A stretch of DNA of 44,943 nt, from positions 1 through 44,943 of the forward strand of contig JACPTJ010000236.1 in the NCBI GenBank assembly GCA_016192835.1, read 5' to 3'. The DNA is from Betaproteobacteria bacterium. Lineage in GTDB: Bacteria > Pseudomonadota > Gammaproteobacteria > Burkholderiales > SG8-41. Within the stretch, counting starts at the first letter, position 1. Each line of letters begins with the position of its first letter. The translations under genes and the position numbers were made by a program. The notes beneath the pieces were generated by a model, which was not told the DNA's origin, did no database searches, and worked only from the letters and a program-made list of their open reading frames with translations. Positions 1 through 44,943 of the stretch are shown here, one piece after another.

Positions 1-1
1 C

Positions 2-427
2 GTGCTCAACCTGCCGATGGTCGGGATTTTTGTGAACCTGCTGCGCATTCCCTACGTTTATCTAGCGCCCGTCGTGCTGCTGATATGCGTTGTCGGCATT
101 TACAGCGTGAGCGCCAGGCCGCTCGATATATTCATCATGGCTGCATTCGGCGTGCTCGGCTACATCCTGCGCAAGTTCGATTTCGACGTCGCGCCGCTGC
201 TGCTGGCGGTGGTGCTCGGAGACCGCATGGAGGTGAACCTGCGCCGCGCGCTGGTGATCTCCGACGGCGATTATGGTATTTTCCTGCAGGGCGCGATCTC
301 GCAGGTTTTCATCGGGGCCATCGTGCTGCTCGCGTTGCTGCAAGGCGCGGCGTGGCTGTTCGGTGTCCGAAAGAAAGCGCTGCGGGAAGGACCGGTGTTC
401 AACGGCGTCAAAGAGGAGGAGCGATGA
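2..427 (+). CDS. tctA: Tripartite tricarboxylate transporter large permease TctA, C-terminal fragment (5' end outside window)
   Basis: The frame is open from the window edge. The translation ...VGIYSVSARPLDIFIMAAFGVLGYILRKFDFDVAPLLLAVVLGDRMEVNLRRAL... looks like the conserved C-terminal helices of TctA. The stop TGA 425-427 overlaps the next ATG (ATGA). Confidence 0.85.
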   Translation: MLNLPMVGIFVNLLRIPYVYLAPVVLLICVVGIYSVSARPLDIFIMAAFGVLGYILRKFDFDVAPLLLAVVLGDRMEVNLRRALVISDGDYGIFLQGAISQVFIGAIVLLALLQGAAWLFGVRKKALREGPVFNGVKEEER

Positions 428-1290
428 GTCCTGGAGCTAAACTGAGAAAACTTCTGGCGGGGGAGCGTATCGTAGTGGGCGGCGGCGCGCACGACGCATT
501 GAGCGCGCGCATCGTCGAGCAGGCCGGCTATCCAATGTGCGTGGTGACCGGCGCGGGCGTTTCGATGTGCCGCGGCTATCCCGACGTCGGGCTCGTCACC
601 ATGGAAGAGATGGTGAGGAATGCCCGTTACATTGCCGAGGCCATCGAGATCCCCATCGTCGTCGATGCCGATAACGGTTACGGCAACGCGATCAATGCCC
701 GCCGCACCGTGCGCGAGTTCGAGCGCGCGGGCGTTGCCGGCATCCACATCGAAGACCAGGTCTGGCCCAAGCGCTGCGGCCATATGTTCGGCAAGAAGTT
801 GATCCCGGCCGAGGAAATGGTGCAGAAGATCCGGGCGGCGCTCGAGGCGCGGCGCGACCCCGACTTCGTCATCATCGCGCGTTGCGACGCGCTGCTGGTC
901 GAAGGGCTGGACAAGGCGCTCGAGCGCGGCGAGGCGTACATAAAAGCCGGCGCCGACATGCTGTGGCTCGAAATGCGCGAGTCGCTCGACGAAATCAAGG
1001 CGATCGCCGAGCGCTTCCGCGGCCGCATTCCGCTGGTGTTCAACCATTCGCCCAGCGGGATGGTGCCGCGGCTGCCGGTTGCCGAGCTCGAGGCGATGGG
1101 ATTCAAGACGGCGTGTTTTTATGTCCATGCCCTCATGGCGGCGTGCAAGACCATGCAGGAAGTCCTGCGCGAAATCAAAGCGACCGGCAACTCACTGACC
1201 GTGTGGGATCGTATGGTGAGCTTCGAGGAGTTCTGGAACATAGCCGGACTGCCGGAAATTCGCGAGCTGGAGAAAAAGTATGGCGCATGA
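424..1290 (+). CDS. Isocitrate lyase/PEP mutase superfamily C-C lyase (methylisocitrate/dimethylmalate/oxaloacetate lyase-like), paralog 1
   Basis: Trimmed from ORF 85..1290, whose first 113 aa overlap tctA and are Arg/Ala-rich shadow. Start is ATG 424. It has the VDADNGYGN block and the EDQVWPKRCGH loop (K-[KR]-C-G-H signature of the ICL family). Confidence 0.85.
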   Translation: MSPGAKLRKLLAGERIVVGGGAHDALSARIVEQAGYPMCVVTGAGVSMCRGYPDVGLVTMEEMVRNARYIAEAIEIPIVVDADNGYGNAINARRTVREFERAGVAGIHIEDQVWPKRCGHMFGKKLIPAEEMVQKIRAALEARRDPDFVIIARCDALLVEGLDKALERGEAYIKAGADMLWLEMRESLDEIKAIAERFRGRIPLVFNHSPSGMVPRLPVAELEAMGFKTACFYVHALMAACKTMQEVLREIKATGNSLTVWDRMVSFEEFWNIAGLPEIRELEKKYGA

Positions 1291-3028
1291 CCCGGTGCGC
1301 CTCGAGCTCGTCAAGAACGCCATCGGCTCGGTGGTCGATGAGATGGTGCTCACCGTCGTGCGTATCGCCTATTCGTCGATCATGAAGGACACGATGGACA
1401 TGTCGAGCGCGTTTTGCGACAGGCAAGGCCGTATGATCGCCCAGGGATTGAGCCTGCCGCTGCACCTGGGGTCGATCCCGGACGCAATGGACGCGGTGCG
1501 CACCGAGTTCGGCGACACCTTGGCCGCCGGAGATGTCGTGATCCTGAATGATCCGTATCAGGGCGGCATGCATCTGCCCGACATCTTCATGTTCAAGCCC
1601 GTGTTCGTGCGCGAGCATCTGCTCGGCTACGCAGTCCTGGTAGCACATCACAATGACATGGGCGGACGCGTGCCCGGATCGAGTGCAGCCGACTCGACCG
1701 AGGTGTTCCAGGAAGGCCTGCAAATTCCCGTAGTCAAGCTCTACGACCGTGGCGTGCCGAACGACACTTTGTTCAAAATGATCGCGCGCAATGTCAGGGT
1801 ACCCGACACGGTCATCGGCGATCTGCACGCGCAGGAAGCGGCGTGCCGTATTGCCGAGCGCGGGATGGGCGAGCTTGCCACTCGCTACGGCGTGGACGAG
1901 CTCGAGCAACGCTTCGACGAGCTCCTCGACTACTCCGAGCGGGAAGCGCGGCGCACCATCGCCGCCATTCCGGATGGAACCTACAGCTACACGGATCATC
2001 TGGACGACGACGGCATAGATCCCGATCGGCCGGTGACCGTCAAGGCGACGCTGCACGTCGAGCGTGACGAGCTCACGGCCGATCTCGCCGGGAGTTCGCC
2101 GCAGGTGAGGGGGGCGATCAATTCCACGTTATCCTTTGCCCGATCCGCCGTGTATTTTGCAATCCGCGCGATCATGGAGTCCGATGCCCCGAACAACTCC
2201 GGCTTCATGCGGCCGATCCGCGTGGCCGCACCCGAAGGTTGCCTGTTCAATCCGCGCCGGCCCGCAGCCGTCGCGGCACGCGGCGTCAGCGGCTTTCGTT
2301 TGATCGATGCGATGTTCGGAGCATTGTCGCAGGCGGTCCCGCTCCTGCCGCGTGCGGCCGGCGAAGGCGGCACCAGCAGCTACAGCATCGGCGGTTACGA
2401 CGCCGACGGCCGCTTCGTATTATTTCGCGAAGCATTGATGGGCGCCTGGGGCGGGGGTTTCCAGCGCGAAGGGATCGATGGGGTCGCCAATCCGGCCGCC
2501 AACATCGGCAATGCTCCCGTCGAGATGGTCGAGAATCAGGCGCCCATCATGGTCGAGAAGTACGAGCTTGTGACCGACAGCGGCGGGCCCGGGAAATGGC
2601 GCGGCGGAATGTCGGTCGAACGGCAGCTCAGATTCCTGGGTGAGCGCGCGACCTTCCAATTGCGATCCGATCGGCGCCGGCATCCGCCCTACGGCCTTGC
2701 GCGTGGAAAACCAGGGTCCCCTTCCAACAATCTGCTCGAAGACAATGGCGGCTGGCTCCAGCTTCCGACCAAGTTTACGCGGGCGCTGCATAAAGGTCAG
2801 GCGTTCCGCCATATCACGGCCGGCGGCGGCGGATACGGCGACCCGCTGGAACGCGATCCGCGCCTGGTGCTCGACGATGTGCGCAACGGCAAGGTGTCGC
2901 TCGATGCAGCGGAGCGCGATTATGGCGTGCGCATACTGCGCTCGCCGTGGCGCATCGATCACGACGCCACAGTGAAGCTGCGCGCTGGCCGCGAGCCTCG
3001 TTTGCAGATCGCCCCGGCGTCGGCATGA
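1280..3028 (+). CDS. hyuB: Hydantoinase B/oxoprolinase family protein
   Basis: 582 aa. The N-terminus DPVRLELVKNAIGSVVDEMVLTVVRIAYSSIMKDTMDMSSAF and the later GGGGYGDPLERDPRLVLDDVRNGKVS are typical HyuB blocks. It overlaps the upstream stop by 11 nt. Confidence 0.9.
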   Translation: MAHDPVRLELVKNAIGSVVDEMVLTVVRIAYSSIMKDTMDMSSAFCDRQGRMIAQGLSLPLHLGSIPDAMDAVRTEFGDTLAAGDVVILNDPYQGGMHLPDIFMFKPVFVREHLLGYAVLVAHHNDMGGRVPGSSAADSTEVFQEGLQIPVVKLYDRGVPNDTLFKMIARNVRVPDTVIGDLHAQEAACRIAERGMGELATRYGVDELEQRFDELLDYSEREARRTIAAIPDGTYSYTDHLDDDGIDPDRPVTVKATLHVERDELTADLAGSSPQVRGAINSTLSFARSAVYFAIRAIMESDAPNNSGFMRPIRVAAPEGCLFNPRRPAAVAARGVSGFRLIDAMFGALSQAVPLLPRAAGEGGTSSYSIGGYDADGRFVLFREALMGAWGGGFQREGIDGVANPAANIGNAPVEMVENQAPIMVEKYELVTDSGGPGKWRGGMSVERQLRFLGERATFQLRSDRRRHPPYGLARGKPGSPSNNLLEDNGGWLQLPTKFTRALHKGQAFRHITAGGGGYGDPLERDPRLVLDDVRNGKVSLDAAERDYGVRILRSPWRIDHDATVKLRAGREPRLQIAPASA

Positions 3029-5121
3029 TGCCCGGTGGACGTCCGCTGCGCATCGGCGCAGACATCGGCGGGACATTCACCGACCTCGTTTTCCTGTGCG
3101 CGGACGGGACGCTGCACAAGCGCAAGCAGCCATCGACGCCGGCGGACTATGCGGAGGCGATCATCAAAGGCGTGACCGCTTTCTGCGAAGAGCAGCGCTC
3201 GCCGCCCGGTCAGATTACCGAAATCGTTCATGCCACAACGGTTGCAACCAATGCGATTCTCGAGCGCAAGGGTGCACGCAGCGCATTGCTGACCACGGCG
3301 GGATTTCGCGACGTCCTCGAGCTGCGGCGCATACGCATCCCGATGTCTTACAACCTGAACTGGCAAAAACCGCTGCCGCTCATCGAGCGTGAGCTGCGGA
3401 TTCCGATCGCGGAGCGCATCGATGCGCGCGGCAATGTTCTGATCCCGATTGACACGGCTGCGTTCGAGGCGGTCGTCGCGCTGCTCGAGGAATGCTGCGT
3501 CGAATCGGTCGCCGTGTGCTTCCTGCATTCCTACCGCAACCCGCAACATGAACGACTGGCCGGTGACATTCTCAAGCGCGATCTGCCGCGCATTCATGTG
3601 TCGTTGTCCCACGAAGTGCTGCCTGAGATGCTCGAGTTCGAGCGCACGAGCACCACGGTCGTCAATGCCTACGTTGCGCCGCTGATCGCGACTTATCTCA
3701 GCACGCTGCGGGACCGCCTGCGGCAACACGGTGTCGATGCACCGATTCTCGTCATGCAATCGAACGGAGGGCTCATCAGCGCCAATGTGGCTGCCGAGCG
3801 CCCGGTCGTAATCATCGAATCCGGTCCAGCGGCGGGTGTGGTGGCCGCCGCGCGCCTTGCGCGCGACAGCGGCTACGAGAACGTCATCACGCTCGACATG
3901 GGCGGCACCACGACCAAGGCGTCAATTATCGAACGCGGAGAAATGTTGCGTGCAACGGAATACGAAGTCGGCGCGGCGGCGTCGGTCAGCAGCAGACTGA
4001 TGCGCGGCAATGGCTACGTGCTGCGGATTCCCGTGATCGATGTCTCCGAAGTGGGCTCCGGCGGCGGCAGCATCGCCGCCCTCGACAGCGGGGGGTCGCT
4101 CCGCGTCGGCCCACTCAGTGCAGGGGCGGTTCCGGGACCGGCATGTTACGGACAGGGTAACGAGTTGCCAACCGTTACCGACGCGAATCTGGTGCTCGGA
4201 TATCTCAATGCGCACTCACTGGCCGGCGGCGCACTGCACATCCGCCGCGACCTCGCCGAAGCGGCGATTCTGCGCCATGTCGCGGACTGCAGCGCGCTGT
4301 CAATGGACGAGGCGGCCTATGGGATCCATCTCGTCGCGAATTCCAACATGGTGCGCGCCATCAAGATGGTTTCGGTCGAGCGCGGACGCGATCCGGCTGA
4401 ATTCATGATGATGGCTTTTGGGGGCGCCGGGCCGATACACGCGGCCGGCGTCGCGCGCGAGCTGGGTATCACGCGCGTGCTGATTCCGCCTTCACCCGGC
4501 GTATTCAGTGCATTCGGCTTGTTGCGGGCGGAGGTCGAGCAGCATGCCGCGAAAACCGTGCTCACCCTTACGCACCACGCGGACCTGACGGCCATACAAT
4601 CCGCGCTCGAGGCAATGCGCGAGGAGCTTGTAACACGGTTTGCGTTGGAGGGCTATCCGGAAAGCAGGATAACGATTGCGACTTTTGTGGATCTGCGCTA
4701 TCGCGGTCAATCGACCGAAATCACCGTACCGATTACACTGCCGCTCATCGAGACCGAGCTTCGTGTCGCCGAGGCGCGCTTCGAAGCGGAATTCGAGCGG
4801 ACTTACGGTCATCGAGGCCACAACAAGGAATTCGAGCTCGTGACTTGCAGGTTGATCGCATCAGTCATCCGACACGCGGAACACGCGGCGGCGTGGGCTG
4901 CCGAGCTCGGTGGTGCTGCGCAGGCGGAGCGCCTCGCATATTTCGGACCCCGCTATGGGGCGCTGCAAACTCCGGTGGTCGGCCGCGCAGGCCTTCGCGC
5001 GCAAGCGCGGCCGGGGCCGCTCATCGTGCAGGAATACGATACCAGCGTAATCGTTCCACCCGAATGCACGATTGCGCTCGATGCGCACAACAATATCGCC
5101 ATGAACATCGGAGTCGAATGA
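3025..5121 (+). CDS. hyuA: Hydantoinase A/oxoprolinase family protein
   Basis: ATG 3025 overlaps the hyuB stop (ATGA). It has the IGADIGGTFTDLV ASKHA phosphate motif and a second LDMGGTTTKAS motif. The longer ORF start at 2947 lies inside hyuB. Confidence 0.9.
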   Translation: MMPGGRPLRIGADIGGTFTDLVFLCADGTLHKRKQPSTPADYAEAIIKGVTAFCEEQRSPPGQITEIVHATTVATNAILERKGARSALLTTAGFRDVLELRRIRIPMSYNLNWQKPLPLIERELRIPIAERIDARGNVLIPIDTAAFEAVVALLEECCVESVAVCFLHSYRNPQHERLAGDILKRDLPRIHVSLSHEVLPEMLEFERTSTTVVNAYVAPLIATYLSTLRDRLRQHGVDAPILVMQSNGGLISANVAAERPVVIIESGPAAGVVAAARLARDSGYENVITLDMGGTTTKASIIERGEMLRATEYEVGAAASVSSRLMRGNGYVLRIPVIDVSEVGSGGGSIAALDSGGSLRVGPLSAGAVPGPACYGQGNELPTVTDANLVLGYLNAHSLAGGALHIRRDLAEAAILRHVADCSALSMDEAAYGIHLVANSNMVRAIKMVSVERGRDPAEFMMMAFGGAGPIHAAGVARELGITRVLIPPSPGVFSAFGLLRAEVEQHAAKTVLTLTHHADLTAIQSALEAMREELVTRFALEGYPESRITIATFVDLRYRGQSTEITVPITLPLIETELRVAEARFEAEFERTYGHRGHNKEFELVTCRLIASVIRHAEHAAAWAAELGGAAQAERLAYFGPRYGALQTPVVGRAGLRAQARPGPLIVQEYDTSVIVPPECTIALDAHNNIAMNIGVE

Positions 5122-5214
5122 TGGCGCTTTCGTCGTCATCGAACGGAGAAAGTCTGAGGTTGCTCGCGCGCTTTTCGTCCGGCATCGACGTCACGGGAAC
5201 CGGAGGCGGGTTAC

Positions 5215-6060
5215 ATGGCTGACTTGGAGCGATCCGGCAAACCGAAGCTGCATTACGTCATCGACGACTACACCGATCCGTGGAAGAATGCGCCGTATCT
5301 CGTGCTCCAGCACGGCAACGGCCGCTCTTCGCGCTTCTGGTATAGCTGGGTGCCGTATCTCAGCCGCTACTACAAGGTCGTGCGTCCCGATGCGCGCGGC
5401 CTCGGCGCATCGTCCGCCGATTTCGATCTCGAGCGCGGCGTCACTGTCGAAGCGCTGGTCGACGATCTGACTGCGATATGCGATGCGCTTGGCACGCAGT
5501 CGGTGCACTTCTGCGGCGAGTCGATGGGCGGCATACTGGGCCTCGCATTGAGCGCGATGCATCCGGAGCGCGTGCGCACGCTCACGCTCGTGTCGACGCC
5601 GGTTTATATCAGCGACAAGATGAAAGAAACGTATTCGATGGGACACAAGTCGCGCGTGGAGGCGATGCAGGAGATGGGGCGCGAAGCGTGGCTCAAGGCC
5701 ACGAACCGCAGCACCCGCTTTCCGCCGGACAGCGACCCCGGGCTGCTCGATTGGTACGAAGCCGAATTCGCGAACGGCAGCGCCGACGTGCAGCTTGCAT
5801 TTGCGAAGCTCGTCAATGGCGTCAACGCCGCCGGCTTTTTGCCCCGCATCAAAGCGCCCGTGCTGGGCCTTTATCCCACGCAGGGAGCGATCACGAGCGC
5901 GGAGCAGGAGCAGATGCTGATCGAGAACCTGCGCGACTTCCGGCTGATGCACCTGCCGACGCGCTATCACATGGTCCATCACATCGCGCCGGCGGGATGC
6001 GCGACACAGCTATTGCATTTTATCGCGCAGCACGATGGCGTCGCCTGCCATGAAGCTTAG
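5215..6060 (+). CDS. Alpha/beta hydrolase, paralog 1
   Basis: 281 aa with the nucleophile elbow GESMGG and HG oxyanion region LQHGNG. GGAGG lies 9 nt upstream of the ATG. It is a paralog of 42711..43556 with the same length and the same C-terminal tail. Confidence 0.85.
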   Translation: MADLERSGKPKLHYVIDDYTDPWKNAPYLVLQHGNGRSSRFWYSWVPYLSRYYKVVRPDARGLGASSADFDLERGVTVEALVDDLTAICDALGTQSVHFCGESMGGILGLALSAMHPERVRTLTLVSTPVYISDKMKETYSMGHKSRVEAMQEMGREAWLKATNRSTRFPPDSDPGLLDWYEAEFANGSADVQLAFAKLVNGVNAAGFLPRIKAPVLGLYPTQGAITSAEQEQMLIENLRDFRLMHLPTRYHMVHHIAPAGCATQLLHFIAQHDGVACHEA

Positions 6061-7009
6061 GCGTGTCTTTGTCGGTCTGGTCACCGCGGTCGCGTTCGTC
6101 GGCGCGGCGCACGATGCTCCCGCGCAGTCTTGGTACCCCGCGCGCCCGGTGCGCATGATCATTCCGTTTCCTCCGGGCGGCGGGACCGACCTCGTCGCGC
6201 GCACACTCGCGCAAAAGCTCACTGAGACGTGGGGCCAGCCGGTGATCGTGGACAACCGCGCGGGTGCGAACGGCATCATCGGAACCGACCTCGGCGCGAA
6301 ATCCAAGCCGGACGGCCATACGTTGCTCGTCGTCATCGCGACGCACGCGATCAATCCGTCGCTGTATCGCAAGCTCCCCTACGACACGGCGGCCGACTTC
6401 GCCGCTGTGACGCTGATGGCGCAGTATCCGTTCATCCTCACGATCCATCCGTCCTTGCCTGCGAAAACCGTGCGCGAGCTGATTGCGCTCGCGAAAGCAA
6501 GGCCGGGGCAGTTAAGCTACGCCTCGTCGGGCAACGGCAGTGGACCGCACTTGGGCTTCGAGCTCTTCAAGATCATGGCCAAAGTTGACTTCGTCCACGT
6601 GCCGTACAAAGGCTCGGGCCCGGCGAACGTCGATCTCATATCCGGGCAGGTTCAAGCGATGTTCAACAACTTCATCGCAGCGATTCCGCATATCAAAACA
6701 GGGAAGCTCCGCGTGCTCGCCGTCACCAGTGCGAAGCGCTCGCAGGTGATGCCTGAGCTGCCTACGCTCGCTGAGTCCGGCTTCCCCGGATTCGACGTGA
6801 CCGGCTGGTATGCGCTGCTCGCGCCCTCCGGAACACCTCAGGCGATCGTTGCCAAAGTGCAGGCAGATGTGGCCGGCGCTTTGCGCGTGCCTGCCGTGCA
6901 TACCCGGCTCTCGAGCGAAGGTGCCGAGCCCGTCGGCAGCACTCCGGATGAGTTCGAGAAATTTCTCGCCGCCGAAATCCGCAAATGGACCAAAGTGATG
7001 CGGTCGTGA
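6035..7009 (+). CDS. Bug/TctC family tripartite tricarboxylate transporter substrate-binding protein
   Basis: It has a signal peptide, then YPARPVRMIIPFPPGGGTDLVARTL, YASSGNGSGPHL and the C-terminal FLAAEIRKWTKVM. The start may instead be ATG 6050 (MKLRR...). Confidence 0.9.
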   Translation: MASPAMKLRRVFVGLVTAVAFVGAAHDAPAQSWYPARPVRMIIPFPPGGGTDLVARTLAQKLTETWGQPVIVDNRAGANGIIGTDLGAKSKPDGHTLLVVIATHAINPSLYRKLPYDTAADFAAVTLMAQYPFILTIHPSLPAKTVRELIALAKARPGQLSYASSGNGSGPHLGFELFKIMAKVDFVHVPYKGSGPANVDLISGQVQAMFNNFIAAIPHIKTGKLRVLAVTSAKRSQVMPELPTLAESGFPGFDVTGWYALLAPSGTPQAIVAKVQADVAGALRVPAVHTRLSSEGAEPVGSTPDEFEKFLAAEIRKWTKVMRS

Positions 7010-7077
7010 AGGCGATCCAGTCGACGGACACGCGCGAGCGGCTGGCGGCGCAGGGTCTGACCGCGGTCGGCAGCTCA
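7003..7077 (+). pseudogene. Relic of a Bug/TctC C-terminal segment
   Basis: A different frame just after the intact Bug gene translates to VVKAIQSTDTRERLAAQGLTAVGSS. This matches the conserved Bug block ...vkal.sp.vrerlaaqG.epvGst. No start and no remainder of the gene are present. Confidence 0.45.
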
Positions 7078-7102
7078 ATACCGCAACCAAAGGAGTCACA
7101 GC

Positions 7103-8473
7103 ATGACCACTCAGGCACCGCGCACGCGGATCTTACGCATCGGCGCCGGGGCAAGCTACGCCGGGGACCGCGTGGAGCCAGCAACCGAGCTCGCAGCGCG
7201 AGGCAAGCTCGATTATCTCGTGTACGAGACGCTCGCCGAGCGCACGATTGCGCTCGCTCAACTGGAGCGCCGCAAGAATCCGGAAGCCGGATACAACGAG
7301 CTTCTTGCCGATCGCTTCTATTCAGCGCTGCCGCACTGCAAGAAGAATAAGACGCGCGTTGTCACCAACATGGGTGCCGCAAACCCGGCCGGTGCGGTAA
7401 AGCGCACGGCAGAAGTCATCCGCGACCTGCAGCTGGGGCCGATGAAAGTTGCGGCGGTTCTGGGCGATGACGTGCTCCAGTACTGCCTGGGCCACGCCGA
7501 CCGTCTCAAGTTGATGGAAACGGGCAAGCCTTTATCGTCGCTCGAAGGACAAATCGTTTCTGCCAATGCTTATCTTGGCGCCGACGTGATCGTCGGGGCG
7601 CTGCGCAAGGATGCGGATATCGTGTTGACGGGCCGCGGCGGGGATTGCTCGCTTTTTCTCGCGCCGATGATTTACGAGTTCGGCTGGAGAGAGGACGAGT
7701 GGGACCTGCTCGGCAAAGGCCAGACGGGCGCTGACATGGTGGAGTGCGGCGCAAACGTCTCCGGCGGCTTTTTCGCCGATCCTGGCTACAAAGAGGTCCC
7801 GGAGCTGTGGAATCTCGGCTATCCGCTGCTCGAAGTCGAGCGCGACGGCATCATCGTCGTGTCGAAGCTGGACGGCACCGGCGGCATCATCAATCGCGCG
7901 ATCTGCGCCGAACAGATGATTTACGAGATACACGATCCTGCGAGCTACATCACGCCGGATGTCGTCGTGGATTTCACCGAGGTCGAGCTCGAGGAAATCG
8001 GGCCCAATCGCGTGCGCATCACCGGCGGCCGCGGCAAGCCGCGCCCGGAGCAGCTCAAGGTGTCGGTGGGCGTGCTCGAGGGCTGGATCGGCGAAGCCGA
8101 GATCATTTACGCGGGATTGGGCTGCCTCGAACGCGCCAGGCTCGCCGAGAAGGTCGTGCGTGAGCGGCTCAAGATTGGCGGTGTCAATCTGCAGGAACTG
8201 CGGATTGACTATGTCGGCATGAATGCGTTACACGGGGAGGCGTCGTTGCCGCCCCGAGAGCCGCCGTACGAAGTCTGCCTGCGCTTTGCGGGCCGCGCGC
8301 GTGAGAAGCGTGACGCGGTGAAGCTCGGAAACGAGGTTGAAACGCTCGTGGGCAAAGGCCCCGCCAGCTCGTCGATCCCGCGCAAGCACGTGCGGGAAGT
8401 GCTGGCGATCTATTCATGCCTCATCCCGAGAGCGGCGATCACGCCCGAGATCATAGTGACGGAGGTCGCGTGA
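7103..8473 (+). CDS. DUF1446 / AtuA-like (acyclic terpene utilisation family) protein, copy 1
   Basis: 456 aa. AAGGAG lies 7 nt upstream of the ATG. The translation RILRIGAGASYAGDRVEPATELAARGKLDYLVYETLAERT is a typical DUF1446 N-terminus. Confidence 0.8.
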   Translation: MTTQAPRTRILRIGAGASYAGDRVEPATELAARGKLDYLVYETLAERTIALAQLERRKNPEAGYNELLADRFYSALPHCKKNKTRVVTNMGAANPAGAVKRTAEVIRDLQLGPMKVAAVLGDDVLQYCLGHADRLKLMETGKPLSSLEGQIVSANAYLGADVIVGALRKDADIVLTGRGGDCSLFLAPMIYEFGWREDEWDLLGKGQTGADMVECGANVSGGFFADPGYKEVPELWNLGYPLLEVERDGIIVVSKLDGTGGIINRAICAEQMIYEIHDPASYITPDVVVDFTEVELEEIGPNRVRITGGRGKPRPEQLKVSVGVLEGWIGEAEIIYAGLGCLERARLAEKVVRERLKIGGVNLQELRIDYVGMNALHGEASLPPREPPYEVCLRFAGRAREKRDAVKLGNEVETLVGKGPASSSIPRKHVREVLAIYSCLIPRAAITPEIIVTEVA

Positions 8474-8733
8474 AAACATTCTATTTGCGCGAGCTCGCGC
8501 ATGCCCGGGAGCATTTTCGCGGCATCGTAAAAGGGTGTATCACGTGCTACGAGCTTCCCAAAGTCCATGCGATTAATCTCGTGATGGAGGGTGCCCTTGG
8601 CGGCGGAGTCACGCGCTCGCTCTCGCTCGATCCGCACGGGAAATCGTATTCGGCGCTGATCCTGACGATGCCGGTGGAAGTGCCCGAAGACATCGCCGCC
8701 GAGCTCATGCTCAAGGGTCGCCGACCCATATGA
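8470..8733 (+). CDS. Small AtuA-C-terminal-like partner protein
   Basis: GTG 8470 overlaps the DUF1446 stop (GTGA). The 87-aa product contains INLVMEGALGGGVTRSLSLDPHGKSYSALIL, which resembles the C-terminal extension of full-length AtuA proteins (from memory). Confidence 0.6.
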   Translation: MKTFYLRELAHAREHFRGIVKGCITCYELPKVHAINLVMEGALGGGVTRSLSLDPHGKSYSALILTMPVEVPEDIAAELMLKGRRPI

Positions 8734-10106
8734 CACTCACTTCAAGCCTGATCGAGACTTGCCGCAGCAAGCTGCCGGCGCAGGTGAACGATGACGCCAT
8801 CGCGGCTGCCCGGCGCTGCCTGCTCGACAGCCTCGCGGCCGCATACGCGGCGTATGGCGAAGCACCGATAGAGATGCTTCGCGGTGAGACGACGGAAGGC
8901 AGCGCGAAGGGCGAAGCGAGCGTCATTGGCTATGGCGACCGCGTCCGCCCGAGCGACGCCGCACTCGTGAACGGCACGATGATCAGCGTGCAGCTCTTCG
9001 ATGACAATCAGGAGCAGATGCGCGGACACCCGTCGGCGCCGTTGTGGCCGGCGGTGCTGGCGCTCGCCGAAGCGCGCGATGTTTCGTTGCACGAGGCGCT
9101 GCGCATCTTCGTCATCGGCTACGAAGTCGAATGCAGGCTTGGCCTGGTGCTCAATCCGTCGCATTACGAAATCGGCTGGCACGCGACTGCAACGCAGGGC
9201 CTCGTCGCGGCGACCGTGGCGTCGAGCCTGCTGCTCGAGCTCGACGAGACGCGCATGTCGCACGCTCTGGGCATCGCGGCTTCGATGGCGAGCGGCATCC
9301 GGCGCAATTTTGGGACCATGACGATGTCGTTCCACAGCGGGCTTGCAGCGAGCAACGGCGTGCGCGCTGCGCGGCTCGCGGCGCGCGGCTTCATCGCCGA
9401 TCCGCAAATCTTCGACGGCGCCATGAGTTTCGGCGCCGTCTTTTCTCGCGAGTGGTCGCCGGACGCGCTGGCTGAGAATCTCAAAGCGTGGGGTGCGCCG
9501 TTTATGATCGTGTCGCCAGGTCCGACTTTCAAGCTGTACCCGTGCGGCCGGCCCACGCTCTTCGGTGTGGATTGCGTCGTCGAGCTTCAACGCAAGCATC
9601 AGGTGAAACCAGCGGACGTGCGCCGCATCACGTGCGATGTGAGTTACATGTACCCGCGCACCCTGATCCACTCCCGCCCGTCGAATGGACTGCAGGGCAA
9701 GACGTCGCTCGAATATTGCGTCGCGACGACGTTGCTGGATGGCCGTCCGACGCTGGCCTCGTTTACCGATAAGGCAGTGCGCCGCGCCGAAATCACGCGA
9801 CTTATCGGCATCACCGAAGTGCGCGTGCCGCCCGAGCTGTCCGAAAACGTGCCGGAAGTGCGCAAGGCGCCATTCGAGCAGCCGGTGACCGTCACGATCG
9901 AGACGAGCGATGGCCGTGTCTTTTCGGAAACGGTGCGTCACCAGAAAGGCTCGCCCTGGAACCCTGCAAGCGATTCCGGCTTGCGGCAGAAATTCGTCGA
10001 CTGCGCGCTGCCGCACCTTCCGCGCGAGTGCGTCGATGCGGTTCTGGAGTGCATCGGCCGCGACGTGAAAACACGCGAGCTCACGAAGCTCCTGAAGGTC
10101 AGCTAA
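8730..10106 (+). CDS. MmgE/PrpD family protein, paralog 1
   Basis: 458 aa. The ATG overlaps the upstream stop (ATGA). The N-terminal DDAIAAARRCLLDSLAAAYAA and the central GWHATATQG and GIAASMASG blocks are typical of MmgE/PrpD. Confidence 0.85.
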   Translation: MTLTSSLIETCRSKLPAQVNDDAIAAARRCLLDSLAAAYAAYGEAPIEMLRGETTEGSAKGEASVIGYGDRVRPSDAALVNGTMISVQLFDDNQEQMRGHPSAPLWPAVLALAEARDVSLHEALRIFVIGYEVECRLGLVLNPSHYEIGWHATATQGLVAATVASSLLLELDETRMSHALGIAASMASGIRRNFGTMTMSFHSGLAASNGVRAARLAARGFIADPQIFDGAMSFGAVFSREWSPDALAENLKAWGAPFMIVSPGPTFKLYPCGRPTLFGVDCVVELQRKHQVKPADVRRITCDVSYMYPRTLIHSRPSNGLQGKTSLEYCVATTLLDGRPTLASFTDKAVRRAEITRLIGITEVRVPPELSENVPEVRKAPFEQPVTVTIETSDGRVFSETVRHQKGSPWNPASDSGLRQKFVDCALPHLPRECVDAVLECIGRDVKTRELTKLLKVS

Positions 10107-10110
10107 GGGA

Positions 10111-11199
10111 TTGCCGTCAGCCATGCCGACTCTGGTTGTTGAAGAAGACCGCGTGCTGCGCCTCGTGCAGATCGTACTCGATCCGGGCACGCCGGCCGAG
10201 CGCACGTCCGCCTATGCGGACTACATGGCGCATGATGTTGACCTGATCGCCTGGTGCGATGCGCTGCGCGCGCGAATTCCTGGCTTGTATCCGGCTCATG
10301 TGCGTCTCGTCACCAACGCCGATGAATTGCAGCGCGAGCTGCCGTCTGCCGACGTCGTGATCATCGAGAGCCTCGAGCTCGGCGCCCGAGAGCTTGCTGC
10401 CGCGCCGAAGCTCAAATGGGTCCAGACGTTCGGCGCGTTCGCCCTTCACATTGACGAGCGCGCGTGTCGCGCGCGTAACCTGCCGGTGCACACGGTGCGC
10501 CGCCGCACGAACAGGGTTGTGGCCGAGCACACGATGATGCTGATGCTGGCGCTGGCCAAGCGACTTCCGCTCATCAACGGACTCGTCACGCCGGGGCGGC
10601 TCGTCGCGGCCGGTTTCGGGTCACGGCCGTACGACACACGTCACACGCCGGGTGCAAATTTCGCCCGCATCCCGGGGCTGCGCGCGCTCGCAGGCTCTAT
10701 ATTGGGGCTCCTGGGCTTCGGGGAAATCGCCCGCGAAGTGGCGGCCATGGCGCGCCCGTTCGGGATGGAACTCCTCTATCACAAACGCGCGAGGCTCACG
10801 CCGGAGGAAGAGCGGGAGGCGGGCGTCACGTATTCCTCATTCGAAGAGCTCTTCGCGCGCTCCGACTACCTGAGCATACATGTGCCGTCCTCCGCCGAGA
10901 CACGCGACCTTGTCGATGCCGCCGCGCTTCGCCGCATGAAGTGCGGCGCATTCCTCGTCAACACTTCACGCGCGGCCATCGTCAACCAGCAGGCGCTGCT
11001 GGACGCGATTGCAAGCGGCCATTTAGGTGGAGTCGGGCTCGACGTCCTTTACGAAGAACCCGCTGCGAACGACGAGCCGCTGTTGCGCTACCAAAACGTG
11101 ATTCTGACGCCGCACGTCGCCGGCGCTTCGCGCATGAACGGCCTAGCCGACCTGCAGGACATGCTCATCGGCATCTGGCAAGGCATTCGAGACCTCTGA
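10111..11199 (+). CDS. D-isomer-specific 2-hydroxyacid dehydrogenase family, NAD-binding
   Basis: It has the GLLGFGEIAREVA dinucleotide fold, plus LVNTSRAAIV, LDVLYEEP and TPHVAGAS catalytic R/E/H blocks. Confidence 0.85.
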   Translation: MPSAMPTLVVEEDRVLRLVQIVLDPGTPAERTSAYADYMAHDVDLIAWCDALRARIPGLYPAHVRLVTNADELQRELPSADVVIIESLELGARELAAAPKLKWVQTFGAFALHIDERACRARNLPVHTVRRRTNRVVAEHTMMLMLALAKRLPLINGLVTPGRLVAAGFGSRPYDTRHTPGANFARIPGLRALAGSILGLLGFGEIAREVAAMARPFGMELLYHKRARLTPEEEREAGVTYSSFEELFARSDYLSIHVPSSAETRDLVDAAALRRMKCGAFLVNTSRAAIVNQQALLDAIASGHLGGVGLDVLYEEPAANDEPLLRYQNVILTPHVAGASRMNGLADLQDMLIGIWQGIRDL

Positions 11200-11298
11200 A
11201 GGATCGGCTATGGCGAACCGCAGATGGAAACACCGGCTTCCAGGTGTTCATTGCTTCTTCTCCCCGGTCATAATCGCCATTTTAGTGGAGGAACCATC

Positions 11299-12219
11299 AT
11301 GAACGACCGCGCGCCAACTTCATCGCAGAACTCCATGACGGCGGGACAGCGTTTTCGGCACGCGCTCGAGACGACGTCGCCGCTGCCTATAGTCGGCACG
11401 ATCAATCCTTATTGCGCGATGATGGCCGAGCGCGTCGGCCATAAAGCGATCTATCTCGCGGGCGGCGGCATCGCGACCTACTCTTATGGCCTGCCCGATC
11501 TCGCCATCACCACGTTAACTGACGTCCTTACTGACGTTCGTCGCATCACCGATGCGTGCTCGCTCCCGCTCATGGTCGACGTGGATACCGGATTCGGCGG
11601 CGCGTTCAACATCGCGCGGCTGGTGAAGGGGCTCATCAAGGACGGCGCCGCGGCCATGCATATTGAAGACCAGGTGCAGCTCAAGCGCTGCGGCCATCGG
11701 CCTGGCAAAGCCGTGGTGCCGACGGCGGAAATGCTCGATCGGCTGAAGGCTGCGCTCGACGCGCGGACCGATGCGTCGTTCTTCATCTGCGCGCGGACCG
11801 ACGCCATGACGCCCGAAGGCCTTGCGGCCACGATCGATCGCGCGTGCGCCTACCTGGAAGCCGGCGCCGATATGATCTTTGTTGAGGCGTGCAGCGAACT
11901 TTCCCAGTACCGGGCATTCGTCGACGCGCTCAACCGGCCGCACTCGGTGCTCGCGAACATCACCGAGTTCTCGAAGACTCCGGCATTCACGCTGGACGAG
12001 CTGCGTAGCGCCGGCGTATCAGCGGCGCTCTTTCCGCTTTCGGCCGCGCGCGCCATGTCCGCAGCGGCGTTGAAGGTTTACGAGGCGATTTTGCGCGATG
12101 GCAGCGCGAGGAACGTGATCGACATCATGCAGCCGCGCGCGGAGTTGTACGACTTTCTCAACTACCACGCATACGAGGAGAAAATCGACCGGTTGTTTGC
12201 CCGGCAGAGGGGGGAATAG
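11299..12219 (+). CDS. prpB: 2-methylisocitrate lyase-like (ICL/PEP mutase family), paralog 2
   Basis: GGAGGA lies 8 nt upstream of ATG 11299. It has [10 protein letters not shown] and [13 protein letters not shown]. The overall length and the C-terminal [14 protein letters not shown] are PrpB-like. Confidence 0.8.
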
Positions 12220-12240
12220 CATTCCGTGCGATGACAGCGG

Positions 12241-13245
12241 TCAATCCGCCTTGGCGCCCGTCGCCTTCACGACTTTCGCCCACTTCGCGGTCTCGCTCTT
12301 CATATAGGCAGCGAACTGCTCGGGCGTCCCGCCCATTGTTTCGAAGCCCTGGCTCACCAGCTTCGCCTTGGTGTCCGGCTGCTGCAGCCCCTTCACGATT
12401 TCCTGATTGAGCTTAGTGATGATGTCGCGGGGCGTGCCGGCCGGCGCCAGCACGCCGAGCCAATTGATGACTTCGAATCCGGGCAGCCTTGATTCAGCTA
12501 TCGTCGGGAGTTCAGGAACAGCGGGAGAACGACGCAGGCTGCTCACGGCGAGCGCTTTCAGCCTGCCTGCGCTGACCGGCGGGAGTGCGCCTGGCAAGCC
12601 GATGAGCATCACCTGCACATGCCCGCCCATGAGATCGGTGATGCCCGGTGTGGCGCCTTTGTAGGGGACATGAAGAATGTCGACGCGCGCGGTGCTCTTG
12701 AGGAGCTCCATCGCAAGGTGGCTCGCCGATCCTGTTCCCGCGGACGCATAGCTCAGCTGTCCCGGCCTCGATTGCGCGAGCCGAATGAAGTCTTGCACCG
12801 ATTTCACCGGCAGCGCCGGGTGGACGACGAGGACGTTCGTAATTGAAGTGGCGAGTGTGACCGGTGCGAGATCCCTCGTTACATCGAACGGCAGCCGGCT
12901 GTGCAGGCTCGGGTTCACCGTCAGTATTCCGGCGCTCGCGAGCAATAAGGTGTAGCCATCGGGCGGCGATTTCGCGACGAGCTCGGTCCCGATATTACCG
13001 TTTGCGCCTGGACGGTTGTCGACAATGACCTGAGGTCCAAAGGTTTCGTTGAGCTTCTGGCCGATTACGCGCGCGAGTATGTCGGTCGGTCCGCCCGCGG
13101 TGAACGGCACGATCAGCCGGATCGGTTTGGCGGGATAGGCAGGCGAGGTTTGCGCCCACGCGGCAGCGCTCGCGAGCAGCAGCGCCATGAGCGCAACCGT
13201 GATCACTCGGCGCGTATGCCGGCTTCCTTGATGACTTTCGACCAT
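12241..13245 (-). CDS. Bug/TctC family substrate-binding protein
   Basis: It has a signal peptide, then YPAKPIRLIVPFTAGGPTDILARV, YASAGTGSASHL and the C-terminal KSETAKWAKVVKATG. An alternative GTG start at 13206 forms a GTGA overlap with the upstream stop. Confidence 0.9.
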   Translation of the reverse strand: MVESHQGSRHTRRVITVALMALLLASAAAWAQTSPAYPAKPIRLIVPFTAGGPTDILARVIGQKLNETFGPQVIVDNRPGANGNIGTELVAKSPPDGYTLLLASAGILTVNPSLHSRLPFDVTRDLAPVTLATSITNVLVVHPALPVKSVQDFIRLAQSRPGQLSYASAGTGSASHLAMELLKSTARVDILHVPYKGATPGITDLMGGHVQVMLIGLPGALPPVSAGRLKALAVSSLRRSPAVPELPTIAESRLPGFEVINWLGVLAPAGTPRDIITKLNQEIVKGLQQPDTKAKLVSQGFETMGGTPEQFAAYMKSETAKWAKVVKATGAKAD

Positions 13246-14192
13246 TTATCGAGCTCCGACTTTACATAAGCGGCGAACTTTTCCGGCGTTGCCGGGCGCG
13301 TTTCAAAACCCTGACGCGCAAAGCTTTCCTGCACGTCGGGAAGGCTCATCGCGCGGTTCAGTTCGCCGTTCAGCTTGACGACGATCGCCCGCGGCGTTCC
13401 GGCCGGCGCGAAGGCGCCGAACCACTGCACGACTTCAAAACCGGGAAACCCCGACTCGGCGACAGTCGGCACGCTCGGCGCGGCGGGCGAGCGTTGCGCG
13501 CCGGTTACCGCCAGCGCTCTCAACTTTCTGGCCTGCACCTGCGGCAGCGTCGTTGCGACAGCGCCGAACAGCAACGGCACGTGGCCGCCGAGCACGTCAT
13601 TCACCGCGATGCCCGCGCCTTTGTATGGCACATGCAGCATCTGAATCCCCGCCGCGCGGTTGAGGAGCTCCCCTGCCATGTGCGCGGAGGTGCCGGCGCC
13701 GTTGGACGCGTAGCTGAGCTGGCCCGGTTTGGCGCGCGCAAGCTGTATCAATTCCTGCAGCGACCGCGCGGGTACGGAGGGATGCGCGACAAGCACATTC
13801 GGAATGACGATGAGCGAGGCGATCGGCGTGAAGTGCTTGATCGGATCGTAGGACAGGTCGCGACGCAGCGCAGGATTGATCGAATGCGTGCTCGCCGTGC
13901 CCAACACGAGGGTGTGGCCGTCGGCAGGTGCATTGGCGGCTATCTGCAGGCCCAGCGCGCCGCTTGCGCCAGCCCTGTTGTCGATGACGATCGGCTGGCG
14001 CCAGCTCTCGCTCATCTTCTGAGCAAGACGCCGGATCACGAGGTCGCCGGCGCCCCCCGCGGGAAACGGGACGATGAAGCGTATCGGCTTGCCCGGATAT
14101 GTCTGCGCGAGCGCGAGCAGCGGGGCGGCACACAGGAGCGCGAGAGCGTGATATCTAATGACATTCGCACGCCGCGGGTATTTGCGCGCCAC
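13203..14192 (-). CDS. Bug/TctC family substrate-binding protein
   Basis: It has a signal peptide, then YPGKPIRFIVPFPAGGAGDLVIRRL, YASNGAGTSAHM and the C-terminal KSELDKWSKVIKEAG. Confidence 0.9.
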   Translation of the reverse strand: MARKYPRRANVIRYHALALLCAAPLLALAQTYPGKPIRFIVPFPAGGAGDLVIRRLAQKMSESWRQPIVIDNRAGASGALGLQIAANAPADGHTLVLGTASTHSINPALRRDLSYDPIKHFTPIASLIVIPNVLVAHPSVPARSLQELIQLARAKPGQLSYASNGAGTSAHMAGELLNRAAGIQMLHVPYKGAGIAVNDVLGGHVPLLFGAVATTLPQVQARKLRALAVTGAQRSPAAPSVPTVAESGFPGFEVVQWFGAFAPAGTPRAIVVKLNGELNRAMSLPDVQESFARQGFETRPATPEKFAAYVKSELDKWSKVIKEAGIRAE

Positions 14193-14195
14193 AGC

Positions 14196-15080
14196 TTAAT
14201 CGCCGGCCTTGAAGCCCGCGACTTTCGCGACCTTCGCCCACTTCGTGATTTCGCTTGCCAGGAATCTTCCCCAGTCGGCGGGCGGGCTACCGACGACATC
14301 CGCGCCGAGCGAGCTGATACGCTCGCTGAAAGCCGGCACATGAAGGATGCGCACGACGTCCGGCACGCCGCCTTCCGCGACCGTCGGCACGTCGGGCAGA
14401 AACGACGAACGTTTAAGGTCGCCGATCGCGATCGCGCGGAGCCGGCCTGCCTTGACGTGAGGAACCACCGAAACGGCGCCGGACATCGACATCTGCACGT
14501 GAGCGCCCAGGAGATCGTTCAGCATCGGGCCCGAGCCTTTGTACGGAATATGCTGAATATCCGTTGACGTCATGGATTTAAAGAGCTCCATCGGCAGCGC
14601 GGTTGCGTTCGAGCTCGATCCATAATTGAGCTTGCCCGGGCGCGCCTTCACGTATTCGAGAAATTCTTTCACCGTCTTTGCCGGTATCGATGGATGCACG
14701 ACTAACAACAGTTGTTGATTGGCCGTCTGCGTAATCGGCGCGAAGTCCTTGATCGTGTCGTAGGGCAGCTTCTTGCCCAGCGCCACGTTGATGGCGTGGC
14801 TGCTCGAAATGATGAGCAACGTATAGCCATCGGGCGCGGCGCGCGCCATGATTTCGGCGCCGACAATGCCGTCCACCCCGGCACGATTGTCTACGACGAC
14901 GCTTTCGTTCAGAGCTTCAGTAAGCCGCTGGGCAATCATGCGGGCAAGCACGTCCGTGCCGCCGCCGGGCGCGTAAGGAACGATGAGGCGTACAGGTTTG
15001 CTCGGGTATCCCTGCGCCAATACGGAAAACGAAACCGCCGCCGTGACGATACCCGCCAAACGAATCAGGTTTTTCAGCAT
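14196..15080 (-). CDS. Bug/TctC family substrate-binding protein with an internal ~26-30 aa deletion
   Basis: It has the normal N-terminus (YPSKPVRLIVPYAPGGGTDVLARM) and C-terminus (ASEITKWAKVAKVAG). It is only 294 aa, and the W-x-G-x-x-APAGTP block is missing after ...TVAEGGVPDV. Confidence 0.75.
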   Translation of the reverse strand: MLKNLIRLAGIVTAAVSFSVLAQGYPSKPVRLIVPYAPGGGTDVLARMIAQRLTEALNESVVVDNRAGVDGIVGAEIMARAAPDGYTLLIISSSHAINVALGKKLPYDTIKDFAPITQTANQQLLLVVHPSIPAKTVKEFLEYVKARPGKLNYGSSSNATALPMELFKSMTSTDIQHIPYKGSGPMLNDLLGAHVQMSMSGAVSVVPHVKAGRLRAIAIGDLKRSSFLPDVPTVAEGGVPDVVRILHVPAFSERISSLGADVVGSPPADWGRFLASEITKWAKVAKVAGFKAGD

Positions 15081-15133
15081 GATCTCCTCCGTAATGAAGG
15101 TTCGCTTTTTCCCACGCTCGATACTACCGGGCC

Positions 15134-16564
15134 TCAGCCCGCGGCCAGCTTTTGCGCCGCCTCCCGCGCCGCAAAGCTTTCCAGGTTCAGTACTATATCG
15201 CGTATTTCCTGCACGCGGTTCTCTGCGACGGCAAGCTGCGCGTTATCGCGATACTTCGCCTCGATTTCGTCCGCTGTCAATGCGCGGTCGCCGGCGCCGC
15301 GGTTGATGGGTTCGTGGTGCCTGAATTCGCGCCCATCGGTGGTGGTGATCACCACGCCGCCCGAAAAATAGTTCGGAAAACGCGTTTCGGGATCGGCGGC
15401 TGCTTCGACTTTTTGCGCGAGCGCCAGAATCTCGCCGTTATTGCGTGCGTCGGCTTCGAGTTCGGGCAACCCGAATCGTCCCCGCGCGAGACATGTTGCA
15501 ACGAAGTACTGCACGCTGAATTTGGCGTCGTAATCGTTTGCGGGGCGCACTTTGTTGGCGACCGGCTCGGCAATGATGTGTATCGTCTCCTTGGGCACGA
15601 GTGCCGTCACTTTCGCGATGCGATCGGGCGTCAACTGATGCTTCTTGCGCAGGAGGAGCGCGGCATCGCCGCAAGCGTGGATTAGATGGCACACCGGATA
15701 AGGTTTGATCGCCACGCCCAGGAGTTCCCATTCTGTGCCAAGCCCGCTCGTAATCGCGCCGTAATTCACGTCTTTCGCGAGATGGCTCAAATGACTTTTG
15801 TACAGCCCGAACCGGCCTTCGTATGGTTTGGTCGGTGCGACAAAACCGCTGCGCGCGAGATGCGCGACCGTAATACCCGCGACGGCCGCCCATCCCGGAT
15901 GCAGGCGTTTATTCCAGGCGCCTTCATCGAGGAATTCCTGGCTCGCGGCCGCCGTGCTGCCCGCGAGTCCCTGCGCCATGACGAGTTGCTCAGCAGTCAA
16001 CCCATGGAGCCAGCCCGTCTGCAGCGCGCACGAAAAATGCGCGCCGATGCCGGTCGGATGAAAACCAAAATCATGGAAGTGGCCTTTGGCCGCATCGCAA
16101 ATACGCGTAACGATCTCCACGCCTAATATATACGCGGTCAGCAGATCGCGGCCGGAACGGCCCAATTGTTCGGCCACGCCGAGCGCGCAGACGAACGCGC
16201 TTGCCGTCGGATGCACGATCGCGCGAATGTGAGTATCGTCGTAATCGAGGCCGTGTACCAGCACTCCATTCATGAGGACCGCATCGCGCAGCGGCAGCCG
16301 CTCTTTCATACCGATCACCGAGCAATCGCCACTGCCGCCCAGAGATCGGATACCCGACAGCGTGCGGTGCGAAAAATCATATTGCGTGGAAGCAAGCGCA
16401 ATGCCGACCGCATCGAGAATCAGCGATTTCGCACGGCTCACGATCGATTCCGGAATCGCATCGTAGCTGAAGCCCGCCACGAATTCCGCGAGTTGGCGGG
16501 AAATCGTCTTCGGTTTTCCAGTCGCAGCCGCTGCTTGCGTCAGTCCGGCAGTGGGAGCATTCAT
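15134..16564 (-). CDS. MmgE/PrpD family protein, paralog 2
   Basis: Start trimmed to ATG 16564, with GGAGGA 5 nt upstream. The 90 extra codons of ORF ..16834 read through a REP-like element. The LAEFVAGFSYDAIPESIVSRAKSLILDAVGIALAS N-terminus is typical of the family. Confidence 0.85.
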   Translation of the reverse strand: MNAPTAGLTQAAAATGKPKTISRQLAEFVAGFSYDAIPESIVSRAKSLILDAVGIALASTQYDFSHRTLSGIRSLGGSGDCSVIGMKERLPLRDAVLMNGVLVHGLDYDDTHIRAIVHPTASAFVCALGVAEQLGRSGRDLLTAYILGVEIVTRICDAAKGHFHDFGFHPTGIGAHFSCALQTGWLHGLTAEQLVMAQGLAGSTAAASQEFLDEGAWNKRLHPGWAAVAGITVAHLARSGFVAPTKPYEGRFGLYKSHLSHLAKDVNYGAITSGLGTEWELLGVAIKPYPVCHLIHACGDAALLLRKKHQLTPDRIAKVTALVPKETIHIIAEPVANKVRPANDYDAKFSVQYFVATCLARGRFGLPELEADARNNGEILALAQKVEAAADPETRFPNYFSGGVVITTTDGREFRHHEPINRGAGDRALTADEIEAKYRDNAQLAVAENRVQEIRDIVLNLESFAAREAAQKLAAG

Positions 16565-16587
16565 GTATCCTCCTTTGTTAACAGTTA

Positions 16588-16668
16588 CGAAACCGCGCGA
16601 CCGTGCGGTTTCGCTCGACGCTCCCCTCGCCCCTTGGGAGAGGGGTTGGGGGTGAGGGAGAGGGTGCT
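16588..16668. repeat. Intergenic structured element: 9-bp-stem hairpin plus a G/C-rich REP-like palindromic unit
   Basis: CGAAACCGC (16588-16596) pairs with GCGGTTTCG (16605-16613). CCCCTC (16623-16628) pairs with GAGGGG (16640-16645), with inner CCC/GGG pairs, followed by GGTGAGGGAGAGGG. Confidence 0.5.
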
Positions 16669-16673
16669 CAATG

Positions 16674-18143
16674 TCAACCGCGCGCCGCGCTTCTGCCCGC
16701 AATGCGCCCGAACACAGCACCCGAAACCAGGCCGGAGCCGCCCGGATAGTTGTAATGGAACAAGCCACCGACCGCTTCGCCACAGGCGTAGAGACCGCCA
16801 ATCGGGCGATAGGCCACATCCATGACTTGCGCATCGTCGCTTACGAGCACGCCGCCGAATGTGAACGTGACGCCTCCCGTAACCGGATAGGCGTAGAAAG
16901 GCGGCGTGTCGAGCGGCTGCGCCCAATTCGTTTTGTCGATAGCCAGGCCTTGCGTTCGCAAGCCGTCTTTCACCAGCGGATCGAAAGTCCCGCCCTTGAG
17001 CGCGGCATGATATTCGGTGAGCGTCGCCAGCGCCTGGTTCTGATCGATGGGCAATTGGCGGATCAGTGCTTCAAGCGTGTCCGCCTGGTACGGCTTGGCG
17101 GTTGCATAGCGGGGCTCCAATAACGAAATGACTTTGGAATCGAACAGCTGGTATCCCACGCCGCCCGGCTGGCTCAGAACGATCTGCCCCATCTTCGCGT
17201 AGGTCAGCATGTTGATATCTTCACCTTCATCAGCGAACCGCAGGCCGCGGTTATTCACCATCACGCTGAAAGGATAAGTGAGTCGATTCGTCTTGTCGGT
17301 GAGCTTGCGATCGCCGAAAGGCGGCGCCGCGGCGTCGATGGGCGTCGAGTGCAGTCCCGAATACTGCCCATGAGACACGGCGCCGACTTCGAATGCCATC
17401 CTGAGGCCGTCGCCCGTATTGAACGACGTGCCCCTGACTTTCGCGATGTCCCACGGCCGGCCGAGATAACGCGCGCGCCATTCCGGGTTCGATTCGAAGC
17501 TGCCGCAACCCAGCACGACGGCTCTGGCCGACAGGTCTTCCAGTCCTTGGGGGCCGTGGATCTGCACTCCGGTAACCGCGCCCGATTTGCCCTGCAACAG
17601 GTGTGTTGCCCGCGTTTCGTAGCGGATTTCGACGCCATGGCGCGCGGCGATGTCGAACCACATCCGGGACAATCCCACGCCTTCGTCCACCGCGCGGATC
17701 ACCGTGCCCGAAAGAAATTTCGTCTTGCCGCCGTACTTGATGGCGCCCAGCATGACCGCCGGCTCCATCTGGATGCCGACCTCCTTCATCCAGCGCACCG
17801 TCGAGTACGAGTTGTCGATCATGATCGCCGCGAGTCTGGGATCGGTGCGGTTCTCGGTCACTTTGCGCAAATCCGCCCAGAACTGATCGGCGGGATAAGG
17901 CACGACATTCTCGAAAAAGCCGGGTTCGTGTTTTTCCGCATCGGGCACGAGCGGCCGCAGGTCTTCAGCGGAATTAAAGGCGATCCGGAAAGCCGCGCCG
18001 CTGTAATGAGTGTTGCCGCCGCGCAATTCCACCGGCGCCTTTTCCAGTATCAGCACGCGTTTGGCGCCGCTCTGCCGTGCCGACACCGCCGCCGCACACG
18101 CAGCATTTCCTGCGCCAACCACAATAACATCGTAATCGCTCAT
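16674..18143 (-). CDS. FAD-binding dehydrogenase (fumarate reductase flavoprotein / TcuA-like)
   Basis: It has the YDVIVVGAGNAACAAAVSA dinucleotide motif, EKAP...RGGNTHYSG and the C-terminal GLYACGEAVGGLFHYNYPGGSGL. The ATG overlaps the IclR stop (ATGA). Confidence 0.8.
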   Translation of the reverse strand: MSDYDVIVVGAGNAACAAAVSARQSGAKRVLILEKAPVELRGGNTHYSGAAFRIAFNSAEDLRPLVPDAEKHEPGFFENVVPYPADQFWADLRKVTENRTDPRLAAIMIDNSYSTVRWMKEVGIQMEPAVMLGAIKYGGKTKFLSGTVIRAVDEGVGLSRMWFDIAARHGVEIRYETRATHLLQGKSGAVTGVQIHGPQGLEDLSARAVVLGCGSFESNPEWRARYLGRPWDIAKVRGTSFNTGDGLRMAFEVGAVSHGQYSGLHSTPIDAAAPPFGDRKLTDKTNRLTYPFSVMVNNRGLRFADEGEDINMLTYAKMGQIVLSQPGGVGYQLFDSKVISLLEPRYATAKPYQADTLEALIRQLPIDQNQALATLTEYHAALKGGTFDPLVKDGLRTQGLAIDKTNWAQPLDTPPFYAYPVTGGVTFTFGGVLVSDDAQVMDVAYRPIGGLYACGEAVGGLFHYNYPGGSGLVSGAVFGRIAGRSAARG

Positions 18144-18985
18144 TGCCGTCGCTCCCTTATCGCCATGCGTTCATTGGATTTGACTGTCGTTGTGCGCCCG
18201 CGGGCCGGCGCCGGCGGCGACATCCCGCCGAGTGCCTGGGTCAATTCCCGGGCGCTCGAAATGACGTTTGCCGTTAGCAATGGCCGGATTTTCGAATATC
18301 TCCAGCTCGGCGCCGCAAGATTGATTCCCGCGATCACTTCGCCATCGGGACCGAATACCGGCGCCGACACGCCCGATGCGCCCGTGACTCGCGCGTCGCG
18401 AATTTCCGCGTAACCTTCCCGCCGTGCCTTTTGCAATGCCCGCCGCAAAGCGACCGGATCGGTGATCGTCTGAGGCGTAATGTGCTTGAATCCGCCGTGG
18501 CGCAAAAACCGTTCGATATCCTCCGCCGGGCGATGCGCGATGATGGCGAGTCCCAGCGAAGTGCAATACGCGGGCCGCAGGTATTCGAGATCGGCATCGT
18601 ACCGAACGTCGTTCTTGCTCACCGCTTTTGATACATACTGGACGTGCCAGTCGCGCGTCAGGACACCGAGAAATGCCGATTCACCAGTGACTTCGGCGGC
18701 ACTCTCCATGACGGTCTTCGCCAATTGACCGAGCCTCGCGACCGTGCCGCCTATCCATCCGCCGCTGCCGACCAACGGAGACAGCTGATAGCCGAGCCCG
18801 GCATGCACGAGGTAGCCACGTCCGAGCAGCGTTCTCAAGAGCGCCTGCGCGCTGCTTTTCGGCAACCGCAAGCGGCGCGCGACGTCGCTGACGCCGATCG
18901 GCTTTTCCGTGACCGACAGGAATTCGAGCATGTCGAGCACGCGGGAAGCCGACTTGACGGAGCTGTTCATGAATGTGAACACCAT
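18140..18985 (-). CDS. IclR family transcriptional regulator
   Basis: It has an N-terminal winged HTH (SRVLDMLEFLSVTEKPIGVSDVARRLRLPKSSAQALLRTL) followed by an IclR-type effector domain. The start could be ATG 18970. Confidence 0.85.
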   Translation of the reverse strand: MVFTFMNSSVKSASRVLDMLEFLSVTEKPIGVSDVARRLRLPKSSAQALLRTLLGRGYLVHAGLGYQLSPLVGSGGWIGGTVARLGQLAKTVMESAAEVTGESAFLGVLTRDWHVQYVSKAVSKNDVRYDADLEYLRPAYCTSLGLAIIAHRPAEDIERFLRHGGFKHITPQTITDPVALRRALQKARREGYAEIRDARVTGASGVSAPVFGPDGEVIAGINLAAPSWRYSKIRPLLTANVISSARELTQALGGMSPPAPARGRTTTVKSNERMAIRERRQ

Positions 18986-19024
18986 CTTGACTTGTGTACG
19001 TGGATGCTAGACCATGGCCAGAAC

Positions 19025-19035
19025 CATTGTCAATG
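19025..19035. promoter_or_regulatory. Candidate operator palindrome CATTG-T-CAATG in the iclR / lyase divergent intergenic region
   Basis: This is a 5-1-5 perfect palindrome flanked by a related half-site (TTTTCAATTG, which contains the CAATTG palindrome). It lies between divergent starts at 18985 and 19075. Confidence 0.2.
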
Positions 19036-19074
19036 TTTTCAATTGCCGTTTCCCGACACAACGACTGGAGAGAG

Positions 19075-19995
19075 ATGAATATGACAAGCCCCGGAAAGAA
19101 GCTGCGCGAATTGATCAATGCCCCGCAAATTCTCGCCATGCCGGGCATTTTTGACGGCTACAGCGCCCACCTCGTCGAGCAATTCGGTTTCCCGGCCGGA
19201 TTCATCTCCGGCGCCGGCGTAAGCGAAAGCCATCTCGGCCAGCCCGACGTCGGATTGATGGGCATGGAAGAGAATCTCCGCGTATCGCGCGCAATTGTCG
19301 GTTGCTGCAATTTGCCGTTGATCACCGACGGCGACACGGGTTATGGGAATGCCGTCAACGTCTATCACATGACGCGCGGCTTCGAGCAGGCGGGCCTCGG
19401 CGGTGTCATGATCGAGGACCAGGTGTGGCCGAAACGCTGCGGACACATGAAAGGGAAGCAGGTGATTTCCGCCGAAGAAATGGTGGAAAAAATCAAAGCC
19501 GCGGCGGAAGCGCGGCGCGACCCCGATTTCGTCATCAAATCCCGTACGGACGCTTATACGCCTTACGGTCTCGAGGAGGCAATCCGGCGTCTCAATCTCT
19601 ATGCCGAAGCGGGAGCCGATCTGCTTTTTGCTGACGCTTTGTTGAAAGAAGAGGACATCGCGACCACGGCACGCAACGTGTCGAAGCCGCTGTCCGTCAA
19701 TATGGGCTTCGGCATACGCTCGCGTCCGACGACGCCGCTGATTTCCGCGAAAAGGCTGGAGGATCTCGGTGTCGCAGCCGTCATCTATCCACGCCTTTTG
19801 ACGTCCTGCGCGGTGCAGGGAATGATCAATGGACTCGAGACATTGCAAAAATCGCTCGCGACCGGTGAAATCATCGAGCGTCCCGAACTCGCTGTCTCGT
19901 TTGAAAAGCTCAATGACGTGCTCGGATTCAAACAATTCGAGGCTCTCGAGCAGCGCTTCCTGACCAGGGAACAACTCCAGGCAAAGTACGGCTGA
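19075..19995 (+). CDS. Isocitrate lyase/PEP mutase superfamily C-C lyase, paralog 3
   Basis: It has TDGDTGYGN and IEDQVWPKRCGH. The start is ATG 19075 or 19081, with GGAGAGAG upstream. It is roughly 45-50 percent identical by eye to paralog 1. Confidence 0.85.
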   Translation: MNMTSPGKKLRELINAPQILAMPGIFDGYSAHLVEQFGFPAGFISGAGVSESHLGQPDVGLMGMEENLRVSRAIVGCCNLPLITDGDTGYGNAVNVYHMTRGFEQAGLGGVMIEDQVWPKRCGHMKGKQVISAEEMVEKIKAAAEARRDPDFVIKSRTDAYTPYGLEEAIRRLNLYAEAGADLLFADALLKEEDIATTARNVSKPLSVNMGFGIRSRPTTPLISAKRLEDLGVAAVIYPRLLTSCAVQGMINGLETLQKSLATGEIIERPELAVSFEKLNDVLGFKQFEALEQRFLTREQLQAKYG

Positions 19996-20043
19996 ACGGA
20001 CACCCCTTTTAGAAAATGCGATCCATCGCGAGGAGCGTTTGAT

Positions 20044-21021
20044 ATGAATTTATCTTTTTCCCGTTTGGTGTTGGTGGCGCTCGCCCTTGCTTGCCTTTCA
20101 ATGGCGACCACCTTTTCCTTGGCCGCTTACCCGGAACGGCCAATTCGGCTGCTCGTCGGGTATCCGCCCGGAGGGGGCGCCGACTTTACTTCTCGTTTGA
20201 TAGGCGCAGAACTCAGCAAAGAATTGGGTATGCAGGTAGTGGTGGACAATAGACCTGGCGCCGAGGGCTCTCTGGCCGCGCATATTGTGGCCCGTGCCGC
20301 CCCTGATGGTTACACGTTGCTGCTGATCCCCTTCAACCTGGCTTTGAGCCCGAGTCTGAAGAAGAACCTGCCATACGATCCTCTTAAGGATTTTGAATTC
20401 ATCACGTTGATGGCATCGGCGCCCATGGCACTAACTGTCAATCCGTCTTTGCCAGTCAAATCCGTTGCCGATCTCGTGAATCTAGCGAAGACCCGCCCGG
20501 GCGGCGTCAATTACGGCTCCAGCGGAACTGGCGGGACCTCTCACGTGTCGGCAGAGTTGTTTAGGTCTCTAGCCAAGATCAACCTCGTTCACGTCCCTTA
20601 TCGCGGCTCGGGCCCGGCGTTGCTGGCAACCATTAGCGGCGAGGTGAATATGTGCTTTGGAAGTCTGCCGCCGATTCTGACGCACATGAAGACGGGGGCG
20701 CTGCGAGTGCTGGGCGTAACCACGAGCAAGCGCGCAAAAGTGGCTCCGGATGTTCCCACGATCAGCGAAAGCGGCGTGCCGGGATACGAATTCTCGACTT
20801 GGTATGGGCTGGGTGCCCCGGCAAAGACCCCGCGCTCGATTCGGCTCATGTTACACGCGGAGATTGCCAAGGTCCTCACCATGAGTCATGTCCAGGCACG
20901 GCTTCTCAATGACGGGGCGGAACCCATTGGCAGCGGTCCGGACGAGTTTCAGAAATATTTCGCGGCTGAAGTCAACAAGTGGAAGGCCGTAGTCAAAAAC
21001 GCGGGAATAACTCCCGAATAA
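20044..21021 (+). CDS. Bug/TctC family substrate-binding protein
   Basis: It has a signal peptide, then YPERPIRLLVGYPPGGGADFTSRL, YGSSGTGGTSHV and the C-terminal AAEVNKWKAVVKNAG. Confidence 0.9.
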   Translation: MNLSFSRLVLVALALACLSMATTFSLAAYPERPIRLLVGYPPGGGADFTSRLIGAELSKELGMQVVVDNRPGAEGSLAAHIVARAAPDGYTLLLIPFNLALSPSLKKNLPYDPLKDFEFITLMASAPMALTVNPSLPVKSVADLVNLAKTRPGGVNYGSSGTGGTSHVSAELFRSLAKINLVHVPYRGSGPALLATISGEVNMCFGSLPPILTHMKTGALRVLGVTTSKRAKVAPDVPTISESGVPGYEFSTWYGLGAPAKTPRSIRLMLHAEIAKVLTMSHVQARLLNDGAEPIGSGPDEFQKYFAAEVNKWKAVVKNAGITPE

Positions 21022-21032
21022 AGAGAACATCA

Positions 21033-22889
21033 ATGGAAAAGCACCTCTACCTGGTAGGAGATGTCAGTTTTTGCGGATTCGATGACGCTAACACGCCCCT
21101 TGCTCTTGCTGCGCCGATTCTGAATAAGGCGGACGTGTTGTTTGGGAACCTGGAATGTGTCCTGTCCGCGCCTCCCGCTTTCCCCGGCATGATGATGTGC
21201 GAGGAGCCGGTGCCTCCCGGCGCTGGCGCCGAAACCAAGCTCGGTGGCAGAAAGCGAATGGGCGGCTGGGACTCTCGCTATAGTTTTCTCGACCAGGACG
21301 GGTTGTACGCCGATCCATCGCTAGGCGAGGGGCTGGTGCTGGGCGGGTTCGATGCCGTCGGATGCGCAAACAACCAGACGTATGGACCGGACCAGATAAT
21401 AAAGTCCTTGGCGAAATTGGATGCCCTCGGCATAAAGCACACCGGAGCCGGCCTAAACCGCGAAAAGGCGCGCGAACCCGCCATAGTGTGCAAGTCTGGT
21501 ATCAGCGTGGGTTTTCTTCAATACACGTCCGTATACTGGCCGAGCAATCATGAAGCTGGTCTGAACTATCCGGGCGTGGCGGTCATAAGGGGCTATACGT
21601 CGTTTCAACCAAACATTGAATACCCGATCGGCAACCGTCCGGGTGTCCCGCCGATAATTCATACGTGGGCGGACAAGCACCACCTCGAGTTCATGCAAAA
21701 GGACATCAGAAAACTGCGAACGCAGGTCGACATCCTGGTTTCCTCCCACCACTGGGGTTTTCTCGACGAGGTGTTTGCGTACCAAGAGGATATTGCCCAC
21801 GCCGCGATCGACGCCGGAGCTGATATTGTTATCGGGCACGGCCCCCATCAGCCGCTGGCGATCGAAGTGTACCGCGGTCGTCCGGTGTTTTACGGATTGG
21901 GGAATTTCTCGTTCAAAACCCGGCATTGGCGCAGCAACAAGGGCGCCATAGACGCGGGCGTATCGGGCAAGGATTCCTGGGTGGGAATGCTCGTTGACGT
22001 GACCATCGAAGACGGAAAGGTCAATAAAGTTTCATATCGGCTTGCAAAACATAACGAACGGTTCCAGACGTTGATCAGGGACCCTGGGGATGAGCCCGAG
22101 CTGATGGTAAGAATTACTTACCGGAGGATCCGCATGGACCTTCAACTCGGCAACCGCACTGCGCTCGTGACCGGCGCAAGCCGCGGCCTCGGACGCGCCA
22201 TCGCTTTCAAACTCGCCGGCGAAGGTGTCAAGACGGCAATCGTCGCGCGGCGCGGCGAGTTGCTGCGCGAGCTCGCTGCCGAAATTACATCCGCCGGCGC
22301 GCCGCCGCCGGCAATCATCGAAGCGGACCTTTCTGCGCTTGGCGCTCCTGAACAGATCACTGCCCGGGCACAGCAGGATCTCGGGCGCATCGATATGCTC
22401 GTCAACGCGGCGGGCGGCAGCCGCTCGATTCCATTCGAAGCCACGACAGAACAATGGATGGAAGGCATGACGATTAATTTTTTTCGCCTGCGCGAGCTGA
22501 CGCATGCCGTGGTGCCGGGCATGATCGCGAACCGTTGGGGGCGCATCATCAACATCACGGGGAGTTCGGAGCCGCGCGGCCTCAACGCCGCCAATTCCGC
22601 AAAAGCCGCGGCACACGTATGGGCGAAGGCTTTGTCGCGCGAAATCGCGAAACATGGCGTGACGGTCAATTGCATCAAGCCCGGCCGCATCATGAGCGAA
22701 CAGATTCTGCGCATGTACCCGACAGAAGAAAGCCGCCGCGATTTCGCCGCGCGTGAAATCCCCACGGGATGCTTTGGCAAAGCGGAAGAACTGGCGGTGC
22801 TCGCGGTATTTCTGTGTTCGCCGCTCGCAGGTTATATCACCGGAACAGTAATACCGGTTGACGGCGGTATGAGCAGGTTCGCGTTTTAA
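21033..22889 (+). CDS. CapA/PGA_cap-like metallophosphatase domain fused in frame to a short-chain dehydrogenase/reductase domain
   Basis: This is one uninterrupted frame of 618 aa. The N-terminal ~365 aa carry CapA-like blocks (GNLE, CANNQ, SHHWG, GHGPH). The C-terminal ~250 aa form an SDR (TGASRGLGRAIA, NAAG). Confidence 0.75.
   Translation: MEKHLYLVGDVSFCGFDDANTPLALAAPILNKADVLFGNLECVLSAPPAFPGMMMCEEPVPPGAGAETKLGGRKRMGGWDSRYSFLDQDGLYADPSLGEGLVLGGFDAVGCANNQTYGPDQIIKSLAKLDALGIKHTGAGLNREKAREPAIVCKSGISVGFLQYTSVYWPSNHEAGLNYPGVAVIRGYTSFQPNIEYPIGNRPGVPPIIHTWADKHHLEFMQKDIRKLRTQVDILVSSHHWGFLDEVFAYQEDIAHAAIDAGADIVIGHGPHQPLAIEVYRGRPVFYGLGNFSFKTRHWRSNKGAIDAGVSGKDSWVGMLVDVTIEDGKVNKVSYRLAKHNERFQTLIRDPGDEPELMVRITYRRIRMDLQLGNRTALVTGASRGLGRAIAFKLAGEGVKTAIVARRGELLRELAAEITSAGAPPPAIIEADLSALGAPEQITARAQQDLGRIDMLVNAAGGSRSIPFEATTEQWMEGMTINFFRLRELTHAVVPGMIANRWGRIINITGSSEPRGLNAANSAKAAAHVWAKALSREIAKHGVTVNCIKPGRIMSEQILRMYPTEESRRDFAAREIPTGCFGKAEELAVLAVFLCSPLAGYITGTVIPVDGGMSRFAF
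22123..22128 (+). promoter_or_regulatory. Internal Shine-Dalgarno GGAGGA, 5 nt upstream of ATG 22134 (start of the SDR domain)
   Basis: The sequence is ccGGAGGAtccgcATGgac. A perfect SD sits at the domain junction inside the fused ORF. Confidence 0.5.
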
Positions 22890-22993
22890 CTCGTCTTCAC
22901 ACTTGCGACAGCGAGCTTGCCGACCGCGTCGTCCAGGTTCTCGGCGTGACGGCGAGACGCATTCCTGATTGCTATTTTTCAACCATCGTCCCG

Positions 22994-23974
22994 CTATTGG
23001 GCCTGAATACCCGCTTCCTTGATCAGCTTTGCCCACTTGTCGATCTCGGATTTCAGGAATCTGCCGAGCTCCTCGGGCGTGCCGCCGGCGGGGATAAGTC
23101 CATGACCTGCTAACCGCTTGCGCGTTTCCGGCAGTTTCAGGACTTTGACCACTTCCTCGTTAAGCTTGGTGATGATCGGTCTGGGCACCCCGGCAGGAGC
23201 AAAGAGTCCAAACCATGCCACCACCTCGAATCCGGGAAGCCCCGCCTCCGCTACCGTTAGGATAGTCGGTATCTCGGGCACGCGCTTCAAGCTCGTTACC
23301 GCGAGCGCGCGCAACTTTCCGGCGTTGACCTGCTGAATCGCGGCTGGGATCGTGGAAAAGTACATCTGCACCTGCCCGGCAATCAGATCTATCACCGCCG
23401 GCCCGCCGCCTTTGTAAGTAATGCTGATGATATCGACGCCGGCCATTTTCTTGAACAACTCTCCCGCGAGACGAGCCGTCGTACCGCCGCCCGTGTTAGC
23501 GAAGTTGAGCTGTCCCGGTTTTGCCTTCGCCAGGGCAATCAATTCCTCTACAGAGGTCGCGGGCACCGACGGATTTACCACCAGTAACAGCGGTACGAGG
23601 ACCAGGCGCGAGATCGGGGCAAAGTCCTTAATCGTGTCAAACGGCAACTTCGAATAAAGGCTGGGATTAGTCGGAAACGAGGTGATCGGCACCAGCAGCG
23701 TATAACCGTCAGGGGAAGACTTGGCGACGATATCGACACCGATATTGCCCGCTGCGCCGCCCCGATTGTCTACAATAATCGGCTGCCCCCAAGCTTCACT
23801 AAGCTTTTGTCCTATCAGGCGCGCGGTGTAGTCCGTTCCACCACCCGGCGCGGCCGGAACCACGATGCGAATCGACTTATTCGGATAACCCTGCCCGTGA
23901 GTAGGCCCGGCGACAACGCCGAATCCCAGTGCAATCAGGCTAAGCAGGCCACGCCGCACGGTTCGATTCATCAT
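22994..23974 (-). CDS. Bug/TctC family substrate-binding protein
   Basis: The start is trimmed to the MMNRTVRRGLLSLIALGF signal peptide. It has YPNKSIRIVVPAAPGGGTDYTARL and the C-terminal KSEIDKWAKLIKEAG. Confidence 0.9.
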   Translation of the reverse strand: MMNRTVRRGLLSLIALGFGVVAGPTHGQGYPNKSIRIVVPAAPGGGTDYTARLIGQKLSEAWGQPIIVDNRGGAAGNIGVDIVAKSSPDGYTLLVPITSFPTNPSLYSKLPFDTIKDFAPISRLVLVPLLLVVNPSVPATSVEELIALAKAKPGQLNFANTGGGTTARLAGELFKKMAGVDIISITYKGGGPAVIDLIAGQVQMYFSTIPAAIQQVNAGKLRALAVTSLKRVPEIPTILTVAEAGLPGFEVVAWFGLFAPAGVPRPIITKLNEEVVKVLKLPETRKRLAGHGLIPAGGTPEELGRFLKSEIDKWAKLIKEAGIQAQ

Positions 23975-24231
23975 GAATGCTTTCGCTCGGGCACTACTTG
24001 GAGATTTCCCTGGTATATCCATGATCTTGAGCCTCCTGTGAAAAACGGCCGGGTAACCACTCCCCGGGCCAAATATGCGCGCGCGGCGCTTTGTAACGTC
24101 GCAAGCCTAACACGATGATCAGATCACTTTCAAAACGGAGCCTTTCCCAACACAGGATGAGCCTGAACCGGGTGCGTGGCTTTATCTGTGTAGATAGCAC
24201 ATCATATGCGGGCAGCGGACTCGGTTTCTCG

Positions 24232-26337
24232 CTAGCGACCCAGCACCACTGCGTCCAGTGCCCAGGCACCGGCGCCGGTGAATCCCAGCCCCAGAGGGTT
24301 GATCTCCATTTCGACCAAAGAGTCACCCAGGCTCAGCGCAAGCCGGCTCAGACGGCAGATCACGTCCGCCGCGGCTGACAGATCCGCCGCGGGGCGCCCT
24401 CGAAATCCGGACAGAAGCGGGTAGCCCTGCAGTTCGCGCAGCATCTCCGTTGCTTCGTCGTGGGACAGGGGCGCAGGCCGAATAGCGAAATCCCGCAGCA
24501 CTTCGGCATAGATGCCACCCATGCCGACCAACACCACCGGCCCGAACTCCGGACTGTTCCGCACTCCCACAATCAGTTCCGCAACCGTGGGAACCATCCG
24601 CTCAACTACAACCCCTTGCACGGCTCCTTCGGGTAAGACGGCGCGCGTGCGGTCCGTCACCGCGCGGAATGCCGCCACTACCGCGTCGCGATCCGCGAGA
24701 CCGAGGGCAACGGCTCCCAGATCTGATTTGTGGTTAAGTCCCGTGGCCACCACCTTCACGGCCACCGGGTAGCCAACCCCATCCGCCACCGCTACAGCCT
24801 CCACCTCATCCCTGGCCAGACCCCCGGCAGGAGCGGGAATGCCCGCGACTGTCAGCAACGCCTTACCCTCGGGCTCAGTCAGGGCGGGCCCTGGAACCGA
24901 CAATCGGCGAATGAGGTCGTGCGGTATATGAATGGGTGGCAAAGGCGCAATTTCGGGTGCCCCCGTGGCATCGGGGCGGGAGAACACGCCCCGCATGGCT
25001 TGCGCCAGGGCTCCAGCCGAATCGAAAACCGGCACGCCCTGATCCCGCAACGGTTGGAGGTACTTGCGGGCCATGCCGTCAACGGTGTATACCGCCAGCG
25101 GCTTGTGCAACTCGCGGCAAATCTCCTGAATGACCGCCTGCTGGAGTGGCGACCGGGCAGCACTATTGGAGAGAACCACCACCATCGCTCCGACGCCCGG
25201 GTCGTTGGCCACGGCTGTCAGTGCGCCGCGGAACACAGACACATCACCTAGACCGGCGGTGGTGAGATCGAGGGGATTCTGGGCGCTTCCCCAAGCGGGG
25301 AGCAGCCCGCGCAGCAGGTCTGTGGTCTCCGGGGCAAAGGACGCCATACTTACACCCACCTCTTCCAACAAGTCGGTCACCAGAATGGCACCGCCGCCGG
25401 AGTGAGAAACCACTGCTACGCCGCTATTCGCAACACCGGAGCCGGTTCGGGATAAAACCTGGGCTGTCTCGACCAAATTGTCAAGATCGTCCACCAGTAC
25501 GACGCCAAGGCGCTGGGTCACTGCCAGAAAGGCCTGCTCATCACCCAGAATGCTCCCCGTGTGCGAGGCTGCCGCCCGCCGGCCGTTGCCAGAGCGGCCC
25601 AGCCGGCAAAGCACCACAGGAACCTTCCGCTCAGCTGCCTGCCGACAAACGGCAATAAACGATCGCGGCTGTTTAAGTCCCTCAATCACAGCGCACAGCG
25701 CCCGTACTTCCGGGTCTTGAAGCATCCATCCGAAGTACTCGCTCAGATCAATGTCAGCCTCGTTGCCACTGGCAACGGCGTATCGAAAGGCAATGCCCCG
25801 GTCGGCACCGCGGGAAAGACATGCGCTGCAAAGTGCTCCGCTCTGGGAGACCAAGCCGATGTGTCCCGCGGGAAGCGGCCATTCCATGGGGGCAGATGAT
25901 GCCGTCAGCATGATGCGATCTCTCGTATTGACTATCCCCAGGCAGTTAGGGCCGGCGATACGAACGCCTAGCTTCCGCGCCAGCGCCACCAGGTCCGCTT
26001 GGCGCCGGACGCCCTCCGATCCCGCTTCAGCAAAACCGGAGCTATAGACAATGGCTGCCTTGGCGCCCCGGCTCGCGCAGGCCTCGAGTGTGCCCAGAAC
26101 CTCGGCAGCCGGAACCGCCAGGTAGGCTGCATCGATCTGCCCGGGAATCGCTGTCACCGCAGGCCAGCACCGGACGTCGGCAATCTCCGTTGCAGTAGGG
26201 TTTACGGGATATATATTCCCTGGGTAGCCATGCCGCAGCAGGTTGGATAACGGGCGCCCCGTTACCTTGTCCAAGTTGGCCGAAGCCCCGACGATGGCTA
26301 CTGCCCTTGGTCGAAATAGTGGGTCCAGCAAATGCAT
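24232..26337 (-). CDS. ADP-forming acyl-CoA synthetase (acetate--CoA ligase family; fused CoA-binding, ligase-CoA and ATP-grasp domains)
   Basis: It has the PRAVAIVGAS CoA-binding N-terminus, the AASHTGSILG phosphohistidine loop and a C-terminal ATP-grasp region (GYPVAVKVV...). The start is ATG 26337 (MHLLDPLF). Confidence 0.85.
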   Translation of the reverse strand: MHLLDPLFRPRAVAIVGASANLDKVTGRPLSNLLRHGYPGNIYPVNPTATEIADVRCWPAVTAIPGQIDAAYLAVPAAEVLGTLEACASRGAKAAIVYSSGFAEAGSEGVRRQADLVALARKLGVRIAGPNCLGIVNTRDRIMLTASSAPMEWPLPAGHIGLVSQSGALCSACLSRGADRGIAFRYAVASGNEADIDLSEYFGWMLQDPEVRALCAVIEGLKQPRSFIAVCRQAAERKVPVVLCRLGRSGNGRRAAASHTGSILGDEQAFLAVTQRLGVVLVDDLDNLVETAQVLSRTGSGVANSGVAVVSHSGGGAILVTDLLEEVGVSMASFAPETTDLLRGLLPAWGSAQNPLDLTTAGLGDVSVFRGALTAVANDPGVGAMVVVLSNSAARSPLQQAVIQEICRELHKPLAVYTVDGMARKYLQPLRDQGVPVFDSAGALAQAMRGVFSRPDATGAPEIAPLPPIHIPHDLIRRLSVPGPALTEPEGKALLTVAGIPAPAGGLARDEVEAVAVADGVGYPVAVKVVATGLNHKSDLGAVALGLADRDAVVAAFRAVTDRTRAVLPEGAVQGVVVERMVPTVAELIVGVRNSPEFGPVVLVGMGGIYAEVLRDFAIRPAPLSHDEATEMLRELQGYPLLSGFRGRPAADLSAAADVICRLSRLALSLGDSLVEMEINPLGLGFTGAGAWALDAVVLGR

Positions 26338-26402
26338 GTCGCCGGATCTCCCGGTAATTTTTGTGCCACCACCACCGGGCCGGCGCATGGACTGCGCCTA
26401 GC

Positions 26403-27857
26403 CTAGTTAAGCCTGGCGCCCGCTCCCAAGGGAAGCCCCTTGCTGAGGGCGTAGATATCGGCGATGGTCATGTTATAGGAAGGTTTCCGCCCCTCCAGTT
26501 CACCTCTCCGGGCCACTTGCTCCTGGTGATACTCCCACACCGTGGCCGGGAGCGGGATATTTCCCGGATCCAAGTAGCGGAATGCTCCTGACCAATCTCG
26601 AACGGGCATGACCCGAGCCCGATTGTGCTGGTTGGGGGAGAACGGAATGTCAATGACGCCCGCCTTGAAGGCGGCAACCACCCCCCGCGCGAGATCGCCT
26701 TCGCCCAGTTCCAGCACCCGGTTCATCACGGCACGTACCTCACAGCGCAGCATCTCCGTTTCCGTCCGCAACTGCTCTGTTTCCGGGAAAGCCGAACATG
26801 CGGCATACTCCAGCATGGTGCGTGTCGCAACACATCCCTGAACGTTGGCCTCCCGGGTCGGCACGCCGAAGGCTTCGTCGGGTGTCTTGACGATGGTCAT
26901 GCTGGCCCCACCCCAGGCAGCGACTGCCGCCCCGGCACAAATGATGCTGTAGGCTTTGGCCTCATCCTCGGGAAAGCCGCCCATCCACTGGTGTAGCGAA
27001 GTTGTCACCACAGCGTTGGTGTACCGGAGACGGGCGGCGTACTCCTCGCCCATCTCCCGCATCACCCGCAGCGCGGCAATGTCCTGGTACAAAGACCCGT
27101 TCTGACCGTAGGCCAGCAGACAGTGGTTCGCACCTTGACCCATTTGCAAAAGCCCATCAATAACGGTGACTACAATCTGAAGGCCGGGCGGAACCACCGA
27201 ACACAGGGGAATGTAATGCTCACGACTTACAGGGCAGCCGTTGTCTTCGTAGTAGCCCGCCAAGCGATCAACGTACTGCCAGTTGTAAATGATCTCTTCC
27301 ATTGAAGTATCTTTGGAATAAGCCAGATCACCCATCGCGCCGTGCGAGTGCCCCGTGTACCCCGCTGCCAGCATGATTTCGGCACCCAGGCGAAAGTCTG
27401 GCGTGGCCGTACGCACAATGAGAGGGCGTTCCAGGGCCTCTACCACCTGTCGGCACCCTTTCACCCCGTAACTGACCGACGGAAAACCGTTAAGCATGGA
27501 ACGGCCACGCTCCAGGCTTTCCTTGCGGGCAGCTTCAGCTTCGGCAAACTTCCGGTTTCGGGTGTAGCTATCAATGGTAGATGGCAACAGGTCTGCGCTC
27601 CCGTGGTCCTGCAGAAACCGCAGCAACTCAATCTGCTCTTCTATCAAAGCGACGCCGGCACGGGGCTGGATCAGCACGCGTCCAGCCGCCCTGGCCCCGG
27701 CCAGTGCGTGAGCAGCGTTGCGCCCGGCCGGAAGTCCCCGGTGATAAGCCAGGGCCTCCTCCAAGTCCACTCCCCGGCCGGTGGGCCACTGCGCCAACAC
27801 AGCCTGGCGCTCGGCCATGAAATAGTCCAGATCCCACTTACGCTGCAAGATCTCCAT
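26403..27857 (-). CDS. Glutamate mutase E (epsilon) subunit-like protein, paralog A (closer to canonical GlmE)
   Basis: 484 aa. AAAGGAGG lies 9 nt upstream of ATG 27857. Blocks shared with GlmE are WPTG, QPRAGVAL, LPSTIDSYTR, LNGFP, VKGCR, HQWMGGFPEDEAKAY, IVKTPDEAFGVPTREAN and MPVRD. Confidence 0.85.
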   Translation of the reverse strand: MEILQRKWDLDYFMAERQAVLAQWPTGRGVDLEEALAYHRGLPAGRNAAHALAGARAAGRVLIQPRAGVALIEEQIELLRFLQDHGSADLLPSTIDSYTRNRKFAEAEAARKESLERGRSMLNGFPSVSYGVKGCRQVVEALERPLIVRTATPDFRLGAEIMLAAGYTGHSHGAMGDLAYSKDTSMEEIIYNWQYVDRLAGYYEDNGCPVSREHYIPLCSVVPPGLQIVVTVIDGLLQMGQGANHCLLAYGQNGSLYQDIAALRVMREMGEEYAARLRYTNAVVTTSLHQWMGGFPEDEAKAYSIICAGAAVAAWGGASMTIVKTPDEAFGVPTREANVQGCVATRTMLEYAACSAFPETEQLRTETEMLRCEVRAVMNRVLELGEGDLARGVVAAFKAGVIDIPFSPNQHNRARVMPVRDWSGAFRYLDPGNIPLPATVWEYHQEQVARRGELEGRKPSYNMTIADIYALSKGLPLGAGARLN

Positions 27858-27917
27858 CCCCCGCAACCTCCTTTGAGTACAGACCCCTTACCAGGGTAGT
27901 ACGTAAGTAACTAACTG

Positions 27918-29411
27918 CTAACGGCCAATCAACCGGCCTTCGGAGGCAGCAACGACGTCTGCCTGGGTCAGATCGAAGTCCAGGGGCTTGCCGGACAGGC
28001 GGGACCGGATTTCCAGCTGGCTCTGGTGGAATTTCACAGCTTCGGCCGGCAGGGGCAGATTGCCATGATCCAGGAACCGGATGGCCCCTTTCGCATCCCG
28101 GGCGGGCATCACCTTATTGGCAATGGGTAGCCAGCAGGAGAACGGGCAGTCCAGTACCCCGCTCTCAAACGCCTTGGCGGCGCCCACCACCACGTCACCG
28201 TCGCCCAGCTCGATGACCCGGTTCACAATGGCGCGTGTTTCAATCTCGATGTAGTGCATTTCCTCAGCGAGTTCGGGGGAGTCGGGAAATTTCTGGTTGC
28301 AGAGCATGGTGATTACGGCCTTCGTTGCGCGCAAGGCCTGTGCGTTGGCCTGGGCCGTCGGCAGGCCCGTGGCCTCCTGAACCGACTTCACGATGACCTG
28401 GGTGGCTCCCCCAAGAACGGCCGCCATGGAATTCCAGCAGATCAGTGCGTAGCTCCGAGCCGGGTCGTGGGGAAAGGCCCCTGTCCACTGGTAGAACGTG
28501 GTGGATACCGTCACATCCGCAAAGTCAAACCGTGCCATGTACTCGCCGGCCAGCCGTTTCAACACCCGGACACCTGCTACATCCTGGATCAGATTCCCGG
28601 TGGCGGTATACCCGGGGCTGACGAACTTGATTCCCTGGGCAGCCTGAATCAGACTGTCAATAATGATATAGGACAGGCAGATGCTGGGGGGAATGAGCGT
28701 GCCTGACAGGCCGCCGTACACTTCATGGTTGATCGGCCAACCGTGCTCCGTGTACCAGGCGCCCAGCCGGGCAACGTATTGCCAATTGCGAATCGAGTCG
28801 GCCAGCGCTACATTCTTGTGATGTGATGTCGGCATGATGATGCCGCCGCAGGGCACATCGGAGAAGCCGGAAGCCCAGGCGACCTCCATCACAAGACGGG
28901 AGTCTGCGGCGCCGGACCGCACGACAAGCGGGCGATCGACAGCCTCACGCACGCGCCGGCAACCCTGGATACCGTAGTTGGCGACCGGAAAGCCGTTGAT
29001 CATGTTGCTCCCCTCGCGCCGGCTCTCCTCGATGCCCAGTTCAGCCATTTGATAGTTATTCTCACGGGTATGGGTGTCAAGGTTGGTGGGCAGGGCATCG
29101 GCCTGTCCATCGTTTTGCACTTCCAGCAACACCTTGATCCATTCGTCAATGAGGGCGATGCCTGCTCTAGCAGCCTGTTTACGCGGTAAGTCCGACAGGC
29201 TGCCAGGCTGCATTACGGTCCGGCCCTCGGTCAGCGCCTGCTTTAGCACCCAGGCCTGATTCTGATGGGGTGGCAGCGTGCGCAAATAGGCGACGGCCTC
29301 GTCCAGGTGAACCTCCCGGCCAGTGGGCCACGTACCCAAGACTTCCCGCCGCATTGCCTGGAACTCTTCGTCCGACCAACGGTGCATTCTTAGGTCTGGC
29401 TGATCTTTCAT
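27918..29411 (-). CDS. Glutamate mutase E subunit-like protein, paralog B (divergent, with an insertion)
   Basis: 497 aa, collinear with GlmE: WPTG, QP[12-aa insert]RAGIAL, THTRE, INGFP, IQGCR, YQWTGAFPHDPARSY, IVKSVQEATGLPTAQAN and MPARD. The ATG overlaps the glmL stop (ATGA). Confidence 0.8.
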   Translation of the reverse strand: MKDQPDLRMHRWSDEEFQAMRREVLGTWPTGREVHLDEAVAYLRTLPPHQNQAWVLKQALTEGRTVMQPGSLSDLPRKQAARAGIALIDEWIKVLLEVQNDGQADALPTNLDTHTRENNYQMAELGIEESRREGSNMINGFPVANYGIQGCRRVREAVDRPLVVRSGAADSRLVMEVAWASGFSDVPCGGIIMPTSHHKNVALADSIRNWQYVARLGAWYTEHGWPINHEVYGGLSGTLIPPSICLSYIIIDSLIQAAQGIKFVSPGYTATGNLIQDVAGVRVLKRLAGEYMARFDFADVTVSTTFYQWTGAFPHDPARSYALICWNSMAAVLGGATQVIVKSVQEATGLPTAQANAQALRATKAVITMLCNQKFPDSPELAEEMHYIEIETRAIVNRVIELGDGDVVVGAAKAFESGVLDCPFSCWLPIANKVMPARDAKGAIRFLDHGNLPLPAEAVKFHQSQLEIRSRLSGKPLDFDLTQADVVAASEGRLIGR

Positions 29412-30802
29412 ATCTCCTCTAGATTCTCTCTAAGGACCGTGTACGCAACGTCCGGAAAGCGTTCAGCCAGGAGACCCATTCCGTACAGGATGTAGCGCCG
29501 GTCGATCCAGTACTGGGGATGCACGGGTTTGAGCTTCATCGGGTCTCCATGCGTGACCGACTCCAGCACCGCCTTGTATCCTTTGCCGTACGCAAAGATA
29601 CCGCCCGTTCCGACTACGGGCTTCAACTGCCGAAGGTCCTTGCCATACTGAACGAAGGTTTTCCCTTGCGCGGTCCACACTTCTTCCAGCATACCGCAAT
29701 GCCGATCGGTGGCGACAGCCACGGCCACTGCTGCCAAGGCCCTGTCAATGGCAAACTCCTGATCGGAGTCCGGCGTGGTGGCGGTATGGCGGACCCGGCG
29801 CTCCACGGCCAGCGCCAGCTCTTCGGGTGGCAGCGAAATGTCCTTGAACAGCCCGTAAGCTCTCCCGACCTCCAGAATGGTCTGGGCGTTGATGCGCAGG
29901 CCCAAGTCGCCTTCAACGGTACGCTTGACCCGTGGTTCCGGCAGGCCCTTGAGCGCGACTCCAGGCGTAGTCGGCGTCCCGACGGCTACGGTGTGAACGT
30001 CGGTGGTGGCGCCCCCCACATCCACCACCATGGTCTCGCCCAGTCCGCTTGCTCCGGGCGGACCGTCCGCCAACAGTTGGGTGGCCCGCAACACCGCCAT
30101 GGGGGTTGGCATGATGATGTCCTCAACCAGCTCGCGAGCCCGGTCTAACCCCTTGGCGTGAACGATGCGTTCAATAAACAGCTGGCGAATAAGGTCGCGG
30201 GCTGGTTCCACGTTCAAGCGATCCAATTCCGACAGCACATTCTCGGTCAGCCGGGCATCAATGCCGGCGGCGAGCAGAAGATCTACCGCTTCCGGACCTA
30301 CACTCTTGTTCCCCGCTACCACCACGGGAGTCTGCAGACCGGCCGCGGCCATGCTGCGCGCGTTTGACAATATCGTATCGGTATCGCCGCCGTCCGTCCC
30401 GCCCGCCAACAGGATCACGTCCGGGGCCAGGTTTTTCAACTCCGCGATTTCCGTCCGGCTCATCTTATAACCGAAGGCCTTGATCACCTTGGCGCCGGCC
30501 CCCAGCGCTGCCCGGCGCGCCGCCTCAACCGTGAGGGAGGGTACCAGACCCACCGCGACCATGCGCAGTCCGCCGGCAGCACTGCTGCATCCCAGCATAA
30601 GGGCCGCGGAGGGGATATCGATGCCCTGACCGCTTAATCGCCCAAGCGCCTGATGCAGCCCGATCGTAACGTCGGAATCAACTGTTGACGGGGCCTGGGC
30701 CGTGCCCAAGAGCCGGCGCCCGGCAAGGTCCACCGCAATGACTTTGGTAAAGGTGCTGCCGAAATCCACCAGGACCGCCAGCTTCACTTTGCTGGTGCTC
30801 AA
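29408..30802 (-). CDS. glmL: Glutamate mutase accessory protein GlmL/MutL-like (ASKHA-fold chaperone/reactivase)
   Basis: 464 aa with LVDFGSTFTKV, LLAGGTDGGD and VVDVGGATTDVH ATPase motifs. The TTG start at 30802 overlaps the glmS stop (TTGA). GTG 30787 is an alternative start. Confidence 0.8.
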   Translation of the reverse strand: MSTSKVKLAVLVDFGSTFTKVIAVDLAGRRLLGTAQAPSTVDSDVTIGLHQALGRLSGQGIDIPSAALMLGCSSAAGGLRMVAVGLVPSLTVEAARRAALGAGAKVIKAFGYKMSRTEIAELKNLAPDVILLAGGTDGGDTDTILSNARSMAAAGLQTPVVVAGNKSVGPEAVDLLLAAGIDARLTENVLSELDRLNVEPARDLIRQLFIERIVHAKGLDRARELVEDIIMPTPMAVLRATQLLADGPPGASGLGETMVVDVGGATTDVHTVAVGTPTTPGVALKGLPEPRVKRTVEGDLGLRINAQTILEVGRAYGLFKDISLPPEELALAVERRVRHTATTPDSDQEFAIDRALAAVAVAVATDRHCGMLEEVWTAQGKTFVQYGKDLRQLKPVVGTGGIFAYGKGYKAVLESVTHGDPMKLKPVHPQYWIDRRYILYGMGLLAERFPDVAYTVLRENLEEI

Positions 30803-31212
30803 ATGCGGAGGTCGGCGCGCAAATCCCGAATGACCTGGTCAGGCATGGTACCGGGGGGATATGCACGGTCAAATCCCATGTTCAGGAACGTTCTTTCCAC
30901 CAGTTCCCAATCCTGCCTGCCCACCATCAGGTTGCCTCCGCAATACATCAGAATGTCGTGCAAACCGGCTTCGCGGCATTTGTCCCGGAAACCCCGGCAG
31001 TCAATCTCGCCATGCCCGTACAGGGAAGACACCAGGATGGCGCGTGCGGCCGTCTCTTGAACTGCATGGATGAAGTCTGCCTGGGATACGAAGATTCCCA
31101 GGGTCACCACGTTGAACCCGGCCTCGCGCAGAGCATAGGCCAGGATTGAGTTGCCAATGATGTGCACGTCGGCTCCGAGAACCCCGGTAACGATCGATAT
31201 CTGTTCTCTCAT
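30799..31212 (-). CDS. glmS: Glutamate mutase S (sigma) subunit-like B12-binding protein
   Basis: 137 aa from ATG 31212. It has GADVHIIGN (DxHxxG base-off/His-on motif), VSSLYGHGEIDC (SxL) and YCGGNL (GG). It is collinear with clostridial MutS/GlmS. Confidence 0.85.
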   Translation of the reverse strand: MREQISIVTGVLGADVHIIGNSILAYALREAGFNVVTLGIFVSQADFIHAVQETAARAILVSSLYGHGEIDCRGFRDKCREAGLHDILMYCGGNLMVGRQDWELVERTFLNMGFDRAYPPGTMPDQVIRDLRADLRI

Positions 31213-31630
31213 GGGTGGACCACTGCATACGCTTCCTGCCATTCAACCTGAATTTCCTGAAAATCCACAGTATCGATTTCCCTTGAAAACAAGCAGAAGC
31301 CCAATCGAGGCTCATCCATCGCCGCCTCCAGCCGTCGATTATCGCTTTGCGCTTCACAATCCCATCTTGCTGGGCGCGCTTTCCAAAAAATTATTTTCCG
31401 TCGTCAACTGGCCGACGATGGGGTCAGCGCTGGTTCCTCTTGGCGCGTCAGGTCGAATACAAGTACCCTAAGCTGCCTCCCCGCTTTTCCTGAAGATTCT
31501 AGTTCGGCGGGTTGCCAACCGTCAATGGAACGAAATCGCCGGTAGTGGGTCAGTCAGAGCGGCCCAATGCCATGTAACATAGAAAATATCCGGGCCGCGC
31601 GCATCATTCGCCAACCGGAAAGGAAACCCA

Positions 31631-33151
31631 ATGGTGGGACACCGCATACGAGTCTACAAAAGCGCAGAGACCCCGCCTCGTTCCGAGTTGCTCGCCTGGA
31701 AGATCGCTGTCGTCGCTGCTGATGAGGCAGCTGTCGATCCGGACGTCGCCGCGATGATCATCAATCGCATCATCGATAACGCCGGTGTCGCGGTTGCGGG
31801 CCTGGCGCGCCATCCGGTTGCGAACGCCCGTGCGCAAGCGCTTGCGCATCCGCATGGGGGCGGAGCAACAGTCTTCGGCATGCCTCGCACCGAGCGCGTT
31901 GCCTGTGAATGGGCTGCGTGGGCGAACGCTTCGGCAGTCAGGGAGCTTGATTTCCACGACACCTTCCTCGCCATGGACATGAATCATCCGGGTGACATGA
32001 TCCCCGCCATCGTCGCGGTCGGTCAGCAGTGTGGGGCGAATGGACGAGACCTCGTCCGCGGCATTGCGACCGCGTACGAGATTGATGTGTGCCTGGCGAA
32101 GAGCATCTGCCTTCACGAGCATCGGATAGACCATTTGCCGCACATCGCGGCCGGGATGGTTGCCGGAATCGGTACGATGCTGAGACTGCCAGTCGAGGTG
32201 ATTTACCAAGCGGTGAACCACATCGTGCACGTCACGATAACCACCCGGCAATCGCGTAAGGGCGAGATTTCGACGTGGAAAGCGCACGCTCCCGCCCACG
32301 CCGCGAAGCTTGCGGTCGAGGCTGTGGACCGGGCGATGCGAGGCGAGACTTCGCCCTCGCCAATTTACGAGGGCGACGACAGTATCATCGCCTGGCTGCT
32401 GGATGGTCCCGGTGCCGAATATACGGTGCCCCTGCCGGAGCCGGGTGAGCCGAAGCGCGGTATCCTCGAGACTTACACGAAAGCCTATTCCGCGGAAATT
32501 CACTCACAAGCGCTGATCGATCTCGCGTTCCGCATGCGCTCACGTATCGCTGACTTGTCAAGGATCGCACAGATCGTGATCCATGCGAGCCGCTACACGC
32601 ATCGCATCATTGGGACCGGATCAGGCGATCCTCAGAAATTCGATCCGGGAGCGACTCGGGAAACACTCGATCATAGCGTCATGTATATTTTTGCGGTCGC
32701 TCTCGAGGACGGCGTATGGCACCACATCGACAGTTACCTGCCGACACGTGCTGCCCGTTTGTCGACGGTTCGGCTTTGGAAACGCATTCGGACAATTGAG
32801 GATCCCGAGTGGACACGCCGCTATCATGCTCAAGAGCCGAGCCAGAGGGCGCTGGGCGCGAAGGTCGTGGTAACCATGGAAGACGGCACCAAAATCGAAG
32901 ACGAGATTGCGTTTGCGGATGCACACTCATATGGCGCCAAGCCTTTCAGGCGGGATGACTACATCGGCAAGTTCCACGCGCTCGCTTCGGACTGCGCCGA
33001 AAGCACAGAACGTGAACGGTTTCTGGCGGCGGCGCTTGCGGCGCCCACAATGCCGTCGGGAGCACTGCAGGAGCTCACGGTTGAAGTGCCGCCCGACGCG
33101 CGCAGATGCGAAGGTCTGCGCCCGGGACTATTTGAGCGGTCCGCGGATTGA
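31631..33151 (+). CDS. prpD: 2-methylcitrate dehydratase-like (PrpD subfamily of MmgE/PrpD), paralog 3
   Basis: 506 aa. AAGGAAA lies upstream of the ATG. RELDFHDTFLAMDMNHPGD, YSAEIHSQALIDLA and TLDHSVMYIFAVAL parallel E. coli PrpD blocks (from memory). Confidence 0.8.
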   Translation: MVGHRIRVYKSAETPPRSELLAWKIAVVAADEAAVDPDVAAMIINRIIDNAGVAVAGLARHPVANARAQALAHPHGGGATVFGMPRTERVACEWAAWANASAVRELDFHDTFLAMDMNHPGDMIPAIVAVGQQCGANGRDLVRGIATAYEIDVCLAKSICLHEHRIDHLPHIAAGMVAGIGTMLRLPVEVIYQAVNHIVHVTITTRQSRKGEISTWKAHAPAHAAKLAVEAVDRAMRGETSPSPIYEGDDSIIAWLLDGPGAEYTVPLPEPGEPKRGILETYTKAYSAEIHSQALIDLAFRMRSRIADLSRIAQIVIHASRYTHRIIGTGSGDPQKFDPGATRETLDHSVMYIFAVALEDGVWHHIDSYLPTRAARLSTVRLWKRIRTIEDPEWTRRYHAQEPSQRALGAKVVVTMEDGTKIEDEIAFADAHSYGAKPFRRDDYIGKFHALASDCAESTERERFLAAALAAPTMPSGALQELTVEVPPDARRCEGLRPGLFERSAD

Positions 33152-33233
33152 GTCGATAAAGGAGAAAGCAACATGAGTCAAGGGCGGCCGGAAACGTGCC
33201 TTCCGAAAGACGGTGATCTTCAAGGGGAAGAAG

Positions 33234-34397
33234 ATGGGAGCGGAAATGGCGGAAGAATTTCGCATGATTCAGGATCTCGTTGCCAAGTTTGTCGACAACG
33301 AACTCATGCCATTGGAACCCGCCGTATTGGCGCGGGAGATCAAGGGGGAGAAGCTCGCCCTGACGAAGGAGGAGGAGGGGCCCCTCCTGAGGAAATGCAA
33401 GGAGCTGGGTCTCTGGGGTCTGGATGCGCCGCCAGAGCTCGGCGGCATGAACCTTCCGGCAACCGTCTGGATGGCCATCAACGAGGAGTTGGGTCGTACG
33501 GTGACGCCGTTTGTCTTTCCCCCGGATTCACCCAATCTGCATATGCTGCTCGCAACGGTAGACGACAACCAGCGACGAAAGTACCTCGAACCCTACGCGA
33601 GAGGTGATGCGACAGGTGCGATTGCGATCTCCGAGCCCGGCGCTGGAGGAGATCCGGCGGGCATGACGACTCGCGCCGAAAAGGATGACGGCGGCTGGGT
33701 CATCAACGGTCGAAAGATCTGGATCAGCCGTGTCGCCGCCGCCGATTTCACTATCGTGATGGCGCGCATCGGCTCGGGCAAGCGACACGAAGGTATCACC
33801 GCATTCATCGTGGAGAAGGGGACGCCCGGATTCGAGATCGTCCGCGAGATCCCGATGCTGGCCGGTCACCGGACGTATGAGGTCGTGTTCGAGAATTGCC
33901 GTGTTCCGGAAGCCCAGCTTCTGGGTCGCGTGGGTGCCGGTTTCGCACCGATGCAGCTTCGCCTGGTCGTGCGGCGGCTACAGATCGGGGCATGGTGCCT
34001 GGGGATGTCGCGCCGCGCCTTGGACATGATGTGCTCGCACGCGAAACTGCGAGTGACCTTCGGTGTGCCGCTTGCCGATCGCCAGGCCATCCAATGGTGG
34101 ATCGCGGACGCCGCAACCAAGATGCACGCCTGCCGCCTGATGTTGCTCGATGCGGCGACAAAGCAGGAACAAAAGCAGGACGTCCGGACCGAGGCCTCGA
34201 TGATCAAGGTCTATGCCACGGAGATGGCGACCGAAATCATCGATCATGCGATGCAAACCCTGGGAGCGATGGGCGTCACCAAAGAGTTGCCGTTGCATCT
34301 GATGGCTCAGAAGGTCCGCGTCATGCGCGTATACGAAGGGCCGACCGAAATCCACCGGATGGTGATAGCGCGCAGCGTACTGAAGGGCGCGCGTTGA
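33234..34397 (+). CDS. Acyl-CoA dehydrogenase
   Basis: It has AISEPGAGGDPAGM, WISRVAAADF and the C-terminal YEGPTEIHRMVIARSVL (catalytic Glu of the YEG motif). The start is ATG 33234, with GTG 33213 possible. Confidence 0.85.
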   Translation: MGAEMAEEFRMIQDLVAKFVDNELMPLEPAVLAREIKGEKLALTKEEEGPLLRKCKELGLWGLDAPPELGGMNLPATVWMAINEELGRTVTPFVFPPDSPNLHMLLATVDDNQRRKYLEPYARGDATGAIAISEPGAGGDPAGMTTRAEKDDGGWVINGRKIWISRVAAADFTIVMARIGSGKRHEGITAFIVEKGTPGFEIVREIPMLAGHRTYEVVFENCRVPEAQLLGRVGAGFAPMQLRLVVRRLQIGAWCLGMSRRALDMMCSHAKLRVTFGVPLADRQAIQWWIADAATKMHACRLMLLDAATKQEQKQDVRTEASMIKVYATEMATEIIDHAMQTLGAMGVTKELPLHLMAQKVRVMRVYEGPTEIHRMVIARSVLKGAR

Positions 34398-34599
34398 TTG
34401 CGTTCGCGCCATTTTGATGTAACCGGCATTGCCAATCGGCCGAGCGCAGGCGTAACATGCTTCCCGGCGCAATGCTCGGCAGCGCTGAATCAGCGCCAAA
34501 CCGTCGCCATCGGCCAGACGCGCGAAAAGAGCAGGATTGAATTCATCCGCAATTTTTGCGCCCGCCAATCTCGAATCGCCACTACCAAAGGGAGTTGGA

Positions 34600-36280
34600 A
34601 TGCCTGCTGTCAATAACGATGGATACTACGAAGTGTTCTGGCCGCGCAGTCCGCGGCAAGCTAATCTGAAGCCGGTTGCGAAACGGCTCGATACCCTGGA
34701 AGGCAAGACGGTTGCACAGCTTTGGGATTTTCTGTTCCGGGGCGACGAAGTGTTCGCACTGTTGGAAGAAGGTCTGAGAGCGCGCTATCCTGGCGTGCGT
34801 TTCGTAAGCTGGCGCGATTTCGGCAACACCCATGGTCGCGATGAACGGGAAGTACTCGCCCGGTTGCCGCAGCGCTTGAAGGAACTGGGGGTTGACGCCG
34901 TTATCTGCGGGATGGCGTGTTGAGGGAGCTGCACGCCCGCCGTGTTGCGGGCGAGTGCAGTCTGCGAGGAAGCCGGCTACCCGACGTCATCGCTCACGTG
35001 CGAAGGTTTTCTGCGGCAGGCGGTCGCGATATCCGTCGGCCTCGGCATGCCGAATATTCCGGTTGCGTTGGTACCGGGCCACGTTGGCACGCAGAGCAAG
35101 GACGAGCTACGGCGCAATATACTTGAGGTCACCGCCGAAAGGGTCATCGAGAACCTGACCCGCACGCTGGCGGCGGGCAGCGGTAACGCGGAGCCCGGAG
35201 CACGCGACATCATCTTCAAAGGCGGCTTCAAGGCGGTGAACCGCCACTTCTATGAGAAGGAGTTGAGCGACGGGCTGCCTGTCGTTCCCCCGACGCAGGA
35301 GGATGTCGAGGCCTTCCTGCGCTTCACCGACCGCGACTCCAACGAGGTGCTGGGCACCATCCTTCCCGACCAACGCGCGGCGACGATCTGGAGCATCGCG
35401 GTAAACGGTGTCATGGCCGGATGCCGCCCGGAATACATGCCGATTCTGGTCGCACTCGTCGAAGCGATGGCCGATCCCGCCTACGGCGTCGAGCACAGCG
35501 GCAATACCCCCGGGAGTGATACGCTCATTATCCTGAACGGACCCATCATCGGGCAACTGGGCTTTAACTACACGCAAGGCGCGTTGCGTGACGGATTCAT
35601 GCCGAACACTTCGATCGGGCGGTTCTGGCGGCTTTACCTGCGCAATGTAGCCGGCTTCCTGCCACGCAAGAACGACAAGGCGACTTTCGGCAATACCTGG
35701 CGGGTGGTGCTCGCGGAGAATGAAGACGTTCTGAAGAAGATCGGCTGGGAACCCAACAGCGTCGAAATGGGATTTAGCGCGGGCGAGAATACGGTGACCA
35801 TCGGGCGCTACACGGGAGGCGGCTCGTTTTCTTCCGTTTCGGGGAGTACGCCGGAGCAGATGCTGCCTTATCTTGTCGATTCGGTGCTCAAGTACCACAC
35901 GTGGCAACTCTTGTTCACTGTGAGCGTCGGCAGCGGGTCGCTACGCCCCCTGCTGGTGATAACCCCGCTCATCGCCGAGACCATTGCGAAAGCGGGGTGG
36001 TCGAAGGCGGACGTGAAGCGCTATCTCTATGAACATGCACGATTGCCGGCATGGGAGTTCGAGCGTTATCTGCGCGACTGGACTATCAGGGGTGTGTGGA
36101 ACCTCGAGGAGGAGGTACGGTTGGGGCGCATGCCTAAGATTGCGCAACAATGCGTATGTGTTTGCGCACAACGGCTTTCTCGGCTATCCGGTGGGCAAGC
36201 GCATCGAACTGCCGCGGGATTGGCAACAGAAACTGGCCGCTCTCGAGTCCTGACGCCAAGACTGTTGTTGGCGCCAGAGG

Positions 36281-36297
<17 letters not shown>
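34600..36297 (+). CDS. UGSC-type selenoprotein (GrdB-like U-x-x-C domain) fused to a ~370-aa uncharacterised domain. It contains in-frame UGA=Sec, and its 3' end is probably frameshifted.
   Basis: ORFs 34537..34923 and 34942..36297 share one frame and are separated only by TGA plus 6 sense codons. Read-through gives ...VDAVICGMAC-U-GSCTPAVL.... GGGAG lies 5 nt upstream of ATG 34600. The conserved C-terminus (KRIELPRDW) sits in the +1 frame ending at 36253. Confidence 0.7.
34921..34923 (+). other. In-frame UGA proposed to encode selenocysteine (the U of C-U-G-S-C)
   Basis: The same frame continues on both sides. The codon sits in a U-x-x-C redox-type motif, and a hairpin starts 5 nt downstream. 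Confidence 0.7.
34929..34960 (+). promoter_or_regulatory. SECIS-like recoding hairpin
   Basis: CTGCACGCCCGC (34929-34940) pairs with GCGGGC (34947-34952) and GTGCAG (34955-34960). That is 12 Watson-Crick pairs with a 2-nt GA bulge and a CGUGUU loop, with loop G/U 19-22 nt after the UGA. Confidence 0.65.
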
Positions 36298-37038
<741 letters not shown>

Positions 37039-37039
<1 letters not shown>

Positions 37040-38082
37040 CAGCTTTGGCCGAGCTCCTTCAGCACCTGCGCCATGATGCTCGTGTCAATCGCTGCCGCCA
37101 GATCGATGGGTTTGTCCTCGATCGCCTTCGCCGCGCGGTAGTACGGCAGCAGCTTCTCGATGTTCGCCACGCGAAACGCGTTGTCTGCGGGCCACATGCC
37201 GATGTCTTGTGCGAGGGTCTTCCAGTAGGCACGCATCTCGGACTCCGGCATCGTGTCCTTCCCTTTCAGCGTCGCGTATTTGAGAAACGAGGTTTTGTAA
37301 TACGCGAAGTCAGCGGTTGCCCGGCGGCTCGCGACGATGACGCCTTTCATGAAGACCGCGGCCTTCCGGCGATTGGCGTCGTTTCTGAGCCAATCGCCGC
37401 GCGCGAACACGATTTCGTTGATCCATGGATGATATTCGCGGTGCGGGACCAGTATGACCTTGTAGTTGCCGGTTTTCTGGATCTCCGGCATCTGGTCGAA
37501 GTGCACGACGGTCGCCTGCACCCGGTTGCCGAGCAGCGCCCGCATGCGCGTTCCGCTGCCGCCGACGTCCGCCCACTTCACTTTCGAAAGATCGCCGCCG
37601 GCTTTGAGGAAGCCGCCGATGATCATCACCTGCGTGATATCGCCCTGCGAGTTGATGCCGACGGTCACATCCGGTTTTTCCAGGTCCTTCCAGGTCTGGA
37701 TGTAATTGGTGTTCACGGCTACGACCAGGCTGGTATTCAGGTACCAGTTGCCGAACATGACGAGGTCGTTGCCGGCCTGGCGGCTGCGCAGCAGCTGGAT
37801 CGGCTCGCCTACGCCGATGTCGCCGGTACCACCCATGATGGTTTGCAGAATGACGCGTAAACTCTGCAAGCGCTGCATCTCCACCTGCAGCCCGAACTTC
37901 GGGCATTCGTCGAGGACACCGTAGGTCGGCGGACAATGAATGCCGAGCACGAAGCCCACGTTGATGCATTTGACCATGTCGGCGCCGAACGCGGCGCCGG
38001 GGAATCCGGCGGCGCCCGCGACAAGCGGCGCGCCCGCAATCAGGCGCATCGCCTCGCGCCTGGTCATCGTATGCTTGCTCAT
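37039..38082 (-). CDS. ABC transporter substrate-binding protein (NMT1/SsuA-like) with a Tat signal
   Basis: GGAGGAGGA lies 6 nt upstream of ATG 38082. The N-terminus MSKHTMTRREAMRLIAGAPLVAGAAGFPGAAFGA carries a twin-arginine signal. Confidence 0.8.
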
Positions 38083-38107
38083 CTGCGTTCCTCCTCCCTT
38101 GTTCGCT

Positions 38108-38872
38108 TCAATTGGCCATTTGTTGGCGCTCCTCGTACCAGGGCGCGGTCCTGCGCCCGAACCACTTGAGCATCTCGGTGAGGGCGACACTCACCACCAT
38201 GATCGTCAGCAGCGCGCCGAACAACGACACGGTGGAAATTTCCATGCCCGCATTGTAGACCACGCCGCCAAAGCCCACAATCACGTACATCTCGGCGATG
38301 ACCATGGCGCGGATGGCATGGGCGAGCCCGATGCGCATTCCTACCAGGATGTAGGGATACAGCGCCGGCAGCAGGACTTTGAAGAAGGTCTGCGTGCGGG
38401 ACGCCTCGAATGCCCGGGCCGTTTGCAGCAGATCAGGTGTCACGCCGCGGGCGCCGTGGTAGGTAACCAGCAGCACGTACCAGATCGCGGACATAAAGAC
38501 GATGGCGACGCGGAACGCGAGTCCGAATCCGAACATGATGATGAACAGTGGCACGAGCGAGGCGATGGACGTGACGAACATCATGCTCACCCAGGGCTGC
38601 AGCAGCCCATCGAGCAGCGCGGATCGCCCCATGGCAGTGCCGAGGACAATTCCGGCAACGCAGCCGAGGAGATAACCAAGGACGAGTTGCTGGAAGCTGC
38701 CCGCGAGTTCGGTGAACAGTTTGTAGTCACGCACCGTGGCCGGGAATCCACTGATCACCGCGGAAAATGGCGCGAACAGAGCGTCGCCGAGCATCCGCCC
38801 GGCGACCTCCCACAGCAGCAGAAAGACCGCCACACCCGCCAGGCGCAGCGCCCAAGCCCGGCGCCGGCTCAC
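38108..38872 (-). CDS. ABC transporter permease
   Basis: 254 aa and multi-helical, with an EAA-like loop (ARAFEASRTQTFFKVLLPALYPYI). The GTG start overlaps the upstream stop (GTGA). Confidence 0.85.
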   Translation of the reverse strand: MSRRRAWALRLAGVAVFLLLWEVAGRMLGDALFAPFSAVISGFPATVRDYKLFTELAGSFQQLVLGYLLGCVAGIVLGTAMGRSALLDGLLQPWVSMMFVTSIASLVPLFIIMFGFGLAFRVAIVFMSAIWYVLLVTYHGARGVTPDLLQTARAFEASRTQTFFKVLLPALYPYILVGMRIGLAHAIRAMVIAEMYVIVGFGGVVYNAGMEISTVSLFGALLTIMVVSVALTEMLKWFGRRTAPWYEERQQMAN

Positions 38873-39627
38873 GTCTCCCTCCCGTGGTGCCAGGGAATGA
38901 CCAGGCGTTCGGCGAGTCGCATGCCTTCCTGGCAGGCGAGGCCGAACAGGCTGACGAACAGGATTACCGCGAACAGCGCGGTGGTGTCAAACGCGTTGCC
39001 ACTGTTCTTGAGAATCTGCCCGAGGTTGACCGCGGCGAAGAACAACTCGGCTGTGATCATGGCGTTGACCGCGCGGCCGATGCCGACCCGCAGCCCGGTG
39101 AAAATGAAGGGCGACGCGGCCGGGATCACCACCTTGCGGTAGAGCGCAAGCCCTCTCACTTCGAGCGCGCGCGCGGCGTCGAGCAACCCGCGGTCGATGT
39201 CGCGCACCCCCTGCAGCACATTGATCAGGATCTCGAAGAAGCACATGGCGAACACCAGCGCCACCCGCCCTTCGAAGTACAGGCCGAACCAGATGACGAA
39301 GAACGGGACGAACGCGACGGGCGGGATTGCATAGACCGCGTTGAGGAGCGGTTCGACGGCAGTGGCGACCGCGTCGTTGCGTCCGACGATGATGCCGACA
39401 GGAATCGCTGCAACGACCGCGAGCAGGTAGCCCACGGCCATGTGCTGGATAGAGCCGAGCAGTGCAAGAGGCAGCGCGCCATCGCCGGTCATCGTGAGGA
39501 GCCTCCCGAGCACGGCGCTCGGCGGCGCGAGCAAAGCCTTGGGTAGCGCCCGGCCGATCGCTTCCCAGACGAGAAGTCCGAGCACGATCGAGACCGGAAA
39601 GAGCGCCAGCGGTCGCTTGAGAATCAC
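38869..39627 (-). CDS. ABC transporter permease
   Basis: 252 aa, a paralog of the adjacent permease (ARALEVRGLALYRKVVIPAASPFI). It starts at GTG with GGAG 9 nt upstream. Confidence 0.85.
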   Translation of the reverse strand: MILKRPLALFPVSIVLGLLVWEAIGRALPKALLAPPSAVLGRLLTMTGDGALPLALLGSIQHMAVGYLLAVVAAIPVGIIVGRNDAVATAVEPLLNAVYAIPPVAFVPFFVIWFGLYFEGRVALVFAMCFFEILINVLQGVRDIDRGLLDAARALEVRGLALYRKVVIPAASPFIFTGLRVGIGRAVNAMITAELFFAAVNLGQILKNSGNAFDTTALFAVILFVSLFGLACQEGMRLAERLVIPWHHGRET

Positions 39628-39713
39628 GTCTTACGTCTCCGTACGCGAATTGGGATGATCAGCGGCCTATCGCGCGGAGGTCGTGAGCATATCTTCGTTC
39701 GCTTACGTTCGAG

Positions 39714-40025
39714 TCAAATCGGAATTTCGACATCGAGCAAAGGCGCGTGCTGCTGCGCGCCGTAGACGTCGGTGTCGCCGACCGCGCCCGACGCGATGCG
39801 GCGCTCGATCGTCGCCTTGTACGCATGAGCGGGCGGAAACTCGGTGAAGACCACGGATTCGACCGGCACGCGATAAAGATCCGCGATCAATTGCGGACTG
39901 ATGACGCCGGTCTTGCGCACCTTATCGAAAGTTGCGGCGTCGTCGAACATGATGTCGAGCGTGAGCTCGAACGGTCCGGCGTTCTTGCTCTTGCACGCTT
40001 TGGCGATATCTTTGAGTTTGGGCAT
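39714..40025 (-). CDS. DUF4387-like small protein (partner of DUF1446)
   Basis: 103 aa from ATG 40025. It has KSKNAGPFELTLDIMFDD and YKATIERRIASGAVGDTDVYGAQQHAPLL, which I recognise as DUF4387-type (from memory). It starts 7 nt after the DUF1446 stop. Confidence 0.65.
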   Translation of the reverse strand: MPKLKDIAKACKSKNAGPFELTLDIMFDDAATFDKVRKTGVISPQLIADLYRVPVESVVFTEFPPAHAYKATIERRIASGAVGDTDVYGAQQHAPLLDVEIPI

Positions 40026-40032
40026 GTTTTGC

Positions 40033-41397
40033 TCACACGCTTTCGTATTCGATCGGAAACATCTCATAGGGATCGCGAGGCTCGACCACGTGGCGCAGCG
40101 AGAACTCGTATATCGCGCCGCGCTCGATATCGGAAGGCGAGAACGGAAACGCCATATTGCCTTCCTTGCACATGCGCCCCGGAAAATCGGTGTGCAGCAG
40201 CGTGACGCGCGTAACTGAGATCACCACGTTCGCGAGCTCCTGCGTTTTGGCGATGGCCTCGGCGAGGACGCCGATCTCGTGCGAGGCCGCATCTTTCAGC
40301 GGCTCCCATTCGCCCATCACGCCGTCTTTGCCGTACAGGCGCAGCACGAGCCGGTATTCTTCGGGCGAAACCTGAAAGGCCGTGACTTTGGTCGCGACGG
40401 ATTCGCGCACGGCGCGGATGAAGTCGCCGATCTGTGCGATCAATCCGGGATCGCGCGTGCCCGCAAAAGTGATCGCGCTGTATCCCACTTTCTCCGCCCC
40501 TTCGAGCTTGATCGTGTAGGGCTGCGGCCGCCATTGCATGCCGGACACTCGCACCGCGCGCTCGGTGTGCGCCTTGATCTCACACGCGCTCGTGTCGAGG
40601 AGACCGCCCGGCTCTTTGTGGATGATGGGGCTCGCGTTTTCGTGCAGCGCCTGCACCGCGACCGAGAGCGGCGTGCAGCGCAACTCGGGATTGAGCGGCT
40701 CGACTTCGACGTAATCGGGCGCGACCGTCCCCATGAGACAATCGTGCTTTTTCGGCAGCGCTGCATTGCATGCGCATTCGAGCATTTTGCCGGCAAACCA
40801 CGCTTGAGCGGGCGGCATTCCATGATGCATCGCGAGCGCGGCCCACGGCGCCGGATCGGTACTGCGGCCAGCCAATATCACTTGTGCGCCGGCTTCGAGC
40901 GCAGCCCTATAGGGCTCCGGTCCCATCATGCCGACGATGCGCTCCGCGCGGTCGATCACGGATTCCGTTAACGGCGCTGCGCCGCCGAGCGGATGGATGC
41001 GATCGGCCTGGAGCTGGTCTTTGAGCCACGCTTTGTTCTGCTCCGAATGAATCAGCGCAAGCTTGAAATGAAGGTCGTGCTCGCGCGCGATCTCACGCAG
41101 GATCTCGGCGCAGGTCTGCAGATGCGGTTCGCCGCCCGCGCCGCCGCAAGTGCCGATCATCATGGGGATGCGATTGGCGATGGCCCCGTGCAACAGCAGC
41201 GCCATGTCTCGCTTCATTGCGAGGCGACTGCTCAGGGTTTTGCCGGAGCCCAGGTAGTGCGGGCCCGGATCGGAGCTGCCGCCGTCCACGCCTATCATGT
41301 GCGGCTTGCGACCCAGTCCCGCTTTGAGCGAGCTCTCGGGGAAACCATAGCCGAGAATACCGCTCGCCGAAACCATGCGCACTGCGTCATGCTTCAA
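40033..41397 (-). CDS. DUF1446 / AtuA-like protein, copy 2
   Basis: 454 aa with ASGILGYGFPESSLKAGLGRKPHMIGVDGGSSDPGPHYLGSG and MIGTCGGAGGEPH. It is homologous in layout to 7103..8473. Confidence 0.8.
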   Translation of the reverse strand: MKHDAVRMVSASGILGYGFPESSLKAGLGRKPHMIGVDGGSSDPGPHYLGSGKTLSSRLAMKRDMALLLHGAIANRIPMMIGTCGGAGGEPHLQTCAEILREIAREHDLHFKLALIHSEQNKAWLKDQLQADRIHPLGGAAPLTESVIDRAERIVGMMGPEPYRAALEAGAQVILAGRSTDPAPWAALAMHHGMPPAQAWFAGKMLECACNAALPKKHDCLMGTVAPDYVEVEPLNPELRCTPLSVAVQALHENASPIIHKEPGGLLDTSACEIKAHTERAVRVSGMQWRPQPYTIKLEGAEKVGYSAITFAGTRDPGLIAQIGDFIRAVRESVATKVTAFQVSPEEYRLVLRLYGKDGVMGEWEPLKDAASHEIGVLAEAIAKTQELANVVISVTRVTLLHTDFPGRMCKEGNMAFPFSPSDIERGAIYEFSLRHVVEPRDPYEMFPIEYESV

Positions 41398-41719
41398 TTT
41401 GTATCTCCGATAACCAAACGAGCCCGTGCACTCGTTGAAAATGCCCCAATCTTACCTGCTTCTCTCACAGTATACTCGACTGCTGTCCGGTTAATTTTGG
41501 TAGGCATCACCTGATACCACCTGCATGATCAGGAGTGTACCCCCCAGCGCGCAAGGCAAGCGAAAGAAAGTTGATTTTGGTGCCGCGTGACACGCTCCGC
41601 AGTCGCATCTATACTTCGTATGCGCACCGCGCCAACTACGTCAATTCACCGAAGATGCGTTGGGCATGCACCACCCGATTGGCGGAAGTTAGAGGGCTTA
41701 ATCGAGGAGAGGGGGGCAG

Positions 41720-42691
41720 ATGAGCAGGCGAATAGTCAGCGGAGTAATTGGCACTGGTCTCATGATAGGCTTGATGGGGTTTGCGCAGGCGCAAGGCTAC
41801 CCCGACCGCCCCATACGCGTGGTCGTGCCGACTTCTCCCGGTGGTCTTCTTGATACGGTCATCCGGCCGCTCGGACAAAAACTCGCGGAGTCCCTTGGAC
41901 AACCCTTCGTCATAGAGAACCGCCCGGGGGCTTCGAACATCATTGGTATCGAACTCGTTGCGCGCTCACGCGCCGACGGATACATTCTTCTCGGTAGCAC
42001 ATTGCCCTTAGTGGTCAACCCGAGTCTATTCTCAAAAGTTCCATACGATGCCGAGAAGGACTTCATCCCAGTGTCGCTCCTCGTTGCGTCGGCATATGTG
42101 GTATCAGTCCACACATCAGTGCCGGTAAAATCAGTGAAGGAGTTAATTACGCTTGCGAGAGCGAAGCCGGATACAATCAACTATTCATCCGGCGGGAACG
42201 GAACAAATCTTCATATTGCCGCTGAATTGTTGATGAGCCTCACCGGCATGACGATGACTCATCTATCTTACAAGGGTGGAGGGCCAGCGTTGCTCGCTTT
42301 GGTTTCCGGCGAAGCTGATCTGAGCATACCCTCCGTCGCTGCCGTCCTGCCTCAAGTAAAAGCGGGCAGAATCCGGGCGATTGCCGTCACAAGCAAAAAA
42401 CGCTCGCGGCTTCTTGCCGATGTTCCTACCGTCGCCGAGGCTGGTGTGTCCGGTTACGAGTTCACTAGCTGGATCGGATTACTGGCACCGGCAGCCACCC
42501 CTGGTGACATCGTCACCAAGCTCCACCAACACATTGTCAAAGCACTGCACTCTTCGGATTTATCGGCTCGATTCGCGGGTGCTGGCATGGATGTCATAGC
42601 AAGCTCGCCGGAGGAGTTTCGTAAATACCTGCATGCAGAGCTGGCCAGGTATGCCGAACTCGTCCAGAAGCGGGGTTTGCGAGAGCGTTAG
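41720..42691 (+). CDS. Bug/TctC family substrate-binding protein
   Basis: AGGAGAGGGG lies upstream. It has a signal peptide, then YPDRPIRVVVPTSPGGLLDTVIRPL and YSSGGNGTNLHI. Confidence 0.9.
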   Translation: MSRRIVSGVIGTGLMIGLMGFAQAQGYPDRPIRVVVPTSPGGLLDTVIRPLGQKLAESLGQPFVIENRPGASNIIGIELVARSRADGYILLGSTLPLVVNPSLFSKVPYDAEKDFIPVSLLVASAYVVSVHTSVPVKSVKELITLARAKPDTINYSSGGNGTNLHIAAELLMSLTGMTMTHLSYKGGGPALLALVSGEADLSIPSVAAVLPQVKAGRIRAIAVTSKKRSRLLADVPTVAEAGVSGYEFTSWIGLLAPAATPGDIVTKLHQHIVKALHSSDLSARFAGAGMDVIASSPEEFRKYLHAELARYAELVQKRGLRER

Positions 42692-42710
42692 CCCTACGGA
42701 AGAGTTGATT

Positions 42711-43556
42711 CTATGCCTCCCTGCACGCTATGCCGTCGTATTGCGAAATGAAGTGGAGCAGTTGCATGGCGCAGGTGGCTGGCGAGAAGATCTGAATGCT
42801 GTGATATCGTGACGGAATACGCACGATACGCACATTGTTGACGTGCGCGCGCAGCAACTGGAGATGTTCATCTTTTGTGATGATGCCGCCTTCCGGATAT
42901 AGTCCGAGGACAGGTGCCGTGATCCTCGACAGATAAGGCGTGGCGTCGGCGTTCGATATCCATTGAAATAGCGCGATCAGGACATCAACGTCCGAGCTCC
43001 CCATCTCATCGAGGGTCCACGCTAGCATTTTGGGATCAGAGTCCGGGGGGAACCGTCGTCCTGCATTGGAGGCCTCTAACCATCCCCGCGAGCCCATCGC
43101 TCGCAATGCCGCTACCCTGTCCGGGTAGCCACCCAATGAGCTTTTCTTGTCTTCCTCAGTCATGTAAACGGGCGATGAAATGACGGTGAGGGTGCGTATC
43201 CGCTCGGGACACTCCGCCGCGAGTGCGAAAGCAATGGTGCCACCGGACGATTCTCCGCAGAGATGGACAGAATCCACGCCGAGATGGTCAAGCAGGTCAT
43301 TGAAGTCCGTCAAGTAGGCTGAGACTCCGATATCTTTTTTTAAGTCGAAGTCTTTTCCAGACTGCCCGAGGCCACGCAGATCGGGTCGTATTATGCGGTA
43401 GAACCGGCTCAGATAGGGAACCAACGCACGCCAGAACTTGGACGAACGGGCGTAGCCATGCTGAAGTAAAAGATAAGGGGCTTGCTTCCATGGATCCGTA
43501 AAGTCGTCCAACTCATAGTACAACCTCGGATGACCAACTCTCTCAAATACTGGCAT
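42711..43556 (-). CDS. Alpha/beta hydrolase, paralog 2
   Basis: 281 aa from ATG 43556. It has the GESSGG nucleophile elbow and is collinear with 5215..6060, including the tail LLHFISQYDGIACREA. Confidence 0.85.
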   Translation of the reverse strand: MPVFERVGHPRLYYELDDFTDPWKQAPYLLLQHGYARSSKFWRALVPYLSRFYRIIRPDLRGLGQSGKDFDLKKDIGVSAYLTDFNDLLDHLGVDSVHLCGESSGGTIAFALAAECPERIRTLTVISSPVYMTEEDKKSSLGGYPDRVAALRAMGSRGWLEASNAGRRFPPDSDPKMLAWTLDEMGSSDVDVLIALFQWISNADATPYLSRITAPVLGLYPEGGIITKDEHLQLLRAHVNNVRIVRIPSRYHSIQIFSPATCAMQLLHFISQYDGIACREA

Positions 43557-43665
43557 GCAGATCTCCCTCGGTAGACGCCGACTCACACGACTGTTCGTGC
43601 CGGCCGCTCAATTGTACGCTCTTAAATCCTCGTTCTTGTCGAATAACGAAGACGGGGGATAGTTT

Positions 43666-43746
43666 ATGGATTGGCCGCGTATCTTGGCCTATATTACCGG
43701 GACGGTGGACCAGGAGCTACTACTTCGCAAGGAGTATCTGGTTTGA
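43666..43746 (+). mobile_element. Remnant of a transposase/integrase N-terminus (26 codons, then a stop)
   Basis: It translates to MDWPRILAYITGTVDQELLLRKEYLV*. This matches, from memory, the N-terminus of a widespread DDE integrase-type IS transposase (...ILAYITG.VDQELLLRNEYL..ENRIL...). No catalytic domain follows. Confidence 0.45.
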
Positions 43747-43750
43747 TGCG

Positions 43751-44943
43751 TCAGCGCCGCGGCAATAGCCCGTCCCAGTCGCGCGGAAGAGTGACCTTGC
43801 GGCTCACCGGCGGCCCCTGCGTGTGATTGCTGCAGTAGCACTTGGACTGGTTGCGGCCGGGGTCACCGGCGATGACGATCCCGATCGACTCGGGGTTCAG
43901 GAACACGCGCACGCGCCGTTTCGGATCGTCCGACGCGCAATACTCCGGCGGCAGCAGACCTTTCGCGACCTGATCGCGTAAGCGAAAGCCCGTCAAGCCG
44001 ATATAGTAGGCGTAGCGCTCTGCGTCATCGGCTGCAATCCAGAGGTTGTCGTACAGGTACTGCCGGATGTCGGTCTTGCTCCAGCCGTGGTCGGCGAATA
44101 CTTTCGCGATGCTCGGACCCATCACGATGAGCGGATTGTTTTTCGAGTACGCCATCCCGACGGGCGACCAGTAGCCGCAGCTCTGCCCGACGACTTCGGC
44201 GAGCACGCGCGCGTGCTCCAGCGGATCATCGCTGCCGGTATAAAGCGGCGGGCTCACGCTCACCACGCTTTGCACGGTCACGATGTTCTCACCCGGCTGG
44301 AAGCCGCGATCGGCGGAGTAGGGCAGCCAGCCGACCTCGCGGCACGCCTCTTCGTTTTCGGCCAGCGCAACGAAAAAGTTCTGCGCGATGCTGCCTTTGT
44401 CGCCGGCGCCGGGCGCGAAGCGAAAACCCGCCATGTTGCGCAGGATCAAACGCAGGAAACGGCCAACCGTGCCGTTCGCGCGGCGCCCGATGCGCATCAC
44501 GCTCGCGCCGCTGTTGAAGTCGAGCTGGGTTGCGATGGGGCCGCTTACCGTGATGAGCGGCTCCCAACCGGGCGTCGAGCCCGCATCCTGCATTCTGAAC
44601 TCGGGATCGGTGACCGCTTCGACCACTGCGATGAGTAGCGGCATGTACTCAGGGCGACAGCCCGCCATGACGCCGGTCACTGCAATGTTCCACACCGTCG
44701 CCTCCCGGTTGTCGGGCGGGCAGACACCGATCACTTCATCCGGTGCGCGCCCGGTAAAGCGCAGGAAGCGCTCGACCTGCGCAAGCGTCGGCGGAAAGAC
44801 GGGCAGGCCGTCGGTCCACATCGCATCGTAGAAGTGGTTGTTGACTTCTTCGAGCGTGCCACGGAATACGATTTCCCGGGGCGCCGGCTCGCGGGCCGCG
44901 GCCTGCTTGCGCTCACTTGCGCGTGTTGATGTCAGAGCCTCGA
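43751..44943 (-). CDS. Paralog of the uncharacterised C-terminal domain of the selenoprotein gene; 5' end outside window
   Basis: The frame stays open upstream of Met 44821 to the window edge (...EALTSTRASERKQAAAREPAPREIVFRGTLEEVNNHFYDAMWTDGLPVFPPT...). It shares GVMAGCRPEYMP, GWSK.D...YLY and LPRDW blocks with 34600..36297. Confidence 0.75.
   Translation of the reverse strand, partial: EALTSTRASERKQAAAREPAPREIVFRGTLEEVNNHFYDAMWTDGLPVFPPTLAQVERFLRFTGRAPDEVIGVCPPDNREATVWNIAVTGVMAGCRPEYMPLLIAVVEAVTDPEFRMQDAGSTPGWEPLITVSGPIATQLDFNSGASVMRIGRRANGTVGRFLRLILRNMAGFRFAPGAGDKGSIAQNFFVALAENEEACREVGWLPYSADRGFQPGENIVTVQSVVSVSPPLYTGSDDPLEHARVLAEVVGQSCGYWSPVGMAYSKNNPLIVMGPSIAKVFADHGWSKTDIRQYLYDNLWIAADDAERYAYYIGLTGFRLRDQVAKGLLPPEYCASDDPKRRVRVFLNPESIGIVIAGDPGRNQSKCYCSNHTQGPPVSRKVTLPRDWDGLLPRR

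Follow-up and report, generated by a model that had tools for sequence, protein, structure and literature searches.

A betaproteobacterial glutamate mutase-like operon with two conserved, divergent E-subunit genes and a probable dicarboxylate substrate other than glutamate

The DNA analysed here (the window, 44,943 nucleotides from a Betaproteobacteria bacterium, GCA_016192835.1 JACPTJ010000236.1:1-44943) carries a minus-strand operon with the order S, GlmL, E-B, E-A, ACS, TctC, in which two distinct genes of the glutamate mutase E family stand side by side. From gene content and residue conservation, it is reasonably likely that the locus encodes a carbon-skeleton mutase of the GlmSE type that uses adenosylcobalamin (AdoCbl) and acts on a non-amino C5-type dicarboxylate; paralog A would be the catalytic subunit and paralog B its obligate partner. 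No description of this two-E system was found in the searchable literature.

Organization of the mutase operon

The operon, the unit divergent from it and the features discussed below are as follows.

30799-31242, minus strand: S (sigma) subunit, 147 aa, a B12-binding Rossmann domain (PF02310, NF002612)
29408-30802, minus strand: GlmL/MutL-type ASKHA accessory protein (reactivating chaperone; L), 464 aa (PF13941, NF040745)
27918-29411, minus strand: E paralog B (epsilon', divergent partner), 497 aa (PF06368, TIGR01503)
29169-29204, minus strand: 36-nt in-frame insertion GSLSDLPRKQAA in B, immediately before Arg66, seen by alignment
26403-27866, minus strand: E paralog A (epsilon; constant, probably catalytic), 487 aa (PF06368, TIGR01503)
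24232-26388, minus strand: ADP-forming (NDP-forming, fused alpha-beta) acyl-CoA synthetase, ACS (PF13380, PF13607, PF13549)
22994-24022, minus strand: TctC/Bug-family periplasmic carboxylate-binding protein, the receptor of a tripartite tricarboxylate transporter (PF03401, 243 bits)
31496-31525, minus strand: candidate sigma-70-like promoter upstream of S (TTGACG-18-TAGAAT, 10/12, a consensus match only)
31631-33151, plus strand: MmgE/PrpD-family protein, divergent from the operon (PF03972, PF19305)
33213-34397, plus strand: short-chain-type acyl-CoA dehydrogenase (ACAD) of the divergent unit (four ACAD Pfam domains)

Consistent with the sequence-only reading of this DNA, open reading frames for S, GlmL, E-B and E-A are found exactly where it had placed them, and both overlaps that it had described among the first three genes can be read from the junctions. 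The S/L junction is CGC ATT TGA, which contains the TTG start of L in a TTGA overlap, and the L/B junction is ATA TGA AAG, an ATGA overlap. A spacing of 51 nt separates B from A, the downstream ACS, which is conserved as part of the operon, follows A after 14 nt, and TctC is the final gene of the operon on the minus strand. The true start of A is likely the ATG at 27857, preceded by AAGGAGG. The promoter candidate lies in the 388-bp divergent intergenic region, and an Rfam scan of the window returned neither a riboswitch nor any other Rfam family.

Family membership and predicted fold

All four core proteins fall within the families of glutamate mutase. S scores 193 bits against NF002612 (GlmS; cut-off 110), also matches PF02310, and carries GADVHIIG (DxHxxG), SSL (SxL) and GGN (GG) in its translation, while L reaches 553 bits against NF040745 (GlmL; cut-off 475) and 526 bits against PF13941. 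Against TIGR01503 (cut-off 390), the scores are 528 bits for A and 508 bits for B, with PF06368 matched too; both are thereby above the NCBI cut-off for "methylaspartate mutase subunit E", and databases label both as ordinary glutamate mutase. The two paralogs had been described as clearly different in sequence, and they are indeed only 39% identical. AlphaFold2 (AF2) models of A (pLDDT 93.9; TM 0.96/0.97 to GlmE) and B (pLDDT 92.9; TM 0.94/0.97) superpose on GlmE at 1.4-1.5 Å (1CB7_B/6H9E_B), and searches match both to 1CB7_B (E=1.5e-143 for A and 8e-129 for B).

Active-site residues

Residues were called from HMMER alignments to C. cochlearium GlmE (1CCW/1CB7) and from MAFFT alignments. Arg66, Arg100 and Arg149 are present in both paralogs, which substantiates the earlier proposal that the arginines binding the substrate carboxylates are retained. 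Lys326 and Glu330, which we take to be the residues that hold the 5'-deoxyadenosyl ribose in GlmE, are kept in A, in B, in the further partner class E2 described below and in nearly all of 125 full-length family representatives.

The substrate contacts beyond the arginines are altered. In GlmE, Arg66 and Arg149 together with Glu171 hold the glycyl moiety, and Arg100 together with Tyr177 holds the acrylate (PMC10947579). All of 133 canonical GlmE sequences have Glu171 and Tyr177. In the window, A has Ser at position 171 (TGHSHGAMG-DLAY), a deletion at 177 and the usual Tyr at 181, and B has Pro at 171 (SDVPCGGIIMPTSHH), Met at 177 and His at 181. The signature at GlmE positions 66/100/149/150/171/177/181 reads R R R T S - Y in A and R R R S P M H in B. 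Replacements conserved within the A class comprise S/T171, H172, the deletion of 177, D178, H215 and Y216, and those conserved within the B class P171, C172, M177 and H181. Because both E genes lack the residues that recognise glutamate, the substrate is probably some other dicarboxylic acid. Asp178, newly invariant in the A class and located in the same loop as position 171, could nevertheless take over the amine contact of Glu171, in which case an amino-dicarboxylate substrate would be possible.

The alignment thus upholds the claim that the canonical Glu171 is missing from both paralogs, with an intact Glu171 in neither. The family context differs from the one assumed with that claim: loss of Glu171 is not unique, since non-canonical active sites account for about two-thirds of the 50%-identity clusters of the sampled GlmE homologs. 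Judged on these sequences, the rarer feature is that two E genes are obligately paired.

The two paralogs also differ in how strictly they follow the family. At 69 family-invariant columns A shows no deviation in any lineage and B shows 2-5, rising to 11 in locus L024 (loci are designated by L numbers), where Arg66 -> Gly is included; E2 deviates at only one of the 69. By these counts, A is the constant subunit and its partner the variable one. B of the window carries D198A and R213H, the loss of an otherwise invariant Asp198/Arg213 pair that, among 246 homologs, is lost in B and E2 alone. The 12-aa insertion before Arg66 of B is confined to the window lineage, being present in the window and in P0121 and absent from P0122 and P0123; judged by length, it also occurs in L010, L016 and L017. 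In the AF2 model it forms a loop of low confidence, with pLDDT 58-77 and, at residues 78-81, <50.

Conserved pairing of the two E genes

A second E gene lies upstream of A in 13/13 A-class loci with upstream sequence, representing about 10 lineages at 56-99% identity. A survey of how often such tandems occur, and beside which neighbours, had been proposed with the sequence-only reading, and it shows the tandem kept across lineages down to 56% identity. The partner of A is either a B-class gene with ACS or an E2-class gene with a TRAP transporter, the class relations being those of a crude NJ tree. The first arrangement, S-L-B-A-ACS, is found in the window, L006-9, L010, L011, L012, L014, L016-18 and L024, and the second, S-L-DctP(QM)-E2-A, in L001, L002 and L025. 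No stand-alone A-, B- or E2-class gene occurs in any locus with sufficient flank; the other non-canonical GlmE classes that were checked are single E genes. Two loci have additional genes: L012 encodes an extra S' in which the cobalt-ligand His is Pro, and in L001 a 288-aa ORF separates E2 from A. All members found come from metagenomes or MAGs, none from a cultured organism.

Values of dN/dS are 0.08-0.14 for A, 0.10-0.26 for B and 0.05-0.19 for S, with S, L and ACS together at 0.05-0.21. These ratios indicate that A and B are both under purifying selection and both functional. A decaying duplicate had been named as one outcome that would overturn the initial reading; in the window lineage B is not one, its ratio resembling those of S, L and ACS.

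Methylaspartase and pathway neighbours

The noted absence of methylaspartate ammonia-lyase (MAL) was confirmed throughout the DNA covered. With the MAL of canonical control locus L004 (order S-L-E-MAL) as query, tblastn gave no match in the 44.9-kb window (best E 1.4, over 18 residues) and none in about 10 related A-class loci, nor was a MAL recognised when the large ORFs of the window were scanned with Pfam; in control loci L003-L005, MAL directly follows glmE. A methylaspartase could be encoded beyond the contig ends. The neighbours of the mutase loci include no aminotransferase, lyase or amino-acid dehydrogenase, that is, no deamination genes, and no mesaconase or citramalate lyase genes; CoA-ligase, ACAD and carboxylate transporter genes are found instead.

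The tandem is always accompanied by genes for carboxylate uptake, of the TctC or TRAP type, and for CoA activation. The latter encode ACS, a SucCD-like ligase or a family-III CoA-transferase; for this transferase, the best models are those of succinate-glutarate and succinyl-CoA:mesaconate transferases. Further companions are ACAD, ECH, MaoC and SDR genes. ACS follows A in L006, L010, L012, L013, L016, L017 and L024, and is itself followed by TctC orthologs in L013 (99%) and L017 (90%) and by a TctC paralog in L024. A 93%-identical ortholog of the window ACAD is linked to the mutase operon in L024 in a different arrangement, and a different ACAD together with ECH lies upstream of S in L006-L008. 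The ACAD genes that accompany the operon in different lineages encode non-orthologous enzymes (27% identity) of generic short-chain types. Since they differ between lineages and are missing from TRAP-type loci, the downstream chemistry is not uniform. The MmgE/PrpD-family protein scores 754 bits against NF042438, below the cut-off of 950, and its linkage is restricted to near-identical relatives (L010 and L016), with none in L006-L008 or L024.

Proposed reaction and alternative explanations

The scaffold would comprise a base-off/His-on B12-binding S subunit, GlmL as the reactivase and, as E component, a TIM barrel supplied by the two obligatorily co-encoded paralogs, most likely as an epsilon-epsilon' heteromer in which B is the heterodimer partner of A and has a modified or non-catalytic site. 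Dependence of this particular enzyme on AdoCbl is predicted. In both paralogs, the three-Arg claw would grip the two carboxylates of the substrate and the Lys/Glu pair would hold the adenosyl ribose; the contacts that glutamate mutase makes to the amino group of its substrate (Glu171) and, by a hydrogen bond, to the acrylate carboxylate (Tyr177) have been replaced. A free, presumably non-amino C5-type dicarboxylate, imported by the TctC system (elsewhere by TRAP), would undergo a 1,2-shift of a carbon fragment in a radical cycle of Co-C homolysis, hydrogen abstraction, rearrangement and hydrogen return. The isomer could then pass to the adjacent ADP-forming ACS and on to an acyl-CoA dehydrogenase for a beta-oxidation-like breakdown, in this putative order; the window ACAD (33213-34397, plus strand) is the probable downstream enzyme. 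Candidate reactions, in decreasing preference, are the conversion of 2-hydroxy- or 2-oxoglutarate to 3-methylmalate or 3-methyloxaloacetate, glutarate <-> methylsuccinate, and 2-methyleneglutarate <-> methylitaconate.

The gene data fit nearly as well a pair of independent homodimeric mutases, A2S2 and B2S2 (or A and B each with S), that would draw on a common S and a common GlmL and act on two stereoisomers of one acid, on two related acids or on consecutive 1,2-shifts in one pathway. Purifying selection acts on both paralogs, the Arg claw and Lys326/Glu330 are preserved in each, their pockets differ strongly, and B is so well conserved that it may itself be a second enzyme with full activity; E2, with its single deviation, seems fully competent, and the two S genes of L012 and the 288-aa ORF of L001 can be read in the same direction. 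We nonetheless hold such an arrangement to be rather unlikely: A, B and E2 never occur alone where flanks suffice, the second S of L012 is the one without its cobalt-ligand His, B tolerates an insertion at Arg66 and the loss of Arg66 in two lineages, and the partner classes share the Asp198/Arg213 loss, which no stand-alone E among close homologs does.

It is very improbable that the locus encodes a standard glutamate mutase whose E gene has been duplicated, acting on L-glutamate (or 3-methylaspartate), with MAL elsewhere and Asp178 or another residue in place of Glu171. The E, S and L proteins do exceed the NCBIfam equivalog cut-offs, NCBI names both E proteins 'methylaspartate mutase subunit E', the Arg claw is intact and Asp178 is conserved in the A class; however, the invariant Glu171 and Tyr177 of the 133 canonical sequences are missing, MAL is absent from the 44.9 kb and the roughly 10 related loci although adjacent in the controls, and the neighbours are those of CoA and carboxylate metabolism listed above. 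Least credible of all is that B is a functionless, degenerating duplicate and that only S-L-A counts. B deviates at family-invariant positions, bears a 12-aa insertion beside Arg66 and, in L024, lacks Arg66 and changes at about 3 times the rate of A, yet its dN/dS stays at 0.10-0.26 with dS up to 1.6, its frame is intact in all lineages, the ATGA overlap couples it translationally to L, its AF2 model is confident, and every lineage keeps an E' gene upstream of A, even at 56% identity.

Comparison with known systems

The closest characterised system is glutamate mutase, GlmS/GlmE with GlmL (EC 5.4.99.1; C. cochlearium / C. tetanomorphum; PDB 1CCW, 1CB7, 1I9C, 6H9E), which has the same S, L and E families in the same order. 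The window proteins share the fold of clostridial GlmE (TM 0.94-0.97) at 43-46% identity and keep DxHxxG, Arg66/100/149 and Lys326/Glu330. The clostridial enzyme has one E gene (epsilon2-sigma2) and the window two; Glu171 and Tyr177 are replaced in A and B, and Tyr181 in B; and, in place of an adjacent MAL, the linked genes are ACS, ACAD and TctC, which do not constitute the mesaconate pathway.

A precedent for a catalytic A with a partner B, as proposed here, is the heterodimeric methylmalonyl-CoA mutase of Propionibacterium shermanii, with two paralogous large subunits of which one is catalytically silent; in this alpha-beta enzyme only alpha is reported to bind AdoCbl (PDB 1REQ). It belongs to another family (~12-15% identity, TM ~0.5 to 1REQ chains A/B) and, unlike the window system, acts on CoA thioesters and has its B12 domain fused to the large subunit. 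Silence of this type is only hinted at for B, by the Arg66 loss of L024, the His-less S' of L012 and the deviations at invariant columns, as against the kept Arg claw and Lys/Glu pair and the low dN/dS. The only other AdoCbl mutase known to us that acts on a free dicarboxylic acid is 2-methyleneglutarate mutase (EC 5.4.99.4, Eubacterium barkeri). This single-polypeptide homo-oligomer uses AdoCbl for a 1,2-shift in a C5-type dicarboxylate that has no amino group, and a MutL/GlmL-like protein goes with it. Its nicotinate-pathway neighbours, methylitaconate isomerase and dimethylmalate lyase, do not belong to the conserved module here. Other, uncharacterised GlmE-like classes, such as the 'RRL[SA]LYY' class (~80 sequences) and the P0142/P0233-type loci, likewise combine PF06368 with S and L, have non-canonical residues at 149/150/171 and no methylaspartase, and lie beside genes for CoA chemistry and the uptake of carboxylates. 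Their loci have a single E gene, whereas the window system is distinguished by its obligate E'/E tandem and by its retention of all three arginines.

Organization of the operon

The minus strand of the window carries a four-gene run for a GlmS-like B12 subunit (S), a GlmL-like chaperone (L) and two GlmE-like E paralogs (B and A), together with genes for a fused ADP-forming acyl-CoA synthetase (ACS) and a TctC/Bug-family binding protein.

Genes of the operon, with family models and bit scores
31242 to 26403, minus strand: four-gene run S-L-B-A, open reading frames (ORFs)
First gene, minus strand: S, 147 aa (NF002612, 193 bits against a cut-off of 110)
Second gene, minus strand: L, 464 aa (NF040745, 553 bits against a cut-off of 475)
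Third gene, minus strand: E paralog B, 497 aa (TIGR01503, 508 bits against a cut-off of 390)
Fourth gene, minus strand: E paralog A, 487 aa (TIGR01503, 528 bits against a cut-off of 390)
26388..24232, minus strand: fused ADP-forming ACS, 14 nt 3' of A
24022..22994, minus strand: TctC/Bug-family binding protein, after ACS

The S-L-B-A operon with two divergent E paralogs described in the sequence-only reading is confirmed as a whole, and the junction sequences show its overlaps exactly as stated (TTGA for S/L and ATGA for L/B), B and A being spaced by 51 nt. The true start of paralog A is probably the ATG at 27857, which is preceded by AAGGAGG and gives a protein of 484 aa. S contains the motifs GADVHIIG, SSL and GGN. 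A and B share 39% identity with each other, and 46% (A) and 43–44% (B) with C. cochlearium GlmE; their AlphaFold models are confident (pLDDT 93.9 for A and 92.9 for B), confirm the fold and superpose on 1CB7_B and 6H9E_B with TM-scores of 0.94–0.97 and r.m.s.d. values of 1.4–1.5 Å. NCBI names A and B alike 'methylaspartate mutase subunit E'. Neither a cobalamin riboswitch nor any other Rfam match was found in the window.

Active-site replacements and absence of methylaspartase

In the canonical enzyme, Arg66, Arg149 and Glu171 grip the substrate's glycyl moiety, and Arg100 and Tyr177 its acrylate moiety (PMC10947579). The residues at positions 66/100/149/150/171/177/181 read R-R-R-H-E-Y-Y, without variation, in 133 canonical GlmE sequences.

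Active-site residues called from HMMER and MAFFT alignments (C. cochlearium GlmE numbering)
Arg66, Arg100, Arg149: Arg in canonical GlmE, kept in A, kept in B
Lys326, Glu330: Lys and Glu in canonical GlmE, kept in A, kept in B
Glu171: Glu in canonical GlmE, Ser in A, Pro in B
Tyr177: Tyr in canonical GlmE, deleted in A, Met in B
Tyr181: Tyr in canonical GlmE, Tyr in A, His in B

These alignments bear out both the retention of the three arginines in the two paralogs and the absence of the catalytic Glu171 that had been suspected from the sequence. The changes concentrate in segments 147–158, 171–181 and 213–229, and the replacements are conserved by class rather than random. Relatives of A (A-class; 10 sequences, the most distant at 55% identity) have constant His172, Asp178, His215, Tyr216 and Cys220 and deletions at 177 and 221; relatives of B (B-class) have constant Pro171, Cys172, Pro178, Thr179, Ser180 and His181. 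The newly invariant Asp178 of the A-class belongs to the loop that holds Glu171, where contact with an amine would be conceivable, a caveat on any reading of the substrate as non-amino.

In the canonical locus L004, taken from the genome collection, S-L-E is followed directly by a methylaspartate ammonia-lyase (MAL, methylaspartase) gene matching PF07476/PF05034. When used as a tblastn query, this MAL recovers orthologs in loci L003 and L005, has no match in the window (best E value 1.4 over 18 residues) and none in any A-class locus; among the larger ORFs of the window, Pfam searching also identifies no MAL. The claimed absence of methylaspartase therefore holds for the 44.9-kb window and for the A-class loci, the canonical controls having the gene.

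Distribution and conserved pairing of the E genes

Relatives of paralog A bearing its motif are few (P0001–4 at 75–98% identity, P0005–8 at 55–58%), and the next homologues are ordinary GlmE at ~50%; paralog B is as rare, with relatives P0121–4 and P0127. Locus contexts came from exact protein look-up and from a metagenome scan with the A-specific motif REHYIPLCxVxPP. The survey of tandem E genes that the sequence-only reading had proposed gave a uniform answer, a second E gene lying upstream of A in all 13 of the 13 A-class loci having upstream sequence. In one of these, L001, a single 288-aa ORF (9091–9957, plus strand) stands between the two E genes; it has no Pfam match and is not found in L002 or L025.

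The window lineage and its relatives (A 74–99% identical) have the order S-L-B-A-ACS, often with TctC next, and locus L012 has the order S-L-S'-B-A. A distant lineage (L001, L002 and L025; A 56–58%) shows S-L-DctP(QM)-E2-A, where the E gene upstream of A belongs to a different non-canonical class (E2, signature RRRASFY). Its TRAP-transporter-type loci also hold genes for a family-III CoA-transferase, a SucCD-like ligase, an SDR, a GntR regulator and a 403-aa double-hotdog MaoC hydratase. Orthology of B and E2 is not supported by their identity of 41% or by a neighbour-joining tree, although the D198A/R213 loss is common to both. Since three other non-canonical GlmE classes that were checked have single E genes, the tandem is a property of the A-class and not of the whole family.

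A scan of the genome collection with paralog A found no cultured or species-representative genome with an A-class member, the only matches being canonical Clostridiales GlmE at 46% identity, which were taken as controls. No A-class member was present in the plasmid collection (tblastn) or among the 50%-cluster representatives (best match 46%). A two-place plasmid match in Roseibium is an NRPS-linked S-E fusion and was set aside as irrelevant.

Selection and state of paralog B

Pairwise dN/dS against relatives (dS 0.05–1.9)
A: 0.08–0.14
B: 0.10–0.26
S: 0.05–0.19
L: 0.15–0.19
ACS: 0.17–0.21

Neither A nor B is decaying in the window lineage, and the values for B argue against the possibility, raised beforehand, that one paralog there is a decaying duplicate. 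B is under weaker constraint than A. Of the 69 columns that ≥97% of the family conserve, A deviates at none in any lineage and B at 2–5; in window B, a lineage-specific insertion of 12 residues also stands directly before Arg66, and single-chain AlphaFold models it as a floppy loop. In locus L024, B (963–2444) has 11 deviations at invariant columns, Arg66 to Gly among them, evolves about three times faster (dN) than A (2513–3967) and is separated from L by ~200 bp, with no ATGA overlap, while A, ACS and an acyl-CoA dehydrogenase (ACAD) on the contig look intact. An assembly error in this B (P0124) was rejected: A, ACS and the L C-terminus on the same contig are clean, and the change is therefore read as lineage-specific relaxation.

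Of 246 homologs sharing about 40% identity or more, 235 keep the Asp198/Arg213 pair, the exceptions being B-class (Ala/His), E2-class (Ala/Gly) and one Arg to Lys case. The two positions co-vary in distant representatives, and in window B they fall within WQYVARL and INHE. The S' of L012 (3328–3780, minus strand, between L and B) is 55% identical to S, and its DxHxxG motif reads DDMPVVG, the cobalt-ligand His being replaced by Pro. Together, the column deviations, the insertion before or loss of Arg66, the loss of Asp198/Arg213 and the His-less S' hint at, without proving, a partner role for the upstream E, whose site would be modified or silent.

Neighbourhood and candidate pathway

The constant module consists of the mutase, CoA activation and a carboxylate binding protein. 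The window ACAD (33213–34397) has a 93% ortholog beside the L024 operon, arranged differently, and loci L006–L008 carry a non-orthologous ACAD and an enoyl-CoA hydratase directly 5' of S; the TRAP-type loci lack an ACAD but include genes for a hydratase, an SDR, a CoA-transferase and a ligase, and linkage of a PrpD-like gene is limited to near-identical relatives. The ACADs are generic short-chain types and do not resemble glutaryl-CoA dehydrogenase. The MaoC hydratase has no PDB relative. The top models for the CoA-transferase, succinate-glutarate and succinyl-CoA:mesaconate transferases, both score far under cut-off, and the protein is only loosely C4/C5-dicarboxylate-like. Because the linked ACAD, PrpD-like, MaoC and CoA-transferase genes are uninformative in this respect, no single substrate is named. 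The conserved neighbours of the operon include no aminotransferase, ammonia-lyase or amino-acid dehydrogenase, and retention of the three-arginine claw favours a free dicarboxylate over a CoA ester.

The window (1–44943) is dense in carboxylate-catabolism cassettes, with at least eight TctC/Bug paralogs, three PEP-mutase/isocitrate-lyase-family genes, three MmgE/PrpD genes, two AtuA-like genes, hydantoinase A/B, a TcuA-like flavoprotein and an IclR regulator; the window ORFs scanned include none for the membrane components TctA and TctB. Adjoining the ACAD and PrpD-like genes, 34537–36297 (plus strand) encodes a probable selenoprotein. ORF 34537–34923 ends in '...ICGMAC' at an in-frame TGA (34921–34923), after which GGG AGC TGC (G-S-C) follows and the frame runs on into ORF 34942–36297. 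Both halves match Pfam PF24696 'UGSC' (profile positions 1–91 and 102–171), which likely form one U-G-S-C protein of ~586 aa that annotation splits in two. A GC-rich hairpin begins 8 nt after the TGA, with a fold z-score of only -0.58, and L010 and L016 have both the TGA and the hairpin unchanged. Elsewhere, a 636-aa ORF (20979–22889, plus strand) combines a PGA_cap (CapA-like) domain (111–313) with a complete SDR (394–632) that begins at 'MDLQLGNRTALVTGAS' within the frame; the ORF represents either a fusion or a pair of same-frame genes with no intervening stop.

The main explanation, which we consider probable, is a GlmSE-type AdoCbl mutase acting on a non-amino C5-type dicarboxylate, with A catalytic and B as its partner. 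The earlier interpretation is supported in part: a substrate other than glutamate is well supported by the sequences, in which Glu171 and Tyr177 are replaced and MAL is missing, and an A–B heteromer is plausible only. The chief rival, two separate mutases sharing S and L, appears less likely. In its fullest form, the main explanation would give the glutamate-mutase family its first epsilon-epsilon'-sigma enzyme, with a new EC 5.4.99 reaction on a free dicarboxylate lacking an amino group; one E would be catalytic and the other an obligate, partly degenerate partner, and the system would give entry to a large, uncharted GlmE-like radiation, at present named 'methylaspartate mutase' throughout the databases. 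We regard this form as possible but somewhat doubtful.

In the proposed pathway, uptake of a C5-type dicarboxylate lacking an amino group would be followed by its isomerisation through the usual radical mechanism, by formation of a CoA thioester and by oxidation. Candidate reactions include conversion of 2-hydroxy- or 2-oxoglutarate into 3-methylmalate or 3-methyloxaloacetate, and interconversion of glutarate and methylsuccinate. The His, Asp and Tyr residues gained in A would fit a substrate that bears a hydroxyl, oxo or carboxyl group or, alternatively, acid catalysis of carbonyl or carboxyl migration; glutamate mutase itself slowly turns L-2-hydroxyglutarate into 3-methylmalate. The repeated linkage to ACAD genes, by contrast, would fit glutarate or methylsuccinate, both saturated, as the product.

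Place in the GlmE family and comparison with known systems

An exhaustive HMMER census over 1.84 billion cluster representatives recovered 248 clusters at E<1e-30, and 125 of the best 150 matches are at least 440 aa long. The canonical signature occurs in only 37 of these 125, so that about two thirds of the sampled clusters (50% identity) are without it, and Lys326/Glu330 are almost universal among the 125. Many representatives of ~640 aa are probably S-E fusions, judging by length and match position. Among the family-wide sequences examined (P0143–P0237 and P0238–P0386), a large, uncharacterised single-E class (~80 sequences, ~477 aa) has Arg149 to Leu, His150 to Ser/Ala and Glu171 to Leu. 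One of its loci, L019 (6174–9434), lies between fumarase/succinate-dehydrogenase-like genes and TctCBA with an enolase-superfamily gene. From the scarcity of canonical signatures and the size of the Leu class, GlmE-like enzymes with unknown substrates are numerous, and the window system is one rare branch set apart by its obligate E'/E pair.

'Glutamate mutase' annotations are probably over-propagated, since A and B pass the NCBI 'equivalog' threshold and about two thirds of the sampled clusters are non-canonical; predictions of B12 dependency and pathways resting on such annotations would be affected. Within the family, structures have been solved only for C. cochlearium GlmE. Within the full-text literature searched, subscription journals lying outside its scope, we found no report of tandem GlmE paralogs, a heteromeric glutamate mutase or GlmE-like enzymes for other substrates, nor fitness data for tandem GlmE-type genes; a dicarboxylate RB-TnSeq paper contains no mutase. 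To our knowledge, AdoCbl carbon-skeleton mutases number no more than a handful, and just two of them use free acids as substrates. Were the window enzyme a third of this kind, with a new substrate, it would extend the enzymatic repertoire by a radical reaction and provide a new bacterial route for breaking down branched or substituted dicarboxylates, relevant to organic acids in groundwater and soil and to pathway engineering, where glutamate mutase is already in use. An obligate E pair would be a new architecture for the family and a natural experiment in re-tuning the active site of a radical enzyme.

The window system shares with glutamate mutase its scaffold and, presumably, its radical chemistry, but departs from it in three defining features: Glu171/Tyr177, the single E gene and the coupling to methylaspartase. 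The proposed, partly degenerate E partner finds an analogy in P. shermanii methylmalonyl-CoA mutase, whose beta subunit is silent.

Follow-up and report, generated by a model that had tools for sequence, protein, structure and literature searches.

The window analysed here, 44,943 nucleotides of a betaproteobacterial contig (JACPTJ010000236.1), carries on its forward strand two open reading frames parted by a TGA codon. The question this locus raises is whether they are two genes, or one gene whose TGA is read as selenocysteine (Sec). A sequence-only reading had called one ORF at 34537..34923, stopping at TGA 34921-34923, and a second from GTG 34942 to 36297, in frame with the first and separated from it by six sense codons; both lie exactly there. 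It had also joined the two into one selenoprotein of the UGSC type, an interpretation that the sequence comparisons below support. We put a probability of about 0.88 on the region 34600-36253 being a single gene for a two-domain selenoprotein of this known family.

The UGSC selenoprotein family is already known, and the finding adds no new kind of element. UGSC-containing selenoproteins were catalogued in 2007-2008 by Zhang and Gladyshev (PMC1976440, PMC2398784), and Sec forms predominate in the GOS catalogue, at 255 Sec versus 21 Cys (PMC2398784). A "UGSC/Unknown_1 fusion" was published in 2008 (PMC2398784), whose Unknown_1 part might correspond to the C-terminal domain described below. The function of UGSC is listed as unknown, although few predicted selenoproteins are more abundant in aquatic metagenomes (PMC2398784, PMC13188914). 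None of the papers found gives experimental evidence for selenium incorporation by a UGSC family member; they list these as predicted only. At NCBI the name "UGSC family (seleno)protein" is already in use for homologs of 73-78% identity. New here are an 86-nt deletion in the window copy, a sub-threshold link to GrdB and PrdB, a thioredoxin-reductase-like neighbour, and the large size of the family to which the C-terminal domain belongs.

The in-frame TGA and the UGSC domain

The first part of the locus has the following features.

34590..34594, forward strand: GGGAG, Shine-Dalgarno-like, 5 nt before the true start ATG 34600 (from sequence)
34600..34920, forward strand: the 107 codons that precede the Sec codon and encode the first half of the UGSC domain
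34630..35160, forward strand: UGSC domain (residues 11-187), a redox domain of alpha/beta type with U108 and C111
34921..34923, forward strand: UGA, predicted to be read as selenocysteine, residue 108, in an invariant U-G-x-C motif; aligned with Cys in full-length homologs

The upstream ORF actually starts not at 34537 but at ATG 34600, where gene callers also start it on conspecific contigs, and its 107-aa product is found in identical form on at least 23 contigs. Read-through of the TGA gives the peptide ...DAVICGMAC-U-GSCTPAVLRASAVCEEAGYP.... The product of read-through matches Pfam model PF24696 at 96.2 bits, versus a gathering threshold of 25 (E 3e-27), over profile positions 1-171 of 172. 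The match runs across the TGA from end to end, which bears out the union of the two called ORFs in one UGSC-type gene. The equivalog model NF041046 from NCBIfam has a cut-off of 125 bits; the full protein scores 38.4 and the domain alone 41.5. We therefore view the protein as belonging to a divergent long-form subfamily rather than to the prototype of about 150 aa. Each of 22 diverse UGSC domains matches NF041046 at E <= 0.1, the best of them at E 6e-21. The window protein resembles the family described by PF24696 and NF041046 in having the same domain, the U-G-S-C motif and Sec/Cys pairs.

Whether orthologs have TGA or a Cys codon at this position had been proposed as a check, and both occur: among 77 species loci that align there, 59 have TGA and 18 have Cys, counts that, like those for the hairpin below, are not independent, since the loci are phylogenetically related. 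The loci come from Beta- and Alphaproteobacteria, Actinomycetota, Chloroflexota and others, and cultured carriers include Vineibacter terrae CC-CFT640 (L032) and Actinomycetospora aeridis (L064) with TGA; Curtobacterium pusillum AA3 (L041) has a Cys form. Full-length Cys homologs, about 585 aa long and encoded by single ORFs, place their Cys exactly at the TGA codon; TGC or TGT is found there in P0002, P0017, P0037, P0055 and P0109, and in the 18 genome loci. A redox motif had been proposed in the form C-U-x-x-C or U-G-S-C. The U-G-x-C part of it is invariant, with C/U108, G109 and C111 unchanged in the 22 UGSC domains and U108-G-S-C111 in the window protein, but the Cys preceding the U is not conserved.

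Could the TGA be a nonsense mutation or a sequencing error in a Cys-type gene, leaving a pseudogene at that codon? The window copy does have another lesion, the 86-nt deletion. TGA is nevertheless found in all seven near-identical contigs as well as in the 59 species loci, and it comes with a hairpin missing from Cys forms; because it is conserved at this codon across phyla, the idea of a mutation or error is effectively refuted. UGA might instead have been reassigned throughout the genome, for example to Trp or Gly, with no Sec machinery at all, a proposal for which nothing speaks beyond the in-frame TGA itself. TGA is the commonest ordinary stop in the window, ending 18 of the 29 Pfam-supported ORFs at the expected place, and reassignment is refuted by this stop-codon usage. 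The aligned residue in homologs is moreover Cys, and selA, selB and tRNA-Sec adjoin TGA orthologs in other genomes (L039, L026, L049), with scores of 585 bits for selA (cut-off 268) and 455 bits for selB (cut-off 242). This proximity also favours the reading as selenocysteine; a search for selA, selB, selD and tRNA-Sec within the 45-kb window found none, which counts against it for this genome. Other same-frame ORF pairs split by a TGA in the window were considered and set aside: they are ordinary neighbours in which every gene has separate domains.

The hairpin 3' of the UGA

A stem had been predicted immediately after the UGA, and RNAfold reproduces it exactly, with 34929-34940 pairing with 34947-34952 and 34955-34960 and all 12 of 12 pairs Watson-Crick.

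34929..34960, forward strand: SECIS-type hairpin, with a 2-nt bulge at 34953-34954 and apical loop CGUGUU at 34941-34946

The proposed SECIS-like geometry also holds, in that the stem begins 5 nt past the UGA, with G34942 of the loop at a distance of 21 nt from the first base of that codon. Such a spacing of about 20 nt between UGA and loop G/U is shared with bacterial SECIS elements as modelled in bSECISearch. As in bacterial SECIS elements such as that of E. coli fdhF, the hairpin directly follows the UGA within coding sequence and has a conserved apical-loop G (G-U), the guanosine highlighted in published figures of bacterial SECIS. Unlike the fdhF element, it has a family-specific sequence, GCCCGC-CGUGUU-GCGGGC, with no evident equivalent of the bulged U17 of fdhF. 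Rfam models at gathering thresholds found no match in the whole window.

Dinucleotide shuffles of this GC-rich sequence gave no significant result (z -1.43; 22 of 200 fold as well), and synonymous recodings of the peptide were therefore used as the control. Against these the hairpin is unusually stable, at -25.0 versus -16.8 +/- 3.4 kcal/mol, with 0.7% of recodings equally stable. A GC-rich hairpin at the right position is present in 54 of 60 TGA sequences versus 4 of 23 Cys sequences, these being related loci rather than independent ones. Conservation across orthologs is confined to the upper 6 bp, which give a core at 34935-34952; the lower 6 bp are paired in 35-87% of sequences.

The stem doubles as codons for a conserved peptide, PAVLRA, a point against reading its conservation as purely that of an RNA structure. 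In TGA forms the stem codons are nearly fixed: CCC in 51/56 (expected 18), GCC in 52/59 (expected 25), GTG in 50/54 (expected 28), the Leu codon TTG in 36/41 (expected 3.8) and the Arg codon CGG in 55/59 (expected 14), while an Ala codon whose third base falls in the bulge is free to vary. In eight Cys forms with the equal peptide TPAV(L/I/V)RA, codons are mixed. Judged from this codon usage, the hairpin core is under RNA-level selection in TGA forms only. Five divergent TGA members (L046, L048, L057, L062, L063) have a hairpin of other sequence at the same place.

Covariation of the hairpin had also been proposed as a check. The hairpin is conserved in TGA orthologs, but classical covariation is weak: double-sided changes in the stem number 12 cells, a value reached by 36 of 500 shuffles and so marginal, and RNAalifold on 60 sequences keeps 4 pairs with a covariation term of almost nil. 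Both results follow from the near invariance of the core stem. We propose that UGA 34921-34923 is decoded as selenocysteine and that the hairpin serves as a bacterial SECIS, which by known SelB biology would recruit SelB-GTP-Sec-tRNA(Sec) to the ribosome.

These observations also bear on the simplest alternative, in which translation really ends at UGA 34921 and an independent gene encodes a protein of 451/465 aa from GTG 34942. Genome annotation was predicted to split or truncate this gene, and it does: 111 of the 120 best database matches cover only the post-TGA part of the query, and the four such entries that were fetched (P0001, P0003, P0020 and one more) all start at MLRASA. The sequence-only reading had seen no Shine-Dalgarno sequence before the GTG, which is nearly right, but a GGGAG does lie at 34924-34928, 13 nt upstream. 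Its spacing to GTG 34942 is poor and it is not kept in orthologs. The GTG simply encodes Val in the conserved TPAVLRA peptide and falls within the hairpin loop. The synonymous constraint matches an RNA structure and not a start site. A single Pfam domain extends across the supposed stop, and the full-length Cys forms are single ORFs. Two independent genes are accordingly very improbable, and the database entries are better read as products of annotation. The locus is a clean example of a systematic annotation error: most public entries are split or N-terminally truncated, and therefore are without the UGSC motif for which they are named. The hairpin and the synonymous-site signature together could serve the automatic repair of such entries.

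The 86-nt deletion in this copy

The single selenoprotein gene is not intact at its 3' end in the window, as the following features show.

36140..36141, forward strand: point at which 86 nt are deleted by comparison with seven contigs of 99.0-99.8% identity (pairwise alignments)
36141..36297, forward strand: end of the called ORF, read in the wrong frame (...AQQCVCVCAQRLS...EVIEQP and a stop) and artefactual, being produced by the deletion
36143..36253, forward strand: what is left of the native C-terminus (RNNAYVFAHNGFLGYPVGKRIELPRDWQQKLAALES and a stop), no longer in frame with the upstream part; its translation equals the end of P0001

The deletion at 36140|36141 takes out FHESGDPNRMVPIVWKPEDYMIAVTGDP and shifts the frame; the residues lost include nearly invariant family columns. 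Because the window is without these 86 nt, ORF 34942..36297 runs in the wrong frame over its last 52 codons. The read-through product as first written is therefore not the native protein, and on this point the sequence-only reading has to be corrected. The tail of the called ORF overlaps a convergent ABC ATPase gene. In the window copy the conserved C-terminal stretch of about 65 residues would be lost or frameshifted, and a functional protein may be absent.

The copy is either an inactivated allele or the result of an assembly error. We give slightly less than even odds to the first, in which the family is a genuine selenoprotein family and the window copy is a dead allele by a real 86-nt deletion. 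The absence of the deletion from the seven near-identical contigs, the removal of nearly invariant residues with a shift of frame, and a junction microhomology of only about 1 nt all fit an allele of this kind. The flanks, on the other hand, are intact and 99.8% identical to L087, and an 86-nt gap private to one assembly could just as well have arisen as an error of assembly or consensus. An exact match to the junction in metagenome contigs and the frameshifted product were both sought in public collections, and neither was found; since the junction occurs in no other public contig searched, the deletion allele is without independent support.

Remote kin, the C-terminal domain and possible function

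The segment around the U had been likened to glycine/betaine reductase selenoprotein B (GrdB). This resemblance stands as remote, sub-threshold homology but not as family membership. Sub-threshold matches to PrdB occur in 15 of the 22 UGSC domains (best E 2e-5) and to GrdB/F/H models in 10 of the 22. In the window protein, residues 82-134 align to positions 123-174 of 238 in PrdB, and residues 88-177 to positions 327-415 of 431 in GrdB. Cut-offs of the GrdB/PrdB models (TIGR01917, TIGR01918, TIGR04483) are far above its scores, which are 18.2 versus 300 bits for PrdB and 11.7 versus 602 for GrdB. No GrdA, GrdE, GrdCD or PrdA partner appears among the ORFs of the window (Pfam) or among recurrent neighbour clusters. 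The long UGSC proteins share with GrdB, GrdF, GrdH and PrdB the U-x-x-C motif and a thioredoxin-reductase-type partner encoded nearby. They differ from Grd and Prd systems in that they occur mostly in Proteobacteria and Actinomycetota of aerobic or facultative habit rather than in Stickland fermenters, and in having a C-terminal domain with no relation to the known subunits of Grd or Prd.

An AF2 model of the homolog P0002 has an N-terminal domain of beta-alpha-beta-alpha-beta-alpha-beta-alpha layout, in which the equivalent of U is placed where a beta-strand leads into a helix, with the second Cys at the N-terminus of that helix. The 2008 suggestion for UGSC was a "likely Trx-like fold" (PMC2398784), from which this model appears to differ. 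The best Foldseek matches of the whole model are weak (E >= 2e-3) and comprise flavodoxin, B12-binding and periplasmic-binding-type alpha/beta proteins but no thioredoxins; against the PDB there is no match at E <= 1e-3. Profile searches of the PDB with the whole protein and with the UGSC domain gave nothing credible, the best being hydantoin racemase at E 0.025. At the strand-to-helix junction, Sec108 and Cys111 most likely form a redox-active selenenylsulfide.

The UGSC domain is followed by a second domain, and another member of the latter's family lies at the far end of the window.

35170..36140, forward strand: the stretch, up to the deletion junction, of a C-terminal domain of about 390 aa and of unknown function
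43751..44941, reverse strand: a further member of the C-domain family, truncated at the edge of the window (tblastn E 3e-37; 29% identical over 407 aa)

In the C-terminal domain Cys275 is invariant (codon 35422-35424), and conserved motifs are SDGLP(V/I)VPPT, NGVMAGC, HSGNTPG and GNTWRV; the domain has no match in Pfam or NCBIfam and no significant match in the PDB. An exhaustive search places it in a large family of 3,858 representative clusters, whose members also occur as standalone proteins and tandem paralogs, one of them fused to a ferredoxin:thioredoxin reductase catalytic chain (FeThRed_B). The member at 43751..44941 has no Pfam match and is probably a second UGSC fusion, to judge from the linker and the "...ALT" end-of-UGSC signature that its sequence retains.

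A thioredoxin-reductase-like gene is adjacent in 18 of 83 loci (about 20%); the window has none. The C-terminal domain, with its invariant Cys, may be the catalytic or substrate-binding part, and in many genomes the neighbouring, dedicated TrxR-like flavoprotein probably re-reduces the Sec centre. By analogy, a like logic may be proposed for AhpF/AhpC, Prx-Grx and Msr-Trx, in which a catalytic domain with an essential Cys is fused to or encoded beside its own dithiol/selenol-thiol reductant and a TrxR-like flavoprotein, although these have no sequence or structural homology to the C-terminal domain. We suggest, tentatively and as a possibility more doubtful than not, that long UGSC proteins are the selenium-bearing centre of a still uncharacterised reductase system dependent on NAD(P)H, a Stickland cousin in aerobic lineages that would combine a GrdB/PrdB-like Sec domain, a new catalytic domain and recycling by a TrxB paralog in organic-acid or acyl-CoA catabolism. 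The TrxR-like neighbour, the remote GrdB/PrdB link, the standalone C-domain family and the linkage to selA/selB/selC in some genomes offer starting points for experiments. The proposed system would be widespread in Proteobacteria, Actinomycetota and Chloroflexota of soil and groundwater.

An in-frame TGA within a UGSC-family reading frame

The sequence-only reading had proposed that an in-frame TGA and a SECIS-like hairpin join two called ORFs into a single gene for a UGSC-type selenoprotein. The two same-frame ORFs, split by this TGA, are present as described, and the following features are read directly from the sequence:

34590-34594, forward strand: GGGAG preceding the upstream start codon
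34600-34923, forward strand: upstream ORF, realistic start ATG 34600, 107 codons, stop TGA 34921-34923
34942-36297, forward strand: downstream ORF, called from GTG 34942, in the same frame as the upstream ORF

Translation through the TGA gives ...DAVICGMAC-U-GSCTPAVLRASAVCEEAGYP... A further GGGAG (34924-34928) abuts the 3' side of the UGA and precedes GTG 34942 by 13 nt. It is not kept in orthologs, which have GGCAGC or GGCTCC at that place, and it may aid gene callers in taking the false internal start. Genome-wide reassignment of UGA is excluded, because TGA is the most frequent ordinary stop in the window, ending 18 of 29 domain-supported ORFs.

Profile searches used the read-through product with Cys in place of U. 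Pfam model PF24696 (UGSC) matched at 96 bits, where the gathering score is 25; the match runs through the TGA from one end of the model to the other (residues 11-187, profile positions 1-171 of 172) and bears out the proposed family assignment. The NCBIfam equivalog NF041046 scored 38 bits, below its cut-off of 125, and for this reason the window protein is a divergent, long-form relative of the UGSC prototype of about 150 residues. No Pfam or NCBIfam model matched residues ~190-580, the C-domain. Thousands of relatives were found in a collection of 5.8 billion proteins; among the best 120, nine are full-length (578-607 aa) and 111 align solely to query sequence downstream of the TGA, the kind of truncation by gene callers that had been anticipated. 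In all five full-length homologs fetched, the residue at precisely the U position is Cys (GCCGAC or GACGSC). The four post-TGA entries fetched all start at 'MLRASA', the same artificial GTG start, and so are truncated calls of TGA-containing genes. Several post-TGA entries are named 'UGSC family (seleno)protein' by NCBI, despite the UGSC motif being cut off.

With each species represented by one genome, scanning confirmed at least 592 related stretches and returned 80 loci. The codon aligns in 77 of these, being TGA in 59 and TGC or TGT in 18. The TGA loci come from Beta- and Alphaproteobacteria, Acidimicrobiia and other Actinomycetota, Chloroflexota and Methylomirabilota, with one locus each labeled Acidobacteria, Lachnospiraceae, Oscillospiraceae, and Thermodesulfobacteriota. 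The Cys loci are mostly from gut Bacteroidales, Akkermansia, Kiritimatiellia, Lentisphaeria, and Bacillota, with the motif CGLCTPKETGS; the rest are from Curtobacterium, Nocardioides, and a Paracoccaceae MAG. The gut-associated Cys forms (loci L066-L080) make up a distinct subfamily that shares this motif and is without the downstream hairpin. Eight translated N-termini from this subfamily have a long hydrophobic leader and, because the leader resembles a signal or lipoprotein sequence, these proteins may be exported.

The 44,943-nt window is free of tRNA genes, and its ORFs include none of selA, selB, and selD. In two other loci, L026 and L039, ARAGORN placed a tRNA-Sec at most a few kb from the TGA ortholog. 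In L039 the genes directly divergent from the ortholog were identified by curated HMMs as selA, at 585 bits (cut-off 268), and selB, at 455 bits (cut-off 242); the HMMs also identified selA in L026.

Selenocysteine machinery beside TGA orthologs
L039, 1233-5798: selA, selB, TrxR-like gene, and tRNA-Sec, divergent from the TGA ortholog
L026, 11082-12611: tRNA-Sec and selA, beside the TGA ortholog
L049, 290-1834: putative selA, placed by membership of the same selA gene cluster, directly upstream of the TGA ortholog

The hairpin downstream of the TGA

Bacterial SECIS elements have an accepted hallmark: a hairpin immediately downstream of the UGA whose apical loop bears a conserved guanosine (PMC2398784). 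RNAfold reproduced the proposed geometry exactly: positions 34929-34940 pair with 34947-34952 and 34955-34960, giving 12 of 12 Watson-Crick pairs, a 2-nt bulge, and the loop CGUGUU. Against dinucleotide shuffles, the window hairpin by itself is unremarkable for GC-rich DNA (z = -1.43), and the case therefore rests on comparative evidence. Three conspecific contigs (L087, L089, and L092) have TGT instead of TGC at Cys111, the position equivalent to window 34932, which converts a lower-stem C-G pair to a U-G wobble and retains pairing.

A positioned hairpin, defined as at least 5 bp with at least four G-C pairs and a loop centre 16-30 nt from the UGA, occurs in 54 of 60 TGA sequences versus 4 of 23 Cys sequences. 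The loop begins exactly 20 nt past the U of the UGA in 41 TGA sequences and reads CGUGNN in 39; the exact spacing rule from UGA to loop in bacterial SECIS elements is that of the bSECISearch model. Divergent TGA members with other peptides, TAASSRA in L046 and L048 and PAA(V/A)RP in L057, L062, and L063, have a hairpin of different sequence at the same site. Across the 60 TGA sequences, the upper stem (34935-34940 with 34947-34952) is paired in 78-98%, and the lower stem in just 35-87%. The closing pair of the upper stem shows three changes from G-C to A-U and three to G-U, and RNAalifold retained four pairs on the TGA set. Classical covariation is weak, because the upper stem is almost invariant.

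Because the stem doubles as codons of the conserved peptide TPAVLRA, synonymous sites were tested, with expected counts taken from the codon usage of the same genes. In TGA forms, codon choice within the stem is close to fixation; observed counts (expected in brackets) were 51/56 for Pro CCC (18), 52/59 for Ala GCC (25), 50/54 for Val GTG (28), 36/41 for Leu TTG (3.8), and 55/59 for Arg CGG (14). The following Ala codon, whose third base falls in the predicted bulge, is unconstrained (16/18/13/1). Eight Cys forms with the peptide TPAV(L/I/V)RA show an ordinary codon mix: CCC 3/8, CGG 1/8, and TTG 0/3. The 45-nt window segment folds at -25.0 kcal/mol versus -16.8 +/- 3.4 in synonymous recodings, just 0.7% of which are equally stable, and on this measure TGA and Cys loci are distinct as groups (Mann-Whitney p = 9e-5). 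These codon choices show that the hairpin is under selection at the RNA level, and only in TGA forms. For the family, the evidence of Sec decoding is strong, and the original observation is correct together with its interpretation of the TGA as a Sec codon.

An 86-nt gap at the 3' end of the window copy

The window product parts from P0001, a close relative with 98% identity, past ...RLGRMPKI. Nucleotide alignment shows exactly 86 nt absent from the window between 36140 and 36141. These 86 nt are present in all seven near-identical contigs (L001, L087-L092), which come from independent samples with identical synteny and are 99.0-99.8% identical to the window over 3-6 kb. The residues lost, FHESGDPNRMVPIVWKPEDYMIAVTGDP, include nearly invariant family positions, and the native C-terminus (36143-36253) survives out of frame owing to the deletion. 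The two sides of the junction share about 1 nt of microhomology. The public collections searched contained no copy of the junction or of the frameshifted product. The deletion is private to the window sequence and reflects either a genuine inactivating allele or an error of assembly; under both readings ORF 34942-36297 as called does not have its native 3' end.

The C-domain, its neighbors and a proposed function

The AF2 model of P0002, a full-length Cys homolog, is confident (pLDDT 84.5, pTM 0.86). Its N-terminal domain consists of alternating beta-alpha units. The U-equivalent falls in the loop that follows strand 97-103, and helix 108-121 has the second Cys at its N-terminus, an arrangement that in the model has the typical geometry of a redox-active pair. 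Foldseek found no PDB match at E <= 1e-3; weak matches were to flavodoxin-like and B12-binding-like alpha/beta folds. The C-domain has no recognizable solved relative by Foldseek and sequence searches. The resemblance to glycine reductase selenoprotein B noted in the sequence-only reading proved real but remote: PrdB was matched by 15 of 22 diverse UGSC domains (best E 2e-5), and the GrdB, GrdF, GrdH, and 'various_sel_PB' models by 10 of 22 each, every score far below curated cut-offs. The matched stretch in the window protein covers the Sec region.

A TrxB paralog of ~305 aa (213-246 bits on TRX_reduct, under the cut-off of 343) adjoins the UGSC fusion or lies close to it in 18 of 83 loci (L082-L086, L008, L012, L013, L016-L018, L020, L022, L023, L028, L032, L038, L039, L064), mostly on the same strand and no more than a gene or two away. 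All five Cys-form metagenome loci are among them. By rough estimate, fewer than one such gene is expected by chance across 83 stretches of 12 kb. The 44,943-nt window itself contains no gene of this kind.

The C-domain family comprises 3,858 representative clusters at E <= 1e-3. Standalone members (30% identity, E 3e-49) are often directly downstream of the fusion with the TrxR-like gene next, and six loci have the order UGSC fusion, standalone C-domain paralog, TrxR-like gene. The domain also occurs in tandem copies and, in one case (P0252), fused to a ferredoxin:thioredoxin reductase catalytic beta chain. Proteins of 700-1250 aa (among P0252, P0202, P0206, and P0166) have two C-domain copies flanking a UGSC domain; P0202 has a copper amine oxidase N-terminal domain in addition. 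The window holds a second family member:

43751-44941, reverse strand, running off the window end: C-domain protein, 29% identity over 407 aa, E 3e-37

It contains the motifs TDGLPVFPPT and TGVMAGCRPEYMP. Because a linker and '...ALT' signature precede its C-domain, this protein probably represents another UGSC fusion, with the UGSC/Sec part outside the window.

Window neighbors of the gene include an acyl-CoA dehydrogenase, PrpD/MmgE, a glutamate-mutase-like cluster, an ADP-forming acyl-CoA synthetase, and many TctC receptors. Structure, the GrdB/PrdB link, the TrxR-like neighbor, the C-domain family, and gene context, taken together, suggest as a hypothesis that a catalytic C-domain would be served by its built-in N-terminal Sec/Cys redox module, that a dedicated flavoprotein would recycle this module, and that the system would act somewhere in organic-acid or acyl-CoA metabolism.

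The element belongs to a selenoprotein family that has been described before, and its close homologs are already so named; novelty is low on that account. A 'UGSC-containing protein' was catalogued in 2007 as a selenoprotein of unknown function (PMC1976440), and in GOS metagenomes UGSC was among the most abundant selenoprotein families, with 255 Sec and 21 Cys sequences (PMC2398784). The same 2008 study reported a 'UGSC/Unknown_1 fusion' (PMC2398784). Unknown_1 may be the C-domain of the window protein: it is described as a conserved domain that is also found alone in some organisms, which fits. Reviews of 2022 and 2026 include the family, with NF041046 as its model; the mentions of UGSC found in the literature are catalogues only. 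What is added here is the synonymous-site demonstration of hairpin selection only in TGA forms, the 86-nt lesion, and functional leads in the TrxR-like partner, remote GrdB/PrdB homology, large orphan C-domain family, and probable second paralog.

Two further features of the window are these:

24232-31242, reverse strand: glutamate-mutase-like cluster with two MutE-type paralogs, MutL, and a small B12-binding subunit
20979-22889, forward strand: single ORF of 636 aa with PGA_cap (capsule-synthesis/metallophosphatase-like) and a complete short-chain dehydrogenase domain

The glutamate-mutase-like cluster adjoins the ADP-forming acyl-CoA synthetase. Also present are three PEP-mutase/isocitrate-lyase-family genes, two PrpD/MmgE genes, hydantoinase A/B, six TctC receptors, and two AtuA-family genes with a DUF4387 gene. 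The window looks like a catabolic island for organic acids. Either an unusual fusion or the merging of two same-frame genes could account for the 636-aa ORF.

What the first reader, a model, noticed from the sequence alone, without database searches (positions are those of the whole stretch)
43751..44943. A second copy of the same domain architecture runs off the right edge, so the fusion is a family and not an artefact
Upstream of the first Met (44821) the minus-strand frame stays open to the window end. It reads ...EALTSTRASERKQAAAREPAPREIVFRGTLEEVNNHFYDAMWTDGLPVFPPTLAQVERFLRF.... This aligns with ...ENLTRTLAAGSGNAEPGARDIIFKGGFKAVNRHFYEKELSDGLPVVPPTQEDVEAFLRF... of the plus-strand selenoprotein gene. 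The aligned part covers the linker and the tail of the UGSC-like domain. Both copies share the cysteine-containing block GVMAGCRPEYMP and the C-terminal LPRDW. I do not recognise this ~370-aa domain as any characterised family.
Basis: seen in the sequence. Interest (0 to 1): 0.7.

Follow-up and report, generated by a model that had tools for sequence, protein, structure and literature searches.

The report
Second UGSC-fusion selenoprotein gene copy
The open reading frame that runs off the right edge is the back two-thirds of a selenocysteine-containing protein from a large, widespread family in which a known "UGSC" selenium domain is joined to a 375-residue domain of unknown fold and function; the gene is an ordinary member, but what the family does is still an open question.

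Summary
Window 43751-44943 (minus strand) is an open frame encoding 396 residues. It is 42% identical (E 2e-81) to the plus-strand UGSC selenoprotein gene at 34600-36253.

A metagenome contig 97.8% identical in DNA (L001) extends 442 nt past the window edge. A 94.5% identical contig (L002) reaches the start codon. Both show a Pfam UGSC domain (100 bits) with an in-frame TGA in an A-U-G-A-C motif about 75 codons beyond the edge.

All 85 distinct relatives examined keep this TGA. It is followed 11 nt later by a 6-bp hairpin with an invariant GU in the loop, and the stem shows suppressed synonymous variation. In at least 11 genomes selA, selB and a thioredoxin-reductase-like gene sit next to the fusion gene.

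The C-terminal domain has no Pfam, NCBIfam or PDB match by sequence, and no convincing match by fold. It has one invariant cysteine (GCRPE). It also occurs as a separate gene directly after a UGSC gene.

The family is large: 4085 representatives at 50% identity, and more than 20 copies in one Chloroflexi genome. It usually sits beside solute-binding-protein genes.

The fusion was probably noted in 2008 as "UGSC/Unknown_1". Its function is unknown; a selenol/thiol redox relay acting on imported small molecules is my best inference.

The plus-strand copy carries an 86-nt frame-breaking deletion.

The parts
43751..44943 (-). Copy B. This is the 3' part (396 codons plus a TGA stop at 43751-43753) of a ~577-codon UGSC-fusion selenoprotein gene. 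The 5' ~550 nt, including the Sec codon, lie beyond the window edge.
   Evidence: Translation. Orthologues are 95% identical in protein. L001 and L002 are 97.8% and 94.5% identical in DNA and extend the gene.
43754..44884 (-). Uncharacterised C-terminal domain of copy B, about 377 residues (from PREIVFRG... to ...LPRDWDGLLPRR).
   Evidence: No Pfam or NCBIfam hit. AF2 model has pLDDT 87 and pTM 0.87. No significant PDB fold match and no PDB sequence match.
44657..44659 (-). Codon of the invariant cysteine (C95 of the fragment, in GVMAGCRPEYMP). In the model it sits between two helices, at the N-terminus of the second.
   Evidence: Invariant in 76/76 sequences and 45/45 sequences. Secondary structure.
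44885..44941 (-). Inter-domain linker and the last residues of the UGSC domain's final helix.
   Evidence: Aligns to residues 184-205 of the plus copy, whose Pfam UGSC match ends at residue 187.
34600..36253 (+). Copy A, the paralogous UGSC-fusion selenoprotein gene. ATG at 34600, Sec codon 108, true stop at 36251-36253 reached only in the +1 frame.
   Evidence: Pfam UGSC 96.2 bits, residues 11-187. 98% identical to P0271. Sequence.
34921..34923 (+). In-frame TGA (selenocysteine) in the motif C-U-G-S-C of copy A.
   Evidence: The TGA is conserved at this position in 85/85 distinct relatives.
34935..34952 (+). Core SECIS-like hairpin (GCCCGC CGUGUU GCGGGC), starting 11 nt after the UGA. The outer stem extends to 34929-34960.
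36140..36141 (+). Junction of an 86-nt deletion in copy A relative to L087. It shifts the frame and removes the conserved segment IFHESGDPNRMVPIVWKPEDYMIAVTGDPL.
   Evidence: DNA alignment; protein comparison.
42711..43586 (-). Alpha/beta-hydrolase gene immediately downstream of copy B. The same gene order is seen in L001.
41720..42691 (+). TctC-family solute-binding protein gene. This is the recurrent neighbour type of the family.

Best explanation
SHOWN. The minus-strand ORF is the C-terminal two-thirds of a two-domain selenoprotein of about 577 residues.

- The missing N-terminal part is a ~185-residue UGSC-family alpha/beta domain. Its selenocysteine is encoded by UGA and sits in a U-x-x-C motif (U-G-A-C in this lineage), at the end of a beta-strand and the start of a helix.
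- A bacterial SECIS hairpin lies inside the coding sequence 11 nt after the UGA.
- The part inside the window is a ~375-residue domain with no detectable relative of known structure or function. It has one invariant cysteine (GCRPE) at a helix N-terminus.
- The gene is a paralogue (42% identity) of the plus-strand gene at 34600-36253. Multiple copies per genome are normal for this family.
- The two domains are functionally coupled. They are fused in most members and encoded by adjacent, tightly packed genes in others.

INFERRED. The protein is most likely a substrate-specific selenol/thiol oxidoreductase.

- The C-terminal domain would bind a small molecule, probably a carboxylate or amino-acid derivative delivered by the TctC-type or family-5 solute-binding protein encoded next door. 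Its invariant cysteine would react with that molecule.
- The U-x-x-C motif of the UGSC domain would resolve the intermediate and become a selenenylsulfide.
- A thioredoxin system would re-reduce it, possibly using the thioredoxin-reductase-like flavoprotein encoded beside selA/selB and the fusion gene.
- This is the logic of the glycine/proline reductase B proteins and of the cysteine relays in methionine-sulfoxide and arsenate reductases. The chemistry and the substrate are not known.
For: Architecture
- Searches give the extension of the gene in near-identical contigs and the Pfam UGSC match (100 bits).
- at least 2974 homologues (E<=0.001). Most of the 120 listed are 455-475 aa; the eight sequences inspected start at M/V-LRASA, just after the TGA, so they are truncated gene calls.
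- 4085 representatives at 50% identity.

Selenocysteine
- The TGA is present in 85/85 distinct sequences from Betaproteobacteria, Alphaproteobacteria, Chloroflexi, Methylomirabilota, Rokubacteria, Acidobacteriota and Sedimentibacter.
- Full-length homologues have Cys at the same position (P0122, P0123, P0130, P0272, P0304).
- The six stem pairs are each formed in 79-86 of 86 sequences, and the loop has an invariant GU.
- Synonymous-site entropy in stem codons is 0.5-0.6 bit. The same amino acids in conserved control motifs give 1.4-2.0 bits, and the loop and bulge third positions stay free.
- selA (582 bits), selB and a TrxR-like gene with a CADC motif are adjacent in L003 and at least 11 other loci.

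Domain coupling
- Split two-gene forms exist: L089 (ATGA overlap) and L090 (TAA stop, 6 nt, then ATG).

Single invariant Cys and helix-N-terminal placement
-.

Substrate link
- TctC is adjacent in 25 loci, SBP_bac_5 in 18, MmgE/PrpD in 11 and CoA-transferase III in 5.
- Tandem paralogues and more than 20 copies occur in one Chloroflexi MAG.
Against: - No biochemical data exist for any member.
- The N-terminal domain of copy B is not in the window itself. Its presence rests on near-identical contigs from other samples.
- I could not read model coordinates, so proximity of the Sec and the invariant Cys is untested.
- The match to PrdB is far below threshold (15.7 bits against a 300-bit cut-off).
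- The TrxR-like neighbour could serve selenium assimilation for selA/selB rather than this enzyme.
- TctC genes are so numerous in Burkholderiales that adjacency to them alone is weak evidence.
- An exported Cys form (P0242, with a signal peptide) shows that some members work where no NADPH-dependent reductase is available.
Confidence: 0.6

Rival explanations
1. The TGA is a true stop. Under this reading the locus encodes two separate proteins, a ~105-aa N-terminal fragment and a ~465-aa protein, as the public gene calls have it. The window ORF would then belong to a non-selenoprotein.
For: Public gene calls split every locus this way. Fold z-scores of the hairpin are not significant in this GC-rich sequence.
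Against: - The Pfam UGSC domain spans the TGA as a single match (residues 11-187 and 10-185).
- The frame and the residues are conserved on both sides of the TGA in 85/85 sequences.
- Cys replaces the TGA in full-length homologues.
- Stem codons show suppressed synonymous change.
- selA and selB are adjacent.
- The called downstream ORFs start at M/V-LRASA inside a helix and have no ribosome-binding context of their own.
Confidence: 0.02
2. Copy B in this genome is a truncated or decayed remnant that lacks the UGSC domain. The neighbouring copy A is itself damaged, so a broken copy B would not be surprising.
For: The N-terminal domain is not visible in the window. Copy A carries an 86-nt frameshifting deletion, so gene decay or mis-assembly does occur on this contig.
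Against: - The 396 codons present are intact and 95% identical to orthologues, with all invariant residues kept.
- L001, 97.8% identical over 3.9 kb including the neighbouring genes, continues in frame through the TGA.
Confidence: 0.04
3. The protein is not a reductase. It would instead be a two-base isomerase/racemase or a sulfur/selenium transferase, in which the Sec of one domain and the Cys of the other flank a bound carboxylate substrate with no net redox turnover.
For: - Each domain has one nucleophile at a helix N-terminus, as in two-cysteine racemases and isomerases (own knowledge).
- MmgE/PrpD-family and CoA-transferase genes are neighbours.
- An exported Cys form exists.
Against: - The second cysteine of U-x-x-C is invariant in all 85 sequences. 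That is the signature of a selenenylsulfide redox couple and is not needed in a two-base isomerase.
- A TrxR-like gene is adjacent.
- Foldseek did not retrieve racemase folds.
Confidence: 0.15
4. The C-terminal domain is a diverged member of a known enzyme family that sequence and fold searches missed, for example class I (Fe-S) fumarate/tartrate hydratases or the pyruvoyl-bearing partners GrdE/PrdA.
For: The best Foldseek hits are class I fumarate hydratases, with E 8e-4 to 2e-3 and probability 0.69-0.75. The UGSC domain weakly resembles PrdB, whose natural partner is PrdA.
Against: - TM-scores are 0.18-0.25 with rmsd of 16-18 A, which is the random range.
- There is only one invariant Cys, so no three-Cys Fe-S ligand set.
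- No Pfam family recurs across 76 members, even at E<=5.
- The profile search of PDB sequences returns 0 hits at E<=10.
- The invariant Cys lies between two helices, not in the kind of loop used for self-cleavage.
Confidence: 0.1

Closest known systems
UGSC-containing selenoprotein family (Zhang & Gladyshev; Pfam PF24696; NCBIfam NF041046 'UGSC family (seleno)protein')
   Same: - The N-terminal domain of copy A, and of copy B's orthologues, matches PF24696 at 96-100 bits.
- Sec is in a U-x-x-C motif, and Sec forms greatly outnumber Cys forms. The paper reports 255 Sec against 21 Cys homologues in the GOS data (PMC2398784).
- NCBI already names some of these fusion proteins 'UGSC family (seleno)protein'.
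- The 2008 paper mentions a 'UGSC/Unknown_1' fusion with a conserved Cys, which is probably this architecture.
   Different: - The NCBIfam equivalog model for the small stand-alone protein is not met (38 bits against 125).
- Copy B's lineage has U-G-A-C, not U-G-S-C.
- The 2008 figure is an image, so I could not confirm that Unknown_1 is this domain.
- The paper's suggestion of a thioredoxin-like fold is not borne out by the model's best fold matches, which are flavodoxin-like or Rossmann-like.
Selenoprotein B of glycine/sarcosine/betaine reductase (GrdB) and D-proline reductase (PrdB)
   Same: - A U-x-x-C selenoprotein works with a second, substrate-binding polypeptide.
- It is recycled by a thioredoxin system encoded nearby.
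- There is a weak local sequence match around the Sec motif (TIGR04483, E 0.008).
   Different: - The score is far below the family cut-off (15.7 against 300 bits).
- The partner domain shows no similarity to GrdE/PrdA, and there is no sign of a pyruvoyl-forming cleavage site.
- The hosts are mostly Burkholderiales, Chloroflexi and soil or groundwater lineages, not amino-acid-fermenting clostridia.
Cysteine-relay reductases recycled by thioredoxin (MsrA/MsrB, Trx-coupled ArsC)
   Same: The inferred logic is the same. One catalytic Cys acts in the substrate-binding part, a resolving U/C-x-x-C follows, and a TrxR-like flavoprotein is the ultimate reductant.
   Different: There is no sequence or fold relationship. 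This is an analogy only and is untested.
E. coli-type bacterial SECIS (fdhF)
   Same: - The hairpin lies inside the coding region.
- The upper stem starts 11 nt after the UGA.
- G and U are conserved in the apical loop.
- The geometry of the E. coli element is recalled from my own knowledge (Liu et al. 1998, Huttenhofer et al. 1996).
   Different: No Rfam family matches. No bulged U is evident. The sequence is specific to this family and is constrained by the CTPAVxRA peptide it encodes.

Membership tests
UGSC family (Pfam PF24696) | Domain match above Pfam's gathering score | tested here: met
   Copy A scores 96.2 bits against a cut-off of 25, residues 11-187. For copy B the domain lies outside the window. 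Its 94.5%-identical orthologue L002 scores 100.4 bits, residues 10-185.
UGSC family (Pfam PF24696) | Sec (TGA) or Cys in a U/C-G-S-C motif | tested here: met
   Copy A has C-U-G-S-C, with TGA at 34921-34923. Copy B's orthologues L001, L002, L010 and L011 have A-U-G-A-C, so U-x-x-C is kept but Ser is replaced by Ala.
UGSC family (Pfam PF24696) | SECIS element downstream of the TGA | tested here: met
   A 6-bp stem starts 11 nt after the UGA. Each pair is formed in 79-86 of 86 sequences, and the loop has an invariant GU. Synonymous variation is suppressed in stem codons.
NCBIfam NF041046 UGSC_fam (equivalog of the small stand-alone protein) | Whole-protein score at or above the curated cut-off of 125 bits | tested here: not met
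   Copy A scores 38.4 bits. The fusion proteins are relatives of the stand-alone UGSC protein, not equivalogs of it.
GrdB/PrdB selenoprotein B | Match to TIGR04483 (or PF07355) above cut-off | tested here: not met
   TIGR04483 scores 15.7 bits against 300. PF07355 does not appear in the Pfam results.
GrdB/PrdB selenoprotein B | Partner protein of the GrdE/PrdA (pyruvoyl) family | tested here: inconclusive
   PF09338 does not appear in the Pfam results for the C-terminal domain, nor among the neighbours that were scanned or carried precomputed Pfam hits. A remote relationship cannot be excluded without profile-profile searches.
Thioredoxin-fold oxidoreductases | Thioredoxin fold, with the redox motif at the N-terminus of helix 1 | tested here: inconclusive
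   The motif is at a strand-to-helix junction. Foldseek's best partial matches for the N-terminal domain are FtsZ N-terminal, flavodoxin-like, SIS and B12-binding domains. Sequence hits to thioredoxins have E of about 0.5 and do not cover the motif.
Class I (Fe-S) fumarate hydratase | Fold match with meaningful TM-score and three Cys ligands for the 4Fe-4S cluster | tested here: not met
   TM-scores are 0.18-0.25 with rmsd of 16-18 A. There is only one invariant Cys.

The most novel reading that the evidence does not exclude
The C-terminal domain is the catalytic, substrate-binding module of a large and unrecognised class of selenocysteine-dependent enzymes with a fold not represented in the PDB. 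Under this reading these enzymes do three things:
- they diversify by gene duplication, to more than 20 paralogues per genome;
- each paralogue pairs with its own solute-binding protein;
- each reductively transforms a different imported organic acid or amino-acid derivative.

This would be a counterpart of the clostridial glycine/proline reductases, found instead in Burkholderiales, Chloroflexi and other soil, groundwater and freshwater lineages. In some Betaproteobacteria it may be the main reason the selA/selB machinery is kept.
Probability: 0.3. Interest if true: 0.75.

Novelty: new member of a known kind. Interest (0 to 1): 0.45.

Why it matters
- UGSC-containing proteins are among the most abundant selenoproteins in environmental metagenomes, and no function is known for them (PMC2398784, PMC13188914).
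- This locus and its relatives show that the Sec domain is normally welded to, or encoded next to, a specific 375-residue domain of unknown fold with one invariant cysteine.
- The family expands massively within genomes. It travels with solute-binding proteins and, in one orthologue group, with selA, selB and a thioredoxin-reductase-like gene.
- That gives concrete experiments: which residues to mutate, which reductase to try, and which binding proteins to use for fishing out substrates.
- Nearly every database entry inspected here is truncated at the TGA, so the true architecture is hidden from routine annotation.

Tried and rejected
- Pfam and NCBIfam scans of both copies gave nothing for the C-terminal domain. 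Pfam on all 76 alignment members at E<=5 also gave nothing.
- A profile search of all PDB sequences returned 0 hits at E<=10.
- Foldseek of the C-domain model and of the full-length model against PDB gave only noise-level matches: class I fumarase, cyanuric acid hydrolase and FtsZ, all with TM below 0.3.
- A PDB sequence search with the UGSC domain found only thioredoxin-like hits at E of about 0.5.
- Rfam at gathering thresholds and a tRNA scan of the window found nothing. There is no tRNA-Sec and no curated SECIS family.
- Single-sequence folding z-scores of the SECIS region were not significant in this GC-rich DNA. I therefore used conservation, pairing counts and synonymous-site entropy instead.
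- I tried to confirm that 'Unknown_1' of Zhang & Gladyshev 2008 is this domain. The figure is stored as an image and the stored part of the sequence dataset lacks the motifs.
- Several apparent stand-alone C-domain proteins turned out otherwise: P0181 is a contig-edge fragment, P0202 is a late start call, and P0139 and P0258 are true split two-gene forms.
- My greedy ORF caller produced antisense shadow ORFs ('antisense?' and the c5/c8/c13 clusters). I ignored these.
Full report
**1. The observation**

On the minus strand, the frame that starts at 44941 is open down to the TGA stop at 43751-43753. The first ATG is at 44821, and the frame stays open upstream of it to the window end.

BLASTP against the plus-strand gene gives 139/334 identities (42%), E 2e-81, beginning at residue 184 of that protein. 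The block GVMAGCRPEYMP is shared.

Two corrections apply. First, Pfam places the UGSC domain of the plus copy at residues 11-187. Only the last few residues of that domain plus the linker are inside the window for the minus copy. Second, the LPRDW of the plus copy is in the +1 frame (section 6).

**2. What lies beyond the edge**

The closest database proteins are 95% identical to the fragment. They are 465 aa long and begin at MLRASAA. Their contigs (L001, L002) show a 105-codon ORF just upstream, separated by TGA plus five codons. Reading through gives a single 577-codon frame: MSEQQPVYPVVWP...GVGA-U-GACTPAVLRASA.... An AAGGAG ribosome-binding site lies 8 nt before the ATG.

- L001 is 97.8% identical in DNA to window 41001-44943 over 3944 nt. 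It continues 442 nt past the window edge.
- L002 is 94.5% identical.
- The TGA lies about 75 codons beyond position 44943.
- With U written as C, the L002 protein scores 100.4 bits against Pfam UGSC (cut-off 25), residues 10-185.

**3. Is the TGA selenocysteine?**

A scan of one genome per species returned 585 relatives. I examined the best 80, together with the contigs fetched earlier.

- Every locus with enough upstream sequence has the in-frame TGA at the same position: 85 distinct sequences with the motif G-[AGS]-U-G-[ASGT]-C-[TSA]-P-A-V. They come from Betaproteobacteria, Alphaproteobacteria, Chloroflexi, Dehalococcoidia, Methylomirabilota, Rokubacteria, Acidobacteriota and a Sedimentibacter.
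- Full-length homologues of 556-588 aa carry Cys there (P0122, P0123, P0130, P0272, P0304).
- Nucleotides 15-20 after the U of UGA pair with nucleotides 27-32. Each of the six pairs is formed in 79-86 of 86 sequences. The loop is NGUNNU with an invariant G and U.
- A stem starting 11 nt after the UGA with GU in the apical loop is the geometry of the E. coli fdhF SECIS. That comparison rests on my own knowledge of Liu et al. 1998.
- Compensatory changes are few because the stem also encodes the conserved peptide CTPAVxRA: GC to AU twice, GC to UA once, CG to UG six times.
- Synonymous sites give a clearer signal. Third positions that pair have entropies of 0.50-0.60 bit (Thr ACG, Pro CCC, Arg CGG). 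The same amino acids in three equally conserved control motifs give 1.4-2.0 bits. Third positions in the loop or bulge stay at 1.4-1.85 bits.
- A split-gene relative (L090) has a different hairpin sequence at a similar position after the UGA.
- In L003 the fusion gene is divergently adjacent to selA (TIGR00474, 582 bits), selB and a thioredoxin-reductase-like flavoprotein with a CADC motif. The arrangement TrxR-like / SelB next to the fusion gene recurs in at least 11 other loci.

The window itself has no tRNA gene and no Rfam match. Taken together, I regard this as a genuine selenoprotein.

**4. The C-terminal domain**

It has no Pfam or NCBIfam match in either copy. No family recurs across 76 members, even at E<=5. 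A profile search of PDB sequences returns 0 hits at E<=10.

AlphaFold2 on a 76-sequence alignment gives a confident model (pLDDT 87.2, pTM 0.87). Foldseek against PDB finds nothing better than E 2e-3 with TM 0.23: class I fumarate hydratase, then cyanuric acid hydrolases. A full-length model of the Cys-form P0304 (pLDDT 84.9, pTM 0.89) gives the same result. For the N-terminal domain it returns only generic flavodoxin-like or Rossmann-like partial matches.

Invariant residues include a single cysteine, C95 of the fragment, in GCRPE. It sits between two helices, at the N-terminus of the second. Others are D181-K182, E98, R79 and W84.

**5. Size, architecture and context of the family**

A word-index-free search with the C-domain alone finds 4085 representatives at 50% identity with E<=1e-3.

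- Most are 440-476 aa, which is the length of gene calls that restart after the TGA.
- About fifteen of the best 150 are 556-588 aa, which is full length.
- Longer forms include an exported Cys form with a signal peptide (P0242). Some proteins have two C-domain matches and no UGSC domain (P0184, P0212).
- Apparent stand-alone C-domain proteins resolved into four cases: a contig-edge fragment (P0181), a late start call (P0202), and two true split arrangements.
- In the split forms, a UGSC selenoprotein gene is followed at once by the C-domain gene. L089 has an ATGA overlap. L090 has a TAA stop, 6 nt, then ATG, followed by TctC.

The two domains are thus either fused or adjacent, which is the classic sign of functional coupling.

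Recurrent neighbours in 78 loci are TctC (25 loci), family-5 solute-binding proteins (18, mainly Chloroflexi), MmgE/PrpD (11), MnmA (13, from orthologue synteny) and family III CoA-transferases (5). Tandem paralogues are common, and one Chloroflexi MAG (JACPQD01) carries more than 20 copies.

The window fits this pattern. It has two copies 7.5 kb apart. PrpD and acyl-CoA dehydrogenase lie upstream of copy A. An alpha/beta-hydrolase and TctC lie downstream of copy B, as in L001.

**6. Copy A is damaged**

P0271 is 98% identical to copy A but has a normal C-terminus. DNA alignment with its contig (L087) shows an 86-nt deletion in the window between 36140 and 36141.

The deletion removes the conserved segment IFHESGDPNRMVPIVWKPEDYMIAVTGDPL and shifts the frame. 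LPRDWQQKLAALES and the true stop (36251-36253) are then read only in the +1 frame. Frame 0 runs on to 36297. This is either a recent pseudogene or an assembly error.

**7. How it most likely works**

Shown:
- a two-domain protein with Sec in U-x-x-C at a strand-to-helix junction;
- an invariant second Cys in that motif;
- one invariant Cys in the partner domain;
- fusion or adjacency of the two domains;
- a SECIS element;
- frequent adjacency to solute-binding-protein genes, and in one orthologue group to selA, selB and a TrxR-like gene.

Inferred: a selenol/thiol redox relay.
- The C-domain would bind an imported small molecule and react with it through Cys95.
- The U-x-x-C motif would resolve the intermediate to a selenenylsulfide.
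- A thioredoxin system would regenerate it.

I put about 0.35 on this mechanism and about 0.95 on the architecture. The overall confidence of 0.6 averages the two. The rivals are a real stop at the TGA, a truncated copy, a non-redox two-base enzyme, and a diverged known enzyme family. They are weighed in their own sections.

**8. What is known**

The UGSC-containing protein has been listed as a selenoprotein family of unknown function in papers from 2007 onward. In GOS data it is one of the most abundant, with 255 Sec forms against 21 Cys homologues, and it is enriched in non-marine samples (PMC1976440, PMC2398784). It is still listed as uncharacterised in 2022 and 2026 reviews (PMC9312934, PMC13188914).

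[quoted passage not shown] That is very probably this architecture. The figure is held only as an image, so I could not verify it.

NCBI already names some of these fusion proteins 'UGSC family (seleno)protein'. However, copy A does not reach the NF041046 equivalog cut-off (38 against 125 bits).

**9. Verdict**

The finding is correct, and its prediction is borne out. The gene is a new member of a known, uncharacterised selenoprotein family. The fusion is not new to the literature.

What I have not found reported in the papers I read, and what is useful:
- the absence of any match for the partner domain in Pfam, NCBIfam or the PDB;
- the split and fused forms;
- the paralogue expansions;
- the link to solute-binding proteins;
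- the selA/selB/TrxR-like neighbourhood;
- the quantitative SECIS evidence.

Interest is moderate at 0.45.

Noticed in passing
window 36140/36141 (plus-strand copy, 34600-36253): Relative to a 98%-identical relative (L087/P0271), there is an 86-nt deletion. It shifts the frame and removes a conserved 29-30-residue segment. The gene is either a fresh pseudogene or mis-assembled here.
   Followed up: yes
L003 3132-9410; also L019, L022, L026, L029, L032, L033, L035, L038, L040, L041, L044: In one betaproteobacterial orthologue group the fusion gene is divergently adjacent to selA, selB and a thioredoxin-reductase-like gene (CADC motif, below the TrxB equivalog cut-off). MnmA lies downstream.
   Followed up: partly
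L046-L053, L056-L063, L065, L069, L071, L072 (all contigs of Chloroflexi MAG JACPQD01): A single groundwater Chloroflexi genome carries more than 20 paralogues. They are often in tandem and interleaved with family-5 solute-binding protein and MmgE/PrpD genes.
   Followed up: partly
L089 409-2132; L090 2756-4387: These are split versions. A UGSC selenoprotein gene (with its own TGA) is followed immediately by a separate C-domain gene. L089 has an ATGA overlap. L090 has TAA, 6 nt, then ATG.
   Followed up: yes
database proteins P0001-P0120 and P0271-P0390: Most of the listed public gene calls for this family are 455-475 aa, and the eleven whose sequences were inspected start at M/V-LRASA, six codons after the Sec TGA. 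The first ~105 residues are called as a separate small ORF. The true architecture is hidden in annotation.
   Followed up: yes
window 26403-31242 (minus strand): This is a B12-dependent glutamate-mutase-like cluster. It has two paralogous MutE-type genes (26403-27866 and 27918-29411), a MutL-type reactivase (29408-30802) and a small B12-binding subunit (30799-31242). An ADP-forming acyl-CoA synthetase sits next to it (24232-26388).
   Followed up: no
window 1280-5121: Hydantoinase B and hydantoinase A (oxoprolinase-type) genes. Several TctC and MmgE/PrpD genes are scattered through the window, so it looks like a catabolic island typical of Burkholderiales.
   Followed up: no
P0242, P0184, P0212, P0185: Unusual relatives were seen. 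One is an exported Cys form with a signal peptide. Others are ~715-aa proteins with two C-domain matches and no UGSC domain. A 1226-aa protein combines UGSC, the C-domain and copper-amine-oxidase N-terminal repeats.
   Followed up: partly
window 40033-41397 (minus strand); L003 1098-2836: An AtuA-like (DUF1446) gene lies near copy B. In L003 an AtuA-like, DUF4387 and TctC trio lies near the fusion gene. This may be coincidental.
   Followed up: no
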